Shown piece by piece: positions 1 to 51,810 of a stretch of 51,810 nucleotides of DNA. Position numbers and translations under genes: made by a program. Source of the stretch: Candidatus Sulfopaludibacter sp. SbA3. GTDB lineage: Bacteria > Acidobacteriota > Terriglobia > Bryobacterales > Bryobacteraceae. The stretch covers positions 1-51,810 of the forward strand of contig CAMATG010000001.1 of assembly GCA_945860645.1 (NCBI GenBank). Direction: 5' to 3'. Position 1 is the stretch's first letter. Each line of letters begins with the position of its first letter. The notes under the pieces are model-generated. The model was given only the letters and a program-made list of their open reading frames with translations. It made no database searches and had not been told where the DNA came from.

Positions 1-31
1 CGCGGGCCTCAAGTACGGTGCGGATGGGAAG

Positions 32-748
32 GTGGCCTGGAACGAAATCTGGGGCTCATTCTGCGATCTCGCCATGGCCGGCGGCCCGCCCCACAAAGGC
101 ACTCTACTCCTACCCGCCACCCTCGCCGAAGTCGAATCCCACCCCGCCGAATACGCCGAAATCACGGCCGAAATCTGCCGCGGCATCCAACTCGTAACCA
201 CCCTCAAAGCCAGTCCATCCCAACAGCCCGGCTGGATCGAAGTCACCTGTTCCAACCCCGCCGAAGCCGGCTGGCTCACCCGCGCCATCGTCATGGAGAA
301 CGTCTCCGCCCGCGCCGAAGATGCCAATCTCTTTCTCCCCGCCGGCCCCCACTACCGCATCGCCAAAGAGGTCAAAAACGTCATCACCTCCACGGCCAAG
401 ACGTTCCACTATTGGGACCAACACACCTGGCCCGCCCAGCAGCGCGAAATCGCCGCTCTTTTTGAAAAGCAAGGAGCCCTCCTCCATCCCCCAGCCCAAT
501 CGAACCCGAACATCCCGGAAGCCCTCCAACGAGCCACCGGGCTCACGCCAACCCAGCACACCTACCCCGGCTGGCTCGGCCTTGAATGTCCCGATGTCCA
601 CGCCGCCATCTGGCTCATGCGCGCCTTGGTCGCCAGCGCCATCCTCGCCCGCCGCGAACAGACGGTGTTATTCGTCCCCAGCCACGAGACGGTCATCGAA
701 CCCCTCGCCGACATCCACGCATTCGCCAAATCCCGCAGCATTATCTGA
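32..748 (+). CDS. hypothetical protein built from two homologous modules (possibly 5'-truncated by the window edge)
   Basis: ORF 32-748. The frame stays open back to nt 2, so the true start may lie upstream of the window. Two internal repeats: PGWIEVTCSNPAEAGWLTRAIV..ARAEDANLFLP and PGWLGLECPDVHAAIWLMRALV..ARREQTVLFVP. No family recognised by eye. Confidence 0.5.
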   Translation: MAWNEIWGSFCDLAMAGGPPHKGTLLLPATLAEVESHPAEYAEITAEICRGIQLVTTLKASPSQQPGWIEVTCSNPAEAGWLTRAIVMENVSARAEDANLFLPAGPHYRIAKEVKNVITSTAKTFHYWDQHTWPAQQREIAALFEKQGALLHPPAQSNPNIPEALQRATGLTPTQHTYPGWLGLECPDVHAAIWLMRALVASAILARREQTVLFVPSHETVIEPLADIHAFAKSRSII

Positions 749-769
749 ACCACGCAGCGAACTACCCAC

Positions 770-803
770 GGGGACACCCGCGGGCCGCAGGCCGGGTGTC
801 CCC
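770..803. terminator. GC-rich hairpin between convergent genes (candidate bidirectional terminator)
   Basis: Perfect 10-bp inverted repeat ggggacaccc (770-779) / gggtgtcccc (794-803) with a 14-nt loop, 22 nt after the stop at 746-748. No clear T-tract follows. Confidence 0.4.
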
Positions 804-916
804 GCACGCAACACCCGCCAGCAGAACCGCCCCATGGTCTCGGGAAGCGGTAGTGACAAAGTTAACGCATCGGCCGGTCCGGAAACCGGCGAGGGGGAAG
901 GAAAAGCGGGTTCCGA

Positions 917-1657
917 TTATCGCCGCTTCTTGCCCTTGATCAGCGCCATCCCCACAAATCCGGTCAAAATGAGCGCGAGACCACCCGGTTCCGGCACGTC
1001 CTGGATATTGGGACCAGTGATATGCAACGCAACGTTGTCGAAGCCGGTGTTGAGGGCGGTAGCGGAACTGTTACTACCAAATCGCGTGTCATAGAATGCG
1101 GCGCTGACCAGACGCAGGGTAAGCGTCTGGCCGAGCCTCGCGTTCAGCAAGGCTGTGACGTCCAACGAGCGATTCGTCCACGGAGTGGAGCCGCTCGCAT
1201 TTGGATTCACGACCGAAAAGGTATTGGCGAGTTGGCTGCTTCCCTGAAGAAAACCAACGAACACGTTGACGCCGCGGAAGGTGCCAGTCCCGCTCCAAGT
1301 CGCGGTATCGGCCCAGGTAAGGATCGCCGAACTGATGGGGGAGCTGGGAATTGGAAAGCTCTGGTAGAACTCGTTGGTGAACTGCCCGAGGTCGGCGGAG
1401 ATCGCCGGGAACTGCGTGGAGGAATAGGCACCAAGACTCCCGAAGATCGGGTTAGTTCCGGGCGCGCAACCAGAAGCGGTGGTTTGCGGGGAGAAACCAG
1501 AGTTGCAGGCCCCAGTGACGTTCGCGAAAGTGGTGGTAGCCGCGGTCCAGCCACCAGCTCCCGTTTCAAATGTACCGTTGGAGATTACGTTGATGGTGCC
1601 CGCGTGGACTGTCATAAACGCGCCAGCCAGGGCAAGAGTGAGTTTTGAGAGGGTCAT
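917..1657 (-). CDS. PEP-CTERM sorting-domain secreted protein
   Basis: N-terminal signal peptide MTLSKLTLALAGAFMTVHA. C-terminus VPEPGGLALILTGFVGMALIKGKKRR has the PEP motif, a hydrophobic helix and a basic tail. ATG at 1657; TTG at 1660 is an alternative start. Confidence 0.8.
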   Translation of the reverse strand: MTLSKLTLALAGAFMTVHAGTINVISNGTFETGAGGWTAATTTFANVTGACNSGFSPQTTASGCAPGTNPIFGSLGAYSSTQFPAISADLGQFTNEFYQSFPIPSSPISSAILTWADTATWSGTGTFRGVNVFVGFLQGSSQLANTFSVVNPNASGSTPWTNRSLDVTALLNARLGQTLTLRLVSAAFYDTRFGSNSSATALNTGFDNVALHITGPNIQDVPEPGGLALILTGFVGMALIKGKKRR

Positions 1658-1870
1658 CAATCAACAAAGCGAAAATCCTTCAAAACCAGTGACACAGCTT
1701 TTTTGTTTGTGGTCACCATTTCCTTGGAACAAGCCCGCCAGGATCGCCTCCAGCAGCAAGCTGGTGCAGGGAGCCGCGGCGAAGCCGGGTCACCGCCTAA
1801 CTCCGAGCCAAATCCAACGGCGCCTGCCCATACAGCCCCGCGCCCAAAGCCCCCAACAGCGCCCGCCTCT

Positions 1871-2572
1871 TCATTGCTTCAACCTCCAGATTATCTGCCG
1901 CAGCATCCCCTGCCACATCCCGGCGTCTTTCTCACTCATCTTCATCCGCCGGATCAGCCGCCGCAACTTCAACGTGGTCGATACATCCACCGGCGGCTTC
2001 ACATATCCGCTCTCCGTCAGCGCGTCCAACAGATAATCGCCCACCCGGTCCTGCGCCCCCACCGAAGCCGCCCGCGACTCCGGTGCCGAAAGCAACTCCA
2101 CCTGCCCCGTCCGAATCAGTTCATACAAGGTAACCGCCACCGCCTGGCCCAGGTTCATCGACCGATGTTCCTCGCGAGTCGGAATCCGCAGCAGCCAATG
2201 GCAATGGCTCATATCGTCATTCGATAAGCCAAACTTCTCACTGCCAAACAGGATGGCCACGCGCCCCTTCACGCGCTTCATCTTCCGCCCGCCCGCCTCC
2301 AGCCCATAGAACGGCTGCAGCGTCTCCCGCGGCCCCAGGCCGGAGGTGCCAACCACCAAATGGCAATCAGCAATCGCATCAGCAATGGAATCAAACTCCC
2401 GAGCCTCGGTCAGTACCCGATCGGCATTCACCCCACTCCGAGCCTCATCCAGCGCCACCCGGTACGCATGCACCAACCGCAAATCAAAAAACCCAAAGTT
2501 CGACATCGCCCGCGCCGCCGCCCCTATATTTAAAGGGTTTCGCGGGCTCACCAACACCACAGTGATATTCAC
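1871..2572 (-). CDS. trmJ: SpoU/TrmH-class RNA 2'-O-methyltransferase, TrmJ-like
   Basis: N-terminus ITVVLVSPRNPLNIGAAARAMSNFGFFDLRLV and the downstream LFGSEKFGLSNDD..IPT motifs are typical of group-1 TrmH-family methyltransferases. GTG start at 2572 overlaps the upstream stop (GTGA). Confidence 0.8.
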   Translation of the reverse strand: MNITVVLVSPRNPLNIGAAARAMSNFGFFDLRLVHAYRVALDEARSGVNADRVLTEAREFDSIADAIADCHLVVGTSGLGPRETLQPFYGLEAGGRKMKRVKGRVAILFGSEKFGLSNDDMSHCHWLLRIPTREEHRSMNLGQAVAVTLYELIRTGQVELLSAPESRAASVGAQDRVGDYLLDALTESGYVKPPVDVSTTLKLRRLIRRMKMSEKDAGMWQGMLRQIIWRLKQ

Positions 2573-3024
2573 AGATTCGGAAAAAACCGTCCCTTCAGAA
2601 CTTCCGGCAAGGCCAGCGAACTGATCGCCTTGATCGCACCCGCAAGGTGCTCAAACTCCACCTGGAGCCGCTCATTCATTACTCCCACTGTATGCGTTTT
2701 TCCCCCGGAAAGCTGCACCGTCACCTCACGAATCCAATGTGGATTCTCCCCCTCCGGCCGATACACATCCTCCAACCCGAAAAAGTTCACCCCCTCGGCC
2801 ACCTCCAGCAGCCGGATGAAATGCATGCGCGGCAACTTCCCCTCCAACCGCTCCTCCGTCTTGCCTTGGCTGCGCGTCTTCGACGCCACCACCGACCCAT
2901 CTCCACGTATCTCCACCCTCTGGTACCCGCCGCCAGGCTTACCCGATTGATAGTTGTAGACAATCCCGGTTCCTGCCAGTTGCTCCGGCCGCAAACCAAA
3001 CGGCAATTCCATCACATCCGCCAT
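2569..3024 (-). CDS. small hypothetical protein (151 aa) downstream of the metalloprotease gene
   Basis: ATG at 3024 (MADVMELPFG) preceded by a purine-rich agagaggacgagagag. The longer ORF start at 3111 would overlap the upstream gene. The stop overlaps the trmJ start. No family recognised. Confidence 0.6.
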   Translation of the reverse strand: MADVMELPFGLRPEQLAGTGIVYNYQSGKPGGGYQRVEIRGDGSVVASKTRSQGKTEERLEGKLPRMHFIRLLEVAEGVNFFGLEDVYRPEGENPHWIREVTVQLSGGKTHTVGVMNERLQVEFEHLAGAIKAISSLALPEVLKGRFFPNL

Positions 3025-3044
3025 CTCTCTCGTCCTCTCTCGCC

Positions 3045-5324
3045 CTACGGCGCCAGCCGGATCCGCTCCGGCACGATGTAGCGCGTCCCGGGCTGCAACA
3101 CAATATTCCAACGGTCGGACCCCGGTCCCAACGCTCCCGGGTTGAACTGCTTGTTCCGATTGTAGAATTCCTCTCCATAGGCGTCCGGGTCAATAACGTC
3201 CAAACTCGCGTACATGATGAAGAGCTCCTCCACAGTCTGAAACTCCTTCGCCACCACATTCAGCCGCTTCGGCGGCGCCACGCACGTGAACATCTCCGCC
3301 CCGTCCCGGTACCGGTAGCCGTACTCAAGATTGAAAAGCACAAACGACTCCCGCACCTTGTCCAGATCCGGGCACCCTAAGTCCTTCCAGTTATCGTAGA
3401 AATCGAAAATCGTGTTGCACTTCCGGATGGACTGGTCCGTAAACGCCTTCCAGAACCCCGTCCGGAACGCCACCTTGTGGTGGTTATGTATCCGCCACAG
3501 CGCGCAATGAATGCTCGCCTCATTGTGCGGCCCCAACGTCGAACTCTTGTCCTCCAGGTCCATCGAAAGGTCCCCGTCGTACCCGTCGTGGTACAACCCG
3601 TCATCGGCCATCACCGCCGATAGAAAGGTCGCAAGCCCTTCAAGCCAGGAATCTTCGTAGTGCTCTAACGTATCCTCTCCATGCTCCAACCTCTTTCCGT
3701 CGTTGTATTCGTAGCCCGTGTTGGGCAGGCCACCCAGCATGCAATACGTAATGAAGTGCCCATATTCGTGCAGAATCGGGTCCTGGTCCCTCACATCCCC
3801 AATCGCCAGCCGCATCGTCTTCCCGGACTGGCTGGAACCCCCTCCCGACGGCAGCACCACTGTGCACAACGGCAGGTTCTCGCTCGTCAGTTCCTGTATC
3901 CTCCAATGCCCCAACCACACGGATTTGTAGGCATCACAGATATCAACAAACGGCTGATACGTAATCTCAATCTTTCCCAGATCCACATCCGGCCCCGCCA
4001 CGTTCTGCAATGGCGTCGCGTCCAGCACCATCTGATGCCATACCACCTCGTCCTTCTTCACGGCAAACCGCGGCTCATCCGCGTGGTTGGACTTTCCCTT
4101 CACCACTACCACCCTGTTTTCCTTGTACTCCAGCCAGATCTTCAGCTCTGCCGCCGCCGACTCCGGTACGTTCGAAAACTCAAACACCCCACCGTCATCC
4201 AGGTGCGCCACCGCGTGCCGCGCCAACGTCGCCGCGGACCCGCCCACAAACAGCTCCACCTTAGCTCCCGGCAGGTACTCCTTCACAGGGCCATACTTCT
4301 TCTTCTCATCGTTGTAATCCCAAGTCCGGTTCCAGTACAGCCGCCCGGTCACCATCAGTCCGGTGGGCGCCACCGCCGGCGCCTCGCACGACGACACCTC
4401 CACCAGCCGATGGTAAAACCGGCAGCCAAACGTATCCTTCGTCGTCACAAACTCCCGATGGTTCGCCTGGTTCGACCGGCGCACCGCCTCGTCGCTCCAG
4501 AACCGCTTCCGGCACCCGGTCGTCCCTTCGCTCGCACGCGGACACGGCCACTGGTCCCCCGCCGCCGTCGTCCCTGGCCGGAAGAATAGCACCATCACCC
4601 GCCGGTTCACACCGTTCTGCCGGTTCTTCGTGGACGTATCCCCAGAGGACGCAAACGCGCTCAGCTCCCCCGTTGAAAACAGCATCGCCGGATTAAACTC
4701 GCCGCACCCCTGAAAATCTCCCTTCCCGCCCGCGTCCGCTCCCTTTCCCAAAAACTCCGTCTTCTCCAATTTCTGCGGAAACAGATACTCCATGTACTTC
4801 GCGAAAAGTGTTGCCCGCGTCTGTGGCCCCGCCGCGCCATCCGCCGGTAAACCGTTTGCGGTTTGGAATGCCTGGACTGTTGGCGTCCCCCCACCGCCTG
4901 TCGCCTTCAGCATCACGTCGATCTCGGTCTGCCCCCAGCCATCACTCGCCCATATCCTCTCCCACCGCGCCGGCTCCCGCACCAGCACCGCATACACCGC
5001 CTCCGCTCGCCACCCGGACAACGTCTTGTTAAACTCCTCGTCCCCGACCGGGTCCGCATGCCCAAACACCGAAAGCGGCGCCCCAACGTTCGCGTCTCGA
5101 ATTACCTTCAACTCCTCCAACTCGGCCTTCGACTCCGGCTTGACAAAGGCGCTCCCAAACTTAAACCGCACGTCGTCCAGCCGCCAGCAGTCAACCGTTT
5201 TCAGCTCTTCCTTGATGACAGTCTTTTCTCCGCCCGTCGAAGTCGCCGCATACACCGGCAAACTCGTCGAGGTAGCGTGGCTTGCCGCGCGCCCCCCGCC
5301 CATATCTTTCTCGCCGTAAGCCAT
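3045..5324 (-). CDS. multidomain protein: OmpA_C-like domain interrupted by a PG_binding_1-like insert, beta-rich middle region, HExxH metallopeptidase-like C-terminal half
   Basis: RFKFGSAFVKPESKAELEELK..VFGHADPVGDEEFNKTLSGWRAEAVYAVL and NRRVMVLFF form the OmpA-like core and tail. VQAFQTANGLPADGAAGPQTRATLF resembles PG_binding_1. ILHEYGHFITY is an HExxH motif. No N-terminal signal peptide. ATG at 5324; TTG at 5336 is an alternative start. Confidence 0.75.
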   Translation of the reverse strand: MAYGEKDMGGGRAASHATSTSLPVYAATSTGGEKTVIKEELKTVDCWRLDDVRFKFGSAFVKPESKAELEELKVIRDANVGAPLSVFGHADPVGDEEFNKTLSGWRAEAVYAVLVREPARWERIWASDGWGQTEIDVMLKATGGGGTPTVQAFQTANGLPADGAAGPQTRATLFAKYMEYLFPQKLEKTEFLGKGADAGGKGDFQGCGEFNPAMLFSTGELSAFASSGDTSTKNRQNGVNRRVMVLFFRPGTTAAGDQWPCPRASEGTTGCRKRFWSDEAVRRSNQANHREFVTTKDTFGCRFYHRLVEVSSCEAPAVAPTGLMVTGRLYWNRTWDYNDEKKKYGPVKEYLPGAKVELFVGGSAATLARHAVAHLDDGGVFEFSNVPESAAAELKIWLEYKENRVVVVKGKSNHADEPRFAVKKDEVVWHQMVLDATPLQNVAGPDVDLGKIEITYQPFVDICDAYKSVWLGHWRIQELTSENLPLCTVVLPSGGGSSQSGKTMRLAIGDVRDQDPILHEYGHFITYCMLGGLPNTGYEYNDGKRLEHGEDTLEHYEDSWLEGLATFLSAVMADDGLYHDGYDGDLSMDLEDKSSTLGPHNEASIHCALWRIHNHHKVAFRTGFWKAFTDQSIRKCNTIFDFYDNWKDLGCPDLDKVRESFVLFNLEYGYRYRDGAEMFTCVAPPKRLNVVAKEFQTVEELFIMYASLDVIDPDAYGEEFYNRNKQFNPGALGPGSDRWNIVLQPGTRYIVPERIRLAP

Positions 5325-5418
5325 GCTGTTCCACAATCAAACTCGCAGCAAGGCTCGCGAACGGCTCACACCATTCCACGCAAATTCTACCGCGCCATTC
5401 CAGCCAGCTATCTAAGCC

Positions 5419-6444
5419 TCAAAACCGCCGCAACAACGTCTCCCGGCCCACCCCCACCGCCTCATACCGGTTCTGCATCGTCGTCAAAATCGGATACCCA
5501 TAGTCCCCGCCAACCCCCACCCGCACCAACTCCACAATCCGCTTCCGCAGCCAAACCAAATCCCCAACCCCATCTACCGCCAATACAAACGCCTCCGGCG
5601 CGTTCTGCGACTTATGAAAAAACACCCCGGCCGATTGCAAACTCCCCGCCCCCAAAAACTCCATCCGCGTCCGCCGCCACACACACTCCCCCTTCACCAA
5701 ATCGAACTGCGCCTCCAACAATGCATACGCCCCGTCACCCCGGCTCTCCGCCATCAACCCCAACGCCGGCCGCCGCTTCACGCCCACATGCACCGCCATC
5801 CGGTGCCGCCCCATCAACCGGTAACGCCCCTCCGTCACCCCCTCCAACTCCGTCACGTTCGTCCCACGCACCAGCAGCACCCGCGCCGTCAACACATCCC
5901 CCGTCTCATCCACTAACCCAATCAACACCCCGTCCCCGCCCGGCACCGGCGCGCATACACTCCGCAACGGCGCCGCCGCCGTCTCCCATACTTGCTCTAC
6001 CGAAACCGACGGCTGCCCATCCCGCCCCGCCACATACCGGTGCCGAACCAGCCGGCCGCCCCGCCAAGCGTAAGCGTGCAACTCCCCGTTCGCCGCAATC
6101 ACCGGCCGCTCAACAAGCCGCTCCCCGCCCTCCAAAACAACCGCCAACACCAGCGGGCTATGCACCGCCTGCCCAAACAACAGGCTGCCTTCCCGCCACA
6201 TCCACCAGAACTCATCCAGCTTCGCCAACAGCTCCCCCGCCTGCGGAATCAGCAGCCCCATCCCACCCGGTGCCCGCTTGTCCCACTCCACCCCGCGGAA
6301 CAGTTCCACCTCGCCCGTGTCCGCCCGCGTCTCATGGAATTCCAGCGTGCACAGCGCGCCGTTCCCATCCACAAACGCACAGATCATCTCTGCCGACCGG
6401 CCGTCATAAAACACCGATGTCGATGCCGCCGTCGGTGCCTGCAT
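5419..6444 (-). CDS. hypothetical protein (341 aa), beta-rich, no recognisable domain
   Basis: ATG at 6444 lies 2 nt after the upstream TAA (TAAGGATG), indicating translational coupling. The longer ORF start at 6495 would overlap the upstream gene. G-ending codon bias matches the neighbouring genes. Confidence 0.65.
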   Translation of the reverse strand: MQAPTAASTSVFYDGRSAEMICAFVDGNGALCTLEFHETRADTGEVELFRGVEWDKRAPGGMGLLIPQAGELLAKLDEFWWMWREGSLLFGQAVHSPLVLAVVLEGGERLVERPVIAANGELHAYAWRGGRLVRHRYVAGRDGQPSVSVEQVWETAAAPLRSVCAPVPGGDGVLIGLVDETGDVLTARVLLVRGTNVTELEGVTEGRYRLMGRHRMAVHVGVKRRPALGLMAESRGDGAYALLEAQFDLVKGECVWRRTRMEFLGAGSLQSAGVFFHKSQNAPEAFVLAVDGVGDLVWLRKRIVELVRVGVGGDYGYPILTTMQNRYEAVGVGRETLLRRF

Positions 6445-6446
6445 CC

Positions 6447-7676
6447 TTAACTGCCGTGAACGTCCTTCAACTTGCCCTGCGTGTTCGGCCCGCAAATCCC
6501 GTCCACCGCCAGCGCGTAGTCACACTGGAACTCTTCCACCGCGCTCTTAAACGCACTGTCGTTGATATCGGTCGTCTCGCCAGCCCGGTAACCCAGATTG
6601 TTCAGCCGCCAAACCTGACCGCTGATCTCCTCCACCGGGTCCAGATGCCCCAGCTTCAAGCCCAGCTCGAACCCCTTCACCATCAACTTGCCGACCTTCT
6701 GGCCCAGCGGGTCCAGTGTCTTCTTGGTGACGCTCCCATCGCCGGCCGTCTTGATCTTCTCCCCACCGTCCAACTGGATATCGAGCTCCGTATCCACCAC
6801 CGGATTGCCCGCCCAATCCAACACTACGATCTTCAATTGCACCGGATCGCCAACCAGTTGGAACGTGGAATACTCCGTCGTCGGAACACTCTCTTCCTTC
6901 TTCTGTCGCGCCGGAATCTCCAATACATCGCCAGGGTACAGAACATTCGGGTTCCGCTTCGCCTTAATGCCGGCGTTCTTCCCGTCGTCCCAAATCGTCT
7001 TCCAAGACACATACCCGGCATCGGCCGCGATGCTGGCGATATGATCCCCCTGCGTCACTTTGTAAGGACCAGCCGGAATCTTCGGCGCGCCTTTGAACAA
7101 GGTGACCGCCGAACCCTCCGCGAAACTGCCCGACTTGGCCCATTCCCGCGCATCCAAATCCGGGAAACGGACGCGGCACGAGCCTGGATCAATTCCGTCC
7201 TTCCGGAACGATCCCTTCTCCGATAGCGTGCCCTTCTCAATACTCCCGTCCGGCAGAGTAACCTCAATGGCTAACCCCTTTACAGGACGCTTATTCTTGT
7301 CCAACAACTCCACTTCCACCCAGGTCTTCTTGGAGTCCTTCAGCGGATCTTTCCCACCGGAGCTCTTCGCTCCCGCGCCAGCCTGCGACGCGCCCTGGCT
7401 TCCACCCACCGTCATCTGCGGCAGATCCACCACGGCCAACGTCCACCGCCCGGCCGCCACCCGTTTGGCCGCCTCTTCAACAACCAGCGGGTCCGCCATC
7501 CGCTGCATAACGGAACCAAGTTCGGTCACCAGCAACTGGCGCAGCGCCTGGATCGCCGTTGGGTCCAACCGCGCACGGCGCAACAGCGTGGCCGTTCCTA
7601 CATCCACCGACGGCGTCCGCGACGGCGTGTTGGAGACGTGTACGAGTTTTCCTGAGATCCGAATACTGACTGTCAT
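6447..7676 (-). CDS. LysM plus PG_binding_1 peptidoglycan-binding protein
   Basis: LysM-like YKVTQGDHIASIAADAGYVSWKTIWDDGKNAGIKAKRNPNVLYPGDVLEIP. C-terminal PG_binding_1-like VWRLNNLGYRAGE..FKSAVEEFQCDYALAVDGICGPNTQGKL. Two beta-sandwich-like segments (VEVELLDKNKRPVKGLAIEVTLPDGS.., LKIVVLDWAGNPVVDTELDIQLDGG..). No signal peptide. Confidence 0.75.
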   Translation of the reverse strand: MTVSIRISGKLVHVSNTPSRTPSVDVGTATLLRRARLDPTAIQALRQLLVTELGSVMQRMADPLVVEEAAKRVAAGRWTLAVVDLPQMTVGGSQGASQAGAGAKSSGGKDPLKDSKKTWVEVELLDKNKRPVKGLAIEVTLPDGSIEKGTLSEKGSFRKDGIDPGSCRVRFPDLDAREWAKSGSFAEGSAVTLFKGAPKIPAGPYKVTQGDHIASIAADAGYVSWKTIWDDGKNAGIKAKRNPNVLYPGDVLEIPARQKKEESVPTTEYSTFQLVGDPVQLKIVVLDWAGNPVVDTELDIQLDGGEKIKTAGDGSVTKKTLDPLGQKVGKLMVKGFELGLKLGHLDPVEEISGQVWRLNNLGYRAGETTDINDSAFKSAVEEFQCDYALAVDGICGPNTQGKLKDVHGS

Positions 7677-7734
7677 GGGGCCTACGCTAACAAAAGCGTG
7701 TTCAGTGGGGATTTCCCCTCACCGCCTGCACATT

Positions 7735-8760
7735 TTAACGCGGATGGTCCAATTCTCTCGCCACCGGAACCAGTTCCCTGTATAAATCCAAAGGAATCGC
7801 CGATTCCCAATGGCCCGTCAAACGGGCTCCCATATATACCACCACAAACACCACGCCAATCGCCACCGCCAGACGCTGACCGGTGATCCAACCCCGCCTC
7901 CCGGCAAACCCCACGTGCAACGCCCCTTCCGCCGGGCACGCGCTGACACACTCCATACATCCGATGCACTCCGCCGAGCGAATCTGGACAAGTTTGTCCA
8001 CCGGAAGCCGGCTCGGGCACACCCGCGCACACTTCCCGCAATCAATACACGCACTCTTCTCCCGGCCGATCCGCAACGGGCTCGCCAGCGCCGCCAGCCC
8101 CATCAGCGCTCCATACGGACACAGATACCGGCACCAGGCATTCGGCACGAACAGCGATACGATCATCAAAAACCCCAGGACCCCGGCCGCCATCGGGGAC
8201 AGGAACCGGAAGAAGTTGAGCATCTTCACATCGGCAATCAAACCGTAGGGCGAGGCCAAAAAACCCTCGATGGATGCCGCATCCATGCGCAAAACGGCAT
8301 AAAAAAACGCGAAAAATAGCGCATATTTGCACGTTCTGAGCACCAAATCGAGCCATTTTGGAGTAAGAAAACTCCTCCCAAACGCGTCTCGACCGGTTTT
8401 CCACAGCCATTCGGACACCGTTCCCACCGGGCACAGCCACCCGCAAAACGCCTTCCGGAACACCAGCGAAAGTAATACAAACGTAACGAATAACACCATT
8501 GCCGCCGGGTGTATGACCGGCATATGCCCGGTCTCCAGAAGGTACCGGGTGTTCATCATCCCGGCGATCGGCAACCACCCCTCCACCCCGGGTGGCCGGC
8601 TGGCTTCCCAGGGAATCCATCGCCCTTCCAAACCCCGAACGAAGAGGATAAAGCCGACCCCAATCCAGAGATTTAACAGTAGGAAAACACCCTGCGCCAG
8701 ACCTCTCCACCGTTGGAAATCGTCCGCGGTGACCCGTCTTTTCCACTGGTCCCGATTCAT
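7735..8760 (-). CDS. NapH/MauN-type membrane-bound 4Fe-4S ferredoxin
   Basis: Several hydrophobic helices plus CPVGTVSEW, CRYLCPYGALM, CIDCGKCARVCP and CIGCMECVSACP motifs. Confidence 0.8.
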   Translation of the reverse strand: MNRDQWKRRVTADDFQRWRGLAQGVFLLLNLWIGVGFILFVRGLEGRWIPWEASRPPGVEGWLPIAGMMNTRYLLETGHMPVIHPAAMVLFVTFVLLSLVFRKAFCGWLCPVGTVSEWLWKTGRDAFGRSFLTPKWLDLVLRTCKYALFFAFFYAVLRMDAASIEGFLASPYGLIADVKMLNFFRFLSPMAAGVLGFLMIVSLFVPNAWCRYLCPYGALMGLAALASPLRIGREKSACIDCGKCARVCPSRLPVDKLVQIRSAECIGCMECVSACPAEGALHVGFAGRRGWITGQRLAVAIGVVFVVVYMGARLTGHWESAIPLDLYRELVPVARELDHPR

Positions 8761-9073
8761 GCTTTCAGCCTAAAGCTGCGCCCCGCTGAGTGCTGTGACC
8801 AAGGTCACTGTGACGATTGTAATCATAGGGAAACAAATTCAAGATGAAATGTTTTCTCATTGAAAATAAGGGACTTATCAAAATAATAGCACTTGTAATC
8901 TAGTCCAGGTCCTGTGCTAGACTAAGGGTCCGCCCAGTCATCTGGCGGGTCACAACGGGATTCCTGCCTCGGGAACACAATCACTACATCGCCAGTTTTC
9001 AACCGGTTTTCCACACCCTGTGGAAAATCTGAGGGAAACTTTTTCCCTGTAAGGCTTCTCTACTTTTTTCACC
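8761..9073. other. candidate oriC part 1 and dnaA promoter region
   Basis: Divergent intergenic region upstream of dnaA. The AT-rich patch at about 8815-8905 stands out in a high-GC genome. A palindromic DnaA-box pair sits at 9007-9027. Gene orientation and G/C bias switch here. Confidence 0.6.
9007..9027. promoter_or_regulatory. inverted pair of DnaA boxes
   Basis: ttttccaca (9007-9015), ccc, tgtggaaaa (9019-9027). Each matches the TTATCCACA consensus at 8 of 9 positions. The pair lies 47 nt upstream of the dnaA ATG. Confidence 0.7.
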
Positions 9074-10393
9074 ATGAGTACTTGGGATCGTATCAGGCAC
9101 CACCTTTCGCAAACCATCAGCGCTGAGAGCTTTCAGAACTGGCTTGCCCCGACCGAACAACGCGAAGAATTCAGCGGGACTCTCCTCGTCAGAGTACCGA
9201 GCGAAGCAGCCAAGATGTGGCTGGAACAGGAATACGGCGACAAAATCGCCGCGGCAATCAGCGCGCTGAAACTGGACGTACGCACCGTGCTTTACGAAGT
9301 CGCCGCCGGGCCTTCAGCCCTGGCCGCTTTGACGGGCGATAAGACCGGACCGGCGAATGAAGTCCAATTCGCTTCGCCGGCAACCCAATTAAATCCGAAA
9401 TACTCGTTCGACTCCTTCGTCGTCGGCTCCTGCAACCAGTTCGCCCACGCGGCCGCACGGGCCGTGGCGGACCATCCGGCGAATCGGTATAACCCCTTGT
9501 TTATCTATGGGGGAGTGGGGATGGGGAAAACCCATCTGATGAACGCCATCGGTAGGGCACTGATGAATCACCGCGAGGGGATGAAAGTCGTATACACCTC
9601 CAGCGAACGGTTCATGAACGAAATGATCGCCAGCATCCGCACCGACCGTATGTCGCAGTTCCACCAGCACTACCGGAACGCCGATGCGCTGCTCATCGAC
9701 GACGTCCAGATCCTGGCCAACCGTGAACGCACACAAGAAGAATTCTTCCATACTTTCAACGAGTTATACGAACACGGCAAGCAAATCGTGATCTCCTCCG
9801 ACCGTCCTCCGAAGGAAGTCTCGGGGTTGATGGACCGTCTGCGCAGCCGGTTTGAGTGGGGACTGATGGTGGACGTCCAGGCGCCGGACCTGGAGACCAA
9901 GATGGCGATTCTGGACAAGAAGTCCGAAGCCGATGGGGTGCATCTCCCCGAGGACGTTCGGATCTATATCGCCACGAAGACGAAATCGAACGTGCGGGAG
10001 CTGGAAGGCGCCCTGGTGAAGCTGATTGCCTATTCCAGCGTGACCGATACCCCCATCTCACTGGCGATGGCCCAGCAGGTCCTGAAACACCTTTCCGCGG
10101 GAAGTGATAAGCGGATCACGGTGGAATCGATCATCAAGGCGGTTGCGGAGAAGTTCAGCCTGCAACCGGCGCAGTTGAAGCAGAAGACGAACGTGCAGCA
10201 GATCGCCTATCCGAGGCAGATCGCGATGTATTTGTGCAAAGAACTGACGACGGCATCGCTCCCCGAGATCGGCCGGCACTTCAATGGGAAGCATCACACG
10301 ACGGTGCTGCACTCGGTGCAGAAAATCGACAAGTTGCGGCAACGTGACGCGGACTTGAACAGGATTATCCACAGCATCACCGACGCGTTATGA
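9074..10393 (+). CDS. dnaA: chromosomal replication initiator DnaA
   Basis: Walker A GGVGMGKTHL, LLIDDVQ, the sensor region, and the C-terminal DNA-binding motif KHHTTVLHS. Confidence 0.97.
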   Translation: MSTWDRIRHHLSQTISAESFQNWLAPTEQREEFSGTLLVRVPSEAAKMWLEQEYGDKIAAAISALKLDVRTVLYEVAAGPSALAALTGDKTGPANEVQFASPATQLNPKYSFDSFVVGSCNQFAHAAARAVADHPANRYNPLFIYGGVGMGKTHLMNAIGRALMNHREGMKVVYTSSERFMNEMIASIRTDRMSQFHQHYRNADALLIDDVQILANRERTQEEFFHTFNELYEHGKQIVISSDRPPKEVSGLMDRLRSRFEWGLMVDVQAPDLETKMAILDKKSEADGVHLPEDVRIYIATKTKSNVRELEGALVKLIAYSSVTDTPISLAMAQQVLKHLSAGSDKRITVESIIKAVAEKFSLQPAQLKQKTNVQQIAYPRQIAMYLCKELTTASLPEIGRHFNGKHHTTVLHSVQKIDKLRQRDADLNRIIHSITDAL

Positions 10394-10651
10394 ACGTTTT
10401 ACGGATTTTTCCACAGACAGGGCCAAAATAGCCTGAGGAAGTCTGTGGAGGGATTTCGCCCCCCTGGGTCTTCCACCGATTCCCACTGGCGATTCCAAAA
10501 CGGCACATGACGAGAAGCACTTTGTTTTAGTACAATTTAGAGAGAATTCAACATATCCACAGGCCCTACTATTCCGATACCTGTTTAGTAATCATCTTTC
10601 ACAGAAGAACAGAAGCGGAGAAGGGCAGCGGGGACGGCAAAGGCAACGACG
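10394..10651. other. candidate oriC part 2 (dnaA-dnaN intergenic)
   Basis: DnaA boxes ttttccaca 10407-10415 and atatccaca 10553-10561. Weaker TCCAC cores at 10443-10451 (inverted) and 10469-10477. AT-rich stretch ctttgttttagtacaatttagagagaattcaacatat at about 10520-10556. Confidence 0.55.
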
Positions 10652-11767
10652 ATGGAATTCACAGTCAATCGATCCGATCTGGTGCGTGAACTGGGCCTGT
10701 CCCAGGGTGTTGTCGAGAAGAAGTCGACGATACCGATCCTCTCGAACATCCTCCTCGAGGCGGATGGCGAGCGGTTGACGTTGACGGCGACCGATCTGGA
10801 GTTGGGGATCCGGTGCAGCTGCCCGGCGAAGGTGAAGAAGGCCGGTAGCGGCACGATTCCGGCCAAGAAGCTGATGGACTACGTCCGCCTGTTGCCGGAA
10901 GGCGAAATCAACATCAAGTTCGGCGACAACCAATGGGCGTCGATCACGGCCGGCAAGGCGCGTACCCGGATTGCGGGTATGAGCCGGGAGAGCTTCCCGG
11001 AACTGCCGGAGATGCCGGACACGCTGGCGGAACTGCCGGTGAAGTTGCTGGCGGGGATGATCCAACGCACGATCTTCGCGATCTCGGCCGAAGAATCCCG
11101 GTTTACCCTGAACGGCGCGCTGTTGCTGGTGAAACCGGATGGGCTGACCATGGTCTCCACCGACAGCCACCGTCTGGCCACCGTAGAAGTGCCTATGGCG
11201 ATCGATTTGAGCTCCGGGCAACCCTTCCGTGCCCTCCTGCCCCGCAAGGCCATGAACGAGCTCCTGAAGCTCTCCAGCGAAGCTGGACCGGACGCGAAGC
11301 TCCTGTTCAGCGGTGACGACAATCACCTGTTCTTCCAACTGGGCGACCGGTTGCTGTTGAGCCGCAAGCTGACCGGCAACTTCCCCGACTTCGAACGCGT
11401 GCTGCCGAAAGAGCACCCGAACGTGATCACAATGCACCGCGACGAGCTGAAGGCTTGTTTGGAACGCGTGATGCAGTTCGCCGATGAGCGATCGCGAGCG
11501 ATCAAGCTGCGCGCCATCGATGGCGAAGTGATGTTGCACTCGTCCTTGTCGGACACCGGCGAATCGGAAGAGACGCTGAACGTCACCTACAACGGCCCGA
11601 AGGTGGACATTGGCTTCAACGCCCAGTACCTGCTGGAATTCCTGCGGGCCGGGGACGAAGCGGAAGTTTCGTTTTTGTTTAAAGACGCCGGCAGTGCCGG
11701 CGAGTTGCGTCCGGTGGGAGATTCCCCCCTCCGTTACCGGTACGTCGTCATGCCGATGCGCATTTGA
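10652..11767 (+). CDS. dnaN: DNA polymerase III beta sliding clamp
   Basis: 371 aa in the canonical position after dnaA. MEFTVNRSDL.., the LTLTATDLE motif and PMRI at the C-terminus are typical. Confidence 0.95.
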   Translation: MEFTVNRSDLVRELGLSQGVVEKKSTIPILSNILLEADGERLTLTATDLELGIRCSCPAKVKKAGSGTIPAKKLMDYVRLLPEGEINIKFGDNQWASITAGKARTRIAGMSRESFPELPEMPDTLAELPVKLLAGMIQRTIFAISAEESRFTLNGALLLVKPDGLTMVSTDSHRLATVEVPMAIDLSSGQPFRALLPRKAMNELLKLSSEAGPDAKLLFSGDDNHLFFQLGDRLLLSRKLTGNFPDFERVLPKEHPNVITMHRDELKACLERVMQFADERSRAIKLRAIDGEVMLHSSLSDTGESEETLNVTYNGPKVDIGFNAQYLLEFLRAGDEAEVSFLFKDAGSAGELRPVGDSPLRYRYVVMPMRI

Positions 11768-11778
11768 AAACCACGTAG

Positions 11779-14208
<2,430 letters not shown>

Positions 14209-14272
14209 TTCGAGAGAATTATTGTTATCCTTGGGGTGCGCCGACAGAACACCGCGGCGACACCCTGCTTCG

Positions 14273-14294
14273 AGCGCCGTCCGGGCGCTTTTGT
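14273..14294 (+). terminator. rho-independent terminator after gyrB
   Basis: Stem agcgcc (14273-14278) / ggcgct (14284-14289), loop gtccg, followed by a T-run. Confidence 0.55.
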
Positions 14295-14336
14295 AAGACC
14301 AGGACTTGATCACTCCGTGACAGGTACCAAGGCATA

Positions 14337-15125
14337 ATGACTGCAAACGATTTCCGACGGGCCAAGGCCCAGGGCAGGAAGCTATCGATGGCTACCTGCT
14401 ACGACTACACGTTCGCCCGGCTGCTGGCGAAGAGCCCGATTGACGGCATCCTGGTGGGCGATAGCGCCGCCATGGTGATGCATGGGCATGAGACGACGCT
14501 GACGGCGACGGTTGAGATGATGCGGATGCATGTGGCCGCTGTGGCGCGCGGGGCGGGAGACAAGTTGGTTGTTGCCGACCTGCCGTTTCTCTCGTACCGG
14601 AAGGGACTGCCGGCGGCGATGGAGGCGGCGCATGTGCTGATGGCGGCCGGTGCGCATGCGGTGAAACTGGAAGGCGTTGGCGGGCACGAGGACGTGATCG
14701 CGCAACTGGTGGGCAGCGGTGTTCCGGTGATGGGCCACCTGGGCTTGCAGCCGCAGTCGGTGCAGGCGTACGGCGGATTCAAGCCGCAGGGCCGGGATGC
14801 CGTGGCGGCGTTGGCGATCGCGCGGCAGGCGGAGGCGCTGGAAGAGTTGGGAGCGTTCGCGGTGGTTCTTGAGTGTATTCCGGCGGCGTTGGCGGCGCAG
14901 ATTACGGCGACGATTGCGATTCCGACGATTGGGATTGGTGCGGGTGCCGATTGCGACGGCCAGATTCTGGTGCTGCAGGACCTGTTGGGGCTGAACTCCA
15001 GTTTTCGGCCGCGCTTCGCGCGGCAGTTTTGTGATGGAGAGACTGCGATTCTGAAGGCTTTGGCGGAATATGACCTCGCGGTGAAATCGTCTGAGTTTCC
15101 TCGCGCTGAGGAGAGCTACTCGTGA
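14337..15125 (+). CDS. panB: 3-methyl-2-oxobutanoate hydroxymethyltransferase
   Basis: KLSMATCYDYTFARLL, ILVGDSAAMVMHGHETT, VVADLPFLSY and KLEGG-type motifs. Confidence 0.93.
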   Translation: MTANDFRRAKAQGRKLSMATCYDYTFARLLAKSPIDGILVGDSAAMVMHGHETTLTATVEMMRMHVAAVARGAGDKLVVADLPFLSYRKGLPAAMEAAHVLMAAGAHAVKLEGVGGHEDVIAQLVGSGVPVMGHLGLQPQSVQAYGGFKPQGRDAVAALAIARQAEALEELGAFAVVLECIPAALAAQITATIAIPTIGIGAGADCDGQILVLQDLLGLNSSFRPRFARQFCDGETAILKALAEYDLAVKSSEFPRAEESYS

Positions 15126-15830
15126 AGGCCAAAAATTTTTCCGGCGCTTCGCGCCGCCACTATGTGAGGTACTGTCTACCAGGAGGACCGCAGTGACGGA
15201 AGCCGTTATTACCTCGCGAGCTACTCAGTTCCACCGAGCATTTCGGGTGTCCAAGGTGCCGATGCTGCGAACGGGTCGACTCTCTCCGCGACTCTGCTGG
15301 GACGAAAAACATTTCCCCGCGCTGCGCGCGGCCGCACGCGTTCTTAGTTGGCGAGCTGGCCGGTTCTGCAGGGCATTTCTGGTGTTTGGGGTGCCGAAGC
15401 TGCGAGCGAGTCGACTATCGCCGCGATTCTGCTGGGGCGAAAAAATTTTCCCCGCGCTGCGCGCGGCCGCAGGCGTTCTTAGTTGGCGAATTGCGCAGTG
15501 CTACAGAGCATTTCGGGTGTCCGAGGTGCCGATGCTGCGAGCGAGTCGACTATCTCCGCGAATCTGCTGGGGCGAAAAACATTTCCCCGCGCTGCGCGCG
15601 GTCGCAGGCGTTCTTAGTTGGCGAGTTGCCCGGTCCTACCGGATATTGCGGGTGTCCGAGGTGCCGATGCTGCGAGCGAGTCGACTATCTCCGCGAATCT
15701 GCTGGGGCGAAAAACATTTCCCCGCGCTGCGCGCGGTCGCAGGCGTTCTTAGTTGGCGAGTTGCCCGGTTCTACCGGATATTGCGGGTGTCCGAGGTGCC
15801 GATGCTGCGAGCCGGCAGGCTATCCCGTTC
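15110..15830. repeat. tandem array of a 135-bp unit, about 5 copies, between panB and panC
   Basis: Unit starts at 15245, 15380, 15515, 15650 and 15785 (period exactly 135). A degenerate copy lies before 15245 and a partial copy after 15785. Copies 15515-15649 and 15650-15784 differ at one base (15635 c vs 15770 t). Each unit carries the hairpin ccgcgc-tgc-gcgcgg. Confidence 0.9.
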
Positions 15831-15857
15831 ATCGCCCCAACCGATTGGAGTATCGTA

Positions 15858-16643
15858 ATGCGAGTCTCAACGAACCTCACAGAGTGGCGCGCCAGGCGCG
15901 CGGAAGTTTCCGGACGAACGATCGGCGTCGTTCCGACAATGGGTGCGCTCCACCCCGGACACGGTTCGCTGGTGGAACGCTGCCGGCGGGAGAATGAAAT
16001 CGTAGTGGCTACGCTGTTCGTCAACCCCACACAGTTCAACGACCCTTCCGATTTGCAGAAGTATCCGCGCACCTTGGAAGCAGATCTGGAACTGCTGGAG
16101 GCACTGGGCACCGATGACGTCTTCTGCCCGGACACCGCCACGCTATACCCGAACGGCTATGCGTTTCGCGTCATCTCCGACAGCCTGGCCACGGTGATGG
16201 AGGGGCGGAGCCGGCCGGGCTTCTTTGATGGTGTGATGACCGTGGTGTTGAAGCTGTTGAACATCATTCAGGCCGACCGCGCCTACTTCGGCGAGAAGGA
16301 CTACCAGCAATGGAAAGTACTCCACGCCATGGCCGCCGACCTGTTCCTGCCTACCGAGATCCTCGCCTGTCCGACGATCCGTACCGCGTCCGGACTGGCG
16401 GAGAGTAGCCGGAACGCCCTGCTGACCGCGGGCGGCCGGCAGAAGGCCGCCGAGATCTACCGCGCACTCCGGTTCGCCCCAACGGCCGATGTTGCGCGGC
16501 AGCAGCTGGAAGCCGAGGGGTTCCGCGTCGATTACGTGGAAGAACATTGGGGCCGGCGGTTTGCCGCCGCGTTTCTGGAAGGGGTCCGTTTGATCGATAA
16601 TGTGCCACTGGAGGAACCGGAATGCTCTTCTGCCTTGATGTAG
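15858..16643 (+). CDS. panC: pantoate-beta-alanine ligase
   Basis: ATG at 15858 with ggag 8 nt upstream. IGVVPTMGALHPGHGSLV (HxGH motif) and VATLFVNPTQFN. The ORF-track start at 15753 lies inside the repeat array. Confidence 0.92.
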   Translation: MRVSTNLTEWRARRAEVSGRTIGVVPTMGALHPGHGSLVERCRRENEIVVATLFVNPTQFNDPSDLQKYPRTLEADLELLEALGTDDVFCPDTATLYPNGYAFRVISDSLATVMEGRSRPGFFDGVMTVVLKLLNIIQADRAYFGEKDYQQWKVLHAMAADLFLPTEILACPTIRTASGLAESSRNALLTAGGRQKAAEIYRALRFAPTADVARQQLEAEGFRVDYVEEHWGRRFAAAFLEGVRLIDNVPLEEPECSSALM

Positions 16644-17395
16644 GAAATAGCCAGACCTTTGGGGGCGTCTACGACGGGGACACGTTGCTGTTCACGTTTC
16701 GGCGAACGGGGAGCGCGCGGGCTTCCTCAGATGAGTCCGGGATCTTCTTCAGGACGGTGTTGCGCGAGAATGGCGTGGACCCCGCTTCAGTGCGGCAGGT
16801 GGCGATTTGCTCCGTTGTGCCGGACGCGCTGCACTCACTGCGGAACTGTTTCTTGAAGTACTTTCAGGCGGAGCCGTTTGTGCTGCAGCCGGGGACGAAG
16901 ACGGGGTTGAAGATCCGGTACAGGAACCCGTTGGAGGTTGGCGCGGACAAGATTGCCAACGCGATGGGCGCGGTGGGGCGGTACCCGCGAAGGGACCTGG
17001 TGATTGTGGACTTCGGCACGGCCACGACTTTGTGCGCGGTGAACGCGGAGGCTGAGTATCTGGGCGGGATCATCACGCCGGGGGTGCAGATGTCGATGGC
17101 GGCGTTGGACGCGCGGACGGCGCGGTTGCCGGCGGTGGAGATCTGCAAGCCGGCGACGGTGCTGGGCCGCACGACGGTGGAGAGTATTCAGTCCGGGCTG
17201 TTCCACGGCACGCTGGCCACGGTGCGCACGCTGACGGGGGCGATCGCCGAAGAGCAGTTTAACGGACGGGAACCGGTGCTGGTGGGAACGGGCGGATTCG
17301 GGCGGCTCTTCGCGCAGGAGAAGCTGTTCGATGCGTTCATTCCGGAGTTGGCGCTGCTGGGTTTGCGGCGGGCTGTGGGGTTGGCGACACCGTAG
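16622..17395 (+). CDS. coaX: type III pantothenate kinase
   Basis: MLFCLDVGNSQT.., VDFGTATT, GGIITPG. GGAGGA lies 7 nt upstream of the ATG. Overlaps the panC end by 22 nt. Confidence 0.9.
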   Translation: MLFCLDVGNSQTFGGVYDGDTLLFTFRRTGSARASSDESGIFFRTVLRENGVDPASVRQVAICSVVPDALHSLRNCFLKYFQAEPFVLQPGTKTGLKIRYRNPLEVGADKIANAMGAVGRYPRRDLVIVDFGTATTLCAVNAEAEYLGGIITPGVQMSMAALDARTARLPAVEICKPATVLGRTTVESIQSGLFHGTLATVRTLTGAIAEEQFNGREPVLVGTGGFGRLFAQEKLFDAFIPELALLGLRRAVGLATP

Positions 17396-18614
17396 AATGA
17401 AGCGCGCTGTTTGCCTCGCGGAGCAACCCCATTTCAATCGGGATGGCTACCTTGGCGAGTACCGTGAACACGAACGCTCCGAGCGCCCAGATGCCCAGCG
17501 CGACGGTGAGTTCCACCCAAGTAGGAGAGTATTCGTGGATCTTGCCCCACGGTTCGGGGATGAAGCCGGGGATGATGGTGCCGATGCCCTTTTCGATGAG
17601 GATGCCGACGAAGAGCATGACGCAGGCGCTGTAGAGGACCGCCTTTTTTGCGCGCAGGTGATGGAGGGTGAGCAACCCGGTGGCGGTGGCAATCAGCGCG
17701 ATGGACGACCAGATCCAGGGAACGAGCGCGCGCTTTTCGCCGATCCCGAAGAAGAGGTAGCGGGCGCTCTGGCCGTGGTGGGTGTTGCGATAGAACTCGA
17801 CGAACAACTCAGAGATCGTCATGACGACGCAGATCTGGGCGGCGACGGTGACGACGACGGAGAGTTTCTGAATCGTTTCGTGCGCCACGGGATAACCGCC
17901 GAAGCGGCGGATGAGCGTCAGCACGAGAATCATCAATGCAGGGCCGGCGGTGAAGGCCGTCGCCAGGAAACGCGGGCCTAAGAGGGATGAGTTCCAGAAT
18001 GGCCGCGCCGGGAGGCCGGCGTAGAGGAACGCCGTGACCAGGTGCAGACTGACGGCCCAGGCGATGGAGAGGAGCACGACGGGCACGTAATAACGCTTAT
18101 CCGCTTCGCGCCCTTGCCAGTGGGAATACAGCAGGTAGAACGGGACACCGACATTGAGAGCGAGGTAGCCGTTCAAGACCAGGATGTCCCACGCCAGGAG
18201 GGAGCGCGGGAAGTTGATGCGGCCAACAACGGGGAGCAGATGCCAGAGGCGGGCGGGGCCGCCGACATCGACCACCACGAAAGAGATGGCCATGATGAGA
18301 GCGGCAACGGCCATGGCTTCCCCGATAAGGACGGCGCTGTGGAAGTCGTGATCTTTGAGCACATAGGTCGGCATGACGAGGATGACGGCGGCGGCGGCGA
18401 CACCGACGAGGAAGGTGAAATTGGAGATGTAGAATCCCCAACTGACGTGATCGTGGAGGCCGGTGACGATGAGGCCTTCGCGGAGCTGGACAGAGTAGGC
18501 CCAGGCGCCGCAGCACATGAGGAACGTGAGGACGCCCATCCAGGCGTGATAGGCGGTGGACCCTTGGGTTGCCTCGCGCAACGCGTCGTTGAAGAAAGCT
18601 CGCAGTGTGCGCAT
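17337..18614 (-). CDS. NrfD/PsrC-family integral membrane quinol-interacting subunit
   Basis: 425 aa, about 10 hydrophobic helices. Sits immediately downstream (3-nt gap) of an NrfC-like FeS protein. Confidence 0.8.
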   Translation of the reverse strand: MRTLRAFFNDALREATQGSTAYHAWMGVLTFLMCCGAWAYSVQLREGLIVTGLHDHVSWGFYISNFTFLVGVAAAAVILVMPTYVLKDHDFHSAVLIGEAMAVAALIMAISFVVVDVGGPARLWHLLPVVGRINFPRSLLAWDILVLNGYLALNVGVPFYLLYSHWQGREADKRYYVPVVLLSIAWAVSLHLVTAFLYAGLPARPFWNSSLLGPRFLATAFTAGPALMILVLTLIRRFGGYPVAHETIQKLSVVVTVAAQICVVMTISELFVEFYRNTHHGQSARYLFFGIGEKRALVPWIWSSIALIATATGLLTLHHLRAKKAVLYSACVMLFVGILIEKGIGTIIPGFIPEPWGKIHEYSPTWVELTVALGIWALGAFVFTVLAKVAIPIEMGLLREANSALHSTVSPTPQPAANPAAPTPE

Positions 18615-18617
18615 CGG

Positions 18618-19526
18618 TTAGTCCATGTAGTACCAGAATTTTGGTTCGGTGCCGAGGTCCTCTTTGAGGCGAAACACCTTTTTATTGGCCAGAATCCAGC
18701 GAATTTCGCTGTTCGGATCCAGTAGATTGCCGAAGACGCGGGCGCCGGTGGGACAGGCCTCGACGCAGGCCGGGTTCTTGCCGTCACGGGAGCGCTGGAT
18801 GCAAAACGTGCACTTTTCTACGACACCCTTCTTGCGGAGACGGTTGCCCAAGTAGTGCTGGTTGGGGTTGACCTCTTCGATGGGGACGACCGGATCGGCC
18901 CAGTTGAAGCGGCGGGCGTCGTAGGGGCAGGCAGCCATGCAGTAGCGGCAGCCGATGCACCAGTTGTAATCGACGACGACGATGCCATCGGGCTCCATCC
19001 AGGTGGCCTTCACGGGACAGACGTCGACACAGGGCGGGTTCTGGCAGTGGAAGCACTGGGTACCCATATAGAAGTGCCCGGCGGCGGGGACCTGGTGAAA
19101 GAAGTCGTCGTTGGCCTCTTCGAAATCCATGGAGCCCTTCTTGTTTTCGTGGATGCGGATGTAGGCCATGCCGCTGGCGCGGTCCTGGTTGTTTTCTTCT
19201 ATGCAGGCCTTGACGCAATCCATGTAGCCACGGCATTTGGAGACGTTGAAGGCGTAGCCGTAGAGGACGTCTTTGCGGGGCCCCTGGGCGCTGACGTCGA
19301 TGCGGTTGCCGGTATTGAGTTCGTAGCTGCGTTCGAGCCGGCGGACGGTGGCGTCCTTTTCGGTGTCCGTCATCAGCTGGAAATTCTGCTGGAAGTAGGC
19401 CTGCCAATCGAGTTGTGCCTTCTCCTTTTCGGCGGCGGAGGCGAGGGGGCTGCAGGAGGTCTGAAGGACGCCAAGGCCGGCGGCGAGCATGCCTCCAAGG
19501 GTGGTCATCGCGTCGCGGCGGTCCAT
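18618..19526 (-). CDS. Tat-exported 4x[4Fe-4S] ferredoxin subunit, NrfC/PsrB/HybA-like
   Basis: Start MDRRDAMTTLGGMLAAGLG has a twin-arginine motif. Cys clusters CFHCQNPPCVDVCP, CIGCRYCMAACP and CTFC..CVEACP. The ORF-track start at 19736 would overlap the upstream cytochrome gene. Confidence 0.85.
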   Translation of the reverse strand: MDRRDAMTTLGGMLAAGLGVLQTSCSPLASAAEKEKAQLDWQAYFQQNFQLMTDTEKDATVRRLERSYELNTGNRIDVSAQGPRKDVLYGYAFNVSKCRGYMDCVKACIEENNQDRASGMAYIRIHENKKGSMDFEEANDDFFHQVPAAGHFYMGTQCFHCQNPPCVDVCPVKATWMEPDGIVVVDYNWCIGCRYCMAACPYDARRFNWADPVVPIEEVNPNQHYLGNRLRKKGVVEKCTFCIQRSRDGKNPACVEACPTGARVFGNLLDPNSEIRWILANKKVFRLKEDLGTEPKFWYYMD

Positions 19527-19561
19527 GGTTTTGTTGTTCAGGATCTGGAACGGGGAGTCGG

Positions 19562-20098
19562 TCACGGGGTCTCCTCGGAATGGGTACGGGACATGGCTGG
19601 CCAGCGGGGATTGAGCCGCGGTTGGTGGGGGCTGTGGCAGCCGGTACAACTGAGTACTTTTCGTTCGGCGGCCCAGCCGCTGGTGCGTTTGCCGTGGGCG
19701 CCGCCGCGCCAATCGGCGGCCTGGCGGGAGTGGCATTGGGCGCAGAGTTCGTAGCTATTGTTGAAGCTGACTTCTTTGCCGTTCATCAACCGAAGCGACT
19801 CCGTCGGTGTTTCGCTGTGGCAGGTCTTGCATTCGGTGAAGGTCGCCGGCGCGTGTTGGAGTTTGATCTCCCAATGGGCGGCGGGCTTAGTCTGTTTAAG
19901 GGCGGTTAAAGGCTTTTCGTGGCAACGGGCGCAGGGGTATTTGGTCATCTGCGGGATGCGGGGATCCACCTGCATGGGCGGTGGGCCATCTGAGGTGCCG
20001 GACTGTTCAAGCGTGGCGAGGAGGCTGCGGTGGGGCGTAGCTTCGTGGTTGGCGCAGGCGGTAAGCAGGAGGATGGCGGCGAGGAGTGTGAGTCGCAT
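19562..20098 (-). CDS. tetrahaem c-type cytochrome, predicted lipoprotein
   Basis: Four CxxCH motifs: CARCH, CKTCH, CAQCH, CTGCH. Start [15 protein letters not shown] carries a lipobox. The ATG overlaps the upstream stop (TAATG). Confidence 0.8.
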   Translation of the reverse strand: MRLTLLAAILLLTACANHEATPHRSLLATLEQSGTSDGPPPMQVDPRIPQMTKYPCARCHEKPLTALKQTKPAAHWEIKLQHAPATFTECKTCHSETPTESLRLMNGKEVSFNNSYELCAQCHSRQAADWRGGAHGKRTSGWAAERKVLSCTGCHSPHQPRLNPRWPAMSRTHSEETP

Positions 20099-20778
20099 TA
20101 TTGGCCTCCTTCGCGGGTGAACGCGGCGAAGGGCCTGGCGCCGGTGACGTGGCATTGGCGGCAGTTGCTGCGCTCTGGATGGGTGGTCCGGATTTCAACC
20201 GGGGCGGCGGGGCCGCCGTGGCAGGCGATGCAATTGGACCGCATGTCGAGTTCGTGCGGGATGGCGGGCGGTGCGCCGGGAATGGCGCCTTTGGGGACGG
20301 CGGCCGTCTGGGCTGGCTGGAAGGTGGTGGGTTGGAAGGACGACTTGTTCTCCGGGTGGACGTGGCAACTGCGGCAGTTGATGAGTTCCGGGTGCGGGGT
20401 GACAGGGGTGAAGGCATTGAACTTCGGTGCCCAGCCGCCATCGAGGTGGCAGGCGAGGCAGGACTTGCCGCCCATGGACTGATCGTCGACCAGATCGTGG
20501 GGGATGGCGGGCGGGCCACCGGGATAGGAGCGGCGGGCGTAGTAGGCGGGGAGGTGGCGTTCTGGTTGGCCGGGGCCGGGCTTGACGTCTTTGAGGGATG
20601 CGCCTTTGCTGGAGCGTTCAAAGACGCCGGCTTCGGTGAGGATGGGAAGAGGTCTTTCGATGCTGGCGGCGGCGGGTGTGCGGGCGTCCCGTTCGCCGGC
20701 GCCGATGGCATGGCCGATGACGATGACGGCGGCGACCATCAGAGCAGCCGCGATTGCGATGCTCCAGTAGCGCTTCAT
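20098..20778 (-). CDS. napB: tetrahaem cytochrome made of two NapB-like dihaem units
   Basis: N-terminal anchor/signal. Two repeats: [18 protein letters not shown] and [18 protein letters not shown]. The start overlaps the napA stop (ATGA). Confidence 0.75.
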
Positions 20779-23087
20779 AAGGCTTTCTCAACCTTCACGG
20801 CGCACTTTTTGTAGTCCGGCTGTTTGGAGATGGGGCAGAAGGCGTCGAGGGTTAACTCGTTGATGAGCTTGCTTTCGTCGAAGAAGGGGACGAACACCTG
20901 GCCTTCGGGCGGGCGGCCGCGGCGGTCGATCAACGCCGGGAGGAGGATGGTGCCGCGGCGGGAGGTGAGGCGGACGCTGTCGCCGTTCTTGATGTTGAAG
21001 CGTTTGGCATCGTTGGGGTGAAGTTCGACGTAGGCGTTGGGCATGGCCTGGTGGAGCACCGGGATGCGGCGGGTCATGGAGCCGGTGTGCCAGTGCTCGA
21101 CGACGCGGCCGGTGTTCAGCCAGAAGGGGTAGTCCTTATCCGGCATTTCGGGCGGCGGTTCGTAGGGACGGAACCAGATCCAGGCCTTCTGGTCCGGCTT
21201 GCCGTAGAAGTGGTGGGTATCGCCGGGTTTGGCGGCGGGATCGTGTTTTGGGTTGTAGCGCCAGCGGGTCTCCTTGCCGTTGACGAAGGGCCACATGATG
21301 CCGGGGCGCTGACGGAGTTCGTCATAGGACGCCATTTCGTGGGCGGGACCGTGATGGAACTGGCGGTATTCTTCCCAGATTTCCTTGATGTGGGTTTCGG
21401 GTTTATAGGCGAAGAGCTTGCCGTGGCCCATGCGGCGGGCGACTTCGATGAGTTGCCAGGTATCGGACATGGCTTCGCCGGGGGGATCCACCATTTTTTC
21501 CCAGTGCTGGGTGCGGCGTTCGGAATTGCCGAACATGCCTTCGCGTTCGATCCACATGGCGGAGGGGAGGACGACATCGGCGATATCGGTGGTGGGTGTG
21601 GGGTAGACGTCGGAGACGACGACGAAGCGGTTTTCCTTCTTCAGGCCGTCGCGATAGCGTTTGAGTTTTGGCATCGTGACCATGGGGTTGGTCACTTGGA
21701 TCCAGATGAATTTCAGGTCTCCGCGGTCGAGGGCGCGGAACATTTCGACGGTGTGGAGCGTGGGCTTGGGGGCGATGTTCGAAACGGGGACGCCCCAGAT
21801 CTTGGCCGCCATTTCGCGGGAGTGGGGATCGGTAACTTCGCCGTGGGGGAGGCGATTGGTGAGGGTGCCGACTTCGCGGACGGTGCCGCAGGCGGAAGGC
21901 TGGCCGGTGAGAGAAAAGGGACTGTTGCCGGGGGTGGCGATTTTGCCGGTGAGGAGGTGGATGTTGTAGACGAGGTTCTGGATCCAGGTACCGCGGGTGT
22001 GCTGGTTCATGCCCATGCACCAGAAGCTGACGACGCGTTTTTTGGGGTCGCCGTAGAGCCCGGCGAGGTAGCGGATTTCGCGGGCAGGGACGCCGGAGAG
22101 TTTCTCCACTTTCTCGGGCTTGTAGTCTTCGAGAGCTTTCTTATAAGCGGCGAAATCGATGGTGCGGGGCTCGTCGGTGAAGGCGAATTTGTCTTCGAGG
22201 CCGTAACCGATGTTGGTCTTGCCGGCGTGGAAGGAGACGTGGCGCTGGAGGAAGGTGGAGTGGAGCCAGTTGTTGCGGATGAGCTCGTAGGCGATGGCGT
22301 TGGCGATGGCGAGATCGGTTTGAGGGAGGAAGAGGATGGAGCGGTCGGCAGCCATGCTGGTGCGGGTAGTGCGGGTGGCGAGATCGACCACGAGGGTGCC
22401 GGGGGACTGCTGGCGGCGCTCGAGCATGCGGCTGAAGAGGACCGGGTGCATTTCGGCCATGTTGTTGCCCCAGAGGATGAAAACGTCAGCGTTTTCGATG
22501 TCCTCGTAGCAGCCCATGGGTTCATCGAGGCCGAAGGTGGTCATGAAGCCGGTGACGGCGGAGGCCATGCAGAGGCGGGCGTTGCCTTCGACGTTGTTGG
22601 TGCCGATGGCGCCTTTGAAGAGTTTGGAGGCGCAGTAGCCGTCGGGGATCGTCCATTGGCCGGAGCCGTAGATGGCGACAGAATCCTTGCCGTGTTGGGC
22701 GATGTTCTCCTTGAGCTTGGAGGCGACGAGGTCGAGCGCTTCGTTGATAGGGGCTGGAACGAGCTTGCCGTTTTTGCGGATGAGGGCGGTCTTGAGGCGG
22801 TCCGCGCCGTAGAGGGCGAGGACGGAGTGGTAGCCTTTGACGCAGCAGAGCCCTTTGTTGACGGCGCTGGCGGGATCGCCTTTGACGGCGACAGCGCGGT
22901 TGTTGGATATGCCGATGAGGAGGCCGCAGCCGGTGCCGCAGAAGCGGCAGGGGGCCTTTTTCCAGGTGAGGCCGTTGATGGAATCGGTCGTGGCGGGGGC
23001 GGCGAAGGAGACGCCGGGAACGAGTTCGGTGGCGGCGGTGATGGCGGCTGCACCGGCCATTCTTATCAGCATTTCGCGGCGATTCAT
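20775..23087 (-). CDS. napA: periplasmic nitrate reductase catalytic subunit
   Basis: Tat signal [15 protein letters not shown]. The N-terminal 4Fe-4S motif is [31 protein letters not shown]. Molybdopterin oxidoreductase length of 770 aa. Confidence 0.92.
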
Positions 23088-23389
23088 GCGGCTTCCTCTT
23101 CGGTGATGCCGGCGACGAGGCTAAGGCATTGGATGTGAGGGAGGGCTTCGAGTTGAGCCGCCAGGAGTTTTTCGGCGGGCTCGGTGGGGGTGTCGGTAAT
23201 TAAGAGAAGGAGCTCCCGGTTTTCGGCGGGGAGCACTTGGCACCCGGGGATTTGGAGGAGCTGGGATTGCAGCTCGGCGGCCTTACCCGGCAGTGGCCAC
23301 GCGATGTAACTCTTGATCGGCACGGGTCCAGTCTGCACCCCAATTGGCGCGACGACAGTAACCGGAGTCACAATGGAACGGTGAGCCAA
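23084..23389 (-). CDS. napD: NapD-like chaperone
   Basis: [42 protein letters not shown].. resembles NapD. The stop overlaps the napA start (ATGA). The start is uncertain: GTG at 23323 (80 aa) avoids overlap with the divergent regulator. Confidence 0.65.
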
Positions 23390-24058
23390 CTCAGTCTACA
23401 GGCCCTGTCCGCCATCGACTTATTCGCTGTGCTGCCGCCCGCGGAACGGGAGAGGCTGGCGTCGCTGGCGGTGATCCGGAAGTTCGACGCGAAAGAATCG
23501 TTATTTGATGAGGGCCAGCCGTGCGAGGGGATTTGGGTGGTGGCGAGCGGCAGTGTGCGGGTGTACAAATTCACGCCGGGCGGGCGGCAGATTGTGCTGG
23601 CCGTGCAGGAGGCGCCGGCGACGGTGGCCGAGGTGCCGGTGTTCGACGGCGGTCCGTATCCGGCGACGGTGATCACACAGGAGCCGAGCGAGGCGATGCT
23701 GATCCGCAAGGACGATTTTCTGGCGTGTTGCCGCCGGAACCCGGAGTTGACGTTGAAGTTTTTGAACGTGTTCAGTGCGCGGTTGCGGCATCTGGTGGGG
23801 TTTGTGGAACGGGTGACGTTTGGGAGCATCCGGCAGCGGCTGGCGCAGGCGCTGGTTGAGATGGCGGATGCCAATGGGGCTTCGTTTGCGATGGCGGAGA
23901 CGCATGAGGACTTGGCCAACCGGTTGGGAACGGTGCGGGAGGTGGTGTCGCGGAATCTGGGGCGTTTTCAGAGCGAAGGGCTGATCCGGCTGCACCGGCG
24001 GGATGTGCAGATTCTGAATCGGGCGGGGCTGGCGGCGGAAGCGGAGACGAATTTTTAG
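23381..24058 (+). CDS. Crp/Fnr-family transcriptional regulator
   Basis: GTG at 23381. cNMP-binding-like fold (LFDEGQPCEGIWVVASGSVRVYK). C-terminal HTH EDLANRLGTVREVVSRNLGRF with the E--SR recognition motif. No N-terminal Cys cluster. Confidence 0.8.
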   Translation: MSQLSLQALSAIDLFAVLPPAERERLASLAVIRKFDAKESLFDEGQPCEGIWVVASGSVRVYKFTPGGRQIVLAVQEAPATVAEVPVFDGGPYPATVITQEPSEAMLIRKDDFLACCRRNPELTLKFLNVFSARLRHLVGFVERVTFGSIRQRLAQALVEMADANGASFAMAETHEDLANRLGTVREVVSRNLGRFQSEGLIRLHRRDVQILNRAGLAAEAETNF

Positions 24059-24091
24059 GTAACAGATTCTGGCGGCGGCGATCTAATTGCC

Positions 24092-24349
24092 GTGACGAAA
24101 TTGCTGGTTGTTGCCGCCCTGGTGAGTGGATTGGTGTTCGGGGAAGAGCCGTCGAAAGACGCGAAGAAACGGGTGACGGTGGTTGGAACCGCGGCGGTCG
24201 CGGGCGCGGCGATTGGTGCGGCTATCGCGAAAGAGAACCGCGTGAAGGGCGCCATGATTGGCGCGGCGGTAGGCGGGGCGGCTGGGTTGATCATCGACCA
24301 GATGAACAAGAAGAAAGACGCAAAGCCACAAAAGTTTTCCGAACTTTGA
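24092..24349 (+). CDS. small secreted glycine-zipper protein
   Basis: Signal-like MTKLLVVAALVSGLVFG, then GTAAVAGAAIGAAIA..GAMIGAAVGGAAGLI. GTG start. Confidence 0.55.
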   Translation: MTKLLVVAALVSGLVFGEEPSKDAKKRVTVVGTAAVAGAAIGAAIAKENRVKGAMIGAAVGGAAGLIIDQMNKKKDAKPQKFSEL

Positions 24350-24373
24350 GCGGTTCGTACCGTAGTCTCCGGC

Positions 24374-25525
24374 ATGAACCTGCTCATTGGCTTGGCCGCG
24401 TTTCTATCCGTTGGCGGCCTGGCTTTTGCCGAGCCACTCCAGATTCGGCGTCTGGATGGCTCGGCGATTTCTGTTGTTGAGGCGGACCGGATGGCGGCCG
24501 AGGTGCTGCGCGCGAATGGCGTGACCGGTGCGCAGATGGCGGTGATCGACCGGGGCCGCGTGGTGTGGATGCGCGCGTTTGGGATGCGGCGGTTGGAGCC
24601 TGCATTGCAGATGCGCACCGATACCAGTATCTGGGCGGCGTCGATTACGAAGGGTGTTTTTGCCGACTACGTTGTGGGGCATAGTGGCGTGGCGCTGGAC
24701 GTGCCGGTGGCGCGGCAGTTGGGTGCTCGGTTGGAGAGCTTCAAGGAGTATACGGAGAAGGCCACGGTGTTGGTGGCGGATCCACAATGGCCGTTGGTGA
24801 CGCCGCGGATGCTGCTGGCGCATACGTCGGGGCTGGCCAATTTTGCGTTCCTGGAGCCGGACAAAAAGATGCACCTGCATGCGGCGCCGGGGGCGGCGTA
24901 TCGGTACTCCGGGGAGGGGCTGAATTTACTGCAGTTGTTGGTGGAGCAGAAGCAGGGCCGGCCGTTGGATGTGTTGATGCAGGAGGCGATGTTCGGGCCG
25001 TTGGGCATGACGCGGACGGGTCTCATTTTCAGGCAGGAATTTGCAGACAACGTGGCCGATCGGTTTGGCGCGGATGGGAAGTTTCTGGCGCAGACACGTC
25101 GATTTCCGGCACGGGCGGCGGGGAGCATGGCGACGACGGTGGAGGACCTGGCGAAGTATGCCGTGGCGTTGATGAATGGGCGCACGGTGAAGACGTTGAC
25201 GAAGCCGGTGGTGCCCATACGGACTGTGCACCAGTTCCCGGTTGCTGGGGATGCGATGGAAGGCGAAGAGGCCGGGCGCGTGGGGTTGGCGTACGGGATG
25301 GGTTGGGGGTTGTTGACGAAGACCCGGTTTGGGCCGGCGTTCTTCAAAGAGGGCCGCGGGGACGGAGCGGTGAACTACATGATCTGCTTCCCGAAGCGGA
25401 AGGCTTGCATGATTTTGCTGACCAATAGTGAGAACGGGAACAGGGCGTTCCGGCCATTGCTGGAAGGGATCTTCGGCAACACCGTCACGCCCTGGGAGTG
25501 GGAAGGTTACTTGTTCGCCAAGTAG
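24374..25525 (+). CDS. serine hydrolase of the beta-lactamase / PBP family
   Basis: Signal peptide MNLLIGLAAFLSVGGLAFA. SxxK motif SITK (AASITKGVFA). HTSGL motif. Confidence 0.8.
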   Translation: MNLLIGLAAFLSVGGLAFAEPLQIRRLDGSAISVVEADRMAAEVLRANGVTGAQMAVIDRGRVVWMRAFGMRRLEPALQMRTDTSIWAASITKGVFADYVVGHSGVALDVPVARQLGARLESFKEYTEKATVLVADPQWPLVTPRMLLAHTSGLANFAFLEPDKKMHLHAAPGAAYRYSGEGLNLLQLLVEQKQGRPLDVLMQEAMFGPLGMTRTGLIFRQEFADNVADRFGADGKFLAQTRRFPARAAGSMATTVEDLAKYAVALMNGRTVKTLTKPVVPIRTVHQFPVAGDAMEGEEAGRVGLAYGMGWGLLTKTRFGPAFFKEGRGDGAVNYMICFPKRKACMILLTNSENGNRAFRPLLEGIFGNTVTPWEWEGYLFAK

Positions 25526-27048
25526 GCGCGCCAGCCGCCGAGATGGGTAATCTCTTTGGCGCCGGCGAGTCCGGCGGGTTCGCAGATGAAGCCGGTGGCG
25601 GTGGTGCCGTCATCGAGCGTGAGCGAGCCGAGGCCTAATGGGGACGGGATCAACGCCAGGAAACTGCCGAGGTTTTGCGCGGGCATGCCCCAGACTTCCA
25701 CTTCAATCCCGGGGCCTTCGTAGCCGGGTTCGCGGACCAGGCCGGGCTTCGGCGGCGTGGTGTTGGCCAAGGCGTAAAGGCGGTAGTCCTTGGCGGTTTT
25801 GCAGGTTTTCAGCAGCCGCGCGCCGCGTTCGGTGAGCTGCTTGTTCAAGGGCTGCCCGGTGAGATGGGCGCCGACGACGGTGACCTTCACCTCTTCCAGG
25901 CGGGCGGCAAGATCGAGCAGTGCCCAGTCCGTATGGGCCTGGCCGATGAGCGTGACGCCGAAGGGGAGACCGTTGGGGCGGAAGCCGGCGGGGATGGCGA
26001 GGGCCGCGAGATCGAGAAGATTGACGAAGTTGGTGTAGTAGCCGAGGTTGGAGTTCAGCTTCACCGGGTCGGCTTCCACTTCGCTGATCTTGTACGTGGT
26101 GCCGGTGGTGGGGAGGAGCATGACGTCGATGCTCTCCCACGTTCTCAGCGTTTCGGCTTTGTACTCTTCCAGCTTGTACATGGCCTTGAACGTGTCGGCG
26201 GCGGAGTAGTTCTTGCCGCCGAGAATGATGTTCTTGACGACCGGGTGGGCGTCATTGGGATGGCCTTCCAGGAAGCCGCCCACCGCTACATAGCGCTCGG
26301 CCACCCAGGGGCCGCTATAGAGCAGTTGCGCGGTGTCGCGGAAGGGGACGTAATCGATTTCCACCCGCTGGCCACCGGCGGCCTCCAGCTTCTTGATGGC
26401 CGATTGGTAGAGCGCGGCGGCGGCATCGTCACCGAAGAACTGTAGGTGTTCAGCGGCCGGAACGCCGAAGCGGAAGGGGCCGTTGGCCCAGGCGGGCGTG
26501 GCCTTGCGGGGATTGGCCGCTTCAAAAACGCGCTGCGCGGTGCGGACGTCGCGGGTGAAGATGGACACGCAATCAAGGCTGGCGCAGGCGGGGACGACGC
26601 CCACCGTGGACAGGATGCCCTTGGTGGGTTTCAGGCCGTAGATGTTGTTGAACGCGGCGGGAACACGGCCGGAGCCAGCGGTGTCGGTACCTAGGGAGAA
26701 GTCGACTTGACCGCTGGCTACGGCGACGGCGGATCCTGAGGATGATCCGCCGGAGATGTATTCGGGGTTGAACACGCTGACGCAGGCGCCGTAGGGCGAG
26801 CGCACGCCGACAAGGCCGGTGGCGAATTGGTCGAGGTTCGTTTTGCCGATGGCGCGGGCGCCGGCTTGTTCGAACATCGCCACGACGGGGGCGGTCTTTT
26901 CGGGCGTGTTGGAGTAGGCTGGGCAGCCGGCGGTGGTGGGCACGCCGGCGTAATCGATGTTGTCTTTGATGGCGAAGGTGAGGCCCGTCAGGGGGCCGGG
27001 CTTCGCCGGTTTTTCGGGGATCGCGGAGATCCAGACGGGGGGCTTCAT
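25507..27048 (-). CDS. allophanate hydrolase (amidase-signature enzyme), N-terminally compact
   Basis: FAIKDNIDYAGVPTTAGCPAY, GGSSSGSAVAVA, and a C-terminal allophanate-hydrolase-type domain (VTVVGAHLTGQPLNKQL..YRLYAL). ATGA overlap with the carboxylase stop. Confidence 0.88.
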   Translation of the reverse strand: MKPPVWISAIPEKPAKPGPLTGLTFAIKDNIDYAGVPTTAGCPAYSNTPEKTAPVVAMFEQAGARAIGKTNLDQFATGLVGVRSPYGACVSVFNPEYISGGSSSGSAVAVASGQVDFSLGTDTAGSGRVPAAFNNIYGLKPTKGILSTVGVVPACASLDCVSIFTRDVRTAQRVFEAANPRKATPAWANGPFRFGVPAAEHLQFFGDDAAAALYQSAIKKLEAAGGQRVEIDYVPFRDTAQLLYSGPWVAERYVAVGGFLEGHPNDAHPVVKNIILGGKNYSAADTFKAMYKLEEYKAETLRTWESIDVMLLPTTGTTYKISEVEADPVKLNSNLGYYTNFVNLLDLAALAIPAGFRPNGLPFGVTLIGQAHTDWALLDLAARLEEVKVTVVGAHLTGQPLNKQLTERGARLLKTCKTAKDYRLYALANTTPPKPGLVREPGYEGPGIEVEVWGMPAQNLGSFLALIPSPLGLGSLTLDDGTTATGFICEPAGLAGAKEITHLGGWRAYLANK

Positions 27049-30000
27049 CGCAGCACCGCCAGGACCTGGCCGGGCTGGACCATGGCGCCCGGTGTGCAGC
27101 GCATTTCGATGAGTTCACCGGCCGAGGGGGCGGTGATGGCGAGCTCCATTTTCATGGCCTCCAGAACGATGAGTTTGTCGCCGGCTTTGACGTGCTGGCC
27201 GGTTTCGCCGGGGACGGCCCAGACGCTGGCGGCGATGGGCGAGCGGACCGCGGTGGCACCTTCGGGGAGGGCGTCTTCGGGGGGCGGCGGAAGATCGTCG
27301 AGCGCGGGCGCGATGTACTCGCCCCAGCGGTCGCGTTCTTCGCGGAAGGATTGATCGCGTTTCGTTTGGAACGCGAGCGTCTCCGCTTCGATGGACTTCA
27401 GGAACGCCTGGTGTTCGGCGAGGTTGAATTCGCCCTCTTCGATGCGCGGTGTGAAGTTGGGATCGGCGCGGAGTTTCAGCAGCTCTTCGGCCGAGACGGG
27501 GTAGAACTGGAGGCGATCGAAGAAGTCCAGCAGCCAGGGTTTGGGCTGGCGGTGGGTCTTCCACATCTGCGTTGTGCGGCCGACGAACTGGTAGCCGCCG
27601 GGGCCTTCCATGCCGTAGACGCAGAGATAAGCGCCGCCGATACCGACCGAGTTTTCCGCGGTCCAGGTGCGGGCCGGGTTGTATTTCGTCGTGACAAGCC
27701 GGTGGCGGGGATCGATGGGCGTGGCCACCGGCGCGCCGAGGTAGACGTCGCCCAGGGCGAGCGTCAGCCAGCTGGCTTCGAAGACGGTACGGAAGACGTC
27801 GTCCACCGATTCCAGGCCGTTGATGCGGCGGATGAATTCGATGTTCCAGGGGCACCAGGGCGCATCGGCACGGACGCCTTGCATGTACTTTTCGATGGCG
27901 AGGCGGGTGGCCGGATCGTCCCAGGAGAGCGGCAGGTAGACTTTGCGCGAGGGCACGCTGGTGAGCGGGTGGGCCTGGGCATCGTCGATGCGGGCGAAGA
28001 GTTCGTCGCGGCTGATTTTGGTGTTGTCGTAGTGGATCTGGAGGGAGCGGATGCCGTGCGTGAGGTCGATGATGCCTGGCGTTCCTTCGAGTTGACGACG
28101 CAGGGAGTGGGCGGCGAAAGAGAGTTCGAAATCGAGCTGATTGGGGCCGAATTCGACGAGGAGGTTCTGATCGCCATCGGCGCGGATGACGACGCCGGGG
28201 GCTTCGCCGCGGAGAATGGCGGGTTCGTTATTGACGCGGACGAAGCGGACGGTGTCGCCGGCTTTCAACTGGCCCATTTTCCAGAGCTCGTCCTTGACGA
28301 TGGTGGCCGGGCAGACGAAGCCGCCGCAGCTGGGGCCGTCGGGGCCGAGGATGATGGGCATGTCGCCGGTGAAATCCACGGTGCCGACGGCGTAGGCGTT
28401 ATCGTGAATGTTCGACGGGTGGAGACCGGCTTCGCCGCCGTCCTTGCGGGCCCACTGCGGCTTGGGGCCGAGGAGGCGGATGCCCGTGCGATCGCTGTTA
28501 TAGTGCACGCGCCAGTCGTGCGAGAAGAACATGCCGATGTCTTCTTCGGTGAAGAAATCGGGCGCGCCGTGGGGGCCGTAGGTGACGCCGATCTGCCATT
28601 CCTTGCCGTATTCGGGCGGATTTTGGCACGGGGCGGGCTCGGCGATCGTGGTGGTGCTGAAGCGGAGCAGGTCGCCAGCGCGGAGGTGGCGGCCGCCGAA
28701 CTTGCCGAGGATGAATGTGGCGCGGCTGCCGAGGTAGAGCGGGACATCGATGCCGCCGCGGATGGCGAGATAGCCACGCGCGCCGGCGCCGTTGACGGGG
28801 GTGAAGCGAATGGTCTCGCCGGCCTTGACGAAGAGCGGTTGCCAGCGCGGGATGCCCATGTCTGCGCCGGTGGCGGCGATGACGGCGTCGTGATGGAACT
28901 TCAAGGTCGGCCCGATGAGGGACATTTCCAGGCCGGCGGCATCGGGCGCGTTGCCCACGATTTCATTGGCGATGCGGAAGGCCTTATCGTCAATGGGACC
29001 CGAGGGCGGCACGCCGATGTGCCAGTAGCCGAGGCGGCCGGGGAAGTCCTGCACGGTGGTTTGGGTGCCGGGTTCCAGGACCTCGATAGCGCGGGTCTGG
29101 TAATCGAAGTTGCGGAGGAGGGAAGTGGGGAAGGTGCCGGAGGCGAAGGCGTCCGAGCCGACGACGGCGCGGAGGTAATCGACGTTGGTTTCAATGCCGG
29201 CGATGACGGTTTCGGCAAGCGCCTGGCGGAGTTTGGCGACGGCCTCGGCGCGGCTGGCGCCGTTGACGATGATCTTGGCGACCAAGGGGTCGTAGAACGT
29301 GGAGACTTCGGTACCGGATTCGACCCAGGTTTCGACGCGAGCGTCCTTGGGAAACTCGACGTGGCTGAGCGGGCCGGCGCAGGGGCGGAAGTCGTGGAGC
29401 GGCGATTCGGCGTAGACGCGGACTTGAATGGACGCGCCGCACGGGGTGACTTCGCGGATGGGGCTTTCGCCGGCGGCGAGGCGGACCATCCATTCAACAA
29501 GATCGACGCCGGTGACCTCTTCGGTGACGCCGTGTTCCACCTGCAGGCGGGTGTTTACTTCGAGGAAATAGAACTCGCCGCGGGTCTCGTCGTAGATAAA
29601 TTCGACGGTGCCGGCGTTGCGGTAGGAGACCAGTTCGCCGAGGCGGACAGCGGCGGCTTTTAACGACTCGCGGGCGGTGCTGGAGATGCCGGGCGCGGGC
29701 GTTTCCTCCACCACCTTTTGATTGCGCCGCTGGGCGGAGCAGTCGCGCTCGCCGAGCGCGACGACGTGGCCATTACCGTCGCCGAAGATCTGCACTTCGA
29801 TGTGGCGGGCCTTTTCGACGAAGCGTTCGGCGTAGATGCCGGTCTGCTTGAAGTTCGATTGGCTGAGGCGCTGGATGGCTTCGAAAGCCTCTTCCAACTC
29901 CTCGCGGGAATGGCAGACGCGCATGCCGATACCGCCGCCACCGGCGGTGGATTTGAGCATGAGCGGGAAGCCGACGACGGCCGCGTCTTTCGCGTGTTCG

Positions 30001-30401
30001 AGCAAGCCGGTGCCGGGAAGCATGGCAACGCCGGCGGCGCTGGCGAGTTCCCGGGCGCGGTGCTTCAGGCCGAAGTCGATCATCTGTTGCGGCGTGGGCC
30101 CGATGAAGGCGAGGCCCGCGTTTTCGCAGGCTTCGGCGAAGGCGGCGTTTTCGCTGAGGAAGCCGTAGCCGGGGTGGATGGCTTCGGCGCCGGACTGCTT
30201 GGCGGCGGCGAGAACGGCGTCAACGTCAAGATAGCCGCGTGGGCCACCGACGGAGACGGCTTCGTCGGCCTGGCGCACGAAGAGAGATTCGGTGTCGACT
30301 TCAGAGTGGATGGCGACGCTCTCCACGCCCATCTGGCGCAGGGTGCGAATGATGCGGCTGGCAATGGCGCCGCGGTTGGCGATGAGGACTTTCTTAAACA
30401 T
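27045..30401 (-). CDS. urea carboxylase family enzyme (possibly guanidine carboxylase)
   Basis: N-terminal biotin carboxylase ([20 protein letters not shown]..), central carboxyltransferase/allophanate-hydrolase-subunit-like region, and C-terminal biotinyl motif EAMKME. 1118 aa. Confidence 0.9.
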   Translation of the reverse strand: MFKKVLIANRGAIASRIIRTLRQMGVESVAIHSEVDTESLFVRQADEAVSVGGPRGYLDVDAVLAAAKQSGAEAIHPGYGFLSENAAFAEACENAGLAFIGPTPQQMIDFGLKHRARELASAAGVAMLPGTGLLEHAKDAAVVGFPLMLKSTAGGGGIGMRVCHSREELEEAFEAIQRLSQSNFKQTGIYAERFVEKARHIEVQIFGDGNGHVVALGERDCSAQRRNQKVVEETPAPGISSTARESLKAAAVRLGELVSYRNAGTVEFIYDETRGEFYFLEVNTRLQVEHGVTEEVTGVDLVEWMVRLAAGESPIREVTPCGASIQVRVYAESPLHDFRPCAGPLSHVEFPKDARVETWVESGTEVSTFYDPLVAKIIVNGASRAEAVAKLRQALAETVIAGIETNVDYLRAVVGSDAFASGTFPTSLLRNFDYQTRAIEVLEPGTQTTVQDFPGRLGYWHIGVPPSGPIDDKAFRIANEIVGNAPDAAGLEMSLIGPTLKFHHDAVIAATGADMGIPRWQPLFVKAGETIRFTPVNGAGARGYLAIRGGIDVPLYLGSRATFILGKFGGRHLRAGDLLRFSTTTIAEPAPCQNPPEYGKEWQIGVTYGPHGAPDFFTEEDIGMFFSHDWRVHYNSDRTGIRLLGPKPQWARKDGGEAGLHPSNIHDNAYAVGTVDFTGDMPIILGPDGPSCGGFVCPATIVKDELWKMGQLKAGDTVRFVRVNNEPAILRGEAPGVVIRADGDQNLLVEFGPNQLDFELSFAAHSLRRQLEGTPGIIDLTHGIRSLQIHYDNTKISRDELFARIDDAQAHPLTSVPSRKVYLPLSWDDPATRLAIEKYMQGVRADAPWCPWNIEFIRRINGLESVDDVFRTVFEASWLTLALGDVYLGAPVATPIDPRHRLVTTKYNPARTWTAENSVGIGGAYLCVYGMEGPGGYQFVGRTTQMWKTHRQPKPWLLDFFDRLQFYPVSAEELLKLRADPNFTPRIEEGEFNLAEHQAFLKSIEAETLAFQTKRDQSFREERDRWGEYIAPALDDLPPPPEDALPEGATAVRSPIAASVWAVPGETGQHVKAGDKLIVLEAMKMELAITAPSAGELIEMRCTPGAMVQPGQVLAVLR

Positions 30402-31003
30402 TATTCCGTTACCACCAGCCTGATCGGGGTGGGATTGTAGGCGTTGCAGGGGTTGTTCAGCTGCGGGCAGTTGGAAATCAGGACCAGCGTGTCCATGTTG
30501 GCGTACAGGTCCAGATATTTGCCGGGCGCGGAGAGGCCATCCTCGAACGTCAATTTGCCTTCGGGCGTGACGGGCACGTTCATGAAGAAGTTGATGTTGT
30601 GGGCGATGTCGCGCTTGTCGAGACCGGCGGCGAGGCCGTACTTCAGGAACGTCTGGCGGCAGGCGTGCATGTAGCGTTTGCCGATGTCGTAGCGCACCAT
30701 GTTGGACTCCTGGGAGCAGGCGCCGCCGAGGGTGTCGTGGCGGCCGCAGAGGTCCTCGGTGATGGTCATCAGCACGTTGCCGTTTTGCGACATCAGCTTG
30801 GTGCCCTTGGTGAGGTAGATGTTGCCCTGGGCGGTGATGGTGTCGACGGCGGAGTAGCGATCGGTGAAATCGTGGGCGTTGTAGAGAAGCGTGTCGGCGG
30901 CCTGATTGCCTTCCAGATCGATCATGCGCATCGTCTGGCCCTTCTTCACAACGCCGCTGAAGCCGTCGCCGGCCAGCACGGTGACATCCAATATCGTACT
31001 CAT
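30401..31003 (-). CDS. urea carboxylase-associated DUF1989 protein, second paralogue (CgdB-like)
   Basis: Located immediately upstream of the carboxylase (TAATG overlap). ATG at 31003 overlaps the upstream stop (ATGA). Homologous to the preceding gene product. Confidence 0.8.
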
Positions 31004-31713
31004 CGGCAGCACCTCGCGGTCAGTTCAAAGCCGCGTCCGTTTTCGGGCCGGGACACGCGGCAGATATCATCGGGGCCCGGGGGCGGTACGCGTTTTACGG
31101 TGACCTTGACGGGCTTGGGCGCGTAGGCGCCGCCGGGCTCCATAGCGTGGTGGTTGGCGGAGAGGAGGATCAACACCTTCATCTCGGCCCGCAATTCCAC
31201 GAAGTCTTCGGCTTTGGAATTGCCCGGGATGTACTTCATCGCGCCGGTCTCATCCACCTGCACTTTGCTGAATAAATTCAAGGTCGGGGTGAGGTCACGC
31301 GAGCCCAGGCCGTACTTGGCCAGTTCCAGCAGCAGACCTTCTTTGGAAGCCTGGGTCCAGTCGTTGCGGTACTGCTGGTAGGGCTTTTCGCCGTACTTGG
31401 ATTCCACTTGGGCGGCGGTGAGGGTGCCACCGATGGGGTCGTGCCAGCCCACCGAATCGTCGGTGATGGAGCACAGGATGCGGCCCATGTCGGAATAGAG
31501 CACGAAGCCCTTGGTGAGCCGGGCGATGTGCTGCGCCTTCAGCGTGTCGGGCATGTTGTAGCGCTCTTCGGGTTGGAGGGCGTTATAGAAGAGGGCGCTG
31601 ACATTAGCGCCCCCCTCTGTGTCCGTCAACCGCAGCGCCATGCCGGGTTCCAGTACATGCGACCAGGTCTGGCCGCCGTGGAGCAGGTCTTCCCACAGGA
31701 TAGTTTCACTCAT
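31000..31713 (-). CDS. urea carboxylase-associated DUF1989 protein, first paralogue (CgdA-like)
   Basis: ATG at 31713 ([21 protein letters not shown]..). The ORF-track N-terminal extension is Arg-rich and overlaps the upstream gene. Confidence 0.8.
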
Positions 31714-31721
31714 GACTTTCG

Positions 31722-32714
31722 CTACGGAGCGATCTTCGCTACGTCTAACCTCCATATGTTCTGTTCGCGCAGGTTCGAGAGCCACACGGCGCCGTGGGCA
31801 AAGAGAATGGCGTCGCCGCCGGGGCCGGCGTATTGATGGGTCACTTTGTCGGTCTTGGCGTCGATGCGGGTGATGGGGATCTGGAACATCGTGATCCACA
31901 CCGCGCCGCCGCCGGCGGAGATTTCGCCGCCGCCGCCGGGCAGGCCGCATTGAATGGTGGCGACCACCTTTTTGGTCTTCGGATCTACTTTCGAGACGGT
32001 GCCGTCGCCCTGGTTGAGGGTCCAGACGAAACCTTCTCCATAGGTCAAGAAGCGCGGGCCGGGTCCGACTTCGATTTTATCAGTCACCTTGTTGGACTTC
32101 GCGTCGATGCGGGTGAGCAGGTTGCCTTTGGACTGGGTGACCCAGATGGCGCCATCACCGTAGTCGACGGTGTGTGACCCGGCGGGGATGGCGATTTCGG
32201 CGATGACCTTGTTTCTCTTCGGATCGATGCGGACGACCTTGTCGCCGTCGGCTCCGGTTGCCATCCAGACGGCGTCTTTCGAAGTAGTGATGCCGCCTTC
32301 GGAGTTGGCCGGGCCGATGGGTATGTTGGCGACGACTTTGTTGGTCTTTTCGTCTACGCGGGCGATGGTTTTATCGCCGCAAGTGGGCGCCCAGATGCTG
32401 CCGAAGCCGTAGGCGATGCCGCTGCAGGGCTGTTTGCCCACTTCAACGGTGGCGGTGACGGTGTTGGTCTTGGGGTCCAGTTTGGAGATGGTGCCTTTGG
32501 GCTTGTTGGAAACCCAGACGGCGTCTTTGGTAGCGATGGTCCAGTCGGGCACTCCGGGAACGGGGAACACGAATTCCGGCTTCACGACGTCCATCGGTTT
32601 CTGTACTTCTTTGACGCCGGGGAGCGGGGGACGGGGAGAACGTTTTTTCTTCGGAGCGTCTTGGGCCTGCGCGCAGAGCGCGGCGGCGGTCATCAGAATT
32701 ACGGCGTATCGCAT
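31722..32714 (-). CDS. secreted beta-propeller repeat protein (YVTN/Vgb-like)
   Basis: ATG at 32714 with GAGGA 6 nt upstream. Signal peptide MRYAVILMTAAALCAQA. Repeated units of about 40 aa: ..VW....G.+.RID.KTNKV...I.VG. Paralogue of the 38024-39034 product. Confidence 0.75.
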   Translation of the reverse strand: MRYAVILMTAAALCAQAQDAPKKKRSPRPPLPGVKEVQKPMDVVKPEFVFPVPGVPDWTIATKDAVWVSNKPKGTISKLDPKTNTVTATVEVGKQPCSGIAYGFGSIWAPTCGDKTIARVDEKTNKVVANIPIGPANSEGGITTSKDAVWMATGADGDKVVRIDPKRNKVIAEIAIPAGSHTVDYGDGAIWVTQSKGNLLTRIDAKSNKVTDKIEVGPGPRFLTYGEGFVWTLNQGDGTVSKVDPKTKKVVATIQCGLPGGGGEISAGGGAVWITMFQIPITRIDAKTDKVTHQYAGPGGDAILFAHGAVWLSNLREQNIWRLDVAKIAP

Positions 32715-34123
32715 AGGAGTTCCTCGTTGTTTTCTGCCGTGGACGGTTCGGTCAGCAGGCTGCCGGCAACGAAGGCAACAGCGCTCAATACGGGTGGGAG
32801 AAGGGTGTCGAGCCCGGCCCATTCGGGCGGGACCACGAAATAGCAGATGCCGCGGGCGATGGTTCCCGCGAGGATACTGGCCAGAGCGCCAGCCTGTGTG
32901 GCGCGGGCCCAGTAGACGCCCAGGAACAGCGGAATCACACAGCCGGCGAAGACGATGTCGAAGGCGACGACTAGTAGAATGCCGGGTTCAGGCCGGACGT
33001 AGGCGATCCAGGCGGCGGCGATGGCCGTCGGCAATGCCAACGCGCGGGAGAGGAAGAGCATTGTTTCATCGGTGACCTTTTTCGTGCTCCAGCGCTGCCA
33101 CACGTTGCGGGCCATGACGACGGAGATGACGAGCATGGCGCCGTTGGCGGTGGACATCGATGCGCCCATGACGCCGACGAAGACCATGACGCCGATCCAG
33201 TAGGGTAGATGGGTGCTGGCGAAGATGGGGAGCACCATGCGCGGGTCCTCCACTGTGCCGATGGCGGAGATGGCGGCCATGCCGAGGAGAGAGGCGGAAA
33301 GGCCGATGACCATGGTCCAACCGGCGGCGTAGTAGCAGGCCTTTTTCGCGGTTTCCGGGGATTTGGCGGAGAAGACGCGCTCCATGAAGTCCAAGGCCAT
33401 GGCGTTGCCGAAGGCGAGGGAGATGATGTTGGCCCAGTTGGCCAGGCCACCACCGGAGAGGGTGGTGAGCTGGCTGATGTTGAGCGTAGCGGGCGGCAGG
33501 GCCGCGGTGATCGGGCCCCAGCCGCGGGTATATAGAACGTAGGCGGCGGCGCAGACGAAGCCGATGATGGCGACATGGATTTGGAAGAAGTCGGTCCAGA
33601 TGGCGGCGTAGAGGCCGCCGGCCACCGTGTAGAGCAGGATGACCGTGGTGCCGATAGCCAGGCATTGGCCGTAGCTCAAGCCGCTGACGACGGAGAGGAT
33701 CCAGGCGACGGCGGAGAGGTTGCCGGCGACGACGACGATGAAGCAGAGGATGGTCAGAATTGACGCAAGTAACTCCGCAGTGCGGCCGTAGCGGCGGTAA
33801 AAGAACTCCGGAAGGGTGAGCAGGTCCATCTTGTTCAAGGGACCGGCGAGGAAGCGGCCGACGATGAGAAGGCTGGCGCACAGGCCGATTGGGATGGCTG
33901 CGCCGGCCCAGAAGCCTGTGGAAAAAGTGAGAGATGTGTTGCCGAGAGTGGCGTTGCCGTCGATGGCTTGCGCTGCCAACGCGGTTCCAACGACCAGAAA
34001 CGGCATGGACTTGCCGCAAACGGTGTATCGTTTGCTGGAACCCTGCACTTGCGTGTAGGTATAGAGACCAATGGCCAGCGAGATGGCCATAAAGATCACG
34101 ACCGGCCAAAGCATGCCTGTCAT
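32699..34123 (-). CDS. sodium:solute symporter family (SSS) transporter
   Basis: 474 aa, about 13 hydrophobic helices, typical SSS N-terminus. First gene of the carboxylase operon. Confidence 0.85.
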   Translation of the reverse strand: MTGMLWPVVIFMAISLAIGLYTYTQVQGSSKRYTVCGKSMPFLVVGTALAAQAIDGNATLGNTSLTFSTGFWAGAAIPIGLCASLLIVGRFLAGPLNKMDLLTLPEFFYRRYGRTAELLASILTILCFIVVVAGNLSAVAWILSVVSGLSYGQCLAIGTTVILLYTVAGGLYAAIWTDFFQIHVAIIGFVCAAAYVLYTRGWGPITAALPPATLNISQLTTLSGGGLANWANIISLAFGNAMALDFMERVFSAKSPETAKKACYYAAGWTMVIGLSASLLGMAAISAIGTVEDPRMVLPIFASTHLPYWIGVMVFVGVMGASMSTANGAMLVISVVMARNVWQRWSTKKVTDETMLFLSRALALPTAIAAAWIAYVRPEPGILLVVAFDIVFAGCVIPLFLGVYWARATQAGALASILAGTIARGICYFVVPPEWAGLDTLLPPVLSAVAFVAGSLLTEPSTAENNEELLCDTP

Positions 34124-34231
34124 GGAACTACCCCTTGAAATGAAGCCGGCTGATGACAGGGGCCGGGGATGGGGCTACGGGGACGAATCGCAGACGCTGC
34201 GGGGTGAATAAGGAGTATAGCTCTTTTCTAT

Positions 34232-34261
34232 TTGACTCCTTAAATCGAAATCTCTTATGAT
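34232..34261 (+). promoter_or_regulatory. candidate sigma-70 promoter for the TonB receptor operon
   Basis: TTGACT (34232-34237), 18 nt, TATGAT (34256-34261), inside the only AT-rich patch of the divergent intergenic region. Confidence 0.35.
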
Positions 34262-34377
34262 CCCCTTAACTGCTTTCGTCTAGTCACGAGAGATGTGTCC
34301 GCCTTGATGCGGCTCCCCTCACCGTCTGAGAATCGTGCGCTCCTGTCCGCGCAGAACGAATCTTAAGGGGAAAACAA

Positions 34378-37300
34378 TTGAAACGAATTACCTTGCTTCT
34401 CGCGGCAAGTCTACTGTCCTTATACGCTCAGAGCAGTTCGCTGCAGGGCGTAGTCACCGATCAACAGGGGGCCGCCATTACTGAAGCGGTCGTCAGTATT
34501 ACCAATATCGATACTTCCGCGGCTCGGAAGGTCATCGTCAACGCAACCGGAAGCTATTCGTTTTTGCAGGTGCCGCCGGGGACCTACAAGGTTGAAATCC
34601 AGCAGCCAGGGTTCCGGACGTACAACTCGAATGTACGGTTGGCCATCAATGTCCCGTCCACGCTGGACGTGAAGCTGGAACTCGGACAGGTGTCCGAAGT
34701 GGTCAATGTGAGTGAAGAAATGTCGCAGATCAACACGCAGAACGCGACGATCGGCAATGCGTTTTCGCAGGTGCAGGTGCGCCAGTTGCCGCTGCAGACC
34801 CGCAACGTCGTCGAACTGCTGAGCATTCAGCCGGGCGTGACGTCGACCGGTGAAGTGCTGGGCGCCAAGCGCGACCAGAACAACGTCACCCTGGACGGCG
34901 TGGACGTGAACGACAATCAGAACGCGGGCATGGCCAACACGGGATCCGCCGGATTGAACGCCGCGCTGCCGGTGCCGCTGGACAGCGTACAGGAATTCCG
35001 CGTGACCATCGCCGGTCAGGGCGCCGATCAGGGACGCTCGGCGGGTGGGCAGGTCTCGCTCGTCACCAAGAGTGGCTCCAACCAGTTTCACGGCACACTG
35101 TATGAGTTCCACCGCAACGTGAAGACCGCCGCCAACGATTGGTTCTCCAATCGCGCCGGCATCGCTCGCGAAGCGCTGATCCGGAATCAGTACGGCGCCT
35201 CGCTGGGTGGCCGTTTTGTTAAGGACCGCGTCTTCTTCTTTGTGAACTGGGAAGATCGCAAGGATCGTTCCGCTTCCGCGCAGTCGCGCAATGTGCCGAC
35301 GGAAACGTTGAAGCAGGGCATTGTGCAGTTCCGTTTGAACAACGGCACGATCGGCCAGTTGACCCCGGCCGAAGTGACGGCACTCGACCCGCTGAAGATT
35401 GGTTACAGCGCCGCGATGAAGAGCATTCTCGGCTCCTATCCGGTGGCGAACGATCTGGCTTCCGGTTCGGATCGCGGTTTGAACTTCGGTGTCTTCCGCT
35501 TCAACGCGCCGCTGACCCGCAACGACCGCGCCTATGTTTCGAAGATGGACTTCAACCTCGACCGCGCCGCCAAGCACACCCTGATGTTGCGCGGCACGCT
35601 GGCCGACAACTCCCGCAACGAAATTCTGGCGCAGTTCCCGGGCCAGGACGCGGCCGCGAAGGTTCTGGACAACTCCAAGGGTCTGGCTGCCCGCTACACG
35701 GCGGTGCTGACTCCCTCGCTCGTGAACGTTTTCAGCTATGGCTTCACCCGGCTCGGCATCGCCCAGTCCGGTGTTCCCGGCACGTCTATCGCCTTTGACG
35801 GCCTCTCCACTCTTCAGAACTTCGGGGCACGCGGTTTTGGCCGCATCATCCCGACCACCAACCTGGTGAACGACCTGACCTGGACAAAAGGCACGCACAC
35901 CGTGCAGGCGGGCATCAACTTCCGCCTGGTACAGAATGACCGCAACTCCTTTGCCAACTCTTTCCCCAGCTACAGCTTCAGCCGGAACACGCTACGCGGT
36001 CTGGGCGCCGACATCTCCGACCTCGTCAACGGGTACGTGAAACAGCGCTCCGGCAACTCCGCTCTGGCGTTGTCCGAAACGCAGCCGACACAGCGCGCCA
36101 TGGGCAACCTGTTCGGACTGATCAACAACTACAGCGCCACCTACAACTTTGGCCGCGACGGCAACGCAGTGCCCTTCGGCCAGCCGCTGGCACGCAGCTT
36201 CGGCACCCGCGAGTATGAGTTCTACCTGCAGGACGTCTGGAAGATGCGCCGCGACTTGACCGTGACCTACGGTCTCCGCTACGGCAGCTACCAGGTACCC
36301 TTCGAACGCAACGGCGTGCAGGTGGTTTCCACCACCGGTCTGGATACCTATCTGGCCGAGCGCGTGAAGGCTTCGCTGACCGGTGTCTCCGGCGCCGCCA
36401 TGCCGAACGCCGCATTGACGTATGCTCTGGGTGGCCCCGCCAACAATGGCCCGGGCTGGTACCAGCGCGACAACAACAACTGGGCGCCGCGCCTGAACCT
36501 GGCCTACGCGCCGGTGGCCGATGGCTTCTGGGGCAAGTTGTTCGGTAAGGGTTCCGTGGTTCGCGTTGGCGGTTCCATGCTGTACGACCGCTACGGTTCG
36601 GACATGGTGACCAACTTCGACCGCGCCGGTTCCCCGGGTCTGGCTTCTCCGGTGACACAGCCGCGGAACACCAACTTCACCGACTCCTTCCGTTACAACG
36701 GCAGCACGCTCCCGACGCTTCCCACCGTTGCCGGTGCGAAGTTCCCCTACACCCCGGCCACCATCGTCGGCGGTTTCGGCTCCTTCTCCGGCGTCTTCCC
36801 GGATCTGGTGGCGCCGTACTCGATGTTGCTCAACATGAGCTATGCCCGTCCGCTTCCCGGCAAGATGACGGTGGAAGTCGGTTACGTCGGTCGTCTGGGC
36901 CGCAAGCAGCTGGTACAGATGGACGTCTTCCAGCCGTTGACACAGTTCAAGGATCCGAAGTCGGGCCAGACCTGGGCGCAGGCCGCCTCCATCCTCCGCA
37001 ACTACAACCTGCAGGGGAAAAAGGCGAGCGAAATCCCGCCGGTCCCGTTCTTCGAAAACATGTTCCCCGGAGCCGCCGGTTACAGCATTCCCGGCACGGC
37101 TACCCAGAACTACTACGACGTGACCTACAACACCTATGACGGTTCCGATCTGGACGCACTCAACGATATGGATCGCGAACGCCAAGCCAATGGGCAGTGC
37201 ATTTCCGTGCTGGGTTGCAACACGTTCTTCGCGTTGCAGAACGCCGGCAACATTGCCTGGAGCAATGCCGGCCGCAGCTCCTTCCACGGTGGCCAGTTGG

Positions 37301-38034
37301 TTCTCCGCCGGCCGGTTTCGAACGGCTGGGGCTTCGACTTCAACTACACCCTGTCCCACTCCATCGATCTCGCGTCGACCGCCGAATCCGGGGCCGGCAC
37401 GGCCGGTGGCGTGATTCAGGACACGTTCAACGTCAACGCTTTCCGCGGTTCTTCGGACTTCGATCAGCGGCACAACATCACGGCCAACATGGTCGTGGAG
37501 CTGCCGTTCGGCAAAGGTAAGCAGTTCCTGAACGGATCCAACAAGTTCGTCAATCAGGTGCTTGGCGGCTGGCAGACCACGATGTTGTGGCGCTACCGTT
37601 CGGGCCTGCCGGTGAACATCTCCTACGGCGGTTCATACCCGACCAACTACCTGACCAGCGCGCTGGCGATTCTGAAGCCGGGCGTTTCGATGCCGGCCAA
37701 CAGCCCCGGCTACAACCAGAACGGCAACCCCAGCCTGTTCCGCACCACCATCGCCTCCGCTGATGCGTTTACGCAGCAGTACCCCGGCGGTACCGGCACG
37801 CGCGCCATCATGCGCGGCGCCGGCATGAGCAACTTCGATATCTCTTTGGGCAAGTTTTTCACTATGCCCTTTGAAGGTCATCGCATCCAGGTTCGCGCCG
37901 AGGCCTTCAACGCCTTCAACAACGTGAACTTCACAACCGCCAACCTCAGCGCCGCAAGCCCCTCCAGCTTCGGCCAGTTCACCGGCGTCATGGCTCCCCG
38001 CGTGATGCAGTTCGCTTTGCGTTATGAATTCTAA
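34378..38034 (+). CDS. TonB-dependent outer-membrane receptor with N-terminal carboxypeptidase-regulatory-like domain
   Basis: Signal peptide. SSLQGVVTDQQGAAITEAVVSITN..GSYSFLQVPPGTYKVEIQQPGF is the CarboxypepD_reg fold. A plug region, a long beta-barrel and a terminal aromatic residue (..FALRYEF) follow. TTG start with aagggg 7 nt upstream. Confidence 0.88.
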   Translation: MKRITLLLAASLLSLYAQSSSLQGVVTDQQGAAITEAVVSITNIDTSAARKVIVNATGSYSFLQVPPGTYKVEIQQPGFRTYNSNVRLAINVPSTLDVKLELGQVSEVVNVSEEMSQINTQNATIGNAFSQVQVRQLPLQTRNVVELLSIQPGVTSTGEVLGAKRDQNNVTLDGVDVNDNQNAGMANTGSAGLNAALPVPLDSVQEFRVTIAGQGADQGRSAGGQVSLVTKSGSNQFHGTLYEFHRNVKTAANDWFSNRAGIAREALIRNQYGASLGGRFVKDRVFFFVNWEDRKDRSASAQSRNVPTETLKQGIVQFRLNNGTIGQLTPAEVTALDPLKIGYSAAMKSILGSYPVANDLASGSDRGLNFGVFRFNAPLTRNDRAYVSKMDFNLDRAAKHTLMLRGTLADNSRNEILAQFPGQDAAAKVLDNSKGLAARYTAVLTPSLVNVFSYGFTRLGIAQSGVPGTSIAFDGLSTLQNFGARGFGRIIPTTNLVNDLTWTKGTHTVQAGINFRLVQNDRNSFANSFPSYSFSRNTLRGLGADISDLVNGYVKQRSGNSALALSETQPTQRAMGNLFGLINNYSATYNFGRDGNAVPFGQPLARSFGTREYEFYLQDVWKMRRDLTVTYGLRYGSYQVPFERNGVQVVSTTGLDTYLAERVKASLTGVSGAAMPNAALTYALGGPANNGPGWYQRDNNNWAPRLNLAYAPVADGFWGKLFGKGSVVRVGGSMLYDRYGSDMVTNFDRAGSPGLASPVTQPRNTNFTDSFRYNGSTLPTLPTVAGAKFPYTPATIVGGFGSFSGVFPDLVAPYSMLLNMSYARPLPGKMTVEVGYVGRLGRKQLVQMDVFQPLTQFKDPKSGQTWAQAASILRNYNLQGKKASEIPPVPFFENMFPGAAGYSIPGTATQNYYDVTYNTYDGSDLDALNDMDRERQANGQCISVLGCNTFFALQNAGNIAWSNAGRSSFHGGQLVLRRPVSNGWGFDFNYTLSHSIDLASTAESGAGTAGGVIQDTFNVNAFRGSSDFDQRHNITANMVVELPFGKGKQFLNGSNKFVNQVLGGWQTTMLWRYRSGLPVNISYGGSYPTNYLTSALAILKPGVSMPANSPGYNQNGNPSLFRTTIASADAFTQQYPGGTGTRAIMRGAGMSNFDISLGKFFTMPFEGHRIQVRAEAFNAFNNVNFTTANLSAASPSSFGQFTGVMAPRVMQFALRYEF

Positions 38035-39034
38035 ACAGTTCGCTTCCATCCTCCGGACCGCGACGGTGGCCAGCTTGCTGGCCGCCTCCGCGGCTCCTAA
38101 AGAGAACAAGAACGCGAAGAAACCGGCAGCTGGCGTGCAGACGCCCGGTATCCAGATCCCCTTCGCTTCCTTGAAGTCAGACGCCGAAATCAAACTGGAA
38201 GCGACGCCCTCGGGCGTCGCTTTCACTACGGAAGCATTGGTCGCGGCCGGGAACGCCGTGCAGCGGATCGACGCGAAGACCAATAAGCCCGGCGAAGCCA
38301 TCGCCGGTTTGAACGACGCCTGTGGCGGGTTGCTGAATGCGCTGTCGAATCTTTGGGTCGTAAACTGCGGCTCCAAGACGCTCGCCAAAGTGGACCTGAA
38401 GCCGGCGAAAATTGCCAAGACGATTGAGTCCGGCGCCGGAACCGCCTCGCCGGCGGTAGCCGCCAGCACCGATAGCCTCTGGATCCTCTCCGACGATAAA
38501 TCCACGCTGTCGCGGATTGATCCGAAGGAAGGCGCGGTGGTGGCGGAGGTTCGTCTGGCCACCGGTTGCAACTCGATTTTGTTCGCTGAAACATCGCTGT
38601 GGATTACCTGCCCCAGCGCGGACAAAGTGCTGCGTGTCGACCCGCGAACGAATCTGGTGGATAAGCGGATCGATGTTGCCGGGAAACCAAGCTCGGTGAC
38701 GTTTGGCGAAGGCTCCATCTGGGTACTGACGCAGAAAGACGGCAAGGTAGCGCAGATCGATCCGAAGACGAACAAAGTCACCGCGACGATCGAATTGAAC
38801 ATTCCCGAGGCGATCGGCAACATCGCTTTCGGAGACGGCTCGGTATGGGTTTCGGCTCCCGGATTCCCCATCACCCGCATCAATCCGGCCACCGCCAAAG
38901 TTGTGCAGCAGTTTGCTGGTGAGGGTGCGGGGCGGGTGTATTCGGGGCTTGGCTCGGTATGGCTGGCCAACCTGAAGACGAATACTCTGACGCGTTTTGA
39001 CCCCAAGCGGATCGCGGCGACGCTGGCTGACTAA
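38024..39034 (+). CDS. secreted beta-propeller repeat protein, paralogue of 31722-32714
   Basis: The start overlaps the TonB receptor stop by 11 nt. Same repeat signature (RIDAKTNK.., RVDPRTNLV.., QIDPKTNKVTATIE..) and a similar C-terminal blade. Confidence 0.75.
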   Translation: MNSKQFASILRTATVASLLAASAAPKENKNAKKPAAGVQTPGIQIPFASLKSDAEIKLEATPSGVAFTTEALVAAGNAVQRIDAKTNKPGEAIAGLNDACGGLLNALSNLWVVNCGSKTLAKVDLKPAKIAKTIESGAGTASPAVAASTDSLWILSDDKSTLSRIDPKEGAVVAEVRLATGCNSILFAETSLWITCPSADKVLRVDPRTNLVDKRIDVAGKPSSVTFGEGSIWVLTQKDGKVAQIDPKTNKVTATIELNIPEAIGNIAFGDGSVWVSAPGFPITRINPATAKVVQQFAGEGAGRVYSGLGSVWLANLKTNTLTRFDPKRIAATLAD

Positions 39035-39076
39035 CAGCCGGTCAGCCTCCTCTATTTCGGCTCATACAAAAGGCAA

Positions 39077-39109
39077 TCGGCGGCGGAGCATGGTGTGCTC
39101 CGCCGCCGA
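39077..39109. terminator. bidirectional terminator hairpin between convergent genes
   Basis: Perfect 14-bp stem tcggcggcggagca / tgctccgccgccga with loop tggtg. On the minus strand it is followed by ttgccttttgt. Confidence 0.65.
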
Positions 39110-39146
39110 CTGGTTCAAGCTTGCGGCAGGGTAGCCGCTTGCTGGG

Positions 39147-42100
39147 TTACAGGGTAAAGGTGATCGACCTTGCTCCGGTTGCGACCGCCGCGGCGCCGGC
39201 TGCTGTACCTGCATCGGTTGCGTTGACGATGACCGTATAGGTACCGGAAGCAACCGCGCTGCTGACACTGACGACGCCAGTCGAGGAATTGACGGTGACG
39301 CCAGCAGGAGGCGGAGTGGTGTTGTCGAGCGCGAAGGAGACCGCGCCGGTGTTACCCGTGGCGGAGACCGTCGTGAGCGCACCGCCGACACCCTGTGTGA
39401 GCGTCGCGAGTGTGGTGTTGGCCATATTCAGGCCGACCACAATCGAGATGTTCAGCGTACCGGTGAGCGGCGAAGTGGCCGAGTCGGTAGCGGTGATCTG
39501 CAGGTTGTAGGTACCAGCCGGGGTGAGGGCGCTGACGCCGATGACACCCGTATTGGTATTGATGGTCATGCCGAGCGGAGCCGAGGCGATCGTGAAGGTG
39601 TACGGATAGGCACCGCCGGAAGCGCTGATCGTGGTGGCCGACGGGGCGGCCGTACCATACGTTGCAGCGATAGGCGAGGCGGTGGAGGTACTAACCACCA
39701 GGCCGCCAGCCACGGTGACGGTGAAGGCAACCTTACCCGTCAGCGGGAAGTTGGCGGAGTCCGTGGCGGTCACGGTGACCGCGTAGGAGCCAGCCGTGCC
39801 AGCCAGAGGAGTGCCGCTGATGGCGCCCGTGGTGGCGTTTAGCGTCAAACCCGTCGGCAGGACGCCGGAGGTCAGCGCGTAGCTGTAAGGCGAAGTGCCC
39901 TGGGTGGCGAGGACCGAGTTGTTGGAACCGGCCCAGGCCACGTTCACCGTGCCGGTCAGACCGCCACCGCTCGGGCCGGCGACCTTCAAGCGACGGGCAA
40001 CCCACATATTTACGCCCGCCTGGCTGGTGCTCGAGCCGACGGTCACAACCACCGGCAATTGCACCGGGGTGGTGATCGCCGCGACCGAGGCGCCGGCGGA
40101 GTTCGTGAAGGGGCCACCGCCGCTGCCGGGCAGCCGCACGTTGACCTGATACAAGCCGGCGACGCTGTCCGGAACCCAACCGGCATAGCTCACCACACCG
40201 GCCACGCCACCAACGGTAACCGTGGGCGGGGTGCCGCCCGTCAGGAAGCAAGGGGCGAGGCGGCTGGTGTTGAGAAGGAGAGAGTTGACGATCACGCCGT
40301 CCAGGCTGGTAAGCGAGCTGCTGGCGCTGTTGTTCACCGACGTCAGGAAGCTGGCCGGGCTGACGCAATCAGCGGAGTAGGCAAAGCTGGTACCCGCGCT
40401 GGCATTGCTGGCCGTGCTGTCGGGGACGCCCAAGCCGGTCATGTAGATCTGCACCGTGTCGGAGTCCGTTGCGGTGGACCGCATACCGGCCTCGCTACCA
40501 GCGCTGGAGATAGGAGCGTAGTTCGACGCCAGAATAGCGCCATCGCCCTGTCCGTTCGCCGCCACTGTGAAGATGCCGGGTTTGGCGGCCGCGACCGTCA
40601 CGGGGAACACCGCACTGGTCCTCATCGTGGCGCCGGAGCCGTAGCCGAAGCTAACCACCATGTTGATTGTGTTGCCTGACTGGCCCGCCAAAGCGGCCGG
40701 TGCCATGATATTGATCTGCCCGTTGGTGGCGAACAGAATCGGCGCGGTGCCGAGGATGACAGGCGTGCTTGCCTGCGTCTGGAACGTCACGGTCAACTTG
40801 CGTTGCGTGGCGCTAACCGCTTCCGGGCTCACAAACATGGGATAAGCCAAGGTCGTGGGGTCGGGGATGCCGTAGAGGACATCGGTGCTGGCGCAACCGG
40901 TGCCGCCCGACGAGCAGAAGTTGGAGCCGAAGACGCTCAACATCTCGTAGGGTGCCACGGTCTGGATGGTGGGCGCCGTTACCTGCAGGAAGCTGGAGGC
41001 GCTGGTCACCGCGGAGACGATCGGGTTGGAGCCGATCGTAAACGTTGCCGTTCCGGTTGGCGTGGAGCAGGTCGTCCCGTTCGGGTTACACACACCGATG
41101 ACAACCGTGCCGCCGGTGCCAACTGGCGAGAAAGGCAGGTTGACGGATGCCGTGGTGGGAACCGTAATCGTCAGGACGATACTGGAGACGTTCACGACGT
41201 TGACCGCGATGGACGGTTCCACCACGAAGCCACTGGAGGCTACGACGCCGACCTTCGTGCGTAACGTCGGATCGGTTCCGGCGACAAAGCCAGAGCCGGT
41301 GATCGCCATTGTGAATGCCTGGCCGGCAGCGGCCGTCGGCAGGCTGGCCGGAGTCAGCGATGTGATCGCCGCGCCGGGGGCTTGCACGCTTACGCTGAAG
41401 GTAACCGTAATCGTAGTGGCGGGTGTGCCCGATGTGATTGCCACGGTGCCGACCATTGTGGTGCCGGGCTGCGCGGAGGCAAACAGATTCGGATTGAAAG
41501 TCACGGGAATCGGCGTACCGAAACTGTAGGCGAGGCCTTTCAAGTTGGCTGCCGGAATGACCGGGGCTAACGTTCCGCCTGACTCAATTGTGTAGGGGAT
41601 CGGAGAGTCGCTCGAGACGACTGTCACGAACAGGGAGGGAACCGCCGAACCGATGGTCCAACTGATGTTCCTCGACGTGCCTTCCGACACCGTCAACTTC
41701 GGCGCTGGATTATTCAGCTGTAACGTAATTGGCAGTGTCAGGTCCGCTTGGCCCGATACCTTCACTCGCAGGGTTGCGGAGTAGTTGCCGGGCGCCATAG
41801 TGTCGGCAACCACGGTGGAACTAAATCGCACACTCTTGGGAACCGTGCCCGAAAGCGAGTCCGCCGTCAGCCAAGGGGGCAGAGTAGAGGCATCCACGGT
41901 GAAGAACGGGGCCGGGTTGGAAGCAGAGGTGATGCTCACATCCACTTTGCCGGCCGTGCCGGAGCCCTTCACATAGGACAGGCTCGCCGGGTTCGGCGCG
42001 GCTGTCAGTGTCGTCGGAGGAACCACCTGCAATGTCACCATGACCAACTTGTCCGGTGCCGGAGCGTTGGCCAGGTGAACCGCGAAGGTGTTCGTCGTGC

Positions 42101-42794
42101 CGGCAGCGAACCCGCCGCAGCCCGATGCCGCGACAAACGATAAATTGACCGCCGTACTGGTGGCTGTTCCTCCCGATAATGGCGTCACCGTCAGCCAGCT
42201 TGGCAGCGCGTACGTGGAGTTTTCCACCGTGAACGGTGTGCCGCCCGTTGTCGCCGATTTTACGGCCAACGTTTGTGCCGGGCCGGGCGTGTAAGTGGGA
42301 GTCGGAGGGGTGCGAGTACACGTGAGTGTAATCGCACTGGGAACTGTGGTGAGCGGCGAACTCGAGCCCACCGTAACTGTGACGTTTGCCGTCACCGTTA
42401 CGTCGACGCCGTTAACGGCGGTGCTGAATCGGAAAGTCGGCGCGTTCGCGCCGGATGCAAGGCCCGCGCATCCGTTGGTAGCGCGCACCGTGAAGATGAT
42501 GCCCGCAGCCGAGTTCGCCGAACTGAGCGTCGTCACCGACGGTGCAGTCACTACCAGGCCGGCCCCGATTGAGCCCGCAGATACGATAAGCGTGTTGGAA
42601 CCGGTCAAAGCAGTGATCGGTTTGACAATAACATTCACAGCTGTGCTCGGTCCGGTGGCCGTGCTGCAAGTAAGAGTGACGGAGCCAGGTGTCGCCGTCA
42701 AGAGATTTACAGCGTAGGCCGGGATGGTCGATCCGACCATCGCGATGATCAGCCCTAAGGCAGATCGGTTGGCCTGGAGTAATGACAGTTTCAT
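39147..42794 (-). CDS. giant secreted Ig-like repeat protein with an internal Solibacter-type module and C-terminal cadherin-like/He_PIG-type repeats
   Basis: ATG at 42794 with AGGA upstream. Signal peptide MKLSLLQANRSALGLIIAMVGSTIPAYA. Thr/Ala/Ser/Val-rich beta repeats. SYALTSGVLPTGLTLNATTGAISGTPLAGTAGSYAVTVTATDS-type repeats. Confidence 0.8.
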   Translation of the reverse strand: MKLSLLQANRSALGLIIAMVGSTIPAYAVNLLTATPGSVTLTCSTATGPSTAVNVIVKPITALTGSNTLIVSAGSIGAGLVVTAPSVTTLSSANSAAGIIFTVRATNGCAGLASGANAPTFRFSTAVNGVDVTVTANVTVTVGSSSPLTTVPSAITLTCTRTPPTPTYTPGPAQTLAVKSATTGGTPFTVENSTYALPSWLTVTPLSGGTATSTAVNLSFVAASGCGGFAAGTTNTFAVHLANAPAPDKLVMVTLQVVPPTTLTAAPNPASLSYVKGSGTAGKVDVSITSASNPAPFFTVDASTLPPWLTADSLSGTVPKSVRFSSTVVADTMAPGNYSATLRVKVSGQADLTLPITLQLNNPAPKLTVSEGTSRNISWTIGSAVPSLFVTVVSSDSPIPYTIESGGTLAPVIPAANLKGLAYSFGTPIPVTFNPNLFASAQPGTTMVGTVAITSGTPATTITVTFSVSVQAPGAAITSLTPASLPTAAAGQAFTMAITGSGFVAGTDPTLRTKVGVVASSGFVVEPSIAVNVVNVSSIVLTITVPTTASVNLPFSPVGTGGTVVIGVCNPNGTTCSTPTGTATFTIGSNPIVSAVTSASSFLQVTAPTIQTVAPYEMLSVFGSNFCSSGGTGCASTDVLYGIPDPTTLAYPMFVSPEAVSATQRKLTVTFQTQASTPVILGTAPILFATNGQINIMAPAALAGQSGNTINMVVSFGYGSGATMRTSAVFPVTVAAAKPGIFTVAANGQGDGAILASNYAPISSAGSEAGMRSTATDSDTVQIYMTGLGVPDSTASNASAGTSFAYSADCVSPASFLTSVNNSASSSLTSLDGVIVNSLLLNTSRLAPCFLTGGTPPTVTVGGVAGVVSYAGWVPDSVAGLYQVNVRLPGSGGGPFTNSAGASVAAITTPVQLPVVVTVGSSTSQAGVNMWVARRLKVAGPSGGGLTGTVNVAWAGSNNSVLATQGTSPYSYALTSGVLPTGLTLNATTGAISGTPLAGTAGSYAVTVTATDSANFPLTGKVAFTVTVAGGLVVSTSTASPIAATYGTAAPSATTISASGGAYPYTFTIASAPLGMTINTNTGVIGVSALTPAGTYNLQITATDSATSPLTGTLNISIVVGLNMANTTLATLTQGVGGALTTVSATGNTGAVSFALDNTTPPPAGVTVNSSTGVVSVSSAVASGTYTVIVNATDAGTAAGAAAVATGARSITFTL

Positions 42795-43012
42795 ATCCAA
42801 AATCCTGTTCGAGTGCGATCTATGGCGAATTTGTAATCGCCCATCTACCTCTTCGGACTGGATCTATGGATATTGAAGAAAGTTAGTGTTTCAAGCGATG
42901 TTCGCCAGGGGGATTCCGTTGTTTCACTGAGTCTGTCACAGCCACATGCGTAGGGAAAATCTGCTGACTTAGTGCCTTTCCGAAGGGGCGTAGGGCAAAC
43001 GCTCCAGTTTCC

Positions 43013-45622
43013 TTACTCTGCCCGAACGTGCAAAATCGCATTGAACAGCATCGGAAACTCGCCATGATTTTGCCACCGGTAACAGGGATTTGTCCCAAAC
43101 ATCAGAACACGCCCCTTCCCCACAGGAACGTCCAGAATGGCCGCCTTGTCGCGAATTTCCCCAGCTCCCTTGAGCAACCCGCTCAACTCCGCGCCCGTGA
43201 ATTTCATCAGCGTCCAATTGCTCTTCTGCTTGTCCGGTATCGAAAACACCGGACCCGCGGCATAACGCACTGGCAGCCGTTTCTTCTCGTATCCGTAGAA
43301 AACTGGGTGCCCCGGCTGCAGGACCTCCGCCTCCACGATCGGCCCGGGCGCATAGAACGCCGGTGACGTACGCCGCGCCTCCACCTCTCTCGTCAGTCCG
43401 AACTCCGCGGGGAAGAAGCTCGACGCTCCCATCGTGATGACCACGCCCCCCTCCCGCACAAACTTCTCAATCTCCATCGCACCAGCCAGCCCCATGCCCC
43501 CGGTAATATCTTCCGTCTGCCCGTACATGCCCTGATACGCCAAAGGAATCTTCGCCGGCTCGATGTCATAAACCAGCCCCTTCCCGCTGCCATACTGGCT
43601 GGGAATCAGCAGCACGTCATAATCCGCCCGCAGCCCACCCTTCTTTACCCGCTCCTTGTAGATCAGGTCGTAGCCCACCCCATACGTATCCAATGCATGC
43701 CGCACCCAGCCCACCGGCTGCGTGTTTCCCCACGTGCTGAACATCGCCATTCTCGGTACGTCCACAACATGCCGCTTCCCCTCCGGCATCGCCTCCAGCG
43801 CCACAGCTCGCAGCCCCAAAGCCTCCACCTCCCGCCGCAAGCGCGCCGAATCCGCCACCACAAACGAACCCGCCGTCACCGTCACCGCGCCCGCCGTAAA
43901 CGCCTTCTCCACCGCCTCAAACTTCACGTCCTTCAACCGGTATCGCAGCGTAATCAATCCATGCTCGCCGTTGTGCAACACCGCCAACAGCGCCCCCGTC
44001 CCCTCCACGCGCCCCTTCACCTCGGCCCGGTCCACGGCGGTCACTGCCACATCCAACAACGCCTTATCCCCGACCTCCTTCACGTCAATCAGCGCCGTCA
44101 GCCCCATCGTCCAACCCGTGTCGTCGTATGTCCGCAAATTCGCATCCGGAAACACCTGCTTCTCCAACAGGCTCTTCGCCAACCGCCCATACGGCTGGTT
44201 CCGCTTCACCACAAACGAACCCGCCCCATACCCGTTCCAAGCCTCCCGCAGCGCCCCCACTTCAATCCCCTGCATCCGCAGCGTATTCACCACCCATGCC
44301 ACGCGCGTCTGGTCCTTCTGCCCCGCCGGAATCACAAACCCATACGGCGCGCCCTTCGCCCCGTCCTCCACCGCATGCAACGACTTCTTATAAAAGTTCT
44401 CGAGAATCACCCGCGGATGCGCCGCCGCCAACTCCAATGCCGACAACACCCCGGTCTGCATGTAGTTCGTGTTGTTCCGCAGCGACCACTCCACCTCCTT
44501 GTACGCCGGCAACGGCCGGTACCACTGCCGCTCCGCCGCCGCAAACCGGTCCCCCTCCCCCTGCACCTTCCGCTTCATCGTGTTCGCGCCGCCGTTGCCG
44601 TACGTCTCATACATCCGCAGCATGCCGTTGTGGTTCGACGCCATGAACCCCAGATACCCCACCGACCACATGTCCACAAACGCGTGCGTCCACACCCCCG
44701 GCATTCCATAGCCAATCAGCTTCGTCATCTCGTAATTCGCAAACCACGGCAGCTCCGCGTACAGAATCGGATCCAAATTCGCGTTCTGCGGCGCCTGCCC
44801 GCTGAAGGTATACAGAAACGGCACGGATTCATGCAGGTCGTGCACGATCGGCGGGTGCCAATCCAGGTAGGCCCGCAGCCAGTTGCGCATCGTAATCTGC
44901 GAATAGTTCATGTCCCGGTTGTTGTCGTGATAAATGTATTTGCCCCAATACGGCGGCCCCGGCAATCGGTCTTCCTCGGTCTCCTCCTGCACCTTGTAGC
45001 GCCGGTACCACTCCACATACCGGTCCCGGCCGTCTGGTTCCAGCAGCGGAGAAATCATCACGATCAGGTTCTTGCGAACGCCGTTAAACAGCGCCCCGTC
45101 CTCGGCCACCAGCCGGTACGCCAGCTCCATCAGCATCTCCGGCGGACCCGTCTCGCTGGAGTGCAACCCCCCAGTAATGTGATACACCGGCTTGGCTTTG
45201 TCCAATACGGAACGCGCTTCCGCCTCACCCATCCCGCGCGGATCCGCCAGCCTGGCCAGATAGCCTTTGTACGTGTCCAACGACGCCATCGTCGCCTCGT
45301 CCGCAATCACCGCGCTCCAGCACGGCCGCCCCTCGTCGGTCTGACCCACCTCAATAATCCGCAACCGCTTCGATGCCTTCGCCAGCGCCTCAAAATACCG
45401 CCGCACCATCACCGTATCCGTCAGCTTTTTCGGCGTGCCGACGTGATAGCCTAACACGTCTTTCGGCGTCGGAATCCCCTTCACTAATGGCAGATGATCC
45501 ACCAGCGGCGACGAGAACTCCGGCTTCGTCGTCCACTGCCCTACGGACTGCGCAAAGTCCGCATCCACACCCTGCCCAAAGGCCGCGCTAACCAGCGCCA
45601 GCACCAACGAAATGCGTCGCAT
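43013..45622 (-). CDS. secreted M14-family zinc carboxypeptidase-like protein (869 aa)
   Basis: ATG at 45622. Signal peptide MRRISLVLALVSAAFGQ. HxxE zinc motif in VYHITGGLHSSETGPPEMLMELAYRL. The ORF-track extension overlaps the kinase gene. Confidence 0.75.
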   Translation of the reverse strand: MRRISLVLALVSAAFGQGVDADFAQSVGQWTTKPEFSSPLVDHLPLVKGIPTPKDVLGYHVGTPKKLTDTVMVRRYFEALAKASKRLRIIEVGQTDEGRPCWSAVIADEATMASLDTYKGYLARLADPRGMGEAEARSVLDKAKPVYHITGGLHSSETGPPEMLMELAYRLVAEDGALFNGVRKNLIVMISPLLEPDGRDRYVEWYRRYKVQEETEEDRLPGPPYWGKYIYHDNNRDMNYSQITMRNWLRAYLDWHPPIVHDLHESVPFLYTFSGQAPQNANLDPILYAELPWFANYEMTKLIGYGMPGVWTHAFVDMWSVGYLGFMASNHNGMLRMYETYGNGGANTMKRKVQGEGDRFAAAERQWYRPLPAYKEVEWSLRNNTNYMQTGVLSALELAAAHPRVILENFYKKSLHAVEDGAKGAPYGFVIPAGQKDQTRVAWVVNTLRMQGIEVGALREAWNGYGAGSFVVKRNQPYGRLAKSLLEKQVFPDANLRTYDDTGWTMGLTALIDVKEVGDKALLDVAVTAVDRAEVKGRVEGTGALLAVLHNGEHGLITLRYRLKDVKFEAVEKAFTAGAVTVTAGSFVVADSARLRREVEALGLRAVALEAMPEGKRHVVDVPRMAMFSTWGNTQPVGWVRHALDTYGVGYDLIYKERVKKGGLRADYDVLLIPSQYGSGKGLVYDIEPAKIPLAYQGMYGQTEDITGGMGLAGAMEIEKFVREGGVVITMGASSFFPAEFGLTREVEARRTSPAFYAPGPIVEAEVLQPGHPVFYGYEKKRLPVRYAAGPVFSIPDKQKSNWTLMKFTGAELSGLLKGAGEIRDKAAILDVPVGKGRVLMFGTNPCYRWQNHGEFPMLFNAILHVRAE

Positions 45623-45641
45623 GGTTCGTAGGGTAACAGCC

Positions 45642-47000
45642 CTAGCGCTCCACTGCCTCCAGATGCCGCCGCGTCTCCAATACCTCCGCATGCGCCGCAC
45701 CCAATTGCCGCTGCCGGATCGCAAGCGACTCCCGGAACAACTCCTTCGCCCGCTCCCGCTCCCCGGCCAACGCGGAGGCATGGCCTCCGGCTTCCAGGAT
45801 GTCCGCCCACACCAACGGCTGGCCCTCCCACTTCTTCCGCAGCACCGGCAGGTTCCGTTCCAATGCGTCCTTCACGCTTACTCCAGCAAACAGCTCCGGA
45901 ACCACATGCGCCGCCAGTCGCGCCCGCGCGCCCTCCCTCTCCAGTCGCACCGTCTGCAGCCACAGGCCCAGCGAAGCAGCCAGCAACGCCACCACAAATC
46001 CCACGCCGATCCAATGCCTCTGCGCATACTTCGACGCGCGATACATCCACCCCACCCCATGCGCCTGCACCGGTCGCCCCATTTCATACGCCCGCAAATC
46101 ATCCAACAACTCCGTCACCGATCGGTACCGGTCCTCCGGGCGCAGCTCCATCGCCTTCGAAACAATCTGCGCCAGATCCCGATCCACTCCCGCCTGCCCC
46201 TTCCCCGCCAGCAGTTCGTGCAGCAACTCCCCCAATCCATACACGTCCGTCAATGTCGTCACCGCCCCGCCGCTCCGCTGCTCCGGCGCCGCATACCGCG
46301 GTGTCAACGGCGCAGGCCCCGTCTCCGCCGTCTCGTCCAGCAGCCGCGCAATCCCAAAATCCAACAGCTTCGGCTGCCCATCGGCGGTGACCAGAATATT
46401 GCTCGGCTTCAGATCCCGATGCACCACCAGGTTCCGATGCGCATACTCCACCGCCTCTCCCACCAACCGGAACAACCGCAGCTTCTCCCGCAAAGCCGGC
46501 CCTTTTGCCACCCAATCCGCCAGCGGCTCCCCATCCACATACTCCATCACGAAATACGGCTCCCCAGCCTCCGTCCGTCCGCCATCCAACAGCCGCGCAA
46601 TCCCCGGATGCTCCAACCGCGACAGAATCCGGCGTTCCACCAGAAAGCGCCGCAACACCTCCGCCCCCTCCCGCCGCATACACTTCACCGCCACCGTCTG
46701 CCGGAACTCCTCCCCCTCCCGTTCCGCCAGATACACCGTTCCCATGCCGCCCCGGCCCAACACCCGCAACACCCGATACTGCCCGATCTGCGCCGGCGCC
46801 ACCTCCTCCCAGAACAGCCCCAACGAACTCTCCGCCGCCTCGAACCACGCAAACGCTTCCCCCTCATTGCGCAACATCGCCAACACCGTCCGCGCCAGTT
46901 CCCCCTCCCCGGCACACTCTACCGCCAGAAACTCCTCCCACCGTGCCGCCGGCATCTCCCGGGCCGTGTGGTACAGACTATCCAGCCGCTCCAGTTTCAT
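45642..47000 (-). CDS. Ser/Thr protein kinase with transmembrane helix and C-terminal helical-repeat region
   Basis: GRGGMGTVYLA, VAVK, HRDLKPSNILV, DFGIARL, APE. TM segment WIGVGFVVALLAASLGLWL. ATG at 47000 preceded by GGAGGG at 7 nt. Confidence 0.9.
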   Translation of the reverse strand: MKLERLDSLYHTAREMPAARWEEFLAVECAGEGELARTVLAMLRNEGEAFAWFEAAESSLGLFWEEVAPAQIGQYRVLRVLGRGGMGTVYLAEREGEEFRQTVAVKCMRREGAEVLRRFLVERRILSRLEHPGIARLLDGGRTEAGEPYFVMEYVDGEPLADWVAKGPALREKLRLFRLVGEAVEYAHRNLVVHRDLKPSNILVTADGQPKLLDFGIARLLDETAETGPAPLTPRYAAPEQRSGGAVTTLTDVYGLGELLHELLAGKGQAGVDRDLAQIVSKAMELRPEDRYRSVTELLDDLRAYEMGRPVQAHGVGWMYRASKYAQRHWIGVGFVVALLAASLGLWLQTVRLEREGARARLAAHVVPELFAGVSVKDALERNLPVLRKKWEGQPLVWADILEAGGHASALAGERERAKELFRESLAIRQRQLGAAHAEVLETRRHLEAVER

Positions 47001-47571
47001 TCCGCTTCCCTCCACGCAGGTGTTGAAAGAGCCACGCCCGGGCTGTGTCCCAACCGCGCTTCACCGTCACCGGCGCCACCCCCAGCGCCTCCGCCGTCTC
47101 CTCCACGGTCAGACCGCCGAAGAACCGGCACTCCACAATCTGCGCCAGCCGCTGTTCGCTGGCCGCCAGTCGCTCCAGCGCCTCGTCCAGCTCCAGCAGT
47201 TCCCCGCTCTTCTGCTCGCTGGCTATCGTCGTCTCCGTCAATTCCACCTGCCGCCACCCGCCCCCGCGTTTGCCCCGGTGCAGATGCCGCGCGTGGTCTA
47301 CCAGGATGTTGCGGATCGCCACCGACGCAAAGTAAAAGAAGTGGCCCCGGTTGTCCCATGCCTCTCCCTCCCGGCTTGCCAGCCGCAGGTACGCCTCGTG
47401 CACCAAGCTCGTTGTGTCCGGTGACTCTTGTTCATGCCACTGCCAGCGCCGCCGGTGCGCAATCCGCCGCAGTTCGTCGTAAACCAGCGGAATCAGTTCG
47501 TCGGCCGCGCCCTGCTCTCCATGCGCGAACGCGCTCAGTAGCGTGGTCAAATTGTCGGGCGCGGGCATCAC
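46978..47571 (-). CDS. ECF-type sigma-70 factor of the kinase-linked subgroup
   Basis: LLSAFAHGEQGAADELIPLVYDELRRIA.. is region 2. A region 4 HTH lies near LTVEETAEALGVAPVTVKRGW. Overlaps the kinase start by 23 nt. AGGAG lies upstream of the GTG/ATG start. Confidence 0.88.
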   Translation of the reverse strand: MMPAPDNLTTLLSAFAHGEQGAADELIPLVYDELRRIAHRRRWQWHEQESPDTTSLVHEAYLRLASREGEAWDNRGHFFYFASVAIRNILVDHARHLHRGKRGGGWRQVELTETTIASEQKSGELLELDEALERLAASEQRLAQIVECRFFGGLTVEETAEALGVAPVTVKRGWDTARAWLFQHLRGGKRNETGAAG

Positions 47572-47584
47572 AGTGGCTCCTACG

Positions 47585-47619
47585 GAGAGCTTCCTCCTTG
47601 AGTATAGGAGGAAGCTCTC
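47585..47619 (-). terminator. strong hairpin between the giant VWA gene and the sigma gene (terminator or attenuator)
   Basis: 13-bp stem gagagcttcctcc / ggaggaagctctc with a 9-nt loop. No T-tract. Ends 3 nt upstream of the sigma-gene SD. Confidence 0.4.
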
Positions 47620-47637
47620 TCCATAGGAACCACCCGT

Positions 47638-50600
47638 CTACTTGATTTCGATCGTGCGTGCTTCCAGCTGCGCACCCATCAGCAGGCCGATGTCTAAGCC
47701 CGGCGCCTGAAACGGAGCGGCGATCCCATTCGCCCGGAAGCTGAATATTCCCAGCAGTCCGAACTTATCGCTCAAGTCTCCGGATGCACTTACCGCGGGC
47801 AGGTTCGCCATCGCCGACGCCGGGACCGTGAACCGCCCCGCGCCCGCCTCCACCTCGCACAGGAAGCCGCTGCTGGCCTTGGTCTTCTGGTCGGTGCCGT
47901 AACCCAGCACCAGCAGCGACTCTCCCGCCGTTCCGCCCGTCCAAGTTAGGGAGAACGGTGTCTTGCGATCAATCGAAGCCATCTGCGTGCGGTTCGTCCA
48001 GCTCACGCCTTGCCGCAGCGTGATGCTGCCGCTGAACGCGCCCACATCCTTACCGCCACTGCCGGTCACCGTATAGGCACCCGCGTCCAACGGCATGTTC
48101 GCCGCGTTCCCGGGCAACGGCAGCGAGCCTCCCAGCAGGCCCATATAGGTGCCGTTGTCGGAGCGATCCATCGTGGCCGATTTGCCGCCCGGCCCGCTTA
48201 CCTTTAACGACACGCCCGCGTCCAGCATCGTCGCCCCGCCCGTCTCCTGCAGCGGTCCACCGAACGCGCCCCCCAACAGGTCGGAGATGTCCCGCACGCC
48301 CGCGTAGGCCTGGCAGGTCCCCTGCGGCGGCAGAGAGGTCATCATGTTGAAGCCCAGATCGCCGCCCGCCTGCATCTTCGGGAAGGTGGCAATACCCAGG
48401 TCGGCGTCCAGCTTTTGCTCGCCCTGCGTCGCCGTGTTGAGCGTGGCCGATAGCCGCGTCAACATCACCACGCCAATCTTACCGCCCGTCGATGTCAGCG
48501 TCGATGTCGGGTTCGCGGCGTCCGTGCAAGTCTGCCCGTTGGCGTCGATGGCCATCGTCACAACGTTGCTCCACACGTCGCCCGCCTTCACCTGCACCGG
48601 GACGAAGCAGCCCGCCGGTGCATCAGGGGGCACCTCGGCCACAATCTGATCCACGCCGGAACAGCAAGGCGCGCGGCCGTTGTACAACAGGTTCGCCGGC
48701 TTGCCGCCGATCGTCATCTCAAAAGTGAACGGCAGATTCCCGGCCGGCGGAGCCACGTTGTCCGGCGCCGTGATCGGCCCCGCTCCCGTGCCCCACAGAA
48801 TCACCACCTGCCGCGGTTTCGCCGTGGCCGACCGCGTATTCAACGGCTGCTCCAGCTGCGTCATGAAGTTCTGGATAATGCCCGGCCCCCGGCCCTGGCT
48901 GGTGGCGAAAATGCCGAAGTTGTTCTTCGCAATTCGCACCGCCACAGCCCGGCTGGCGTTGCCGTTGTAGGTTACGATCATCTCCGCATCGCCCAATGGC
49001 GCGTTCGACGGAATGATCCCGTTGATCTGCGTGCTCGATGTATACACCAGATAGCACTCCACCGTGCGCGATCCCTGCCGGATCTGCACCAACGTCCCGC
49101 CCAGGTTCGTCGGCAGCGGGAACTGCTCCACCTGCCGCGCTGGCGTCGGGCCCACGCCGGAGGCAAAAATCGTGAAGAACGATCCCTGCGCCAGCGCGCC
49201 GCCCGGCAGCGATGGCGGCACGCCGCTGGCCGAATTCACAATGCCGTTCTCCGTCACCGTCGGCGTACCGGGAATGCTCCCGGCGTCCTGCGTCAATGTG
49301 AACGTCAGCCCGTTCACCGTCATCGTCGCGTTTCGCGCGTTGGTCGTGGCGTTGGTGTCATAGGTGTAGGCCACTCGCCCCGGTCCCGCGCCGCTCGCCG
49401 CGCCGCTGATCTTCAGCCAGCTGTCGTTGCTCTTGGCTGTCCAGGCGCAGGTGGGTGTCGCGGAGTTGATCAGCACCGTGCTGCCCCCAGCTCCGGGTCC
49501 CACCCGCGCCGATGTCGGCGATAGTGTCACTGCGCACGACACGCCCGCCGCTTGCGTGACGTTGGTGGCCTGCGCCGCCGTAATCACGCGCCCGCTCCGT
49601 ACGGCCGGATCGGGATTCGCCAGAACCAGATAGTCCACCGCACCGGACCCCTTGCCGTTCGCGTTCCGAACGGCCGTGATCCGAATCCAGCTCACCTCGC
49701 TGTGCGCGTTCCACTCGCAGTTGTCCGCGGTGGTCACACGGATGATGCCGGTCGTCTGCGCCGCTACCGAAGAAGCCGTCAGCGGCGTCACAAAGTAGTT
49801 GCAGCCCGGCGTCACGGTCCAGCCAACGCCGGTCCCCGTGCCGCCCCCGCCTCCGCCACCCGTTCCCTGGCAAGCCGTCACGCGCCGCGTGCCGCTGCCC
49901 GTCCGCCCGTTCGAGTTCACGTTCACAACGACGTCGGCTTCCTTCGTCGCGTCCGCCGGCGTGTAGGAAACCTCGCACTGGCTCGTAATGTTGGTCGCCA
50001 CTGTCTGCAGCAGAGCCTGCAATTCAGCCGACGTCGCACCCTTCGTAAACGTGCCGCCCGTCTCCGTGCCCATGCGCCGCATCACGGTCTCGTTGATGCC
50101 CGTGCCGAAGCCCACCGCGTAGATCGGAGCCTTCGCGTTCTTGGCCGCCGCAATGGCTTCGTCAATCGTCTTCCCGCCCTGGTTGTCGCCGCCGTCGGTC
50201 ATCATCACAATGGCGCGCCGGCCCGTTACCGCGGCGATGTCCGTCGCGGCCATGAACACCGCCTGATACAACGCCGTGCTCCCGCCAATCGCCAGCGAAT
50301 TGATCGCCGTAATCGCCAACTGCTTATTCGTCGTGAACGCCTGCTTCTTCGTCACACCCGAATCAAAGTTGTACACAGCCACCTGATCGCTCGCCCCCAG
50401 CGAGTTCACCAGGTTCACCGCCGCCGTCTTCTCATTCGCCAAATCGGTCGCGCTCAAAGAGCCGCTGGTGTCGATCACAATCGCCACCACCGCGCCGCTT
50501 CCGGCCGACGTGCCGCCGCCGGAACTGCTGCAGTTCACCAGCGTCACCGGCCGCGTCACGCCGTTCTCGGTCACCGTGAAGTTCGAAGAGTTCAACCCCG

Positions 50601-51810
50601 TCACCGCCTGGCCCGAGCCGTCGATCACGGAAACGGTCACCTTCTTCGTCACCGGGCAAGCCGAGTTGTCCTCGGCACTCACCGTTACCGTCAGCGCGCC
50701 GCCCGCGCCACCGCCGCCCGTCCCGCTCAGGTCCAGCCGCCAGACAAAGTCCGCTCCCCCGCCCGCCGCCACGCCGCTGTTCCCGGCCACTTTGTTCAAA
50801 TTCGTCAGTCCTGTGGAGCCCATGCTCAACCCCGAAGAGCCCGTCACCCGTGTCCACGTCGCAGCCGCCGTCAACGGTGTCGTCGCAAACACCCCCTCCT
50901 CCGTCGTCCCATCGCTCCACGTCACTGTCATCCGCGCGTGGCTGCCCATCCCCCCCGGTTCCCCGTACAGGAAGTAGGTGCCCGGCTGCAGATTAACGCT
51001 CCGGTTCGTCGCGCTGTTCAACAGTCCCGCCGCCGCATCCGGCATCGAAACCCCCAGCGTGAACCAGTTGTCTGAACTCAGCGTCGTCCATCCGTTCCCG
51101 TTCCAGCCGAATGCATTCGCGCTGTTCACCGATCCCATCTCAAGCTTCAGTCCCGTCGCCGTCTTCCCGCCCGTCGATGGCGCGGTACAGGCGCCCACCG
51201 TCTTCCGCGCGCTCCCGGTACGGTTGTTGATCGACACCGTCACCGTAACGTCCGCCGTCCTCGTCGGGTCCGCCGGCGCATACGCCATCGTGCAGGTTCC
51301 CGCGCCCGTGCAAGTCACCGTCCCGGACTTCGCCGCGGTACCCTCCATGAGCGCAAAATTCGCCCCGGTTAAACCGGAAACCAGCGCGCCCGCCGAATCC
51401 CTCACCGTCACCGGAATCTTCTTCGTCGCCGGACAGCTGCTGTTGTCATCCGCCCCCAGCGTCACCGCCAAATCATTCACCGGCTGTGGGTTCGGATTGC
51501 TGATTGTCACCTTAATCGTGCCCGTATTCGGGTCCTGCGGGTTAAACGCCGCCACCGCAATGTAATAGGTGCCGGCCCGCAACCCGGGCGATCCCGACAG
51601 CCCGATACGCAAATCCTTGCTCGGGATCAACTCCGTCGAATGGTCGGCAATAATCACGCCACCCGCACCAAGCGCCACGTCCACGCCGAACCGCGCATAC
51701 AGATCAATATCCGACGTCGTCACCAACTGCAGCCGTAACTCCGTCGCCCCATTCGGGACCCGGACAAAGAACCCAAATTCGCCATTGAAGAGGGTCGCCC
51801 GCGTGATCAA
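47638..51810 (-). CDS. giant surface protein (5'-partial) with PPC-like, duplicated Cys-bracketed beta-sandwich, VWA, BACON/Ig-like and Solibacter-type modules
   Basis: The frame is open to the window end. DIDLYARFG..GTYYIAVAAFN is PPC-like. The VWA domain has the MIDAS motif VIDTSGS plus MMTDGGDN. Two CxW..W..I.. modules. IVNSASG..FTIFASGVGP..LLYNGRAPCCSGVDQIVAEVP is the Solibacter-type module. Confidence 0.85.
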   Translation of the reverse strand: MITRATLFNGEFGFFVRVPNGATELRLQLVTTSDIDLYARFGVDVALGAGGVIIADHSTELIPSKDLRIGLSGSPGLRAGTYYIAVAAFNPQDPNTGTIKVTISNPNPQPVNDLAVTLGADDNSSCPATKKIPVTVRDSAGALVSGLTGANFALMEGTAAKSGTVTCTGAGTCTMAYAPADPTRTADVTVTVSINNRTGSARKTVGACTAPSTGGKTATGLKLEMGSVNSANAFGWNGNGWTTLSSDNWFTLGVSMPDAAAGLLNSATNRSVNLQPGTYFLYGEPGGMGSHARMTVTWSDGTTEEGVFATTPLTAAATWTRVTGSSGLSMGSTGLTNLNKVAGNSGVAAGGGADFVWRLDLSGTGGGGAGGALTVTVSAEDNSACPVTKKVTVSVIDGSGQAVTGLNSSNFTVTENGVTRPVTLVNCSSSGGGTSAGSGAVVAIVIDTSGSLSATDLANEKTAAVNLVNSLGASDQVAVYNFDSGVTKKQAFTTNKQLAITAINSLAIGGSTALYQAVFMAATDIAAVTGRRAIVMMTDGGDNQGGKTIDEAIAAAKNAKAPIYAVGFGTGINETVMRRMGTETGGTFTKGATSAELQALLQTVATNITSQCEVSYTPADATKEADVVVNVNSNGRTGSGTRRVTACQGTGGGGGGGTGTGVGWTVTPGCNYFVTPLTASSVAAQTTGIIRVTTADNCEWNAHSEVSWIRITAVRNANGKGSGAVDYLVLANPDPAVRSGRVITAAQATNVTQAAGVSCAVTLSPTSARVGPGAGGSTVLINSATPTCAWTAKSNDSWLKISGAASGAGPGRVAYTYDTNATTNARNATMTVNGLTFTLTQDAGSIPGTPTVTENGIVNSASGVPPSLPGGALAQGSFFTIFASGVGPTPARQVEQFPLPTNLGGTLVQIRQGSRTVECYLVYTSSTQINGIIPSNAPLGDAEMIVTYNGNASRAVAVRIAKNNFGIFATSQGRGPGIIQNFMTQLEQPLNTRSATAKPRQVVILWGTGAGPITAPDNVAPPAGNLPFTFEMTIGGKPANLLYNGRAPCCSGVDQIVAEVPPDAPAGCFVPVQVKAGDVWSNVVTMAIDANGQTCTDAANPTSTLTSTGGKIGVVMLTRLSATLNTATQGEQKLDADLGIATFPKMQAGGDLGFNMMTSLPPQGTCQAYAGVRDISDLLGGAFGGPLQETGGATMLDAGVSLKVSGPGGKSATMDRSDNGTYMGLLGGSLPLPGNAANMPLDAGAYTVTGSGGKDVGAFSGSITLRQGVSWTNRTQMASIDRKTPFSLTWTGGTAGESLLVLGYGTDQKTKASSGFLCEVEAGAGRFTVPASAMANLPAVSASGDLSDKFGLLGIFSFRANGIAAPFQAPGLDIGLLMGAQLEARTIEIK

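Follow-up and report, generated by a model that had tools for sequence, protein, structure and literature searches.

Close to dnaA in this genome lie four tightly packed genes whose products include murein-binding proteins with domains of three types; none of the four products begins with a signal peptide. What are such genes for, and by which route would their products reach a cell wall? The locus is probably an 'orphan' T6SS cargo cassette, composed of a toxin, its antidote and a loading helper, which lies away from vgrG or any T6SS core gene. If so, the signal-less cell-wall-binding domains have an ordinary explanation.

The locus between dnaA and trmJ

The window, i.e. the whole stretch of DNA that was analysed, is 51.8 kb long. 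All four genes are on the minus strand: g1 (6447..7676; 409 aa) encodes an adaptor- or co-effector-like protein, g2 (5419..6444; 341 aa) a predicted cytoplasmic beta-propeller, g3 (3045..5324; 759 aa) a predicted polymorphic effector and g4 (2569..3024; 151 aa) a predicted immunity protein, partner of the g3 tail. Three genes outside the system bound it. The SpoU-type RNA methyltransferase gene trmJ (1871..2572, minus strand) is the conserved right-hand boundary of the slot; a NapH-like ferredoxin gene (7735-8760, minus strand) and dnaA (9074-10393, plus strand) form the conserved left-hand boundary of the locus. The tight spacing described in the first-pass annotation is borne out: the g1/g2 junction reads TAA-GG-ATG, the gap between g3 and g4 is 20 nt, and the g4 stop overlaps the GTG start of trmJ as GTGA. 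Aligned N-termini of homologues back the start of g3 at 5324 (MAYGEK). The position of dnaA-dnaN-gyrB (9074-14208) and a cumulative GC-skew minimum at ~8-10 kb are consistent with a cassette near the origin, as had been proposed.

The genes had been taken for a tightly coupled operon and a candidate envelope-targeting module. Synteny does exist, but the four do not form a single conserved operon; g1 alone is constant at the dnaA-trmJ site, and what lies between it and trmJ differs among genomes. Instead of a single module, the locus is a patchwork in which an adaptor-like gene (g1) and a member of an immunity-like family (g2) stand beside a predicted effector-immunity pair (g3-g4) in a variable slot; between dnaA and trmJ lies a hotspot of cassette swapping. 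In other lineages a simple triad occupies this chromosomal site. One such locus (L100) consists of g1, a g3 orthologue, a lipoprotein g4 and trmJ; another (L099 plus L098) consists of dnaA, g1, an effector with a metzincin-like tail, a g2-like Tat-lipoprotein and trmJ.

Signal peptides were judged by a hydropathy heuristic and by eye, not by SignalP or TatP. By hydropathy, none is present in g1, g2, g3 or g4 of the window, even in the maximal ORFs, and none in 13 g1C-type, 11 g1 and 8 dnaA-locus g2 proteins; a hydrophobic N-terminus is found in 0 of 40 g3N-type proteins. Since the signal-less state is kept across families, an error in the choice of start codon is excluded, and the earlier observation holds. 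T6SS substrates exit from the cytoplasm, which in our model explains the absence of signal peptides. The label 'envelope-targeting', also given in the first pass, stays putative: both immunity-like proteins of the window, g2 and g4, are predicted to be cytoplasmic, and their lack of export signals is a poor fit to a purely periplasmic target.

The predicted effector and its partner

In the N-terminal module of g3 (aa 1-316, nt 4377..5324, minus strand), a PG_binding_1 domain interrupts an OmpA-like domain, and a Cys-rich extension (WPCPR...C...FxCRFYHR...SPCE) comes after both. Pfam matches are OmpA (PF00691; E=1.5e-7, 32.1 bits against a cut-off of 27.2) and PG_binding_1 (E=4.5e-5). The second half of the OmpA domain (G.GE.NP...NRRV) lies C-terminal to the insertion, as seen in a split match of the PDB profile search. 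The OmpA-type pattern sought, GxxDxxG...NxxLSxxRA, is present as GHADPVG...NKTLSGWRA. Residues D91, N99, L102, S103 and R106 are invariant among 17 diverse modules, and GHAD...NKxLSxxRA and the Cys columns are invariant among g3-type modules; with its conserved D...R motif, the OmpA-like domain is predicted to bind peptidoglycan. Conservation in orthologues of both the murein-binding and the HExxH motifs agrees with the first reading of the sequence.

At least 13 unrelated tails are found on proteins that share 50-65% identity with residues 1-316 of g3. At E<=1e-30 the module is found in 957 clusters (50% identity), almost always N-terminal, and it has 283 matches in GTDB representative genomes. 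Single MAGs hold many OmpA-module paralogues, and PG_binding_1/OmpA-module relatives span Acidobacteriota, Planctomycetota, Nitrospirota and others. Among 79 loci surveyed, most OmpA-module genes stand alone with only their partner gene. By sequence, g3 is a predicted member of a polymorphic effector family of which module 1-316 is the constant part; this family is most likely large, undescribed and at home in soil Acidobacteria.

The g3 tail (aa 323-759, nt 3045..4358, minus strand) is the predicted toxin domain. Its AF2 model (pLDDT 90.6, pTM 0.89) contains a transthyretin-like beta-sandwich (aa ~323-453, nt 3966-4358), which is also recognised by Foldseek, and a helical HExxH domain (nt 3048-3956). 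Two motifs are invariant in 26 homologues: HEYGH at residues 519-523 (H519 to H523; nt 3756-3770), and EHYE starting at aa 554 (E554 to E557) together with E562 (columns 232-235 and 240 of alignment A4). The latter residues sit in a helix at model residues 234-251 and include a candidate third zinc ligand. Foldseek searches of PDB and BFVD aligned the sandwich alone, and the catalytic domain is uncovered among the 50 best matches listed; a match to enhancin (M60-like) is at noise level (E=0.09, probability 0.10). Pfam and NCBIfam give no peptidase family match for g3, and the PDB profile search matched the OmpA part only. With no relative recognised for the catalytic domain, the 'protease' label rests on the motif and the predicted fold, which together suggest a metallopeptidase toxin. 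Elsewhere this tail forms a protein by itself or follows a different N-terminus.

The gene g4 and the g3 tail co-occur in 6/6 loci, and g4 is found in no other locus; L100 is a seventh case of the pair. Homologues of g4 carry a lipoprotein signal in L100, a Sec/TM signal in L002 and Tat-like signals in L034 and L049, where signal-less and signal-bearing copies stand in tandem; the copies of the window, L001, L027 and L029 have no signal. Five of ten g4 members match DUF6438 weakly, under the Pfam cut-off. Its exclusive pairing with the g3 tail and its lipoprotein form in other lineages make g4 immunity-like, and it is predicted to be an immunity protein specific to this tail. Other tails each have their own downstream partner family. 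Signal peptides are carried by most members of some of these families (F23, 6/6; F18, 5/7; F41, 4/4) and by few or none of others (F5, 0/10; F7, 3/10; F38, 1/4; f302, 0/6).

Candidate helper, predicted propeller and probable route of secretion

In domain order, g1 comprises an N-terminal domain (aa 1-110, nt 7347-7676), a transthyretin/CarboxypepD_reg-like sandwich recognised by domain match (aa 111-200, nt 7077-7346), a LysM-like domain (aa ~205-255, nt 6912-7064), an Ig-like region and PG_binding_1 (aa 357-403, nt 6468-6608; E=3.5e-10), all on the minus strand. LysM is a weak Pfam match (E=0.025), and an endolysin PHROG matches the same region (E=1.3e-7); PHROG matches are confined to endolysin LysM and PG-binding regions. 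Even with a weak LysM, the three murein-binding domain types named in the first pass are there, OmpA and PG_binding_1 in g3 and PG_binding_1 and LysM-like in g1. In other genomes the g1 architecture is held by two separate genes.

For g2, Pfam, NCBIfam and PDB sequence searches gave no match, in line with the domain-less protein first described. Its AF2 model is all-beta (pLDDT 85.7, pTM 0.86), and Foldseek aligns it with 6-bladed propellers at TM ~0.46-0.50; as modelled, g2 is a predicted beta-propeller. Paralogues with 34-38% identity lie directly 3' of OmpA-module effectors in L021 and L091/L099 and have Tat-lipoprotein signals (TRRSFL...FAGC and TRRSAI...LAAC); g2 is thus placed in an immunity-like family as a member without signal. 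The effectors upstream of these paralogues end in a different, metzincin-like metallopeptidase tail, not that of g3. In the window, g2 has most likely been kept as an orphan or cytoplasmic immunity protein, or has turned partner of g1.

Relatives of g1 and g3 adjoin T6SS genes in several genomes. One locus (L002) holds ClpV, VgrG, PAAR, a g1C-like gene, a g3 orthologue (47%), g4 and FHA/DUF4123; two from Phycisphaerales (L072, L047) hold TssF, ClpV, VgrG, a sandwich-plus-lysozyme gene, a g1C-like gene, an OmpA-module gene and PLD; one from Nitrospirales (L089) holds VgrG, a g1C-like gene and two OmpA-module genes, with a partner gene after each of these two. In L010 a split g1 adjoins DUF2169. 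In L002, L047, L072 and L089, homologues of the C-terminal half of g1 take the place of a stand-alone LysM gene between vgrG and effector; in the window g1 precedes the effector g3, without vgrG. These neighbours bear out the first-pass suggestion that signal-less murein-binders resemble cargo of T6SS or phage-tail-like machines. The linkage to vgrG, PAAR or T6SS adaptor genes holds for relatives, not for the window or the surveyed acidobacterial loci; all four vgrG-linked loci are from Phycisphaerae/Phycisphaerales, Nitrospirales or an unclassified contig. Beyond Proteobacteria, a T6SS was first found in Solibacter usitatus and a planctomycete (PMC2660368), which makes a T6SS in this organism plausible at the level of lineage only.

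If the locus is a T6SS cassette, g3 would be secreted by a T6SS of this organism. The N-terminal module of g3 may load the protein onto the VgrG spike, hold it on peptidoglycan of the prey periplasm, or do both; the C-terminal sandwich and HEYGH zincin domain would be the toxic part, presumably a metallopeptidase. The partner g4 would inhibit the g3 tail specifically, and g1 would act as a LysM/PG_binding_1 adaptor or co-effector that joins effector to VgrG. A leftover or retained immunity gene is the probable identity of g2, its cognate metzincin-like-tail effector holding the g1-to-trmJ site in another lineage.

Some observations count against this. As the first-pass annotation had reported, the 51.8-kb window contains no T6SS core, tail or secretion gene, and in the survey of 79 loci vgrG adjoins no acidobacterial one. 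The same gene roles could be combined with delivery of the acidobacterial proteins by another route (eCIS, outer-membrane vesicles, release by lysis, or an undescribed exporter that recognises the N-terminal module), which would suit these loci without T6SS neighbours and the many OmpA-module genes accompanied by a partner gene only; LysM proteins are also core parts of eCIS particles (PMC10673891). We consider this unlikely. All secretion-related neighbours seen are T6SS-specific (ClpV, TssF, DUF4123, DUF2169, VgrG with gp5_C/DUF2345); sheath, tube, baseplate and eCIS genes are found neither in the window nor near ~100 related loci, and relatives are absent from IMG/VR viral contigs. Orphan cargo effectors remote from vgrG are normal in T6SS, MIX effectors being an example.

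The slow evolution of g1 also counts against a T6SS cassette, and would be expected if g1, with or without g2, were a vertically inherited housekeeping factor of the cell's own envelope or cell cycle (e.g. a peptidoglycan-associated scaffold near the origin) and g3-g4 were merely inserted, with no joint function. Identity of g1 among syntenic genomes is 73-79%, comparable to that of trmJ; its position between dnaA and trmJ is fixed in more than ten genomes, some without any effector; it is a singleton in one 7.3-Mb genome and accompanied by g2 only in some others; and its base composition is native. Such a role is nonetheless improbable, somewhat more so than a different route of delivery: a signal-less g1 could not get to the producer's peptidoglycan by Sec or Tat; in ~20/79 loci from four phyla, vgrG/T6SS clusters included, g1 or its C-terminal half immediately precedes an OmpA-module gene; and a lysozyme effector encoded beside VgrG shares the sandwich domain of g1. 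In a Phycisphaerales T6SS cluster, the gene between VgrG/lysozyme and an OmpA-module gene has 39% identity to the C-terminal half of g1. Very improbable is an intracellular conflict or defence system (e.g. anti-phage), in which the protease is activated within the cell, the murein-binding domains sense wall fragments, and g2 and g4 are cytoplasmic regulators. All four window products are predicted to be cytoplasmic and the locus is variable like defence islands; against this, 5027 PADLOC defence models match none of the four proteins, no NTPase, nuclease or sensor domains were found in them, g2 and g4 homologues in other lineages are predicted exported lipoproteins, and the neighbours of relatives are T6SS genes rather than defence genes.

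Comparison with known systems

Vibrio cholerae VgrG-3, a VgrG whose C terminus carries a peptidoglycan-binding and lysozyme-like domain, is a signal-less T6SS substrate that hits the prey envelope. It shares with the present proteins a PG_binding_1-type domain on a signal-less predicted substrate; g3, in contrast, would be a cargo protein, not a VgrG fusion, with a predicted zincin toxin domain in place of a muramidase.

MIX, FIX and RIX effectors (established knowledge and PMC10673891) likewise have a constant N-terminal module with many unrelated C-terminal toxin domains; they are frequently orphans outside T6SS clusters, with their own downstream immunity gene and many paralogues per genome. 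The g3 module is unrelated to theirs in sequence, its Pfam/NCBIfam matches being OmpA and PG_binding_1 only. Unlike them, it consists of recognisable peptidoglycan-binding folds with an OmpA-type motif, and may have a role in the target periplasm as well.

Polymorphic toxin systems (Rhs, CDI; Zhang et al. 2012, PMC3482391) show the same swapping of toxin tips and immunity genes at a fixed locus, orphan immunity genes, and HExxH metallopeptidase tips among the known types. In contrast to Rhs and CDI proteins, g3 lacks PAAR, a releasing peptidase and repeats of the Rhs or filamentous type. OmpA appears in that survey only as the C-terminal 'Tox-OmpA' of PVC-delivered toxins; in g3 it is part of the N-terminal constant module.

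A published description contradicts the first-pass view that the combination matches no known system. In vgrG loci, LysM and PG_binding_1 domains are T6SS effector-recruitment modules, either stand-alone, fused to VgrG or N-terminal in toxins, and co-immunoprecipitation of VgrG with an effector required a stand-alone LysM protein (Wang et al. 2023, Commun Biol; PMC10673891). By sequence g1 matches this class of stand-alone LysM/PG_binding_1 proteins, and by analogy it may be a VgrG-effector adaptor or co-effector. The order of helper, effector and immunity gene is the same, the proteins are signal-less, and relatives lie directly after vgrG. The present locus differs in that vgrG is absent; g1 combines an extra N-terminal domain, a transthyretin-like sandwich, LysM, an Ig-like region and PG_binding_1; and the g3 module is OmpA-like with an inserted PG_binding_1 and a Cys-rich extension, OmpA being unmentioned in PMC10673891. 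PG_binding_1 is only gamma-proteobacterial in that paper; here it extends to Acidobacteriota, Planctomycetota, Nitrospirota and others.

Gene layout and signal peptides

Between dnaA and trmJ lie the four co-directional minus-strand genes claimed in the first-pass annotation; six-frame ORF listing and direct reading agree on them. These are g1 (6447-7676, 409 aa), g2 (5419-6444, 341 aa), g3 (3045-5324, 759 aa) and g4 (2569-3024, 151 aa). The g1/g2 junction is TAA-GG-ATG, g3 and g4 are 20 nt apart, and the g4 stop overlaps the GTG start of trmJ (GTGA). No internal promoters or terminators above shuffle expectation are found among the four genes. Native GC and GC3 values give no sign that g3-g4 arrived recently by horizontal transfer.

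The first-pass annotation also described the products as lacking signal peptides. This holds for all four; a hydrophobic N-terminus is absent even from the maximal ORFs. Misplaced start codons hiding signal peptides are ruled out, since neither the maximal ORFs nor the family members carry signals. By hydropathy, signal peptides are found in 0 of 40 proteins with the OmpA module (g3 aa 1-316), 0 of 13 homologues of the g1 C-terminal half (g1C) and 0 of 11 g1 proteins. The window copies of both immunity-like proteins, g2 and g4, are predicted to be cytoplasmic. The reported lack of secretion genes is also correct, as no T6SS, phage-tail or secretion genes are found in the window.

The locus had been placed next to oriC; dnaA-dnaN-gyrB is indeed in the window, with a GC-skew minimum alongside. 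The dnaA upstream region (8761-9073) coincides with the cumulative GC-skew minimum; therefore, oriC is probably located there. This region adjoins a NapH-like 4Fe-4S membrane ferredoxin gene (7735-8760), and a single sigma-70-like promoter match (8860-8887, plus strand) is found upstream of dnaA.

Just beyond trmJ, a 247-aa protein (917-1660, minus strand) has a signal-like N-terminus and a weak C-terminal PEP-CTERM sorting signal; it is a candidate exosortase-dependent surface protein. A 238-aa ORF (32-748, plus strand) has strong coding potential (codon model score 73.5) and no Pfam match. panB, panC and coaX (14337-17395, plus strand) precede genes for a molybdopterin oxidoreductase (770 aa), a 4Fe-4S subunit (372 aa) and an NrfD-type membrane subunit (425 aa) at 17337-23087 (minus strand), which are predicted to form a Psr/Nrf-like respiratory complex. 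A minus-strand block at 25507-31950 encodes a urea carboxylase-like 1118-aa protein, an allophanate hydrolase-like amidase (513 aa) and two DUF1989 proteins. In related genomes (L003) a syntenic block lies beside gyrB; the window copy is separated from gyrB by ~10 kb of additional genes. Two Vgb_lyase/DUF5074-like beta-propeller genes are located at 31722-32822 (minus strand) and 38024-39034 (plus strand). A cluster of large envelope/surface proteins occupies 34378-51810; it includes a 1218-aa CarboxypepD_reg and OMP_b-brl_4 barrel protein (TonB-receptor-like), a 1217-aa He_PIG/cadherin repeat protein, a 922-aa M14 carboxypeptidase-domain protein and a VWA-domain protein of >1390 aa which runs off the window end.

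The predicted g3 effector and its downstream partners

g3 matches OmpA (E=1.5e-7) and PG_binding_1 (E=4.5e-5). Its homologues fall into two classes: full-length orthologues (37-68% identity) and a larger set sharing the N-terminus alone. In the larger class, residues 1 to ~316 are common (50-65% identity) and the C-termini are unrelated; tails among the best 120 matches are of at least 13 types. Residues 323-759 of g3, its tail, recur both on their own, in a protein of ~470 aa, and preceded by other N-termini. Annotation hints exist for few of the tails and are toxin-like (Het-C; weak reprolysin-like and DUF5700 zinc-peptidase matches). On these sequence comparisons, g3 is a predicted polymorphic effector.

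In the N-terminal module, PG_binding_1 is inserted between two halves of the OmpA-like domain, and a Cys-rich extension follows; the OmpA-type motif GHAD...NKxLSxxRA is invariant. Searched against 1.84 billion representatives, the module profile matches 957 clusters (50% identity, E<=1e-30), almost always at the extreme N-terminus of proteins of 380-1789 aa. GTDB species representatives contain 283 matches, and individual MAGs have many paralogues. Bryobacteraceae/Solibacteraceae, in which the module is massively expanded, account for most of the matches; Bryobacteraceae MAGs with numerous module genes include CAYSFR01, VFZO01 and JACPNQ01. Others come from Phycisphaerae, Nitrospirales, Nannocystaceae and Methylomirabilota, which extends the module to Planctomycetota, Nitrospirota, Myxococcota and Methylomirabilota.

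Short-tailed OmpA-module proteins (~460 aa) regularly precede a signal-less protein of ~780-830 aa (L013, L014, L016-L019, L028, L052 and L072:6408-10270). In Phycisphaerales the latter is a phospholipase D; its acidobacterial counterpart belongs to the unannotated family F5. Rather than being toxins themselves, the short-tailed proteins may carry a separate cargo toxin.

The HExxH motif noticed earlier in g3 is HEYGH at residues 519-523 (nt 3756-3770); neither this motif nor the EHYE..W.E helix downstream of it varies among 26 g3-tail homologues. The AlphaFold2 model of the tail (26 homologues; pLDDT 90.6, pTM 0.89) consists of a beta-sandwich with a helical domain C-terminal to it. Foldseek alignments to transthyretin-like folds cover the sandwich part only; with the whole model as query, sandwich included, none of the 50 best PDB/BFVD matches listed covers the catalytic domain. 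A hint of enhancin/M60 kinship is at noise level and was rejected. Sequence-profile search of the PDB with g2 and g3 returns the OmpA domain as sole match, with none for g2 or the g3 tail. Motif and fold class, rather than family assignment, suggest that the tail is a metallopeptidase and that g3 has protease activity.

g4 is the cognate partner of the g3 tail: the two are present in exactly the same six loci among ~90, and L100 is a seventh locus with both. The g4 family is weakly DUF6438-like. Its members differ in their signals: g4 is a lipoprotein in L100 (LPLAC), has a Sec/TM signal in L002 and Tat-like signals in others, and is signal-less in the window. In two loci (L034:13297-14188 and L049:3169-4114), tandem g4-family genes follow the effector; the first is signal-less, and a Tat-like signal (SRRAMVLL... 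and SRRALPLL...) is confined to the second. These copies may provide dual cytoplasmic and periplasmic immunity to one toxin. Each other tail type has its own downstream family. Some families are mostly signal-bearing (F23, 6/6; F18, 5/7; F41, 4/4) and others mostly signal-less (F5, 0/10; F7, 3/10; f302, 0/6). Tail-specific downstream partners are a signature of putative effector-immunity pairs.

Turnover between dnaA and trmJ

g1 contains PG_binding_1 (E=3.5e-10) and a CarboxypepD_reg (transthyretin-like) sandwich; its LysM-like stretch is weak in Pfam (E=0.025) and matches an endolysin PHROG (E=1.3e-7). Between genomes at the dnaA-trmJ site, g1 identity (73-79%) is comparable to that of trmJ (72-78%); dnaA is 85-87% identical and g2 53-58%.

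g2 has no match in Pfam, NCBIfam or PDB sequences. It is modelled (pLDDT 85.7) as a beta-propeller, a fold too generic to point to any specific function. Paralogues of g2 (34-38% full-length identity, hhalign probability 100%) are found directly downstream of OmpA-module effectors whose tail ends in a metzincin-like HEVGHQVFLAH; they bear the twin-arginine lipoprotein signals TRRSFLPVFMSFAGC and TRRSAITLAGGYLELAAC. g2 belongs to this immunity-like family, and the window copy most plausibly represents an immunity gene that persisted, as a remnant or a retained gene, once its effector had been lost. Since it is conserved without a signal peptide, it is probably still active in the cytoplasm. The roles given here to both g1 and g2 are predicted ones.

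The dnaA-trmJ site is a hotspot of cassette turnover, with g1 as its sole constant gene. The window has g1, signal-less g2, g3, signal-less g4 and trmJ. L100 has g1, a g3 orthologue, lipoprotein g4 and trmJ; g2 is absent. L099 and L098 have dnaA, g1, an effector with a metzincin-like tail, a g2-like lipoprotein and trmJ. L005, L011, L012 and L015 have g1, g2, an OmpA-module effector with another tail and a conserved 302-aa gene (not seen in L011); L096 has g1, g1, g2, an OmpA-module effector and the 302-aa gene. L003 and L004 have g1, g2, a methyltransferase and the 302-aa gene. L006, L094 and L095 have g1 and g2 only, with g1 duplicated in L095. Gene calls in related loci are from a codon-usage log-odds caller which missed some short genes (e.g. 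window g4 and the L021 g2-like gene); key loci were re-checked by ORF listing or tblastn.

In L003:10999-12965 and L004, a Methyltransf_2 (O-methyltransferase-like) gene replaces the OmpA-module effector in the variable slot; the 302-aa gene which follows effectors in L005, L012 and L015 is kept after it. Tandem g1 copies (g1-g1-g2; L095:3403-5989, L096:3415-5987 and L097:3-1826, metagenomic relatives) are 65-78% identical to window g1. The site is a natural record of toxin-immunity cassette swapping, with immunity genes left over.

Proposed link to type VI secretion

Several related loci contain T6SS genes. L002 has ClpV, VgrG, PAAR, a g1C homologue, a g3 orthologue (47%), g4 and FHA/DUF4123. 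Two Phycisphaerae-class MAGs (L072, Phycisphaerales, and L047) have TssF, ClpV and VgrG; after VgrG come a fusion of g1-type sandwich and phage lysozyme, a g1C homologue (39%), an OmpA-module protein and phospholipase D. On a Nitrospirales chromosome, VgrG and a g1C homologue are followed by two successive pairs of OmpA-module gene and partner gene. In L010, a split g1 adjoins DUF2169.

LysM and PG_binding_1 are among six domain families found in vgrG loci as stand-alone proteins, VgrG fusions or toxin N-termini, and VgrG-effector co-immunoprecipitation requires a stand-alone LysM protein (Wang et al. 2023, PMC10673891). Outside Proteobacteria, T6SS was found only in Rhodopirellula baltica and Solibacter usitatus (Boyer et al. 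2009, PMC2660368); the OmpA-module family is most visible in our survey in the phyla of these two organisms, Planctomycetes and Acidobacteria.

An uninformative tblastn with an approximate P. aeruginosa Hcp1 query gives no match in any related locus. None of the acidobacterial loci surveyed adjoins vgrG. Delivery of the effectors by a route other than T6SS is nevertheless unlikely, given the loci with VgrG. That g1, constant at its site and as conserved as trmJ, is a housekeeping factor is less likely still; g1C homologues lie in vgrG loci of other phyla. A defence system is highly improbable, as there are no PADLOC matches and no viral relatives. A phage, prophage or phage-tail-like particle was rejected: no relative is found in IMG/VR, there are no tail genes near any locus, and PHROG matches are to endolysin binding domains only.

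We favour a T6SS cargo cassette as the probable explanation: export from the cytoplasm by a T6SS would explain the missing signal peptides in OmpA-module, g1C and g1 proteins, and peptidoglycan-binding domains without export signals are expected of contractile secretion system substrates. A more novel reading, at somewhat short of even confidence, is that the OmpA-like/inserted PG_binding_1/Cys-rich module serves T6SS cargo effectors as a delivery or marker domain that has so far gone without a name. It would work with g1 (sandwich, LysM, PG_binding_1) as its own secreted helper, and nearly all of the toxin domains and immunity families that go with it would be unknown ones, among them a zincin fold without PDB relative among the matches listed. 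The immunity proteins would exist as paired cytoplasmic and lipoprotein forms.

[quoted passage not shown] Our literature search found no named OmpA-type T6SS marker domain, no work specifically on acidobacterial T6SS effectors, and no published description of the OmpA-with-inserted-PG_binding_1 constant module, the composite g1 helper or the toxin and immunity families. The immunity families (g4 and the beta-propeller lipoproteins) appear to be new. Tails are mostly unannotated, and the zincin domain of g3, confidently modelled, is without structural relative among the matches listed. The conserved module would make it simple to catalogue new effector-immunity pairs by the hundred in neglected phyla. 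The concept of how T6SS works is unchanged, and T6SS secretion in this organism is a prediction; the locus is mainly an entry point to the T6SS effector repertoires of Acidobacteriota and Planctomycetota.

Compared with known systems, the locus would probably work like a vgrG-distal set of helper, effector and immunity genes of a T6SS cargo cassette. The genetic hallmarks of the cargo class are found in its relatives, but not in the window itself. The role proposed for the OmpA module is comparable to that of MIX, FIX and RIX, the named N-terminal marker domains of polymorphic T6SS cargo effectors.

Follow-up and report, generated by a model that had tools for sequence, protein, structure and literature searches.

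The window, that is, the whole 51,810-nt (51.8-kb) stretch of contig CAMATG010000001.1 analysed here, contains the pantothenate genes panB and panC followed by coaX. Between panB and panC lies a tandem array of 135-bp units. The features of the locus are as follows.

14198..14225 (+): sigma-70-like promoter match TGGACA-16-TATTGT in the gyrB-panB spacer, from a consensus scan only
14337..15125 (+): panB, ketopantoate hydroxymethyltransferase, 262 aa (PF02548, E 7e-99)
14979..15125 (+): last 48 panB codons and the stop codon (D-L-L-G...E-S-Y-S-stop), the putative progenitor segment, homologous to the repeat unit
15122..15196 (+): mini-ORF of 24 codons, from sequence reading, putatively translated
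15126..15244 (+): unit 0, a decayed first copy, with an A/T tract at 15131-15140 and the hairpin CGGCGC-TTC-GCGCCG at 15142-15156
15193..15858 (+): ORF1, 221 codons, spanning the array; its GTG lies 6 nt past AGGAGG and its TAA overlaps the panC ATG
15245..15784 (+): four full 135-bp units (u1 to u4), starting at 15245, 15380, 15515 and 15650
15283-15348, 15418-15483, 15553-15618 and 15688-15753 (+): conserved 66-nt cores of the full units
15317-15331, 15452-15466, 15587-15601 and 15722-15736 (+): hairpins of the full units
15785..15857 (+): partial last unit, with 28 nt identical to u4 and then a junction relic
15858..16643 (+): panC, pantoate-beta-alanine ligase, 261 aa (PF02569, E 3e-81)
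16622..17395 (+): coaX, type III pantothenate kinase (PF03309), overlapping panC by 22 nt

Tandem Repeats Finder placed the array at 15239-15812, with a period of 135, 4.3 copies, 90% matches, no indels and a score of 903. Its units run head to tail between panB and panC and are longer than ~10 bp, as in a minisatellite. A preliminary description of this DNA had given the same period and unit starts, including the partial copy at 15785, and both the repeat finder and sequence comparison bear these out. Its counts of differences also held on recounting: u3 and u4, its two central copies, differ at 1 base, and the first and third full copies (u1 and u3) differ at 16. The decayed copy that it placed at the panB 3′ end is real, and this unit 0 holds an insertion of ~40 nt bearing AGGAGG (15181-15186) and the GTG at 15193. 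Past the 28 nt shared with u4, the last unit diverges and appears to be a relic of the junction between the panB end and the panC start. The 66-nt core comprises an A/U tract, the hairpin CCGCGC-TGC-GCGCGG and GCGTTCTTAGT. The invariant blocks named in the same description occur 4 times where chance predicts ~0.1, and the rest of the 51.8-kb window has none.

We found the array in ~5 close lineages (PanC at least 86% identical), always at panB-panC. In the clade with 86-94% PanC identity, the contigs of L041 and L042 are broken off at the array. Tracing the unit through genomes and relatives, as the preliminary description had proposed, gave no true match to the core outside this junction among species-representative genomes and metagenomes; 15 of the 17 genome matches to a 20-mer were single chance matches in unrelated taxa. 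All seven more distant relatives (PanC 67-76% identity) have overlapping panB and panC genes (TGATG/ATGA) and no array, and this overlapping arrangement is probably the ancestral state. The array belongs to one clade of freshwater Acidobacteria (Bryobacteraceae) and to this junction alone.

Repeat number, which the same description had suggested comparing among strains, does vary. Spacers measure 328, 463, 598 or 733 nt across strains and lineages, all in 135-nt steps, and copy number ranges from 1 to 4 units, although individual copy numbers are uncertain because short-read assemblies can collapse 135-bp repeats. The internal order of units differs among arrays, ORFs at the same locus are 86, 131, 176 or 221 aa long, and one metatranscriptome contig skips 270 nt of the array. 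Such whole-unit steps, here seen in short-read assemblies, make the array a VNTR, and the earlier option of an "expanding minisatellite" was essentially correct. A copy number free to vary is also what might be expected if the array were simply a neutral or slightly deleterious minisatellite, with its open frames and gene overlaps as passive leftovers and panC using its own GGAG-ATG. We regard this purely passive reading as possible, if unlikely.

Contigs from metatranscriptomes span the array with a depth like that of panC, and one runs from the array into panC; these contigs are unstranded and could include DNA. The sole sigma-70-like match near the operon in our consensus scan is the one in the gyrB-panB spacer; the array has none. 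Only one weak intrinsic terminator match falls within the array (15324-15341), with 5 in the region compared with 3.1 ± 1.9 in shuffles, and we found no convincing promoter or terminator within the units. A sigma-54 promoter in the GGTGCCGATGCTGCGA block fits the GG-N10-GC spacing, but by eye the block is not kept in lineage L031. We also rejected several other types of element. A dispersed REP, MITE or MIRU-like element would have copies elsewhere, and there were none beyond panB-panC. The differences between units are not adenine-specific, as they would be in a diversity-generating retroelement with its repeat at a gene's 3′ end. As for an oriC or DnaA-box cluster, 15100-15860 contains no box at up to 1 mismatch; the DnaA boxes of the window (TTWTCCACA, up to 1 mismatch) are grouped at 8397-9027 and 10365-10561, around dnaA.

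The preliminary description regarded the array as an inserted element. This did not hold: sequence comparison gives good support to the unit being a degenerate copy of the 3′ end of panB itself. Because direct alignments are weak, the claim rests on profile and protein matches in relatives together with register. In array-less relatives, the best matches to a unit HMM (nhmmer) fall at the panB 3′ end (L033, E 0.003; L036, E 0.008), and the window's own panB is matched at 15008-15061 with E 0.058. The PanB-frame translation of the unit matches residues 223-245 of L033 PanB by BLASTP (E 0.005), where FSPRCARPQAFLVGE--LRSATEHF aligns with FRPRFAR--AFFDGEAPLVSALEHF. With the second open frame, BLASTP gave no match to the window's own PanB, and only the PanB of an array-less relative was matched. 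The units are closer to the outgroup PanB than to that of their own clade. In terms of register, the progenitor segment contains the hairpin CCGCGC-TTC-GCGCGG at 15009-15023, and from this panB hairpin to the unit-0 hairpin downstream the distance is 133 nt (131 nt in L031), or one period. Unit 0 of L031 opens with TGATGC, an apparent relic of the stop/start overlap. When the unit was aligned locally with the whole window, its score was no higher than that of shuffles, and in-register global alignment against panB gave p values from 0.001 to 0.2, depending on the lineage. The likeness to panB is recognisable only over the 5′ ~60-90 nt of the unit and is weak taken alone.

The preliminary description also called the element structured, and our results do not support this. 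The window has no Rfam match at gathering scores, and relaxing the search to E ≤10 over 14900-16000 returned two chance-level matches to unrelated families and no pan motif. ARAGORN found no tRNA or tmRNA. Neither the array (z = +1.4 on the plus strand and +0.6 on the minus strand) nor two units (z = +1.1 and +1.6) fold more stably than shuffled sequences, which for the array preserved dinucleotides. The covariation analysis that had been proposed gave an RNAalifold term of −0.11 from only ~5 lineages, with hairpin pairs that are almost invariant and 3 weak pairs with double changes. Two other candidate helices, CTGC/GCAG (columns 12-15/52-55) and CTGCG/CGCAG (columns 40-44/51-55), are by eye broken without compensation in L026, L028 and L031. 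On the tests run, the array is probably not a new structured RNA. The 6-bp GC hairpin is its sole real structure, inherited from the P-R-F-A-R codons of panB.

Constraint at the nucleotide level, which the preliminary description had proposed for the unit, is found in its 5′ 66 nt and not in its 3′ half. Among four lineages, 49 of columns 1-66 are invariant, compared with 40% at four-fold sites (p 1.7e-8). The excess also holds against panB alone (p 8.5e-4 to 1.5e-5) and is robust to the choice of reference, which speaks against a purely neutral array. Columns 67-135 evolve at the neutral, four-fold-site rate, as a neutral array would predict. Gene conversion from panB is unlikely as the cause of core conservation, because all units share derived states that are absent in panB (an A run, a TGC/TAC loop and a 6-nt insertion); moreover, changes specific to the panB of one lineage have no counterpart in its units.

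The conserved core could instead mean that each unit is a cis-acting module, consisting of the A/U tract, the 6-bp GC hairpin and GCGUUCUUAGU, that was co-opted from panB coding sequence. It might serve in mRNA stability or processing (an RNase E-type site and its protective hairpin), act through partial termination, or bind a protein or regulator as RNA or DNA. Such a module would set the ratio of panB to panC-coaX, with copy number as a tuning knob and ORFs across the array keeping the spacer translatable. Besides the invariant columns, four lineages retain the A/T tract and hairpin in unit 0 as well, where the stem differs from that of the unit hairpins by a compensatory swap (GGCGC/GCGCC vs CGCGC/GCGCG), and the one G-C to G-U stem substitution would be tolerated by an RNA helix. 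However, covariation is otherwise absent, folding gives no thermodynamic signal, and no Rfam family, the pan motif included, is matched. No U tract follows the hairpin, with just the one weak terminator-like match in the array, and the hairpin is a codon by-product whose nucleotides are not kept in the more distant panB genes of L037, L039 and L040. Moreover, the unit arose from coding sequence inside this clade only. We therefore consider a cis-acting role improbable.

The reading frames across the array connect the two genes. As had been described, ORF1 runs from 15193 to 15858 with AGGAGG 6 nt before its GTG and ends in TAATG (15856-15860) on the panC start; panC has a Shine-Dalgarno sequence of its own, GGAG, at 15847-15850. 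Upstream, the mini-ORF begins with a GTG that overlaps the panB TGA (GTGA); the ancestral panC Shine-Dalgarno GAGGAG (15108-15113) lies before this GTG, and the mini-ORF's TGA in turn overlaps the ORF1 GTG (GTGA). The panB stop is thus overlapped as GTGA and the panC start as TAATG, while at the ORF1 start the overlap is GTGA or ATGA. In five of five lineages, the array is crossed by ORFs whose start lies on the panB stop codon. The strong arrangement AGGAGG-N6-GTG/ATG, overlapping the stop of the upstream ORF, is conserved between the lineages of the window and L026; in L018 there is an early stop after an AGGAGG-type start, and in L028 the ORF ends 85 nt short of panC. A GC-rich unit of 45 codons with two open frames is not rare a priori, and a GTG on the panB stop is the automatic outcome of TCG-TGA codons.

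Gene callers annotate ORFs of 86, 176, 200 and 221 aa at the locus, and a strong Shine-Dalgarno sequence with a start codon, together with a frame that is open in several lineages, might suggest a genuine repeat protein encoded by ORF1 or by the second open frame. The coding tests make this extremely improbable. pN/pS is 0.8-1.0 in all three frames of the units (~0.8 for the supposed protein). GC at ORF1 codon positions 1/2/3 is 0.65/0.58/0.62, lacking a codon-position signature, while GC3 of neighbouring genes is 0.76-0.85. The frame used and the positions of start and stop vary from lineage to lineage, and the product is arginine-rich, like an out-of-frame translation. An exhaustive search of 1.84 billion representatives for ORF1 homologues recovered same-locus ORFs and one spurious repeat ORF, P0124; a word-indexed protein search had 0 matches, and no Pfam family scored above threshold. 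ORF1 is not under selection at the amino-acid level, and the 86-221-aa "hypothetical proteins" annotated here are not real protein families. The earlier view that conservation does not follow codons is upheld by the pN/pS, the flat codon-position GC and the lack of homologues outside the locus. Its point that u1 and u3 differ by many amino acids also stands, but we count 14 changes rather than 13.

New stop codons are distributed unevenly. All four on the plus strand fall in frame 2 and none in frames 0 and 1, with equal opportunity for stop-creating changes among these frames (14/16/12 substitutions); on the minus strand, stops appear in all three frames. This avoidance is no more than moderately significant, for lineages that share ancestry: P is 0.07 when bases are randomised within the columns observed and 0.0003 when the columns are random.

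We think it moderately probable that the array is a VNTR, confined to this lineage, made of the last ~45 panB codons plus the overlap of panB stop and panC start, tolerated through relay translation. In the ancestor, panB and panC would have overlapped (TGATG) and been translationally coupled. A duplication across this junction, amplified by unequal recombination or slippage, would then have driven a wedge of 328-733 nt between the genes, and its copies would have decayed to non-coding sequence that now appears to evolve in concert. The spacer is presumably transcribed within a panB-panC-coaX mRNA. Every duplicated junction would have retained a Shine-Dalgarno and start signal, so that ribosomes leaving panB could re-initiate on the array ORFs. 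In the window, this putative chain would run from the panB TGA/GTG through the 24-codon ORF to a second TGA/GTG, and through the 221-codon ORF1 to the TAA/ATG of panC. Meaningless translation of this kind would keep ribosomes on the spacer, and the insertion could be tolerable because coupling to panC is preserved and polarity avoided. As the 135-nt unit equals 45 codons, copy number could change with the frame intact. Both relay translation and the advantage that it would bring are inferred from the sequence.

Several of these observations also fit a passive minisatellite: panC retains its own Shine-Dalgarno, the GTG on the panB stop arises automatically, the relay is broken in L028, and stop avoidance reaches only P = 0.07 under the stricter randomisation. 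A passive array does not readily account for new stops confined to one plus frame yet present in all three minus frames, nor for the conserved AGGAGG-N6-GTG/ATG on the upstream stop in the window and L026 lineages. Relay translation, for its part, leaves the extra conservation of the 5′ 66 nt unexplained.

REP/BIME elements are imperfect palindromes of ~35 bp, occur in hundreds of dispersed copies, often in alternating orientation, and form intercistronic GC-rich hairpins able to modulate the stability of mRNA segments. The panB-panC array likewise has GC-rich hairpins between genes of an operon; however, its hairpin is 15 nt long and occurs in one orientation at one locus. With bacterial minisatellites and VNTRs it shares head-to-tail units of more than 10 bp, concerted evolution and copy-number polymorphism. 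Unlike usual VNTRs, it splits essential biosynthetic genes that formerly overlapped, and its unit is a multiple of 3 with two stop-free frames and is nucleotide-constrained over half its length. The pan motif RNA has a defined stem in which A residues are bulged, and it precedes panB in Chloroflexi, Firmicutes and delta-proteobacteria. Tandem copies are frequent, and the motif is associated with the pantothenate genes panB/panC (RF01749; Weinberg et al. 2010, PMC2864571), but the array has no RF01749 match, either at gathering score or at E ≤10.

The preliminary description knew of no equivalent, but mycobacterial MIRU-VNTR loci are comparable. They are repeats between the genes of operons, and the ORFs within them overlap the stop and start codons on either side (PMC12548453, PMC3184786). 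As these papers relate from Supply et al. 1997, MIRUs have the same orientation as the genes, lie in polycistronic mRNA and vary in copy number; they are 40-100 bp long, occupy ~40-50 loci per genome and are seemingly mobile (PMC3184786, PMC12548453). Since MIRU ORFs overlap the flanking genes (−4/−1 type), translation is coupled and insertion does little harm. Like a MIRU, the panB-panC array is intercistronic, runs in the orientation of its genes, is presumably transcribed with them and is variable in copy number, with ORFs on the flanking stop and start codons, and MIRU-VNTR is its closest analogue. By description it differs in its 135-bp unit, its single junction and its apparent source in the 3′ end of the upstream gene, and its host belongs to the Acidobacteriota (Bryobacteraceae) rather than to Mycobacterium.

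The present evidence reveals no new RNA class or regulatory system. In annotation, the 86-221-aa "hypothetical proteins" at panB-panC should be treated with caution, and the array is a candidate strain-typing marker for abundant freshwater Bryobacteraceae. If the units did act in cis, they would constitute a repeat-number "rheostat" in a pantothenate/CoA operon. If they are instead bridged by relay translation, the locus would be a natural example of overlapping, coupled genes pried apart by a junction duplication that carried its own start signals, in which a VNTR unit that is a multiple of 3 with stop-free frames lets ribosomes bridge hundreds of nucleotides. The MIRU-type principle, by which repeats are tolerated via coupled junk ORFs, would thereby extend to another phylum and to repeats of endogenous rather than mobile origin.

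Tandem Repeats Finder places a 135-nt period at 15239-15812, in the panB-panC spacer (4.3 copies, 90% matches, 0 indels). Together with the unit starts and the differences between full units (1 base between u3 and u4, 16 between u1 and u3), this confirms that the tandem 135-bp repeat is real. Its invariant blocks occur 4 times against ~0.1 expected and 0 times elsewhere in the 51.8-kb window. The gene order is dnaA-dnaN-gyrB-panB-panC-coaX, with these features:

Upstream of panB: gyrB
14337-15125: panB, Pfam-confirmed
15009-15023: hairpin CCGCGC-TTC-GCGCGG inside panB, encoding P-R-F-A-R
15108-15113: GAGGAG, ancestral panC Shine-Dalgarno, preceding the GTG at 15122
15122: GTG of a mini-ORF, overlapping the panB TGA
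15193-15858: ORF1, GTG start 6 nt after AGGAGG, TAA overlapping the panC ATG
15245, 15380, 15515, 15650: starts of full units, with a partial fifth at 15785
15858-16643: panC, Pfam-confirmed
16622-17395: coaX, Pfam-confirmed

Shorter tandem repeats of ~2 copies each lie at 33686-33734 (period 21), at 45648-45698 (period 27) and inside panB at 14908-14936 (period 15). DnaA-box-like sites (TTWTCCACA, <=1 mismatch) flank dnaA (9074-10393) in clusters at 8397-9027 and 10365-10561, coinciding with the cumulative GC-skew minimum (~8-10 kb); this region is likely oriC, ~4.6 kb upstream of the array. On the opposite strand, 3' of coaX (17337-18614 and beyond; 6667-10407 in contig L001), genes for an NrfD-type membrane subunit, a 4Fe-4S protein, multihaem cytochromes and a molybdopterin-binding protein form what looks like a polysulfide/nitrite-reductase-like respiratory cluster.

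The panB-panC spacer measures 733 nt in the window and in L001, L003, L008, L009 and L029, 598 nt in L002, L006, L007 and L018, 463 nt in L026 and 328 nt in L010; all differences among lineages and strains are multiples of 135, as counted from short-read assemblies, in which repeats may be collapsed. Within the L026 lineage too, an 86-aa ORF (P0122, L026 type) shows one unit fewer, and one metatranscriptome contig skips 270 nt. Units are more similar within than between lineages, that is, they show concerted evolution, and unit order differs between arrays of equal length, which indicates unequal exchange or gene conversion. The repeat-number comparison proposed in the preliminary description thus favors its "expanding minisatellite" option: judged by 135-nt steps across strains and lineages, the array is a VNTR.

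River, lake, estuary, groundwater and drinking-water metagenomes contain contigs with an identical PanB. When one genome per species was scanned for an exact 20-mer, true matches turned up in only 2 MAGs, a Lake Mendota Bryobacteraceae bin (L018) and an Acidobacteria bin (L026); the remaining 15 hits were lone chance matches in unrelated taxa, lacking the other invariant blocks. Scanning JGI metagenomes with a degenerate 29-mer gave 3 loci. Every true match lies at the panB-panC junction, and the element is therefore not dispersed. The array is present in these distinct lineages: the window type, L018, L026, L028/L043 and L031/L032, to which the truncated contigs L041 and perhaps L042 are added. 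PanC in these lineages is at least 86% identical to that of the window.

Seven more distant relatives (L033, L034/35, L036-L040; PanC 67-76% identical) have no array, and in all of them the panB stop overlaps the panC start (TGATG, TAATG, TAGTG or ATGA), which is therefore the ancestral state. In L031, the decayed first copy (unit 0) begins TGATGC, apparently a relic of this overlap. The first array hairpin follows the panB hairpin at a distance of 133 nt (131 nt in L031); the next spacing is 175 nt, unit 0 holding a 40-nt insertion absent from L031, and later ones are 135 nt each. When a unit profile was searched against the masked window and 3 array-less loci, the panB 3' end was the best hit in 3 of the 4 sequences (E values of the panB 3'-end hits: L033 0.003, L036 0.008, window 15008-15061 0.058, L034 0.59). 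Translated in the matching frame, the unit aligns with L033 PanB residues 223-245 (E 0.005; FSPRCARPQAFLVGE--LRSATEHF in the unit, FRPRFAR--AFFDGEAPLVSALEHF in PanB). Cruder tests were not significant taken alone. Rather than an inserted element, as first described, the units trace to panB's own 3' end, a derivation we regard as highly probable from profile, protein alignment and hairpin register.

Within the panB coding sequence, 15008-15034 scores as terminator-like (GCCGCGC-TTC-GCGCGGC, then AGTTTTGTGA); the unit hairpin apparently stems from this one, which translation probably keeps silent. The units are closer to the C-terminus of array-less outgroup PanB (AFFDGE..SALEHF) than to that of the clade's own PanB (QFCDGETAILKALAEY; window 14979-15125 vs L033 1212-1358), which suggests that the PanB C-terminus diverged after duplication. 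At four-fold sites, panB is consistently closer to the window sequence than panC is (identity in L018 0.83 vs 0.66; L026 0.77 vs 0.60; L031 0.62 vs 0.56), which could reflect recombination or differing constraint either side of the array.

Unit columns 1-66, TCTCCGCGAWTCTGCTGGGGCGAAAAANNTTTCCCCGCGCTGCGCGCGGNNNCAGGCGTTCTTAGT, are invariant at 49/66 positions over 4 lineages, compared with 40% of four-fold sites in panB and panC (p 1.7e-8), whereas columns 67-135 (24/69) equal the neutral rate. The contrast persists with 3 lineages only and with panB-only sites (p 8.5e-4 to 1.5e-5). This constraint is unlikely to result from gene conversion with panB as donor: all units share derived states absent from panB. 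Given this conservation, the A/U tract and hairpin may still act in cis. The "structured element" of the preliminary description fared less well. Rfam gave no match at gathering scores and, at E <= 10, only 2 chance-level hits to unrelated families and no pan motif; folding was no better than in dinucleotide shuffles (z = +1.4 on the plus strand, +0.6 on the minus), and RNAalifold gave -15.3 kcal/mol with a covariation term of -0.11. The sole solid structure is the 6-bp GC hairpin, apparently inherited from panB codons, which vary in more distant panB genes. These tests do not demonstrate a structured RNA.

Nor does conservation follow codons, as had been noted: across the three frames, pN/pS between lineages is 0.81, 0.79 and 1.04, and GC at ORF1 codon positions 1/2/3 is flat (0.65/0.58/0.62) against a GC3 of 0.76-0.85 in neighbouring genes. 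Pfam finds no family in ORF1, and an exhaustive search of 1.84 billion representatives matched only 3 same-locus ORFs and 1 spurious repeat ORF. We therefore reject the array ORF as a real protein. A word-indexed protein search with ORF1 (15193-15855) gave 0 hits; L001-L009 carry called ORFs of 176 and 221 aa that are nearly identical to it, and the exhaustive search recovers same-locus ORFs, so the empty result is a database or filter quirk. Antisense to gyrB lies an 855-aa ORF (11779-14346, minus strand). Long antisense ORFs are common artefacts of GC-rich genomes, and this one is probably not a gene.

ORF1 itself, with its AGGAGG 6 nt before GTG and its TAA on the panC ATG, was borne out and joins a chain: the 24-codon ORF from GTG 15122 has a TGA stop that overlaps the ORF1 GTG (GTGA, AGGAGG upstream). 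The chain recurs in L026, where the ORF1 start reads ATGA. L018 has a 208-codon ORF that begins at the GTG on the panB stop, runs through the array and terminates 23 nt inside panC, as does a 200-codon ORF opened by the relic TGATG in L031; in L028, a 174-codon ORF terminates 85 nt before panC. There, an ~84-nt insertion within the last unit's A tract (L028 ~850-940, also in L043, of the same lineage), with an 8-bp inverted repeat GACACTCT...AGAGTGTC, breaks the relay ORF and could be a small element of mobile or hairpin type. Among 13 distinct units from 4 lineages, all 4 newly arisen stop codons fall in plus frame 2, with opportunity even across frames (14/16/12; (12/42)^4 = 0.007). Stops are present in all three minus-strand frames, and randomisations give P = 0.07 to 0.0003 for both plus frames staying open. 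This pattern is suggestive of a translated spacer in which selection acts against nonsense mutations and spares missense ones.

Passages in PMC12548453 and PMC3184786, citing Supply et al. 1997, describe mycobacterial MIRU-VNTRs as intercistronic repeats transcribed within their operon, whose ORFs run over the stop and start codons of the genes on either side, which allows the insertion to be tolerated. By analogy these are the closest described counterpart, which revises the earlier statement that no described equivalent was known. The array differs from them in dispersal, unit size and origin; by this comparison it functions like a MIRU yet does not belong to that class. We describe it as an intercistronic VNTR, lineage-specific and derived from panB. 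A consensus scan found no promoter-like site inside the array, and metatranscriptome contigs cover it at panC-like depth, one spanning array and panC. Expression of panC and coaX therefore probably depends on transcription through the array, and plausibly on ribosome traffic.
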